Below, piece after piece: positions 1 through 64,000 of a DNA stretch of 64,000 nt. The DNA comes from Blasia pusilla. Lineage: Eukaryota. The DNA lies in NCBI GenBank assembly GCA_050084515.1, contig CM114271.1:25048001-25112000 (forward strand), in the 5' to 3' direction. Position 1 is the first letter of the stretch; every line of letters begins with the position of its first letter. Both the position numbers and the translations under genes were made by a program. The notes under the pieces were generated by a model. It had not been told where the DNA came from and did no database searches. It saw only the letters and a list, made by a program, of their open reading frames with translations.

Positions 1-741
1 AAAAATAGGCAACATGTTTGAATTTTGTTGTTTGAGCATGGGTAGAAATTTATAAGGATTTGAGTGGAATAGAAAACAAAAGCTACTTATTAATTAAAAA
101 TTTATTTAATATTATAATAGGTAAATATAAATATTACTAAAATAGAAAATTGTGATAAAATGAATAGATAAATATTGTGTGCCTTGATTCATATTGAATG
201 GATAGAAGTTGAATTTTAATGGAAAAGGAATATATTTTTTTTGAATTTTATGTAAGGGTAAATTTACTTACAAGACTAGGATATCATTTCAATTTGAATT
301 GAGGAGTATAATTACTTAGAAGAGCTAAGTTGTCCATCACCGGATTGCTATCATGGTCTGTAGGATGATGACTCCTCCCAATAATTAAGGGAAAACCCCA
401 TTGGGTATAACACCCGTATAATTTGTACTTTTTAAAATCTTAAAAGAACAAGAAATTCTCACTTTTATAGAAGACCCATCTACCCTAAATAATCTCAATT
501 CTCCATAATAAGTTCAAACAATAACTATTCTTTCTCTTCCATTCTTCCCACCAAAATAACATTCACTAACTAAATTCTTAGTTCATTTTCTTTAACAAAT
601 TTGTTTTCCTTTTCCATTAGAATTCATTTTCCTTTCCCAAAATCTCACATGTGAATTAATGTGATTATTTAAAAAAATTCGAATTATTCATTTTATATTT
701 TAAATAGAATTTATATTTTCTAAAATCTTAGAAGAATAATT

Positions 742-2183
742 ACAACTTAGCTCTTTGCCCGTTCGATTCACGAGCGGAGAGATCGAGAAAAAGCCATGAG
801 AGATGGCGACATTGGTAGTATTTAGCAGCGCAAGGCGCATTTCACTTCAACATATGGCGCAGTTACGCCTCCGTTCTCCCGACTTGTTGTCTGCGTCCGC
901 CGTATAGACGTACTAGAGTTTCCTACCAAGGCATGCTTCGTTGCTAGGGGCACATGATTTGGTTCGGGTAGGGACCATCGATTTGGTTATCGCTGGTTGG
1001 CCATGTGAGGGCCAATCGAGTGTTGAACGAGGTAGCGGGTTGGCTGACACTCGATCCAGACTGTTTTGGGAGATGATGAGGATCTTGCGAGACTTGCACG
1101 AGCGTTAGTCCCATTCTCCAACGTACATTCTGAAGAATGTGTCGATTTGGATGATTCGAGGTCCCATATGTGGACAAGTGCACATCATGTGCACGAATGG
1201 ATCGGCCCAGCAGTGTTGTTGGATGCGGCGAGTGAAGGTTCACAAGCACATGGCCAGTGTCTATGATGGATCAACTTGGTGCCAAATGAGGTGTTGTGGA
1301 GGGCGTATGCAAGAGTGGAGCGCCCCTCCCATTTGTTGGTGGCCTCTATTATGGATCATGGTCGTCAATCACAAGCAATGACATATGATGATCCACCGTC
1401 ATTGATCGTGGTCAATAGGATTGGGATGCCACGCGTAGCCTTTCCCACATTTTTTAGTTGTCCTGCTTCCTATGCATACAAGGAGGCTAGACCGTGCTTG
1501 GTTTGGGATAACCAGGTACAGCGATTGGTGGAGCCCAACAGCGATGAGCGAGAACAAGCGATGGGATTTCCCATGGGAGTGACGGTGATACCGTCCGTAT
1601 TGGAGGCAAGAAATGGACTTGAATTGCTTGACGTGGATCATCGGCTTAGGAGTGGGTGAGCAGCGTCATTTGAGATTGCGATAAGTCTCAGGTGTTGCGT
1701 TGGTGAGTCCCACGCCTACCAAGATGGTTGAGGGCAGTGGCTAGGGGTGATCGGTAGAGACACCCTTGGACTTCTTGGGATGTTTTGCAGGTACGCCGAG
1801 AGATCATAGCCACAACATTGTGCGTGGTTCCAAGTAGTGCAGGTGGAGGAGATGAGATTTTGCACTTGGTTATAGGGGATCAGTTGAGTCATGTTGTTTG
1901 AGATGGGGTTGCACCGTAGCAACCACCGATACCTGCCCCGAATAGTCCTACTATAGTCATGATGGAGACTTGGGAGCTAGATTTGGGCCCTAAGATGATA
2001 AGAGGAGAGCGGCGCCGGATACATCAGTTCCTTAGGAGGTATAGGAGCTGTTTTGCATTTAGCATGCAAGATTTGGGTGCGCTGAAGGGTCCAAGGATCC
2101 GCATTGAATTGTCTAGCAACTCGCCGATCTTCCAACCACCTTACAAGTACAATGATATGGAGAGGGTTCTAATTTAAAGGAGG
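742..2183 (+). mobile_element. Degenerate fragment of the DNMT-carrying Gypsy family (C5-MTase motifs IV-X plus start of RT), truncated by insertion of a second family member
   Basis: Colinear with the reverse complement of about 21550-23440. Translates VGTIDLVIAGWPCEGQSS (motif IV), YILKNV (ENV mutated), EPNSDEREQAMGFP (motif IX) and FAFSMQDLGALKGP...PYKY (RT N-terminus). Contains many stops, and a deletion removes motif I. Confidence 0.85.
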
Positions 2184-2952
2184 TGTCGTGCGCATACACA
2201 TCGCTACACAACATACATCGCTGTCATTGAACACACACACAAACACACACAATCCCATGCTAACTCATGACATCCATACATAGAGGCGAGAAGTACCAAA
2301 ATATCTCCGATAAAGTACGCTCGGATTTCTCTCAACACCATCTCACACCATAGCTCTCAAAGGTGTGCACTTTCTCTCATGTCAAACCAAACCCACTCTC
2401 CTAATGAGAGGCTTGGGTTACACTCATAAGGCAAGGGACCATAGCTCCGCCGCCTCATGCCAAGAGGTTCAACAAAGAGAGAATGAGCTTTCAAGCTCTC
2501 TCTCTTGGAGGTATACCTCCTTCCCTCTCCCAAGCCCTCTCAATGGTAACCTATGCTCGCAAGTCACCTCCTTGGCTCTTGACATGCTATAGCGGGTCAA
2601 AGCCCACTTCCCAAAGTAGAAAGTCAACTATCCCCAACATGGAAACTTGCCTAAAATAGTAAGTTTCTCTATATGGCTCCAAATGAGCCGAAACGAAGGG
2701 GAAACCTGCTCTCTCAGGTTTTGCGGGGTCTCACCAGGTCATGCTCGACAACTTGGGCCTGTCCTCCACTACTCGTGAAGACATTTTTCTAGATCCCACC
2801 GATCTATCCTAATAGTCGTGATAGTTGTCGTCCGCATACACATCGCTACACAACATACATCGCTGTCATCAAACATAAACACAAAACACACAATCCCATG
2901 CTAACTCATGGTATTCATACACAGAGGCGAGAAGTACCAAAATATCTCCAAT
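2184..2952 (-). repeat. Probable 3' LTR of the Gypsy-DNMT element, bounded by about 125-bp direct repeats (2184-2310 and 2826-2951)
   Basis: Follows a minus-strand polypurine tract AGGGGGGCG (about 2953-2961) downstream of the pol stop at 3127. Ends in CA on the minus strand (TG at 2184-2185). The two direct repeats are visible in the sequence. Confidence 0.6.
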
Positions 2953-3126
2953 CGCCCCCCTAGTTGGTGGTTAGGGTCCTCTAACTCCAGATAGCCATCT
3001 ATCCCTACCTACCACGACATACATCTCTAGGACGCTAAGAGCATAAAGGCCGGGTGCTCATGTGGCCCCATCGTTAGTTGCCTTCTTGTCATCCATGTCA
3101 CAGAAAAAGTCGGAATCGAAATCTAC

Positions 3127-3705
3127 CTAGTATCTCCTCTTTGTACATCTGGGACACATCCATCGTCCCCGAGGAACCCTAATGAGAGGTGGCGTCAGAC
3201 ATGCCATATGCCAACCTCTCGAACATCCATCACAGACTAGCATCGTGACCACACCACGGGCATAACCACACAACATACAACGCAAGCCTGCAGAAACTAC
3301 TGCTAAGCTCGGATCTATTGTACCATCAATGTTAGGAAGGTGACATGGCGCACAATTACGCACATGGTCCTTCCATACCATACCATCGCGTCCCTCTAGC
3401 AAGAGAACACCGGATGGCAAAACGTCACGCACTAAACGTTGGATGTGACGTTGGATGTGATCCTACAGTCACATCCAACGTCGTCAGTGCCGTCTACTAC
3501 AAGTAAACATAATCTCCCTGATGAAACCTCCGGATAGTTGGTCGATAACCACCACCCTGAATAGTCGCATACCTCAACGTATCCCGATGTTATGCAATCG
3601 CCAAGTTCTCAAACGCCATGGGCATCACTCTCCCAAACAACTTAGCCCTCTAAAAACATGCTCGCATTCATACATCTGGGTCATCAAGGTCCAACACCTC
3701 ACCAA
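3127..3705 (-). pseudogene. Integrase C-terminal region followed by a PHD finger (3' end of Gypsy pol)
   Basis: CMLC...MLVCDGCSRGWHMACLTPPL...PRGRWMCPRC is a C4HC3 PHD finger. It is preceded by LPSGVLLLEGRDG...DHVRNCAPCHLP, an integrase tail. Confidence 0.85.
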
Positions 3706-5515
3706 CATCACTAGAAGAAAATGGTGGCTTTCATGACTATGACTCAAATGATTAAGGTTCTTCATGACTTGAACGTATGATTAGAATGTCCCCTAGTCCT
3801 ACGAAAGTCATATTTGTCCATAAATAAATGAAATGTAAGTCATATAATAATATGACTAAGTCATACAATAATTTTGGAAGATGGCTTAGTCATATATAAA
3901 ATTACTAGGTAATAATTGAGTCATATCTAAACAAGATGTTCCAACTTATACTCATCTAAAATAGCAATATGACTTAGTGATGTGGATTTTACTAGAATAT
4001 TATCAATTAAAAGATAAAATATTCTTTCAGCACATAATAGGAAAATGGAGAAAGATAGAATTTAAAATCACTAACTCAACTAAAAAAACATAAAAGGTTA
4101 ACTTGGGAGAAAAATTGCTGAGGGGAATGGAGATCCCATCCGCGGGAATTAAGAATAGGATAAGTGCGGGAAGAAAGTATTTGAATAGGGTAAGTGAGGG
4201 AAGCTTGGAGAAACTCAGGAAGAGAGAGCGCGGACAGATTTATGGAGAAGGAAGTGTGCGGCCATGACTAGTGAAATGCGAAGGATTGGAATAGGTTTTT
4301 CTTATGTTGCCCTAATTTTCGCACTAATTCGGGAGTTTTCCAAGAAATTGAGTAGCGTCATGGGCTTCTTCTTCTGCTTGTTATCTCGGTATAATTCTTA
4401 GTCCTAAACCCCATAGCCGTGCGTATTACGCATCTTACAATGATTCATTGCAGCTCCCAACCATTCCTCAAATACATCAGCGCTCCTTATTCATGTGATT
4501 CCTATCAAATTTGAAAAGAGAGAGACAGGCATACCCCACATTACTCTCTCTCTGCATGTTGCGCCGCTTCATGTTAAGATTATGTTCTCCCCCGTCGCGC
4601 ATCCTAGATTTATCAGTCCCCATGGACAACAACTTTGTTCAGTCTCTTGTCGCATGTTCCTTGTTTTGGACCCCGTAGAGAATAAATCAGTTCATTTCTT
4701 TTATCTTGTCGTTCTTGAAATTCAAACTGATATCTCTCTCTTCGGTCGTGCTTCAAATCCATCCACTTCTGCTCGAGCTGTAGTACAGTGCTTGGCGCCG
4801 CGATTCCATTGTCGCAACAGCCGTTGTATCGCATGGCATGAGTCTCACATGTGTTTAGAAGGCAGGGGATCGTGACGAGTTCCAATTCATTGGAGTGTTG
4901 CTAGTGCAGCTACGAGAGCGGCATGGTGGTTGCGGCTCTGCCATCATAGCTTCTGTTATTTTGTGCGGCTGACATCTCGCGGGATTTTCTTGCAAGAGTA
5001 TCAAGGGAGAATTGGAGGGACTCAAAGGTTTTAGCTCAGTCATTCGGACCCGGCTCGGTGAGAATTTTGTGCGCGCAGGAGTAGCATCCGTGGTGTATGA
5101 GGAATCCTACCTGGTGCTCATACCTCTCGCCGCCAATCGCTCTTGCTTCTTGTCAGCAGATTGGTGTGTTTGTAGCAACGCACAAGTTGGAATTCGGTGG
5201 TGTGGAAGGTTTCTTCCGGCGAGTGGTATTGGTGTGAGAAGAGAGGAGACATTTACTTGCAAATTTGATCATTTTCATATGCAATGGAGATGGTGTGAGT
5301 TTTGACATGTGATTTTCGCAATTGCGATCGGTTACTACGCACCACTCGGACGATCTGCGCGCATCGTGGACGGCATGTGAGGTTAAGCTTGGACGGAGCG
5401 GAGGAGATATGTCGGTCCGCCGCTGTGTTTGTTTCCCTACGCTTTGCGGTCACAGGTGGGGGATGCGAACCAGTGATTAGTCGGATTGGATTGATTTGCT
5501 GCAGATGAGGGAGAG

Positions 5516-5743
5516 ATGGGAATTACTCAAGCGGAAGTGAAATTGAGGAGAATGTTGGCCGCAACTCCTCATCAGGGAAACCAAACTAAGTTGTTGAGTT
5601 ATGTGGAGTCAATGCGGGAGCAGTTCGCACTACTTTCAAGAGGTGGCCTACAGGCGGAGCTCCCCATCATACCCGCAGCCCAGGCGAAGAGTATCGAGAA
5701 AATTGCAGAGAAAATATACCCCAATACTGTGCACGATGTGTGA
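5516..5743 (+). pseudogene. USE1: Captured 5' fragment of a plant USE1-like ER SNARE gene
   Basis: MGITQAEVKLRRMLAATPHQGNQTKLLSYVESMREQFALL...LP resembles my recollection of the plant USE1 N-terminus (MG..TE.NF.RLL.AAP.QQNQ.KL.HYV.TLREQL). Truncated; no SNARE or TM region follows. Confidence 0.7.
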
Positions 5744-6052
5744 GAATCTCTTCGAGGTCAAGATGATAAGAGCAATCAAACACTAGCAGGTTAAACTCGA
5801 CCAGGACGAACAAATTTTGGCCCCTCAACTCCATCAATGCTCTTGCTGCATACCATCGAAATGTCAAAATCTCCCAAGAATCAATAGGTGGGGATCTGTA
5901 GAGTCGAATTTGACATCCATTAGAGTCCCAGTCGGTACAGAGTGAGCTAGCTTCAAAACCTCTTCCATCAGGCGTCGACTTGGAAAATTGACCACTCTTT
6001 CTGTGGAAAACTAAGAGCGCGCAACCACAGGAGCAACAATAGCAAGAGAGTA

Positions 6053-9000
6053 CACACACACTCACTCTCTCTCTCGGCCTGGTTGGGTTTAAACCCCAAA
6101 ACTATAAGTCCCAACAGGCCTGGTATGTTGGGACGACATGTTCTAAAGCACTACTCCTGGGTAGCTTATAATGAGCGAACCCTGCGCAAGCAATATAGCA
6201 ATACTCTCTGTCGAGTTGCCCATTGCTGTAGTTGGAACTTGTAGTGAGCTTGCGATGTCGTTCCCTTGGTTGGTAGGTGTGGATTAGTGTCGAGTTGCCC
6301 ATTGCTGTAGTTGGAACTTGTAGTGAGCTTGCGATGTCGTTCCCTTGGTTGGTAGGTGTGGATTAGTGTGTCGTGTAATCCATGTGACTTGTGGCAGTTG
6401 TGCCACAAGTAAGGTGTCATGTGGACTTAGTTGGAGAAATGGAAACCTCTCCTTCTTTTGAAGTTGGATTCACGGGCCCTCCTCTGCAGCTTAATGCCAG
6501 GGCTGTTCACCTTGGCAGGTAGTGATGATATCTGGGGGTAACAAGCGGGCCCTCTTTGGGCACTCTGCCGCTTGGAGGCAGCCCCTCCGCACAAATAGGA
6601 CAGCGAGTTCCTGTCTGGACTCTCGGGCTGAGAGCTTACACATTCTCCCCAGATCCTAAATCAGTTGTTTGCCAAACCTCTACATATAATCAGCGGCCTT
6701 GAGCCCAATATATCTCCGTCCTCCAAAGCTTGTGAGGAGTATCAGTTCACCTATCAAAGGCGCATACCAAAGCCCAGCATCCCCAAGCTGGGTGGGGAAT
6801 ACCGGCATGTTTATGTGAGACGCTCAAAGGCCCCCCGGAGTTCGGACGTGGGCAGAGAGTTCAATCTGGTCTACAGGAGGAGACCACGATTCTACATGAT
6901 CATTTTCGGTGTACGTCCCACAATAGACTTCGTCTCATTTAAGATCATGTGCGCAGCTTTGGGCTTTGAATTCCTGGCTACTGCTGGGGTTACTCGGATG
7001 ATGAATGGCCATCAAGGTATCTTCAAGGCATCTATCAAGGGCAGAGGAGGCCAATACTTGGCTTGCCACAAAAACCAGGTGTCTCAAGATTTGAGACGTG
7101 CCTACAACTGGAGAGCTATGGTAGTCGAGGGTGGTTCCAGCTTGAAGGAAAGGCCCATCCCCACAAAACCGTTGGTGATCTACACACCTAATATCTTTAG
7201 TGTTCTCCAAGGGACCAGCGATGAAGAGCCTGCACATGAAGAGGTTTCATGCCAAAAGCGTGCCCGCCGACCCCCATCCCACTTAGTGACAGGTCTACGT
7301 TTGGGTACCTGGAACTTCTGTGGACTGACCCATGCAATGAAGCAGCTGGAGGTTGCTGAAGTTTTGCTGAAAAATCAAATACATATATGCGGGGGTCAGG
7401 AAACTTGGGAAACCAAGTTAATGGAGATACCCCATGTACCACACTATGCATGGTTTGGAAAGATGTGCAGCACCCATGCGGACAACAACAGAGGTATGAA
7501 GGGTGTCGGGTTCCTCATCAGAGACTTCATGGTGGATAGGTGGGAGATCATCAGCACAGGGCTCGAGTATGAACACAACATATGGGTCAAAGTCCGAGCT
7601 GAGTGCAACTCGCGGGATATGTATATGGGGTGTATTTACATGCCTACAAACAGTGAATCTGCTGCTGTAACACAGGCAGCGTTTGATAGTGTGAAAACTG
7701 ATTTCCTTGGGTTCCAGACAAAGGGGAACATAGTCTTGCTGGGAGACTTCAACAGCTGGGTGGGGCAAGGCACTGATCCCCAAGCGGAGATCGGGATGTT
7801 TGGAGATGTGAGAGTGAATGGCAATGGCACACGGCTGATCACGATGTTGATGGAACTTCAACCGATGGCACTGAATGATAGGCATAAGGTGGGATCCCCA
7901 GCTTGGACTAGGGTCAACTTCAAGGAGAATGAGAGCTCCATTGTGGACTACATAGCTGTGGATGAGGAACTCTACACACGCAGTGGGAAGATCAGAGTGG
8001 ATGCGACAGACAGTGGAAGATCAGATCATTCATTAGCCTTTGCATTTTAGCAAAGGCTAAAATGCTCCACCAAACCAATGAAGAGAGTGATCAAGAAATG
8101 GAGGATAGAGGACTTCCAAGATGAGGGCAACAAGAAGGTATACATTGGGAAGCTGGAAGAAAATCTCTTGGCATTTGACACTTTCATTGAATCTACTGTG
8201 AAGACCTTTGGGTTCACAAGAACAAGTGTGGACATGATGGTGGCATGGTGGGAGCGTGGAGTGACAGATGCCGCCGAGATTACTGTCGGCAGAAAATTGA
8301 TAATATGCGGCAAAGCCGTCAAATGGTGGTCCTTGGAACTCAGGGCAGCCATTGCCAAACGAAGGGAAGCGTATGTCACAAGTGCCAAAGCCAGGGACGA
8401 TGCATCCTTGTGGGCAGAGTATGTGGCCCTACGCAAGGAAACCCGTCTTCTCGTGCGCATGCACAAGAAGAAAATGAACCAAACCACATACTCATCCATC
8501 AATGAGAATTTCACTGAGAACCAGAAAAAGTTCTGGATGGAAGTGCAGAAATTGAGCAAGGCCAGGGACAAAAAAGACGTAAAGGACTTGAAGAGAAAAG
8601 ACAGTGGAATGGTGACCACGGCTAAACAGATCCGACATGTGTTGGAAGGCCATTACAAGGAGTTAGGCAGGAAGCCGGCTCGGACATCCCTTGAAGAGCA
8701 GAACTTCGAGAGGGTGGTGGAGGATTTTGTTAAGATATAACGGGGGAAGGCAGATGATGAGGTTGAGGTGGGCAACCCATATAACGATTGGTTCTCCCTG
8801 GGTGAGGTGGGAGCAGTGATCAAAGAACTTGTGAACCACAAAGCAGGTGGTGGTGATGAGCTTGTCAATGAGCTGTTGAAGCATGGCGATGCTGCTATGG
8901 CTCGTTCTCTAGTGAGTCTCTTCAACCTGGTCTGGCGGGCAGAAGTCATCCCACAAAGATGGCGGGTGGGAGTCATCGTGAACCTCTTCAAGAAGGGTGA

Positions 9001-10904
9001 GCGAGAAGACCCTGGAAACTACAGGGGTATTACATTGCTGAGTGTAGTCGAGAAGCCCCTCTGCCGTATACTCAACAATAGGATCTCTGTGTACCTGGAG
9101 GAGAATTCTCTCATCAAGGAAGGCCAGGCTAGCTTCCGGCAAGCCCGAGGATGCGTGGACCACATCTTCACCTTTAGTCAGATCATCCAGGGTAGGAAAA
9201 AAGAGGGGAAACTCACCTATTGCTTCTTCTTGGACCTCAAGAAGGCATACGACACTGTATGGCGTGACGGGCTTTCTTATAGCTTGTGGAAGGCGGGGCT
9301 GAGAGGGAAAATATGGAGGGTGGTGGAGAAGATGTATTAGAACACAAGGAGTAGAGTTTTGGTGAATGGCCAAAAGAGTGGGACATTCGACATCAAGCAA
9401 GGAGTGGCTCAAGGATGCCCGCTCTCCCCCACTCTCTTCAACATTTTCGTGAATTCCCTATTGGAAGAAACGGAGGATAGTGGACTAGGCATACAGGTGG
9501 GCAACAACTCTGTTGTTGCCCTAATGTTTGCTGATGACTTTGGTGGCCTCGAGGAAGCAGGAGAGAAACTCCAAGAGATGATCTCCCTGACCAAAATCTG
9601 GTGTGACATGTGGGGCATGGAGGCAAATGTACTGAAGTGCGGTGTGATGATTTTCAATGGCAAGGAGGAGGATCAAGACCAATAGTGGTACTGGGGCGAA
9701 CAAGAGATCCCCCGTGTGGCTACATACACCTATCTGGGCATAGAATTCTCGGAAGATTGCATGTGGGATGCACACATTAAGAAGACTACTGAGAAAGGCC
9801 ACAAGAAGGTGAACAGTCTATCCAGATTCCTACACTGCCGGGATATCACATCAGAAGTAAAGCGCTGTGTCATTTTGCATACCATTTGTCCCTCGCTGGA
9901 AGACGGGGCAGCAGTGTGGGATGCCAAAAACAAACAAAGGGATAGGCTTGAAGCTGTGCAGCTGAAGGCATTTCGAGGTATGATGTCAACCTCATCACGA
10001 ACAACCCGAGTTGGTGTGAGATCAGAACTAGGTGTGGAACCCTTGGAGGATAGACGTGATATTGCCAAGTTGAAATGGCGGAGGCAGCTGGAGACAATGG
10101 ACTCCCATCGCTATCCTAAAGAGGTGATGGGGAAAACCTGGACCCAAAGAAGACCCGTAAAGCAGGCCAAATCTTGGACGAAAAAGGTTCAAGAGATTGT
10201 GCAAGCTTCCAAGCTCCCAGCAAGGCCTGAACTGTGGGAGCAAGATGAGAAAGCATTCGTGGATACCATAACCAAAGCAGTGGGCAAACACTCACAGTAG
10301 AACAGCACGGAGGAAGCCATGAAAATGTCTGACCTCTCTCTTTTGACGGTATATCCCGAGAGGGCAGAACTGAAGAAGTATTTGCGGGGAACCCCTTGCT
10401 TGGGAACCCGGCTCAAGTTCAAGTTCAGGACGGGGGCAATCCCCTTGAACCATAAGAAAAGCAGGATGGGGAGACAACTAAACTCTTGCGCCTTGTGTGA
10501 CGATGGGGACGAAACCTCTAGTCATTACTTGGTCTCTTGCGCAAAATTCACACCACACAGTGCAAGAGCATATGCTGATATTGCTAAGCTGGTAGCACCT
10601 GAATTGTTCAACACATTTAGTAGGCTTGATTCATTGCCCAAAGCTGCTGCACTGGTAAGTAATGTCTATTGGGGATCCCAATAAGGTAAAGTAGATGGTG
10701 TGGTGAAGAGTTTCTTGGTTCACACTTGGAAGCTCCGCACAAACACGTTGTTTGGTCAGCACTCACACTATTTTAGAGTGTCTCCCTCCTCTCATATGGT
10801 ACCTTCTTCACTTGCTTCTCTCTCTACACCTATCCTAGTCTCAAGCATCGTCCAACCAGGGCGCGGGGTCTATGGTCGCAAGGCTACGACAGGCACTATT
10901 TAAT
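6053..10904 (+). mobile_element. Non-LTR retrotransposon (RTE/RTEX-like LINE): APE endonuclease, RT and C-terminal CCHC
   Basis: One frame, 6665-10903: GTWN, QETW, GDFN, IVDYI and SDH (APE); KKG...NYRGITLL, DLKKAYD, GVAQGCPLSP and FADD (RT); CALC...H...C. Six in-frame stops. Candidate TSD GAGTA at 6048-6052 and 10905-10909. Confidence 0.9.
6209..6366 (+). repeat. Tandem duplication (2 x 79 bp) in the LINE 5' region
   Basis: TGTCGAGTTGCCCATTGCTG...GTGTGGATTAG occurs twice head-to-tail. Confidence 0.9.
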
Positions 10905-13734
10905 GAGTATAGTCTCTGCAAAAATGGCGAAAAGCCCATTAGTGATGAATGATGGAGGAGAGTAGCATTGGTTGTCAGATGGATAGCTCTCAATCAGTTG
11001 TAACTCCCACTCGGGAGTTGCGGATTCTTCTTTGAATTTCAATTGCATTGGTGCTCAATTTTTTCCCAACAAAACGTGCATGTACCTGGATTCTGTGTAT
11101 TCTTGCAAGATTCTATGGATTCTTGCGAGTTGATGTGTCTGGTGCAGTACATCAGAAGCTAACACAAGCTCCTGGAGGTTTGCAGGAGAGGATCCTAGGT
11201 TTCACTCTAGGAGTTTCTTGTGGAATCGGTGCTTTTATTTTTGAGCAAAAGAACCTCTGGAGATTGGCCAGGGAGCTAGCGAATGTGTACTCAAGAGGAA
11301 AACTGTCTCATCCCCAAGTTTATGTGAGTTTCTCACTGTATTCGTTCCCATTTTTGTTGACTAGTTCCATTTTTTAGGTGATCCACTTCAACCTTAAGCA
11401 AATGCTCATATACAGAATTGTGTTTTTGGGCTTGTGCATGTGAGTATTGTTTGAATCTAATGACACATGGAACCCCAAAAGCTAAAACGAAGTCCAACTT
11501 TAATTCTAGGGTTCGTTGGACATTCAATAGGCTTCAAAGAGTCATGAGCAATCTGACCAACGCCTCTATGATCCCATAGCATTGAAGACGTTGTCTTGTT
11601 TGAAGAATTTAGGGTGTTCAATAAACTCATCACTTGTTTTAATGTCAAAGCTTCTAGAAAAAAATTGCATCATCATAACTGATGGGGATAGGGGGTTGGA
11701 CAATTGAACATGATCCATAATAAAGTCTGAACATCACGCTTCTGATGGGACGATTAGTAATATGGTGAAGGGTGTTTTCATAAGTTGGTTGCATTTGTGA
11801 GGGTACAGAGCTAACGACATAATGTGTGGATGACTTTGGAAGTTAGTGAAGAAACTTTCAGCATACCAGAGCCTAGATAAATCACCACTAAATGAAGGAA
11901 TTTCATTTAATACTTCATGGAATTTCACACTCCCTACAGCATTAGTCTTCGTAAAATTTGAGACCAAAGATAACATTAATGAATTTTTGGAGTTTTCTCA
12001 TGATTACTGAGATGTAATCACTGTTTTTGTGAGAGCCTTGTATCATTTGCTTCTTGGAAATATGTGTAAATTTATTCTTGTGTGATGTCAAATTCAACAG
12101 GTCCCTGCGCCTTTCTTTGGACGCCAGGCACGATAGAAGATGATCCATGCATGGAATATCGGACTTGACAAGATGCTAGGCTCCATTATATCTCGACTGA
12201 GTGAGAGGGGGTGGTAAATTTACTTCAAACCTGACCTTACATACATATGCAAACCATCTACAAGGGTTTATGGATGTCAAGCTGTGGGGAGAAGCTTTCA
12301 GATCCGTGTTGCACCGGACGATTAGCCTGAGGTAAAATTACTAGCGTTCATCCCCGATTATACTACTGTTTGGTGCATACTTCTGATGGAAACTTAGGAT
12401 CCCAAGGAATTGATTTTGGATGGGTGCTTCCATTTAATATGTCCTCAATTGAGAATGCAGGGGTTGAATAATCATTTGAGTCTTTATAGAATATCCAACA
12501 GTTGTTAGCCCTATTTCCCTATGGGAAGAACGCCAAATTTTGTACTGAATATTCCAACTTTGGTGGGTACTGTTGCTAGCACATAGCTTTCCAGCTCTTG
12601 AAGGTCTTATGCAATATAATCTAGGGTTTTTTTTTTTTGGCATGCATTGGATGAGTCCAACAAATTCAGTTTATTTCTGTTTAACTATATTTATCTGCTC
12701 TTCCTCCATTCATTCCTCCCCTTTATCCTCTGAAGGGTTGTGGTTTGTGGAAAGGTCTAGCAACTTTTCCTTGAGCTCTTATAGGCCAATTTCTGGTCTT
12801 GCAGAAACGTTGGTGAAAAAGGGAGCAGTGCATTGATGTTTCGTTTTCCACATCTTGGTCCCCCACCCCATTTCCATCCACGCGTCAGTCTAGCTAAGTC
12901 CTTTCTGAAAGTGGCTCCGTAGCCATCAAGCCCTTGTAGGTAATTTCATATCAGTATCATTCATTCTTGCTACTACAATTGTCATCTTGTCAAACAGGTG
13001 GGCACTACCAGACTTTTACAACTGAGATGTTTACGCATCTAGAAAATATTGAAGTGTTTGCCAAGTTGGAGTTCTCTTCTCATAAAGTAACTTCTAGAAA
13101 GGAGGAACTAGTCGATCACTCAATATTATTTCAATCATTCTCTATTTAAATAGTAAACTCAATATTTTATCTTTTCTGTCAAAGCATCTTGTAAGCTTGT
13201 GTTTGCACCCCATGCCCTATCCTACTCAATGGTGTCATGATAGACTCTAAATTTTGAAATGGAGATGTTGGCTCTCAATTTTGAAGTGGAGATGTTGTAA
13301 TATTTTTAAATCAAATTGACCAATATGATTCACTCATATTTTATGACATAATCATCATGAGTCATTTCAGAAAAGACAAAGTCCTCCATACAACTCATTC
13401 ATATTTTATGATTCGAGAACATAATCATTCACATAGATCAAAAAGATTAATGACTCAAATGATCACAATGATTAACTTTTAGGTGACCTATACGATTGAA
13501 TATATGACTCATGTATCACGAATCAATCATTTTAACAAATTTTGGTAACCGATATGATTCGTTACGTGACTCAATCATGTCTCATGACTCAATCACTTAA
13601 ACCATACAAGTGTTTCATATGATTAAGAAATGCATCATCGCCAAGTCATTTAGACCATTTGAGTGATGGATATGATTTAGTCATAGATTATGACAATCAT
13701 TTTGACCATTTGAATGATGAATATGACTTAATTA

Positions 13735-16700
13735 TGTGGAAAATTGTTAAACAAGTGTAATTGCATGAAAGCAACTCTCATACACACATACCACCATCGA
13801 GAACAAAATTTGTAATGAGAGAATGAGTGAAAGCTGGTCCTTTTTTCAACTATATAGGATATGTACAAACAACCCTAACCCTATCCTTAACCATAGTCTC
13901 GAGTTAGACTAATTGTGATTAACTAACCCTAATTATGATAATCGTGCTTAATTGACTAACCAAGATTAAACTTCCCTACTTTGTGTGAATACCAAATGTA
14001 GTAGTTCAGGTGTCTCATGAGCTTAATTATAACTCAAATTTCAATACTCCCCCTCAAGCTCATATCGATATCTCTAACGTCTAAATCCTTTCTAAACATC
14101 TCAAACTTATCTCTAGACAATGCCTTTGTAAAGATGTCAACAATTTGTTGATCTGTACCTATATACACAAGATCGATTTCTCCTCCAAATACTTTCTCTC
14201 TGATAAAATGATAGTGCACCTCAACATCCTTTATACGAGCATGAAACACAGGGTTATTAGCAAGCTTGATGTTACTAATATTGTCTGCATATATTACACT
14301 AAGTCTTAAGTTACTAACACCAATCTTAGCAAGTACTTGATGAAGCCACTTCGCCTCACATGCTGCATTTGTTGCTCCTTTGTACTCAGCCTCTGTTGAA
14401 GATAAAGCAAATGTAGGTTGCATCTTTGAAGCCCAACTTATAGCTGGGCTTCCCAAAGTAAATGAATAACCAGATGTGGAGTGTCAATCAGACACGCTTC
14501 CTGCGCAATCAGCATCCGTGAATCCCTGTAATTGAAAACTCGAAGAAGGTTCAAATTGAAGCTCAAATTCAATAGAGAATTTCACATAGCGCACAATCCT
14601 CCTCACGACATCAAGGTCAGGTTTTCGAGGTGCTTGCATAAACTGACTCACTACGCCAATAGCATAGCTCAAATCTGGTTTGGTTATAGTTAGATAGATC
14701 AAACTTCCAACCATGCGCCTGTACATATTAGAAACTGCAAGCAGTTCTCCTTCATCCACTCTTAGCTTCACGCTTTGGTCCAACAATGTAGAGATTGGCT
14801 TACAAGTCGTCATACCATATTTTGAAAGCATATGAAGAGCATATTGTCGTTGTAGTAACCACATGCTCTCTCCAACCTTGATAAACTCAATACTAAGGAA
14901 GTACTTGAGTTCTCCCAAATCCTTCATATCAAATTCTGCTTGTAACTTAAGCTTGACTTGTACCATTTCTTCAGTACTCCCAGTAATCAAGAGATTATCA
15001 ACATACAACATAATGAGAACTGTGTGATCTTGTCCTCTCAAGACATATAACGAGGAGTCAGAATAACATACCCAAACCCAACTCTTGTAGGACGTATGTA
15101 ATCTTGCCATACCAAGCTCTTGGAGCTTGTTTGAGCGCGTAAAGAGCTTTCTTCAACTTGCATACGCGAAATGGAAACTTGGGATGCTCGTATCCATGTG
15201 GTTGAGTCATATATACCTCCTCATATAGATTTCCATTCAAGAAGGCATTCTTGACATCCATGTGATGTAATCTCCACTTCTTACTTACTACAACTGCAAC
15301 CACTATTCTCGTAGTCGCCATCTTTGCAACATGGCTAAATGTTTCCTCATAATCGATACCATATTATTGTGCATAGCCCTTAGCCACCAATCTCGCTTTG
15401 TATATGTTAATTGTACCATCTTGATTGCGCTTGATTTTGTAAACCCATTTGCAACCAATAGCTTCCTTACCATAAGGTATATCAACCAGCTCCCATGTTT
15501 GTTGATGTCTTAATACAACAAGCTCTTCCTCCATAGCTTCAATCCATTCGACTTTACTCGCAGCTTCTTCAAAATAACTCGGCTCTTGCTCTTGAAGGGT
15601 AGTCATCATATATGCATGATGTGTCATTTATGAATCTATGAACTGGATGTGTAACTCTACTTGATCTACGAAGTTGTTATTCAGAGGTAGATGCCTCTAA
15701 CACTTGACTCGAGCTCTGACTAGTGTCAACAGACTGAATATGTACTCTTCCCGTCCATGGACTCACAGATTTAACCGATGAATCTAGGACCTCTCCTAAT
15801 CTTGCACTAGTACTTGGGGAAGTTGAAGACAATGCTTGTTGGTTTATAGTCATATTCTCCCCTCTACAGACAAGTTTAGAGGTGAAATGGGCTCAGATGG
15901 AGCAAACCATGACTTTGGCTCATCAAAAACAACATCTCGACTAATAATAAGCTGCCTAGAGGATGGAATGTAGCACTTATACCCCTTAGTTCCATCAACA
16001 TAGCCAATAAAGATACATCTTTTAGACTTGGGGTCTCATTTTTGATATCTCTTAGAAGGATCATGAGCATAAAAAATACAGCCAAATACTTTCAAGAAGG
16101 AAAAATCAAGTTTACTTCTTATGAAGACTTCGGATGGAGTTTTATCATGAACTCATGTTGTTGGAGTTTGGTTGATTAAGAAAACTGCATATGCTACAGC
16201 CTCTGCCCAATACACCTTAGGCATGTTCTTCTCATTCAACATAGTTTGTGCCGCTTCAAAAATATACCGATTCTTCCTCTCAGCCACTCCATTTTTTTGT
16301 GGAGTGTAACGGCAAGTCACTTGACGTTGGATGCCATTCTAACATAAATAGTCATCAAACTCTGTTGAAAGATACTCTCCTCTTCCATCACAATGCAATT
16401 TCAGAATATGTTGTCCAACCTGCTTCTCTACTAGAACTCTGAATGTTTGGAACACTGAGAATACCTCTGACCTGGTTTTTAGAAAGTATACCCATATATA
16501 CGTAGAGAAGTCATCAATAAATGAAACAAAGTACAGGAAACCACTAAGGCTATGTTGTGATGTTGTCCACACATCACTGTGGATCAACTCCAATATCTTG
16601 GATGCTCTTCAACCTTGCTTTGGAAAATGAAATCTAGTTTGTTTTCCAAATTGGCAAGCATGACATACCTCTAACGTAGCAAGACTCGCTAATTTAGGGA

Positions 16701-18916
16701 GTCCTATTACTATATTAGATGATGAAAGACTCTGTAATCTTTGAAGATTCATATGTCCGATTCTTTTATGCCACACATTTAGATCTGTGACTTGTTGGCC
16801 GATTTGACCATACATTGGTGTTTGAATCTCTGGCATAGAAACATCTAATTTGAACATTTTTCCAGATCTAGTTCCTTTGGCTATCTTAGTCTGGTCATCC
16901 ATTGTTTCAATGAAATAACCATATGCGTTAAACTTCACTTGATAACCTTGTTCTACTATCTGTCCTACAGAGATCAGATTTCTTGCAACGGTAGGAACAT
17001 AAAGAACATTTCCAAGAGCACAAACACCATCTGATGCTATTGGAACTTTACCGGTATGCGTGATATGATGTTGAGTGTTATCTCTTATGAGCACAATTGC
17101 AGGATCTTTCACCGGCTCCAAACTACTGAACCATTTAGCTTGTGAGGTCATGTGATTTGATGCACCAAAGTGAATGTACCAATATGTTGTCGAGTTATTC
17201 TTGACCATTGCTCCCATATGATGAGTCATGACCAAGAGATGCTCCGTTTATGAATGTTTTTGTTCTTGGTACCGCTCTTGGTGTTGTTGCTCCACATAGT
17301 TTTGTTGTTGTAAGGCTCCTGTTCTCATATCTACCTTCTTCTTGAAACAAAACTTTGCATAGTGACCCTTTATCCCACAGTAATTGCAAGATCTAGGGAC
17401 CCTCTGTTGCTGACCTCCATCCCAACGGTTTCCACCATCACCACCTTGTGATTGTCTCTAGTACTAGTTCGTAGTTGATTGAGTGACGTTATATTGAGTG
17501 CCTCTTCCTCCATATGCTTGATATCCACCACGACCACAAAAGTTTCTGCCATGACCCCTGCCTTGATTGGATACTTCTCTCTCATAGATAGAGGTCTCTA
17601 AGGACTTGTAATCTTTTGGAAGGCCTTGAAGAGTGAATAAAATCAGATCATCATCTTCTAATGTCATTCCAATGTTATTCAACTGATTAACAATATGTTT
17701 GATACTCAAAATATAATCATTGATGCTCTGCGATTCTTTCTTCACTTCGTTCAATTGTTGTTTCAATTGAAGCTTTCTGGCCTTTGTAGATGTCTGGAAC
17801 ATCTTTTCCAATGCATCCCAGGTCTCCTTCGGAGTATCAACATCTTGGATGTGATCTATCATTGGCGAACTGATCGTTATTGAAATGTAGTGGATTACTT
17901 GCCTTGGCGCGTTTGTTCCAAGCGCGAACATTCAAGTTTGTTGAGTCACTTTCTGGTTTGGCCTGATCACCTGTGACAAGCTCCCATAGTTCTTGACCCA
18001 TGAGAAATTTTTTCATGCGAAACTTCCAGACATTGAAATTCTGCTTGTCTAGCTTCTCGCCTATGATTGTTGTTGAGGAATACTCCATGATAAACGATTT
18101 CACTCACAAAAACGTAATTTCAGGCTTTCTACTACTCCAATTGAAGCATAGACCACTCTTACACAGAAATTGATCTGAAATTTACCAAAATTGATCAACT
18201 GTATAAAAGAACTAGTCGAAATTGGCATGTAGAGAGCAAACTGCAGAACTTTTCTTCACTAATTGCACTTTCTTACACTAAAATTGTTACTACATGAGCT
18301 CAGAGTGTCAGAATTGAGCAATTTTGGATGCGTTGGAAAGCTCTTGACAAGCTCTACAAGATTGAAAGAACCATTTTTCAGTGTCATTCTAGACGAAGCG
18401 CACACAGACGGCTGAATTGACCGGGAAAGCCCTAAAAAAAAACTCCAAAGTTTTATCACCGTCAAAGCTGCACCTGAAATCTACATCCACTGAGCTCTGA
18501 ATATAATTTTCTTTTCCCAAACTGAAAGTGTGCCTTCTCTTGCATCTCTTCTCCCTTCAAACACCAAGAATTTCAAGTGATGTTCTCCTCCCGCTCTGAT
18601 AGCATATGGAAAACTATTAAACAAACATAACTGGTGGAAAACGGTTCTCACACACACATACCACTATGGAGAACGAAATTTGCAATGAGAGAATGAGAGG
18701 AGGCTGATCCTCTTCTCAATTATATAGGATATGTACAAGCAACCCTAACCCTACCCTTAACCATAGTCTGGAGTTAGACTAACTGTGATTAACTAACCCT
18801 AATTAAGATAATAATGTTTAACTGACTAACCAAGATTAAGCTTCCCTACTCTGTGTGAGTACCAAATGTAGTAGTTCAGGTGTTTCATGAGCTTGATTGT
18901 CACTCAATCTTCAATA
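13735..18916 (-). mobile_element. Full-length but degenerate Ty1/Copia LTR retrotransposon
   Basis: 312-bp LTRs at 13735-14046 and 18605-18916. tRNA-iMet-type PBS TGCTATCAGAGC (18593-18604, minus); PPT GAGGGGGAG next to 14047. Minus-strand order gag (CNYC..GH...C knuckle), PR (WYIHFGASNHM), IN (IHSDVW), RT (YVDN), RH (SSTEAEY). Degenerate TSD AATTA/AGTCA. Confidence 0.93.
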
Positions 18917-21900
18917 AGTCATAGATCATAACTAAGTCATTTTGCCCAATCCAAATGATGAATATAGCTAAGTCATAATTTATCATTGCCATGTGTCAAC
19001 ACATCATTTGTTTTCTTCAAGTCATTGCCATGTCACGTATTGACATGGCAATCGGAATATATGACTACATTCTATCATACGTTGATTGATGACGTGTCAC
19101 TCATTGTTAATAATGACTTGTCAAAATAATGACTAGATTTATCCCAAAATGACTCTAGTCATGGCATGGTATATAACTAGGTTTTTATGACTCCATGAGT
19201 CATCAGTCATTGTCAGTCATTTATGGATATGTATGACTAACATAAGTCATATGAGCCTGTCATAAAAACCAAGATTTGTTCTAGTGCATCTCGACGAATG
19301 GCCGAAGGTAAATATGGCTCTCAGCCATAAAGTAGCAAATACGGTGAAAAAAACGCTAAGGATGCTTTCCTGCTGAATCTGTATCCCATCGCCAACCACG
19401 GAAACTAGAGGTCCCAATCTCCTAGGTGACCTCTCTGCAAGCCATACTTGCGTAAACCCCTCTTCACCGTCTGCACAACTCTCTCCACTAATCCATCCGC
19501 CTCGGGATGATCTCGCGAAGTTGTGCGGTGATCGATCAACGCCTGATCATACATGGCTTGGAACTCATCGCAAAACTCGGTAACTTGGTCTGTCAACACC
19601 TCAGCCGGTGCGCTATAATGACTCAACACTCTGTCAAGGAAGGCATAAGCTACTCCCTCACTCTCTTTGTCAGGAAATGCAACCAACTTGATCCACTTTG
19701 AGAAGTGCTCGACCATCACCAACACATAACAACTCTGACGCTCTGTCAAAGGCAAAGATCCTGAAAAATCCAAACTCCATCTATACCCTAAGCCCATGAT
19801 TGGTAATGGATGCAACTGTGGAGTCAGAGCATTGAACGATGCTCGGATCCAATCACAAACCATGCACCAGACAACATATTGCTGAACGTCAGCTTGTATG
19901 CCTCGCCACCAATACTAAATCTGGAGCAAGTTGTATGTCCGTTGCATCCCAAAGTGTCCCAACTCCTTGTGGGCATGCTGCACTAGTCATGCTCTCTGCA
20001 AAGGATGCAGCACTACGCGTACTCTACCATCCTCCCAAACCCTCAAAACATGTGTCCCCTCCCAGCGGAACTGTCTGGCCCACTGAAGGATCCGATCCCG
20101 CTCTCTAACATCCACGGTGCTCGCAACGCTGCCAGTACGAAGGTACTCCAAGACTACTCCATCATCAAGAATATCTCGGCCACCTGTCGTCTCCTCACTA
20201 GCCTCGGGATCTAAGGACTCTCCACTAGACCTCGCCATCGAAGTCTCCACACTCTGGCTGTCCATAGACAACATGCCTAAATAGGTTGACGCGTGCCATC
20301 CTGGCATTAACTCCTCGTCACTCTCTCCATGCCATCGAGCTCCACTTGCATCTCACTGACTCGAGCATGGGTTACAACTCAACCCATTTGCATCCTGGTT
20401 TAGCGTCGCAGGTCTATGTACCACCTAAAAATCATACTCCTGCAACAATAGAGCCCATCTTGCAAGCTTCCCTGTAAGCTTGTCGGACTCCATCAACCAC
20501 TTCAGTGGTGATGATCATTGATGATGGTAAAGGGGTTGCCGAATAAGTAACACCTGAAATGCACGACAGCCCACACCACAGCCAAGCACTCACCCTCATA
20601 CGAGCTGTTCTTTTCCTCTACAGCGTTGTTCGAGCGGCTAGCATAACCCACCACAAACTCTCTACCCTCATCATCATGCAGGGTGAGCACCGCTCCAAGC
20701 CCCAACATGCTCCAATCTGTGTGCAACTGGAAAGGACGCCCCCTGATCGGTCTCTTCAAGATGGGCGCGGACGTCAAAGTATCCTTGAGCAACTAAAATG
20801 CTCGCTCCTGCTCATCCCCCTAGTGACACTCGTGATCCACCTTGGTCAAAAGGTCAGCGGCTTTGCAATCGAACTGAATCCCTTAAAGTATCGCCGATAG
20901 AAGTTCGCCAATCCCATGAATGCGCAGACACGGCTCACATGTGTAGGTTGTGGAATGCGTGAGATAGCATGTACCTTCATCTGCTTAACACCAAGGCCCC
21001 CTGGGTATATGGTATGACCCAAGTACTAGATGTCGCTCATGCTCCTCTAGATGTCGCTCATGCTCCTCTAGATGTCGCTCATGCTCCTCAACCTTCGCGC
21101 TAAAGAGTATGATGTCATCAATATAACACCTAGCAAAATCCAGACCTTCCAAGATCATATCCATGACCCTCTGAAACTCAACCGGGGCGTTCTTTAATCC
21201 AGATGGTAAGAACCGCCACTGGTACAAACAATCCTTCTTGTGAGGATCGATGCCCCAAAATGCCGTCTTTTGCTTGTCCTCCAATCTGATAGGCAGTTGA
21301 TCGTATCCGGCTCGCAAATCCAATGAACTGAAGATCTTTGCGTTACCAATCGTATCAAAGATCTCCTCAGGGGTGGGCATGGCATATCTATCAGACTTCG
21401 TCTGCTGAGTGATAGGTCAGTAATCCCCACATATCCGCCTATCCGTCCAGTTGCCATGCACATCCTTCTTGGCGGGCATGACAGTGGCAGATGCATACTC
21501 CCCATGTGACATCTCCACTAGTCCTACTCCGACCAAGTCATGGCTCCTACTCTGAATCAGAGCCCTCTCCATATCACTGTACCTGTAGGATCGTCGGAAG
21601 ATCGGCGTATCACTCGATAAATCAATGCGGATCCCCGGTCCCTTCAGCGTACCCAAATCCTCCATGCTAAACGCAAGGCAACTCCTATAACTCTTGAGGA
21701 ACTAATGTATCCAGCGCCGCTCTCCTCTTGTCAACTTAGGGCCCATATCTGACTCCCAAGTCTCCATCGTGACTACGATAGGACTCTCCGGCGTGGGTAT
21801 CGGTGGTTGCTATGGTGCAACCCCATCTCAAACAACAACACTCGGCCGCTCTCCTATAGCCAACTGCAAACTTTGATCTCCTCCACGTGCAGTGCCCGGA

Positions 21901-22119
21901 ACCATGCTCGATGTTGTGGCTATCATCTCTTGGCGTACCTGCAAAACATCCCAAGAAGTCCAAGGGTGTCTCTCCCAATCTCCTCTAGTGTGTAGATCTC
22001 CTCGGGTCTGCCCCCAGCCACTGCCTCCACTGTCTCGGTAGGCATGGGGCTCACCAACGCAACCGTTTTGATCTGTCGCAATCTTATACGATGCTGCTCA
22101 GCCTCTCTCAAGCTCATGA

Positions 22120-23060
22120 TCCATGTGAAGCAGTTAAGGTCCATCGCCTAACCCAAGACATGGCGTCATGATGCCTCTAACACTGACGGTAATCTCGTCA
22201 CTCCTGTGGGAAATCCCATCGCTCGCTCTCTCTCATCGGCGTTGGGCTCCATCCACAGCTTAACCCGGTCATCCCAAACCAAGCCACGACCGGCCTCCTT
22301 GTATGCATAGGAAGCGGGAAAACTCACAAACGTGGGCAAGGTTGCCCACGGACTACCTACCCTGTTGACCACAGTCAACGGTGGTCGATCATCGTGCCTC
22401 ACTGCCTATGATCAACGACCTGGATCCAGAATGGAATCCACTAACAAATGGGAGGGGCGCTCCACTCTCGCATACGCCCTCCGTAACACTGCATGGGGCA
22501 CCAAGTTGGTCCACCATAGACGCTGGCGATTTGCTCTAGAACCTACACTCACCATATCCAAGAACACTGTTGGGCCGATCCAAGCAGGAACCTAATGAGC
22601 ACTCGTCACCACCCATGACCTGGAGTCTCCTAAGATTGGCACATTCTCCAGAATGTAGGCTGGAGAATGAGACTGATGCTCTTGCAACTGCCGTAAGATC
22701 CTCAACATCTCCCAAAACAACATGGACCGAGTGTCAGCCAAACCGCTGCCTCGTCCAACACTTGATTGGCCCTGACATGGCCAACCGGAAATGACCAAAT
22801 CAATGGTCCCTACGTGCTCCAAGTCTTGCGTCCCCAGCAACGAAATATCTCTCGGTAGGGAACTCTGGTACCCTTGTACCACAGAAGCAGACAATAAGTC
22901 CGGAAAACGTAGGCATAATTGCGCCACATGTTGTAGTGAGATGCGTCTCACAACATCATCACACTCCATATACAAGTTCTCCTGCACTCGCACTTTTGCC
23001 TGCAAAACAGCAGCTAACCCGGTGCTAATCCCTCCAAAGAGATCTAACACTCGAATACCC
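22120..23060 (-). pseudogene. C5-cytosine DNA methyltransferase domain within Gypsy pol
   Basis: Motif I IRVLDLFGGIS, motif IV IDLVISGWPCQG (catalytic PC), motif VI YILENVP, motif IX ERERAMGFP, motif X-like LG*AMDLN. Interrupted by stops. Confidence 0.9.
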
Positions 23061-24541
23061 TCCTCCGGGATACACCACACAATGGGTGTGGTATCCAATG
23101 GTGTCATTATAGCACTCCCTACTACCTCGGGTTCCTTAGACCCGTCATGCTCTGGTGCAAATGCCTCGCTCCATGCGGTTTGCACGTGCTCATCTGCCAA
23201 TCGTCGAAGCTGCTCAATCGAGCCCACATCGGCACCTCTCCTCGACAGAATGATGCGACTACCATAACACTCCTCTTCATAGAAATGTCAGGAAGGGGTG
23301 TATCCTCTGGATAGACATGTCCCTCAATCAAATCACTAGGCCAACTGATGGCATTGCTAAATGCTGCTAAGGTTGCCACCTCTCCTAGCCGTCGCTCGAT
23401 CACTGCACATGTGAATCAAACGGGTAATGAGCTAAGACGCCCATCACCTGACTGCCATTCTGGTGTGTAAGACGCTGACTCCTCCCCGTAATCTAGGGAA
23501 AACCCCATCGGGTATAACACTGCTCCACCAACCAAGACGTCCTAGGACTCTGCATTAGTCACTATCGCCTTGGCTCGCACCACGGACTCATCTGTAGGAT
23601 GTCCCAAGCGAATCCTCACCACGACCTCCTGTCGGGTGATATACCGTGTGGTACTTGCTCCACGTAAGGATGTCTGTATCTGAAATGAACAACGCTCCAC
23701 ATTGGCTCTCGTCAAGCCCAATCCTGTGAATGACGCTTTCCCCAACATCAGGGGTTGCGCTCCTAAATCCAACAAGACACGCTGCGGACTAAAAGCTCTA
23801 CCTCCGGAACTCACCAACTGGAAGACCTCTCCTCGGTCATCCAACATCACAACACCAGAAGAAGCCATGGCACTCTCTATCACGGGTCTAGCGGGCATCT
23901 CCGCCATCCTAGCATCCGTAGCCTACCATGAATCTCACGTGGACGGCTCGAGCATCCGCTCCAAGGGAAGTTCCATCACCTCCTCTGCAATCATCTCTGA
24001 ATGTGATGCAGGAACCCCAACTCCGCGCTCACATTGTGAAGCGGCCAGCTGAAAAGCCTCGGCGGGCGTACCTCCCAACATCATAACATTGGAAGCAGAA
24101 AATAAAGGCGTGCGGTACACAACGGTGGTCGCCCCCAACAATATGCTCGACACATGATCCTCCTGAGCATCAACAATAGAAGTCGTCGTACTCGCTTGTC
24201 CCATCGTCCTCCGTGGTTGCACACCAACAACATTACCAACTCTCCAGCAACTTTGATGAGGATCCATCAATGGGATCCTCATTGCTTCGGACAATGTGAA
24301 AGATTGAGAAAGCCTAGTCTATTTTCAAGCTTCCCCTCGCTGTGGATCCAACTTTGCGGCTGATCCACACGTCACAACTGCGGCGGCCTCCATTTGGGCG
24401 ACCCCGTACATCCAACCAGGATCCTCTATATCTCTAGCTGCTCCATATGATGTCGATGCCACGAATCTGGCATCGGATAACCTCAATGCCATAGCGGCAA
24501 TCTGCTCCTATAGCTGCTGTATCTGGGGGCTGGTATTCTGG

Positions 24542-24720
24542 CAGGAGAGAGGAGAGGAAGAGAGGAGAGTCTCTCTTCAAAAAAAAGGGCCAAATCCGCC
24601 TCCTCTCTTCAAAACTTTTTGACATATTTGAAATTTTTGTTTGCTTTCAAATTCATGAAATCTTTAGAAGAGAGTATTTAGTGGTCCACATTTGGCCCTA
24701 AAAAAACCTCCTCTTTCCTG
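24542..24720. repeat. Small foldback/MITE-like sequence at the junction where Gypsy gag is interrupted
   Basis: CAGGAGAGAGGAG...AGGGCCAAAT pairs with ATTTGGCCCT...CTCCTCTTTCCTG. No clean TSD. Confidence 0.45.
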
Positions 24721-25279
24721 GGGGCGAGAAAAAAGGAGACATCATAAGACCACTACAAACATTTTTCCATCACTCTCCATGTGAGCCTAAGTTTCTTAAC
24801 ATTCCCCGTCTCGGTCAACAAAAATCAGTGCCCTTGGTATTTTTGTTGGAGGACCACCCGGATGCCAACCTCTCTTTTTGCAGGGGTTGCCTGCATCATG
24901 GCCTCCCCTAAATTGCCCCATAACCAACTTTTTTTTGGTTATGAATGGTGTCTGCTCAAGACCAACTTTGTGAAATGTGAACACATCAGATGCTAAGGCT
25001 GAGAAACCGAGAAGTTGCACCCCTCCCAACCCATAAGAAAGCTCACCATAAGAAAGGAAAGATTTTTAGAAGTGATTTTCTTCCACCCTGCACCCACGAC
25101 GATCTAACAGGTTGGGAATCCAAAATGGCAATCCGACAGGTAGTAGGAATCCTGTACATCTTAGACAAGAAAAGAAGCCTACAACTGGTTTGACGAATGA
25201 AGGGAACGGCAAAAGTCAAGAAGCTCGCCACAATGCGTCGGTTGGTCTCACCGGGATAGAGTCCGATCACTCAAGCAGT

Positions 25280-53572: not shown

Positions 53573-56500
53573 CTAATCTGATTCTGAATTATTAGAGTCT
53601 GAATCAACATCTTCTATCATATCGCATACATGGATTATTGGCACATGTTGCACATCCACTCTAGCAGTTTCCATCTCTGCATCACTTAGGACTCTAGCTC
53701 CTAAGGTACTTGCATCTGGTAGATTCCCTGGTTCCATGCATGTGGCATGGAAGGTGGGCAAAACATTACAAGCTCCATCTAGCGACTCTAAGTCATCAAA
53801 ATAAACTCTCCGAGCTCTAGCTTCCTTCCTCATTACCACTTTCCATCCTCCACCCTCATCGGCATCTCCATAAAACACTTGTTGCATTTGTGATGGGAAA
53901 ACAAATGGTCTGGTGATCTAATGGCTCGCATGACCTCAAGTTGGCCAACAAAACCCTCCTTATCTAATTTCATGGATCCTACTCTTGAATCCCAATTTGC
54001 TTTAACCCACCGCCCAAGCATTAGTATTATGGGTTGTTCTACAACCCCATAATCAAGTAAGAGAATATCAACCAACACCCCAACGTATGAGTATAGACAA
54101 TTCTGGTTGGAACTTTTTCATCAACAACATCGCACCTATTCCACTATCATAAGTGGAGAAGGGTGTCGCACCACTTGGCCCTTCTACTCGAAGTGGTTTC
54201 CATAGGCTTTCATACTCTTGAATGACAATGCCCTACTATTAGGAGGTATAGCTAACGATAGTAGGTGAGCATCGGGATCTTTTGAGTTGTCAATTGCATC
54301 CTGTGTAATGGCAAGGCGAATCCACTTTTCAAAAGGAATGTCTCTAACATGACTGATATTTCTGTTCAATAACAATGTTAATGGTATAAGTACATTCTTT
54401 TGTATTTAATGTGTCAATACCAAAATAATATACACTTTGAGAGTCCGAATCAGTAATTCACATAACTATAACCTTGAAAAGCATATATTGAGAGTTTTAC
54501 CTTTGCCAATCAACCATGACCCTCAGATTATGCAACACATAATGATGTGCTAAGTTGATCATTTCTCGTGAAAGTCGAATCGGAGTGCTTGCACCTTCTA
54601 GCTCCTCACCAACGACCCTCTTCCTCCCCATCATCCCACACTCGCCCCGCACGTCTTCAAACCTTTTCATATACTCGGCCACAAACCCTAATGCCTCGTC
54701 CTTCACATACCCTTCTCGCCATACACCCCTCTGGTCTAGCTTTAGACCGTACATATTTCTTCATGTACCCCATATATCGCTCCATTGGATACATCCATCG
54801 ACATGCTCTTGGCCCACACATGTCCAACTCTTCTACGACATGAATCAACAAATGTGTCATCACGTCGAAGAAAGATGGAGGGAAGTGCATTTCAAAGCAT
54901 AAAGGGTTATGGCGTCTCTTCCAAGAGTTTGTCAAATAAAGTGGATCATACACCTTTGTACACACCATTCTAAAAATGCCGGATAATCTAATAACCACCA
55001 TTCTCACGTGGTCTTTCAAAAGACCACGGATGCAATAAGGAAGGACTTGCTGAATGAAGACATGGTAATCATGTGATTTCATATTGCCCAATTTTCGATT
55101 AACCACATGCTTGGAGAGTTCTCCACAATATCCGATGGCACTTTCAAGTTTTGAATCCTCGAAAGGAAAGTGTTCAAGTCATGGGGAGATAGACAATAAT
55201 CGAAACTGGTTTAAGCAAAACTTGGGGTTTACTAGGATGGGGTTGCAACCACAAATGGGATCGAATCCCACGGGCCTCCAGATCTCTCCTTACTTTCACA
55301 AGATCTTTCACTCCAAATAAGGTCTTGACTAGATTCTCAACGATATTCTTCTCAACGTGCATTACATCTAACGTATGGCGTATAAGCAAATTCTGATTGT
55401 ATCGTCAAGGAAGCATGGACATCTCACAACTTCAACATGATAGCTAATATTCACAATCAAATCAAACAAAAGCTATCCTCCTCTATAGCCACTATTTCAT
55501 AACATAAAGAATGGATAATACAGAGAAGGAGCAGGATACTCGCCAATATGGCAACAAATATAGTATACTCAGCCTTTTCACCCCAGTTCTCTTGTAGGGA
55601 TCAAGAGGGCCGTCTTCTCGACCCCACTCTCATCATATGCATGTTTTTCATTTGCCCATCCAATAATCTCTCTGGAAAGTAGTCTAGGCACGCGTGGTCT
55701 AAGTTCTGCACTCCCGTTGAAGTGAGATCCATACCTGCGGGTCCTCCATGGATGGCTCAATGGGAGACATCGACGATGACAACCGTATATGGGCTTGCCA
55801 CAAGACTTTGAAAAATCAGAATCCACTCGAGGCCCGCATATAGTACATCCTAATTTTCCACCATGGCTCTGCCCAACTATAGTTCCGTATGCCGGGTAAT
55901 CATTTATGGTCCATAGTAAGGTAGCCCTGAACATGAAGTTCCAACTTCCGCCTACCTTCCGACGTCATGAAATTGAACCCTTTCCACAATTCTTGGAACT
56001 CTTCCACTAGAGGAAGCAAGTATGTGTCTATGTTTTTCCCATTTACACTTTCCTTTCTGGTATGATCAAAGAGAGCATCACAAAGAATTTTTTTTTGTCT
56101 GGAGCCGGGAGGCAAGTTATAATTAACAAGAAGCACGGGCCATGTTGACCACTTAACTCGACTTGTCTGAAAATGGATTCACTCCGCCCAAAGCTAGCCC
56201 AAACCTGCAATTCCTCTTCTCCTCGGCAAAGTCCGGATATAAGTTGTCCATGTGGCGCCATGACTTGCAATCACCAGTATGTCTTACTAAGCTATCCTTG
56301 CTCTGATTCAAGGGGGCCCATGTTAACAATTCAGACAACGTCTTGCATCTAAACATACGTCTCATCCGAGGTATGACAGGAAAATGCCTTAATACCTTAC
56401 ATGGTACCAACGTTCTACCCACATAACCTTGGTTTCCCCACATAATGGACAGATCTCACTTCAGCCAAATCACCCCGAATAAAACACATCCACCGACACG

Positions 56501-57200
56501 ATGGATATCTTGTTGTAACCTAAGCCTAGTTTACCAATGAGTTTTTTTGCTACATAATAACTCGGTGGCACCAAGTTCCCTGCTGGTAGGACCAACTTAC
56601 AAAGGAGTTTCAGAAATTCGTCAATAGCTACATTTGGGACGCCATGGGTGGTTTGAATGTTAAATAGTAACATGACAAAAGCCAAAACAGATGTTTTTTT
56701 GTGTAGGGAACAAGGGTTTGCAAGCTTCAAAGCAAGCTCCTCATATTCATCTCCATGATTGAATGGTGGTTCTTCGTTTGATATTCCGGTTTTGGTAATT
56801 CATCGATGAGAGAGATGTCTCTTGATTTCATCCTCGTGTATATGGTCGTATTTCTGGAAAATATCATTGAGCATTTTATGAACGTCAATGTGCTCGTCTA
56901 TATCCGCCATGGAAGATCTCTCCTTCCATCCACATGGAAGGTGGGGGCTGACTCCATTGTCTTATCCTCTTGGCTTCTTTTTTCAGCAAGATCATGCATA
57001 AGCCACTCCTCATCTGAAGAGTCCCATCCATCCCTAGATTTTGGCACTCGACAAAGCGCCGAGCGTCCATTTTTTCTCAAATGTGCTTCCACCTTGCCGA
57101 TGGACAACGTAGACCCACCCTTACAATCATTGCACGGACACCGCAATCTTTTACAACCCAGTACACTAGCACGTGTGCTTTCCGTTGCCACAACTTGGAA
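53573..57200 (-). pseudogene. CACTA TnpD/Tnp2-type transposase
   Basis: LRCPCNDC...HLRKNG; KVLRHFPVIPRMRRMF; YNLPP; LLWTINDYPAYG; IRHTLDVMHVEKNI; MKSHDYHV; FFDVMTHLLIH...WMYPMERYM; QQVFY...WKVV. Many frameshifts. Confidence 0.92.
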
Positions 57201-58099
57201 TCATGTGCCTTTACTCTAACCGGGTGGCTCAAATCCATTCTAAGGGGATTGAAGTAGATTCCATAAGCGTGAATCAAACATTCCAAACACATCCAAAACC
57301 ATGACATCTTGCCTCAATAACGAATTCCATAAACCATGGTGGTTGAGCTATCATCTCAATGCATACTCACGTGAAGTCAAGACAAGTATGATAAGGCACG
57401 TATACCTAACCTGGTTCTTATCTCGATGGAGATCTCAATCATCACTAACAATCCTCACCGATGCGGTCCAATGCTTCCAACGACATTCCTGAATGACAAT
57501 TGTAACACACCCAAATTCAGATAATGACTCAGTCCTTTGATATGTACACTTCATCATGGCCTCGTCTAATAAATGTTTCCAACGAATCAAGTCTTTGATG
57601 AATGCACAAGAGAACTGAACTGGAGACATAATCTATGTGCCCCTTTCCTTAGTTGGGATCTTTTGTCCGATTGGAAATTGGTAAAACATAACTCGAACTG
57701 ATTATTCATGTTTATCTATTGAGCTTTGTGCTTCAAAGAATGAGTTGGTTTCATCAAGATATCTAGTTTAATGCTCTACATTTAATCCTGCGACTCGGTT
57801 GGAAACTTTAACTTTTGTTTCAGGAGAAATTGGTGGAAATCTTGAGTAATACTGTAATAGAGTGAAGGGCCATGAAGACGAGGTGAGTAGACTACTTTTG
57901 AGGACACAAATCCCAATCAATCTTTTCGGCATGAAGTAGTTCTACTTGGACGCTTAAGATGAAGTAGTTCCCAAGAATTGACGCTTAATATTTCTCTGAA
58001 TAGACAAGAATTAGGCGCAAAGATTTTTCAATCTATCACTCGGACCAGCGCTCCGTTCAGACTTTACAGGGACATAGCTCTGAAAGGGTAAAATGATTT

Positions 58100-60330
58100 A
58101 CATGATTCTATAGCGCTGATGTCATGTGTTTTGGGCAGAGCGCAAATGCAGTGCCATTCTTTGAGAAGGAAAGAGAGAGTGAGGTAGTAGAATCTGAGCT
58201 CAAGAGAGTTAATGCACACTCAAGAGCAGCTCCGTGTAGCTCAAGAAAGACGTGACTCACAATAAAGGGACAGGATGGTCCGAGTGCACATGACTCTGGT
58301 GTGACTTCTGGTCCTCGACGTGGGCATGCGGATGATGGGCAAGGTGAAACAAGACGTAACACCCTTGAAGTGGAGAATGAAGAATTATGCAAAGAATCTG
58401 TTTCATACCCTAAAACACCTTCACATGGTCTACCATCGAACGAGCTTCTCAAGCAGGAGAGTGGGTCCAAAGCGATTTCAGATCATCAAGAAAATTCTCT
58501 CAAAGCACAACCGACTCGGGAATTGTTGGCATCCGAACAAAGAATTGGTAGCAGATCTTAGAAGCACAATCAAAGAGACTCAGAACGTCGGTTAGAATTG
58601 GAACAGAGACATTCCAAACATGAGTCGAGTTACAAAATAAATTAGCAAACATTTAGGGCCGTGAGTCCGAACTTCAAAAGATATAGTACTCGCAAGAGCG
58701 CTACAAGAGCAAGTCCGTAGTCTAATGAGCAAAGAACTTGTCGCCCAATGTAAAACAGAGGGCTTTTTGAAAGTGCTAAACGACTCTACAAATGAACTTT
58801 AGAGTGAGTCAAGCGTGCCAATGAACAAGTTGAAACGTTGAAGGAGCAAAATCACTCGTTTGTCCGAGATCACATAGCGAATCGCTGAAATTAAGGCGAT
58901 GCTAGCACCGTCGCAGAGGAGCAGCGTGTGTACTATAATGCAAGCCGAGACGATTCTATTATCCTGATTGCAATGGTTGATTGCCTTGGCAAGGTGGGCA
59001 ATTTCAAAGTGCCGCATGAAATCTATTTTTGAGATGAAAGAGAAGGGTCATTCGTTGGACGTGGTTTTCTACACAAGAATGATTGATATTTGTGGGAAGT
59101 GTGGTTACTATGAAAAGCCGTTGAGTTCTATGATGAAATGCGAAGGTTGGAGTGGAGCCAAATATATTTACTTATAACACTCTCATCAATTGCTTGGGAA
59201 AATATGGCAATCATATCTGCTGCTCACCAAATTGCTATTTTGTGAGATGCAAAGCAGCGTGGTTGTGAGCCTAATGTAGTCACTTACAACACCCTCATAG
59301 ATCTTTACTCTAAGCGGGCAAACCAGAACTTAGCATGGAAATCTTGAGAAGCTACAATTTTCCGGTATCCGGCCGGACTCGGTACTTTCATCACAATGAT
59401 GGAAACTCTCATTGAAGCCGGGCAAGTACAAGAAGTTGAGAATATGTTCGGAAGATGAAGGAAGTGGGCATGATGTCGGGCTTCCAAAGATACAATATCT
59501 TGATTGATATGTGGGGCAAAAGGTAACATTGAGAAGCTAAGTTTTCGGCACAAGGACTTATTAGATTCAGGTTAACCCTGCACTCACGTCACTCTTAGAA
59601 GCATGATATCTACTTATTTAAGAGTGCATATGTATGATCTTTGTGAAACAGATCATTGATACTATGTCCACATTGGGCATCGTGATTGACTCTAGCATGA
59701 GTGCAATACTCCTTCAACATTGCTCGGGCTAGAACACCAGGAACATGTGGATGGTCTCACGAGTGTGCTAGCAAACACGAGACACCCGCTTATGCCTTTG
59801 TAATCGCCTGATTGGATCTCAAGTGAGGACATCACAAAGATATTGTGAACGCTTCTTTGATTCTTTGCCATCGAAGAGAAGGATGGTAAATTAATGTTCC
59901 TTGATGCTTTGATCATGTTCCTCCACAATCTCGGCCGCAAAGTGGAAGCAGGGTGTGTCGGGACTATCTTTGTTAGCCATGACTTCTTTCCTCAAGTCGT
60001 TACCATACAAACTACACCTAGTCATTGGTTTATGGACTTTCATACCATGTTAGTTGGGAGAGCATTAGTTGCCCTCACAAGGACGTTAGCCACATTCAGG
60101 ATGCTATGATTACAAACTCGCATGCAGATCAGGTCTTTATTATTACTTAATTTTGGGGCAAAGGAAGCAGTGGTGCTGGATGTTCTTGATCAAACAAGTG
60201 CCCAAGAGAAGTTGTATGCCCTCCGATCTCCTTTCTATATGAGTGGGATGAACTTGGGTTGCTTTTTTTTTTGCAAAGGGGAACCTTTTCTTGATTGGGT
60301 GCAAGAGACTTACTCCGGACTAAGCTACCA
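58100..60330 (+). pseudogene. Decayed PPR protein with C-terminal SMR domain
   Basis: PPR-like DVVFYTRMIDICGKCG and GCEPNVVTYNTLIDL. C-terminal HWFMDFHTMLVGRALVALTRTLATFR...SPFYMSGMNLGCF..KGEPFLDW resembles plant PPR-SMR proteins. Many frameshifts; 5' limit uncertain. Confidence 0.75.
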
Positions 60331-62335
60331 CTATGGATACAAGTTAATGCTACTCCTTGGGTCATCAAGTGACGCAGAAAATCATCTTATTTTCGTGCTA
60401 CAAAGTTCACTTTCCAGACTTGTGAGTGTATCTTGATCATCTCTCATTTTCTGGATTTCCTCATCTCAGTATATATTTTTGAGGGACCAAGTTTTGTCTA
60501 CCTTCGATTGTGTCCATTTCTTTCATGTCATGGTGTGCAAAATAAATTCCTAGAGTTTATCAGTACTACCTTGAGTGATATTTGCTTATGGAAGATAGAC
60601 CATCCAGTTAAAATAGTTGTCCTCCTTTCTTAGCTGGATGATCTACCTTCCATAAGCAAAGTACTGTGCTACTCAAATGCGTTTTGGTTTCAAAGCACAT
60701 ATGCTAAATTTCCGAGAAGGATGTATGGGCAAGTATTCAAGAGAATATTTCTCACCCTCAAGCTTCAAATTATCTACAAGATATCCTCTTTTTAGAGCCT
60801 TTTGAAAAGTTCCTGCAGTGAAAGAAGCTTTACATGTTCTTTGACACTCACCAATCACAAAAGGTAGAATCGAGTTTGACTTGAGCATTTCGTGTTAGCC
60901 AGTTTTTACCTAGCCTAATTAGCTACTTTCCATACAAACAGAAAAGAGAAAGAAACTTTCAATTTTAATGAATTTCGTGTCCTTGTTCAGAATTAGAAAT
61001 GCAATGGACATCCGATTCAAGATCGTATTCTCTGCAATTGATGCTTATCATAGTTGTCTTCGCACCAACATTCTTTGGTGTATGCACATCTTTGGATGTG
61101 GAAAGATGTTGGGGTATCTATTTGGAAGCTCAAATATGTTGGAGGTTTGTTGAAAAGCAAGCACATGATGGCATGTTAGGAGACGGATCTCGAAGGAAAA
61201 TTCATTACCAATCAAGTCTAAGAATATCTTTGAGAGACTGGAACTTTCAACATAGTATTGAACCCATATGGTTGTGGGCCATATGTTTCCACTCTCTGGG
61301 CATGTTGGAGGGCACAGCGGCTTGTACAGCATCTGTGACTACCCAATGTCTATTACCTGGGGGAGAAATTTGTGGGAGCTCGAGATTAATTTGCACGACA
61401 TTGTGCATGAGGAGTGATTGTGAAACTTGTTGAGTAACTCATGTGGCAAATGGGATGAAGTGAGGTGGTGGATTTGTTAAAACTTTAACAAGGGTAATCC
61501 CTCACGAATGTTTTAATGTGGAAACAAAGCATGGTGGTGAAGATACTTAAATTGATCTCAAAACGCCAAATGACTTCTTGTGACTTGGGATTGACTTATT
61601 GACGAATGGATTTGTGTTGTAATGCACGATTCTACCTACAGGGATGGGTGCAAGATTTGTGAGAAGGATATCAGGAATCGGAGAAAATCAAGAAAAGCGG
61701 CAATTTGGAAATTTCCAAACGAACTACGATTCTGATTCGATTGGAAAGAGAGAAAGGCAAAACTCCCAAGATCTACAAACCTGAAAAAGAACACTTCCAG
61801 ATTACCCGAGAACCGAACACATCAATCGGATTCAATTAGAACGGAGACGGCTTTGAGATACACAAATATCTACAATTTCAGATTACCCAAAACGGAGATG
61901 TCAAATGCGATTAGAGAGAGAACAATACGGAATCGATGATTACACACATAAGTGAAGACTTCAAGAGGTTGCGAGAAACCTTGCAATTTCGTTCAATTAC
62001 AGGCACAAGAGAGAAAATACTATCCAGAAAAATTGACGACTATCTGACCTCTCAAACAACTCAACAACATGCGGACGATAGACGACTTTCCAAGTTCCCT
62101 TAAAATATTACAATTTCGAAGTCAACCACGAGAGGGAACAGATGTGTGACTGAAGCATGTCGAGAAATCTGTCACTTCGATTAGTGAGTCACCTTCAAAT
62201 TCAGGAAGGAGAGATAGAGTAATGAACAAAGATAAAGGCAACTTATAGTTTCCAATCCCAAGGAATCGAAGAGTGGAAGCCGAGAGTGAAGATGAAGAGC
62301 GATGGGAGAGGTGGGTCTTTGGAGGGAGAGAACCC

Positions 62336-62546
<211 letters not shown>

Positions 62547-63325
62547 ACTCACCGGGGTGTCAGATCAACAATGTGTATCAGGTTTCAAAGCAATGCCGTG
62601 TTTGCACTAGAGTTAGCACCCTCGTATCCGAGCCTTCCTTCGTCAAAAAAATATTACCAATCTCCCAAAAACGCACCATATCATACTTTCTCCCCTAAAC
62701 AAGCCTCCTTCCCCCTCGCATTGCCCGCCTCATCATCTTTCAACTTCCTTCCTCAATCGTCTCGCCCAGGAGCTTGCAAACGCTGGGAACCTCAATCGTC
62801 TCGCCCAGTTAGGGTGAAGAGCTTGCAAACGCTGGAATGTGCAAAGCCTTCAAAACCTCGCCTTGTTAGTAGGGTGCAGGAGCTTGCAAACGCGGGAATG
62901 TGCAAAGCCTTCAAAACCGAATCGCATCGCACCGAAAAAACAGAGCCAAAGCCTAGGTCCTTGCCACGACACACTCAACATGTCAAATAAGCCTACAACC
63001 CACCTTGATTGCCACGTTGGCATAAAAAAAAATGTGATACTCTAGGTGCCCATTCACATGGTGCTAAATTTTGTCCATTCTTTTAGCATCCATAAAAATT
63101 TGGTGGAGAGATGACCTAAAAATGTTGACCACATTGAGTTGGTTATAATTCCAAGTAGTAAATACCTACCCGTTTGCTTTGCTACATTAAGCATATGAAA
63201 AAAATTTACACAAAATCCAAACATGCGCATGCCCGTGATATAAGTAAGAAGGCCCAAATAAGTCTTGAAGATTAGAGGGATGGAGGTCACATCAAAAGAA
63301 AAACCCCGCAAGAAATCTCACTCGA

Positions 63326-63839
63326 GAAAAATGGAAGGAGCACTAGGAACATTACTTGTAAGTTACTCCTCTTCCACTTTCTTGTTCATTTGATGGTCCT
63401 TATCCTCCAAAACAAGCCCATAAATCATGAAACTTGATCACACCATGCCCTTCACGTTAGGACCCAAGGGGGAAAAAAAATAAAACCCCAAATGCTTCTT
63501 GGGGTTTGGGAGTTAAAAATCAAAACCCTTAGCTCAGGTCTTCATTTTTAATGCAGCATGGAGAATTCTATATAAGATCTACACCGTCCAAGTTCAAGAG
63601 GGGCATGACCATCCACAAATTTCCAGGTTTAAGCTCCATCCAACGGTGGCATCAAATGATGAGTGGCAACAAAGGTGAAAAATGGAAGGAGGACTAGGAA
63701 AAAGACTTGTAAGTCACTCCTCTTCCACTTTCTCCTTCATTTGATGTTCCTTCTCCTCCAAAACAAGCCCATAAATCATGAAACTTGATCACACCATGCC
63801 CTTCATGGTCAGGGCCCCAAGGAAAAAAATAAAACCCCC
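63326..63839 (+). repeat. Direct repeat of about 165 bp (63326-63489 and 63677-63839)
   Basis: GAAAAATGGAAGGAG...CTCCAAAACAAGCCCATAAATCATGAAACTTGATCACACCATGCCCTTCA...TAAAACCCC occurs twice. Confidence 0.85.
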
Positions 63840-64000
63840 TCAACCAAGAGTCGAAAAAAAAAGAAACGGTTCCTAGATAGCCACCCAACCCCACGAACAC
63901 GAAGGGAAGAAGAAAAACTTCAAATGATCACTCACACATTGAATAAAAAATCGTAATCCCTAAATAAGGACTTTGATTTTTTGTACTAGCATAGAAGGCT

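What the first reader, a model, noticed from the sequence alone, without database searches (positions are those of the whole stretch)
20985..23907. Gypsy retrotransposon encoding its own C5-cytosine methyltransferase between protease and RT
Seen: C5-MTase motifs (LDLFGG, GWPCQ, ENV, ERAMGFP) sit inside pol. A second copy at 742-2183 has the same DNMT-to-RT junction, so this is a family trait rather than a chance insertion. Known: DNMT-bearing retrotransposons have been reported in dinoflagellates and the charophyte Klebsormidium; I am not aware that they are well described in land plants. Inference: the enzyme may methylate the cDNA or new insertions. Both copies here are decayed.
Basis: partly seen in the sequence, partly recalled or inferred. 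Interest (0 to 1): 0.8.

Follow-up and report, generated by a model that had tools for sequence, protein, structure and literature searches.

The report
Retrotransposon carrying its own DNA methyltransferase
This is a broken copy of a jumping gene that carries its own DNA-methylating enzyme, a kind so far described only in a green alga, and close relatives turn out to be common in liverworts and peat mosses and are still transcribed in this organism.

Summary
On the minus strand lies a decayed Ty3/Gypsy-type element ordered gag, protease, DNMT3-like C5-methyltransferase, RT, RNase H, integrase. The methyltransferase region is one frame with 5 in-frame stops. A second fragment (812-2190, +) has the same DNMT-to-RT junction.

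It is a family trait. Relatives at 55-66% identity with the same order occur in Marchantia, Calypogeia, Sphagnum and Closterium, and on 80 metagenome loci. One locus reads gag to integrase in one frame with only 2 stops. The fold is DNMT3-like. The domain evolved under purifying selection (omega 0.11-0.31).

- A conserved TAG-CAA-CC stop separates gag-protease-DNMT from RT-RNase H-integrase. The enzyme therefore belongs to the upstream reading frame.
- Copy 1 continues at 3706-2181, beyond a 15.6-kb block nested in its integrase.
- Relatives have the split repeats A-coding-B-A-B reported for KnitGypsy-Dnmt3 of Klebsormidium.

Reads of the same species label show a very abundant family transcribed in sense. 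Verdict: a new member of a known kind. The enzyme's function is untested.

The parts
24526..25124 (-). 5' non-coding part of copy 1; upstream limit uncertain
   Evidence: Family DNA reads still cover it at 260-710 per orientation, against 14-17 in 19000-19200. Many reads part from this copy at 24525 (tables 2 and 7). No repeat is shared with the 3' end.
23935..24564 (-). C-terminal part of gag; the N-terminal part is missing or unrecognisable
   Evidence: Marchantia P0163 residues 387-822 align to 24564..23224. Homology to P0188 starts only at residue 475.
23419..23922 (-). Aspartic-protease-like region (DLG in place of DSG)
   Evidence: Aligns to the Asp_protease_2 stretch of P0181 and P0179. 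No Pfam match of its own.
21926..23287 (-). DNMT3-like C5 cytosine methyltransferase domain, one frame, 5 in-frame stops
   Evidence: PF00145 E 1.9e-11. Read through with X at the stops. Best solved relatives are DNMT3A, 3C and 3B. 57% identity to Marchantia P0163 over 411 columns.
21804..21812 (-). Conserved stop TAG followed by CAA CCA, between DNMT and RT, in the RT frame
   Evidence: Exact site. Aligned with the same site in L001, copy 2 and the metagenome loci. Fits UAG + CARYYA (PMC5382211).
20988..21803 (-). Reverse transcriptase, with two extra stops and a 35-nt stretch that many relatives lack
   Evidence: RVT_1 4.3e-20. 60% identity to Marchantia P0173. Stops at 21704-21702 and 21419-21417. 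The joint 21027-21063 appears in DNA reads.
20505..20816 (-). RNase H
   Evidence: RT_RNaseH_2 4.8e-26. 72% identity to P0173.
19287..20352 (-). Integrase: zinc-binding part and first part of the catalytic core, cut at 19287
   Evidence: rve 4.2e-12. Integrase residues 1 to about 241 of eight relatives align to 20019..19294. Family reads run on unlike at 19286 (table 7).
3707..19286 (.). 15.6-kb block of other repeats nested inside the integrase gene of copy 1; not part of the element
   Evidence: LINE 6632-10300(+) with an endonuclease and RVT_1. Copia-type element 13734-18903(-) with 300-nt LTRs 86% alike.
3139..3706 (-). Continuation of copy 1: integrase C-terminal part with a PHD finger
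   Evidence: Six relatives align from about residue 245 onward to 3706..3139, exactly where 19294 leaves off. PHD PF00628 2.2e-10. The reads' loose-end sequence at 19286 matches 3675-3704 in 28 of 30 letters.
2181..2952 (-). 3' end of copy 1: direct repeat B1 (2952-2823), middle piece (2822-2312), B2 (2311-2181)
   Evidence: 131 nt, 90.8% alike. Both B pieces match the B repeats of L007, L046, L059 and L068 at 77-80% over about 75 nt.
812..2190 (+). Copy 2: fragment from the DNMT (before motif IV) to the first 68 residues of RT, with its own TAG CAA CCA at 1917-1925
330..413 (-). 84-nt scrap of a third copy (end of the protease region)
   Evidence: 82% to 23429-23520 in direct orientation. 57-68% identity to residues of seven relatives.

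Best explanation
WHAT IT IS (shown). Copy 1 is a dead, nested copy of a Ty3/Gypsy-type retrotransposon of the Gypsy-DNMT3 kind. Its parts run on the minus strand: gag, protease, a DNMT3-like cytosine-C5 methyltransferase, a conserved TAG stop, RT, RNase H, integrase and a PHD finger. It ends in the split repeats B-A-B. It belongs to a family shared with liverworts, Sphagnum and Closterium. The same Gypsy RT lineage also holds green-algal elements in which the DNMT sits between RNase H and integrase.

HOW IT MOST LIKELY WORKS (inferred).
- The family RNA is translated mainly into Gag-protease-DNMT.
- A minority of ribosomes read through the UAG-CAA-CC stop and add RT-RNase H-integrase-PHD.
- The methyltransferase would thus be made in step with Gag and could enter the virus-like particle with it, or be released by the protease.
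- It would then methylate the element's own new cDNA, or the fresh insertion, probably at CG as DNMT3 enzymes do.
- The copy would enter the genome already carrying a host-like mark.

My odds: identity and family membership 0.9; readthrough design 0.55; self-methylation of cDNA or new insertions 0.35.
For: IDENTITY. Copy 1 is collinear with Marchantia and Sphagnum proteins from gag to integrase.

DNMT3 CLASS.
- A profile of 12 family sequences hits DNMT3A at 1.3e-13, DNMT3C at 1.2e-12 and DNMT3B at 3e-12. The next hits are a DRM at 2e-6 and M.HaeIII at 2.8e-5.
- A model of the L001 domain (mean pLDDT 90.4) matches only DNMT3A, 3B and 3C chains in all rows printed, down to rank 48 (best E 7.6e-19, TM 0.77-0.81 by target length).
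- The motif order is not rearranged.

ENZYME KEPT.
- FGG, Q of PCQ and ENV are invariant, and P and C of PCQ are at least 90% conserved, in 12 sequences.
- Omega for the DNMT is 0.31 between the two window copies (276 codons). It is 0.11 for window against L007 and 0.18-0.21 for L001 against four loci. RT, RNase H and integrase give 0.05-0.16 where computable.

CONSERVED STOP.
- 49 of the 53 metagenome loci that cover the site have TAG (37) or TAA (12) there.
- Both window copies and L001 have TAG CAA CCA.
- In L001 the stop is in frame with both sides.
- About 25 gag-protease-DNMT proteins of Marchantia, Calypogeia and unnamed sources end at positions equivalent to 1385-1447.
- UAG + CARYYA is the type I leaky-stop signal of plant viruses (PMC5382211, passages).

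ACTIVE FAMILY. DNA depth is 800-2030 per orientation, against 14-17 in the next bin. In 3 of 3 RNA runs depth is 40-230 on one strand against 0.2-20 on the other.

PRECEDENT. Retrotransposon DNMTs of Symbiodinium methylate CG de novo in yeast, and self-methylation of cDNA was proposed there (PMC5890265, passages).
Against: - No activity has been shown for any member of this family. The Klebsormidium Gypsy DNMT gave no methylation in yeast, which the authors call inconclusive (PMC5890265).
- Several relatives of other sub-clades carry gag to integrase in one frame with no stop (P0102, P0211, P0238, P0245). The stop is therefore not universal.
- The main metagenome family has CAA CCC, which is 5 of the 6 letters of the motif.
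- Most loci are decayed copies, probably from few hosts, so the 49 of 53 are not independent events.
- Synonymous sites are saturated in most between-lineage pairs. My Nei-Gojobori script aligned codons through protein similarity, which lowers dN.
- Within the young metagenome group omega is 0.54-0.60, as for RT (0.47-0.63). That fits decay after insertion and says nothing either way.
- No host DNMT3, DRM or Klebsormidium DNMT sequence could be fetched. Placement inside the DNMT3 clade rests on likeness, not on a rooted tree.
- RNA reads are nearly all under 95% alike (5-12 per run at 99% or more). They show that the family is transcribed, not this copy, and not that intact copies exist.
Confidence: 0.75

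Rival explanations
1. The methyltransferase is a private accident of this copy: a captured host gene piece or a nested insertion, not part of the element's design.
For: Both window copies are broken, and copy 1 is out of frame at both ends of the domain.
Against: The same order and junctions occur in the second window copy and in 24 named bryophyte proteins. Of the 81 metagenome loci and window copies with more than 150 DNMT codons, 49 also hold more than 100 RT codons downstream. L001 is in one frame. DNA depth over the domain is about 0.7 of that over RT to integrase.
Confidence: 0.02
2. The domain is kept but does not methylate the element's own DNA. It could act as a DNA- or chromatin-binding module that steers integration together with the PHD finger, as a decoy for the host's de novo machinery, or as an RNA methyltransferase.
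For: The Klebsormidium domain showed no activity in yeast (PMC5890265). The lineage carries a PHD finger on the integrase, which suggests chromatin reading.
Against: The catalytic motifs (PC, ENV, FGG) are conserved across the family. That is not expected of a mere binding module. The closest solved relatives are DNA enzymes, not the RNA enzyme DNMT2.
Confidence: 0.2
3. The TAG between DNMT and RT is not a programmed leaky stop. Either it is inherited damage in a few decayed sub-families, or RT-RNase H-integrase is made by another route such as a separate RNA, reinitiation or splicing.
For: Single-frame relatives without the stop exist. The main metagenome family fits only 5 of the 6 motif letters. 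An RNA-only joint (20609-21642) shows that family RNAs are processed in unexpected ways.
Against: The stop and CAA CC are identical in three lineages that are only about 66-75% alike in the adjoining DNA and unalignable just upstream. Independent gene models in Marchantia, Calypogeia and unnamed assemblies end there. Damage would not hit the same codon repeatedly.
Confidence: 0.3

Closest known systems
KnitGypsy-Dnmt3 of Klebsormidium nitens (de Mendoza et al. 2018, PMC5890265; passages and figure legends read)
   Same: A Gypsy-type element with a DNMT3-related, non-rearranged methyltransferase in its polyprotein. Purifying selection acts on the domain. The repeats are arranged as in DIRS elements (A-coding-B-A-B) despite a Gypsy domain set. 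I found that arrangement in 3 of 4 relatives examined in full, and its B-A-B end in the window. A K. nitens retrotransposon protein (P0328: RT-RNase H-integrase-PHD) falls inside the type A group of the RT tree (SH-aLRT 92).
   Different: The hosts of the named relatives here are liverworts, Sphagnum and Closterium, not Klebsormidium. The position of the domain in K. nitens is shown only in a figure that is not held, so sameness of order is untested. The conserved stop after the DNMT, the PHD finger and transcription in a further host are not mentioned in the passages I read. No K. nitens DNMT sequence was retrieved.
Green-algal Gypsy elements ordered RT-RNase H-DNMT-integrase-PHD (Scenedesmus, Haematococcus, Pleodorina, Tetrabaena and many unnamed)
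   Same: The same RT lineage (a clade of 61 rows, SH-aLRT 100, against the arthropod-led outgroup of 4 rows). They share the integrase with a PHD finger and have a related DNMT (33-43% identity).
   Different: The methyltransferase lies between RNase H and integrase. In the DNMT tree the two placements are separated by a branch with SH-aLRT 97 (unrooted).
SymbioDIRS-Dnmt3 and SymbioLINE-Dnmt of Symbiodinium (PMC5890265)
   Same: Retrotransposons that encode a cytosine methyltransferase. For the DIRS type, de novo CG methylation was shown in yeast.
   Different: They are other element classes: tyrosine recombinase or LINE. The window element has a DDE integrase.
Animal DNMT3A/3B/3C catalytic domains
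   Same: Best sequence and fold matches, with the same motif order.
   Different: 20-22% identity only. Pfam found no PWWP or ADD domain in the L001 polyprotein. The domain is embedded in a retrotransposon polyprotein.
Type I leaky stop of tobamoviruses (UAG CARYYA; PMC5382211) and the gag-UAG-pol design of gammaretroviruses (recalled, no call)
   Same: A UAG followed by CAA CCA, with the polymerase frame continuing in phase.
   Different: The site lies after protease and DNMT rather than after gag. Readthrough has not been measured. The main metagenome family has CAA CCC.

Membership tests
Ty3/Gypsy LTR retrotransposon | Domain order RT, RNase H, then DDE integrase | tested here: met
   Pfam RVT_1, RT_RNaseH_2 and rve in that order on the minus strand. 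The same order in L001.
Ty3/Gypsy LTR retrotransposon | gag with zinc knuckle and an aspartic protease upstream of RT | tested here: inconclusive
   L001 has zf-CCHC (5.4e-7) and a DSG motif. In the window only the gag C-terminal part and a protease-like stretch with DLG remain, with no Pfam match.
Ty3/Gypsy LTR retrotransposon | Two identical terminal direct repeats (LTRs) bounding the element | tested here: not met
   Relatives have A1-coding-B1-A2-B2. A is about 340 nt and B about 114 nt, and flanks are unique only outside A1 and B2. The window shows B1-middle-B2 at the 3' end and no matching 5' repeat.
Gypsy-DNMT3 kind (KnitGypsy-Dnmt3) | DNMT3-related, non-rearranged methyltransferase domain within the element's polyprotein | tested here: met
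Gypsy-DNMT3 kind (KnitGypsy-Dnmt3) | DIRS-like arrangement of repeats combined with Gypsy domains (Fig. 4c legend) | tested here: met
   L030, L046 and L061 show it in full. L068 lacks a detectable B1. The window has the B-A-B end only.
Gypsy-DNMT3 kind (KnitGypsy-Dnmt3) | [quoted passage not shown] | tested here: met
   Omega is 0.11-0.21 between lineages and 0.31 between the two window copies. Saturation and method caveats apply.
Gypsy-DNMT3 kind (KnitGypsy-Dnmt3) | DNMT domain groups with the K. nitens element's domain, at the same position in the polyprotein | not testable with these tools
   No K. nitens DNMT sequence came back from three protein searches. The figure and supplements are not held. 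Only the RT of K. nitens P0328 could be placed.
DNMT3 family of cytosine-C5 methyltransferases | Motifs I, IV, VI, VIII, IX, X in the standard order, with closest likeness to DNMT3 in sequence and fold | tested here: met
DNMT3 family of cytosine-C5 methyltransferases | Branches inside the DNMT3 clade in a rooted tree with DNMT1, DNMT2, DNMT5, DRM and bacterial enzymes | not tested
   No reference sequences of those classes could be obtained. The tree holds retrotransposon domains only.
DNMT3 family of cytosine-C5 methyltransferases | N-terminal chromatin readers (PWWP, ADD) of animal DNMT3A and 3B | tested here: not met
   Pfam on the 2163-residue L001 read-through lists none. A PHD finger sits on the integrase instead.
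DIRS retrotransposons | Tyrosine recombinase instead of a DDE integrase | tested here: not met
   rve and Integrase_H2C2 were found. No phage-integrase domain was found.
Type I programmed stop-codon readthrough | UAG followed by CARYYA, with the downstream frame open and conserved | tested here: met
   Window copies 1 and 2 and L001 have TAG CAA CCA. RT follows in phase. 35 loci have TAG CAA CCC, which is 5 of 6 letters.
Type I programmed stop-codon readthrough | Measured readthrough product | not testable with these tools
   Needs a reporter assay or proteomics.

The most novel reading that the evidence does not exclude
An old streptophyte-wide Gypsy lineage (Closterium, liverworts, Sphagnum, this host, probably Klebsormidium) makes a DNMT3-type enzyme as the last domain of Gag-protease, in step with Gag. 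It makes RT-RNase H-integrase-PHD only by reading through a UAG-CAA-CC stop. The enzyme would be packed into the particle and mark the cDNA before integration. In the chlorophyte branch of the same RT lineage the domain sits at another place in the polyprotein. The family is still transcribed and very abundant in at least one host, and it is present in the genetic model Marchantia.
Probability: 0.3. Interest if true: 0.7.

Novelty: new member of a known kind. Interest (0 to 1): 0.5.

Why it matters
Retrotransposons that carry the enzyme normally used to silence them are a paradox. The held papers describe them in dinoflagellates and one charophyte alga, and more recently in Cymbomonas and Euglena elements, and their purpose is unknown. 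This window and its relatives show the Gypsy-DNMT3 kind in bryophytes, including Marchantia polymorpha, where genes can be knocked out and methylomes read. That would make the open question directly testable: does the element methylate its own cDNA, and to what end? The conserved stop after the enzyme suggests that it is dosed like Gag rather than like the polymerase, which is a concrete prediction. Annotation also gains: in public bryophyte records these frames appear as 'hypothetical protein' or as 'DNA (cytosine-5-)-methyltransferase'. They can inflate counts of host methyltransferase genes.

Tried and rejected
- Own genome: none is held for this window, so family counts come from reads and from other hosts.
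- LTR search in the window: no pair flanks copy 1.
- 'Empty site' reading: 48452-48567 resembles 19286-19171 (73.5%) next to an arm that matches 25741-26403. I first took 19287-25740 for an insertion into that repeat. I rejected this once the integrase was seen to continue at 3706 and the reads' loose end matched 3675-3704. The 116-nt likeness remains unexplained.
- Run index: no RNA holder listed. The RNA evidence comes only from laying raw reads.
- Promoter and terminator scan of 24400-25800: it uses bacterial consensus patterns, which are not meaningful here.
- Protein atlas: only generic PF00145 clusters (viruses, Streptophyta). No lead.
- Earlier notes of this scan by place and by sequence: nothing.
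- CpG observed/expected: 0.70 for copy 1, 0.44 for the neighbouring Copia and LINE, 0.28 for L001. No consistent signal, so it is not used.
- Names of long unnamed hits: two look-ups gave Closterium, Scenedesmus and Calypogeia only. Klebsormidium DNMT sequences were not found.
- RNA structure downstream of the stop was not examined.
- The trees are 'quick' searches with SH-aLRT support only. For the RT tree I kept 18 of the unnamed type B rows and 10 of the unclassified rows, and removed 7 arthropod rows.
- Supplements are closed. Supplementary Figs 13-14 of PMC5890265 and the supplementary tables of PMC12344493 may already list bryophyte elements or show the domain order in K. nitens.

Full report
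OBSERVATION

- Pfam finds a C-5 cytosine methylase (PF00145, E 1.9e-11) on 22592-23287. It also finds reverse transcriptase (RVT_1, 4.3e-20) on 20985-21416, RNase H (4.8e-26) on 20502-20792 and a DDE integrase core (rve, 4.2e-12) on 19405-19914.
- The methyltransferase region 23287->21926 is a single frame interrupted by 5 stop codons.
- Between protease and integrase the copy changes frame five times.
- The protease call rests on homology to relatives whose equivalent stretch Pfam names Asp_protease_2, not on a Pfam match of the window itself (0 families).
- The second copy is confirmed: 833-2183(+) against 22948-21546(-), 76.7% over 1405 nt. It runs from before motif IV into the first 68 residues of RT. 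Its catalytic motifs are altered.
- An 84-nt scrap of a third copy lies at 330-413.

TRUE EXTENT OF COPY 1

- Marchantia and Sphagnum proteins align collinearly from 24564 (gag) to 19432 (integrase).
- The integrase stops abruptly at 19287. Eight relatives align residues 1 to about 241 of their integrase to 20019..19294. Six of them continue from about residue 245, through a PHD finger, at 3706..3139 on the same strand (PHD PF00628 2.2e-10).
- Family reads that run off this copy at 19286 carry a sequence that matches 3675-3704 in 28 of 30 letters.
- So 3707-19286 is material nested inside the integrase gene. It includes a LINE (6632-10300) and a Copia-type element with 300-nt LTRs (13734-18903).
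- Downstream of the PHD finger lies a 131-nt direct repeat (2952-2823 and 2311-2181, 90.8%) around a 511-nt middle piece.
- No matching repeat is found at the 5' side, where many family reads part from this copy at 24525.
- An earlier idea, that 19287-25740 was inserted into the large inverted repeat of the window, is dropped.

A FAMILY TRAIT

Searches and named hosts:
- A full HMMER search with the 231-residue frame gave 1620 proteins at E up to 1e-3 and 302 at E up to 1e-10.
- A word-indexed search among longer proteins gave 30 hits at 33-60% identity. Of these, 20 are from Marchantia polymorpha, 2 from Calypogeia fissa, 2 from Sphagnum and 6 are unnamed.
- Pfam and local BLAST show protease-DNMT-RT-RNase H in Marchantia P0173 and protease-DNMT in P0179 and P0181.

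Two placements of the domain:
- Among 225 fetched proteins with a domain match, 19 have the DNMT ahead of RT (type A). 35 have it between RNase H and integrase (type B, which includes Scenedesmus).
- Further searches added type A proteins from Closterium. They also added complete single frames of 2188-2374 residues from unnamed assemblies (P0102, P0211, P0238, P0245), and type B proteins from Haematococcus, Pleodorina and Tetrabaena.

Metagenome loci:
- A scan of metagenome contigs found 175 stretches that encode relatives, and 80 loci were kept.
- Most loci are decayed. L001:321-6809 reads 2163 codons in one frame with only two TAG codons. It carries zf-CCHC, a DSG protease motif, PF00145, RVT_1, RNase H and the integrase zinc and core domains in that order.

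KIND OF METHYLTRANSFERASE

- The broken window domain already finds DNMT3A best among solved structures (4e-7), then DNMT3C and 3B, DRM2 (1.5e-4) and M.HhaI (6e-3).
- A profile of 12 family sequences gives DNMT3A 1.3e-13, DNMT3C 1.2e-12 and DNMT3B 3e-12. A tobacco-type DRM scores 2e-6 and M.HaeIII 2.8e-5.
- An AlphaFold model of the L001 domain with a 41-row alignment has mean pLDDT 90.4. In Foldseek against the PDB every row printed, down to rank 48, is a DNMT3A, 3B or 3C chain (best E 7.6e-19; TM 0.77-0.81 by target length; 20-22% identity).
- The motif order is the ordinary one, not the rearranged order of DRM.
- FGG, ENV and the Q of PCQ are invariant, and P and C are at least 90% conserved, in 12 sequences.
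- I could not bring host DNMT3, DRM or Klebsormidium sequences into the session. 'DNMT3-like' therefore rests on likeness, not on a rooted tree.

SELECTION

I mapped codons of every locus onto the L001 read-through by tblastn and computed Nei-Gojobori values pairwise, skipping stops.
- The two window copies give dN 0.187, dS 0.612 and omega 0.31 over 276 DNMT codons. The linker after the domain gives 0.73.
- Window against L007 gives omega 0.11 for the DNMT (340 codons, dS 2.7, near saturation). RT gives 0.11, RNase H 0.10 and integrase 0.07.
- L001 against four loci gives 0.18-0.21 for the DNMT, 0.24-0.39 for the protease and 0.05-0.08 for the integrase. RT and RNase H are saturated.
- Within the young metagenome group all domains give about 0.3-0.8 (DNMT 0.54-0.60, RT 0.47-0.63), as expected once copies decay.
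- The domain was thus constrained about as much as the protease while the lineages diverged. Caveats: saturation, protein-guided codon alignment and my own implementation.

A CONSERVED STOP AFTER THE ENZYME

- In L001 one of the two stops lies between DNMT and RT, in phase with both, in the context TAG CAA CCA.
- A DNA alignment shows the same TAG CAA CC in both window copies and in the other loci. The sequence just upstream cannot be aligned between lineages.
- The exact sites are 21812-21810 in copy 1, in the RT frame, and 1917-1919 in copy 2.
- Of the 53 metagenome loci that cover the site, 37 have TAG, 12 TAA and 4 a sense codon. 35 read TAG CAA CCC.
- About 25 gag-protease-DNMT proteins end at positions equivalent to 1385-1447 of the L001 read-through. 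They include five from Marchantia and one from Calypogeia.
- UAG followed by CARYYA is the type I leaky-stop signal of plant viruses (PMC5382211, passages). CAA CCA fits it fully and CAA CCC in 5 of 6 letters.
- I infer that the family's main product is Gag-protease-DNMT and that RT-RNase H-integrase is added by readthrough. This is not shown. Sub-clades with one uninterrupted frame exist.

TERMINAL REPEATS

- In long loci a repeat of about 340 nt (A) lies upstream of gag and again downstream of the integrase, 86-94% alike.
- The second A is flanked on both sides by a repeat of about 114 nt (B). Unique flanks begin only before the first A and after the second B.
- L030, L046 and L061 show this in full, with element lengths of 9.2-11.0 kb. 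L068 lacks a detectable first B.
- The window's two 131-nt repeats match these B repeats at 77-80% over about 75 nt.
- This A-coding-B-A-B layout is what the legend of Fig. 4c of PMC5890265 reports for KnitGypsy-Dnmt3: repeats as in DIRS, domains as in Gypsy. It is the strongest sign that the bryophyte family and the Klebsormidium element are the same kind.

TREES (QUICK SEARCHES, SH-aLRT ONLY)

- In a tree of 51 retrotransposon DNMT domains the window groups with L001, Calypogeia, Sphagnum and Marchantia (8 rows, support 100). That group is sister to an unnamed gag-protease-DNMT group (96).
- All type A domains sit on one side of a branch (97), away from type B. Domains from Closterium Copia-type proteins and from proteins that also carry a Dam domain sit on the type A side as well. 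The tree is unrooted and six rows have long branches.
- In a tree of 65 RT-RNase H rows the green-lineage elements form one clade (support 100) against an outgroup of 4 rows (one labelled arthropod, three unlabelled).
- In that tree type B forms a clade (98). The window groups with L001 and Marchantia (100). A Klebsormidium nitens retrotransposon protein (P0328) falls within a type A group (92). Rows dropped are listed under Tried and rejected.

READS (CALL 49; AT LEAST 80% ALIKE; RUNS OF THE SAME CODED SPECIES LABEL AS THE BEST DNA HOLDERS)

DNA:
- In the DNA run 109,422 reads were laid. Only 137 are at least 99% alike and 76,242 are under 90%.
- Depth per orientation is 800-2030 over 19402-24426, against 14-17 in 19000-19200.
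- Depth is 826-1165 over the DNMT bins and 1091-2028 over RT to integrase. Most family DNA that matches RT to integrase therefore also carries the DNMT.
- Without a genome size this is not a copy number, and the neighbouring bin need not be single-copy.
- At four of the five places where this copy changes frame, a quarter to three fifths of the family's DNA reads differ from it in length by one letter. At the fifth, many reads lack a 35-nt stretch that this copy has. The frame breaks are therefore private damage.

RNA:
- In 3 of 3 RNA runs depth is 40-230 with the first mate on the + strand, against 0.2-20 on the other. This holds across gag to integrase, including the DNMT bins (40-92).
- In the usual stranded libraries that orientation means RNA of the minus strand, the element's sense strand.
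- Only 5-12 RNA reads per run are at least 99% alike. The transcripts therefore come from relatives, not demonstrably from this copy.

LITERATURE

- PMC5890265 (passages and legends) describes DNMT-bearing retrotransposons in Symbiodinium and Klebsormidium. The words Marchantia, Physcomitrella and liverwort do not occur in its main text.
- PMC12344493 (passages) and the preprint 10.64898/2026.05.21.726589 (passages) refer to 'streptophytes' by citing that paper.
- PMC10952607 and PMC11982613 (passages) do not mention such elements.
- Eight searches found no description in land plants. Subscription journals and all supplements were out of reach.

VERDICT

It is a new member of a known kind, Gypsy-DNMT3, and relatives are widespread in bryophytes. 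Points not found in the passages I read are the conserved stop that puts the enzyme in the Gag-protease frame, the PHD-bearing integrase, the two alternative positions of the enzyme within one RT lineage, and transcription in this host. What the enzyme does is still unknown. Self-methylation of cDNA or of new insertions is the best-supported guess, at about one in three.

Noticed in passing
window 20609-21642 (-): An RNA-only joint skips 1032 nt (RT core and most of RNase H) and keeps the reading frame. It is seen in 12, 23 and 9 reads of the three RNA runs and in 0 DNA reads at a depth of about 2000. The ends are not GT..AG, and 3 letters fit on either side of the joint. It could be a spliced family RNA, a rare expressed deletion variant or a library artefact.
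   Followed up: partly
window 35841-41842 (-), 33293-35590, 25741-29500 and 45142-48451: A complete 18S-5.8S-28S rDNA unit (Rfam) lies beside GC-rich tandem repeats of about 160 nt. It sits between two inverted arms of about 3.5 kb that are 88-97% alike. The arms hold a 368-codon frame (27335-28441) with no Pfam match.
   Followed up: partly
window 3139-3462 (-), and relatives P0014, P0235, P0328: The integrase of this Gypsy lineage ends in a PHD finger (PF00628), in both the bryophyte-type and the algal-type elements and in a Klebsormidium protein. It may be a chromatin reader for targeting, comparable to the chromodomain of chromoviruses.
   Followed up: no
proteins P0076, P0099 (Closterium) and P0055, P0067, P0103 (unnamed): Related DNMT domains also sit in Copia-type polyproteins (RVT_2) of Closterium. 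They also sit in proteins that carry a Dam adenine methyltransferase domain as well. In the DNMT tree both fall on the type A side, which suggests that the module moves between element classes.
   Followed up: partly
window 19000-25000: At sites where this copy differs from the family's reads, it has A or T where the reads have G or C at 318 places, against 219 the other way. Transitions make up 537 of 807 differing places (table 1, DNA run). This is the pattern expected from deamination of methylated cytosines in a silenced copy.
   Followed up: no
window 6632-10300 (+) and 13734-18903 (-): A LINE (endonuclease and RVT_1) and a Copia-type element (gag, integrase, RVT_2; LTRs 13734-14033 and 18604-18903, 86% alike) lie inside the block that splits copy 1.
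   Followed up: partly
window 19171-19286 and 48452-48567: A 116-nt likeness (73.5%, inverted) lies at the edge of the nested block and next to the end of one inverted arm. It may be a short repeat family. It is unexplained.
   Followed up: no
window 54657-55178 (-): A 173-codon frame with DUF4218 (1.2e-23), a domain of unknown function.
   Followed up: no
Sphagnum fallax protein P0184: This public gene model joins gag, protease, DNMT, the start of RT and the integrase, skipping the conserved stop and most of RT and RNase H. It looks like an annotation built over a decayed element.
   Followed up: no
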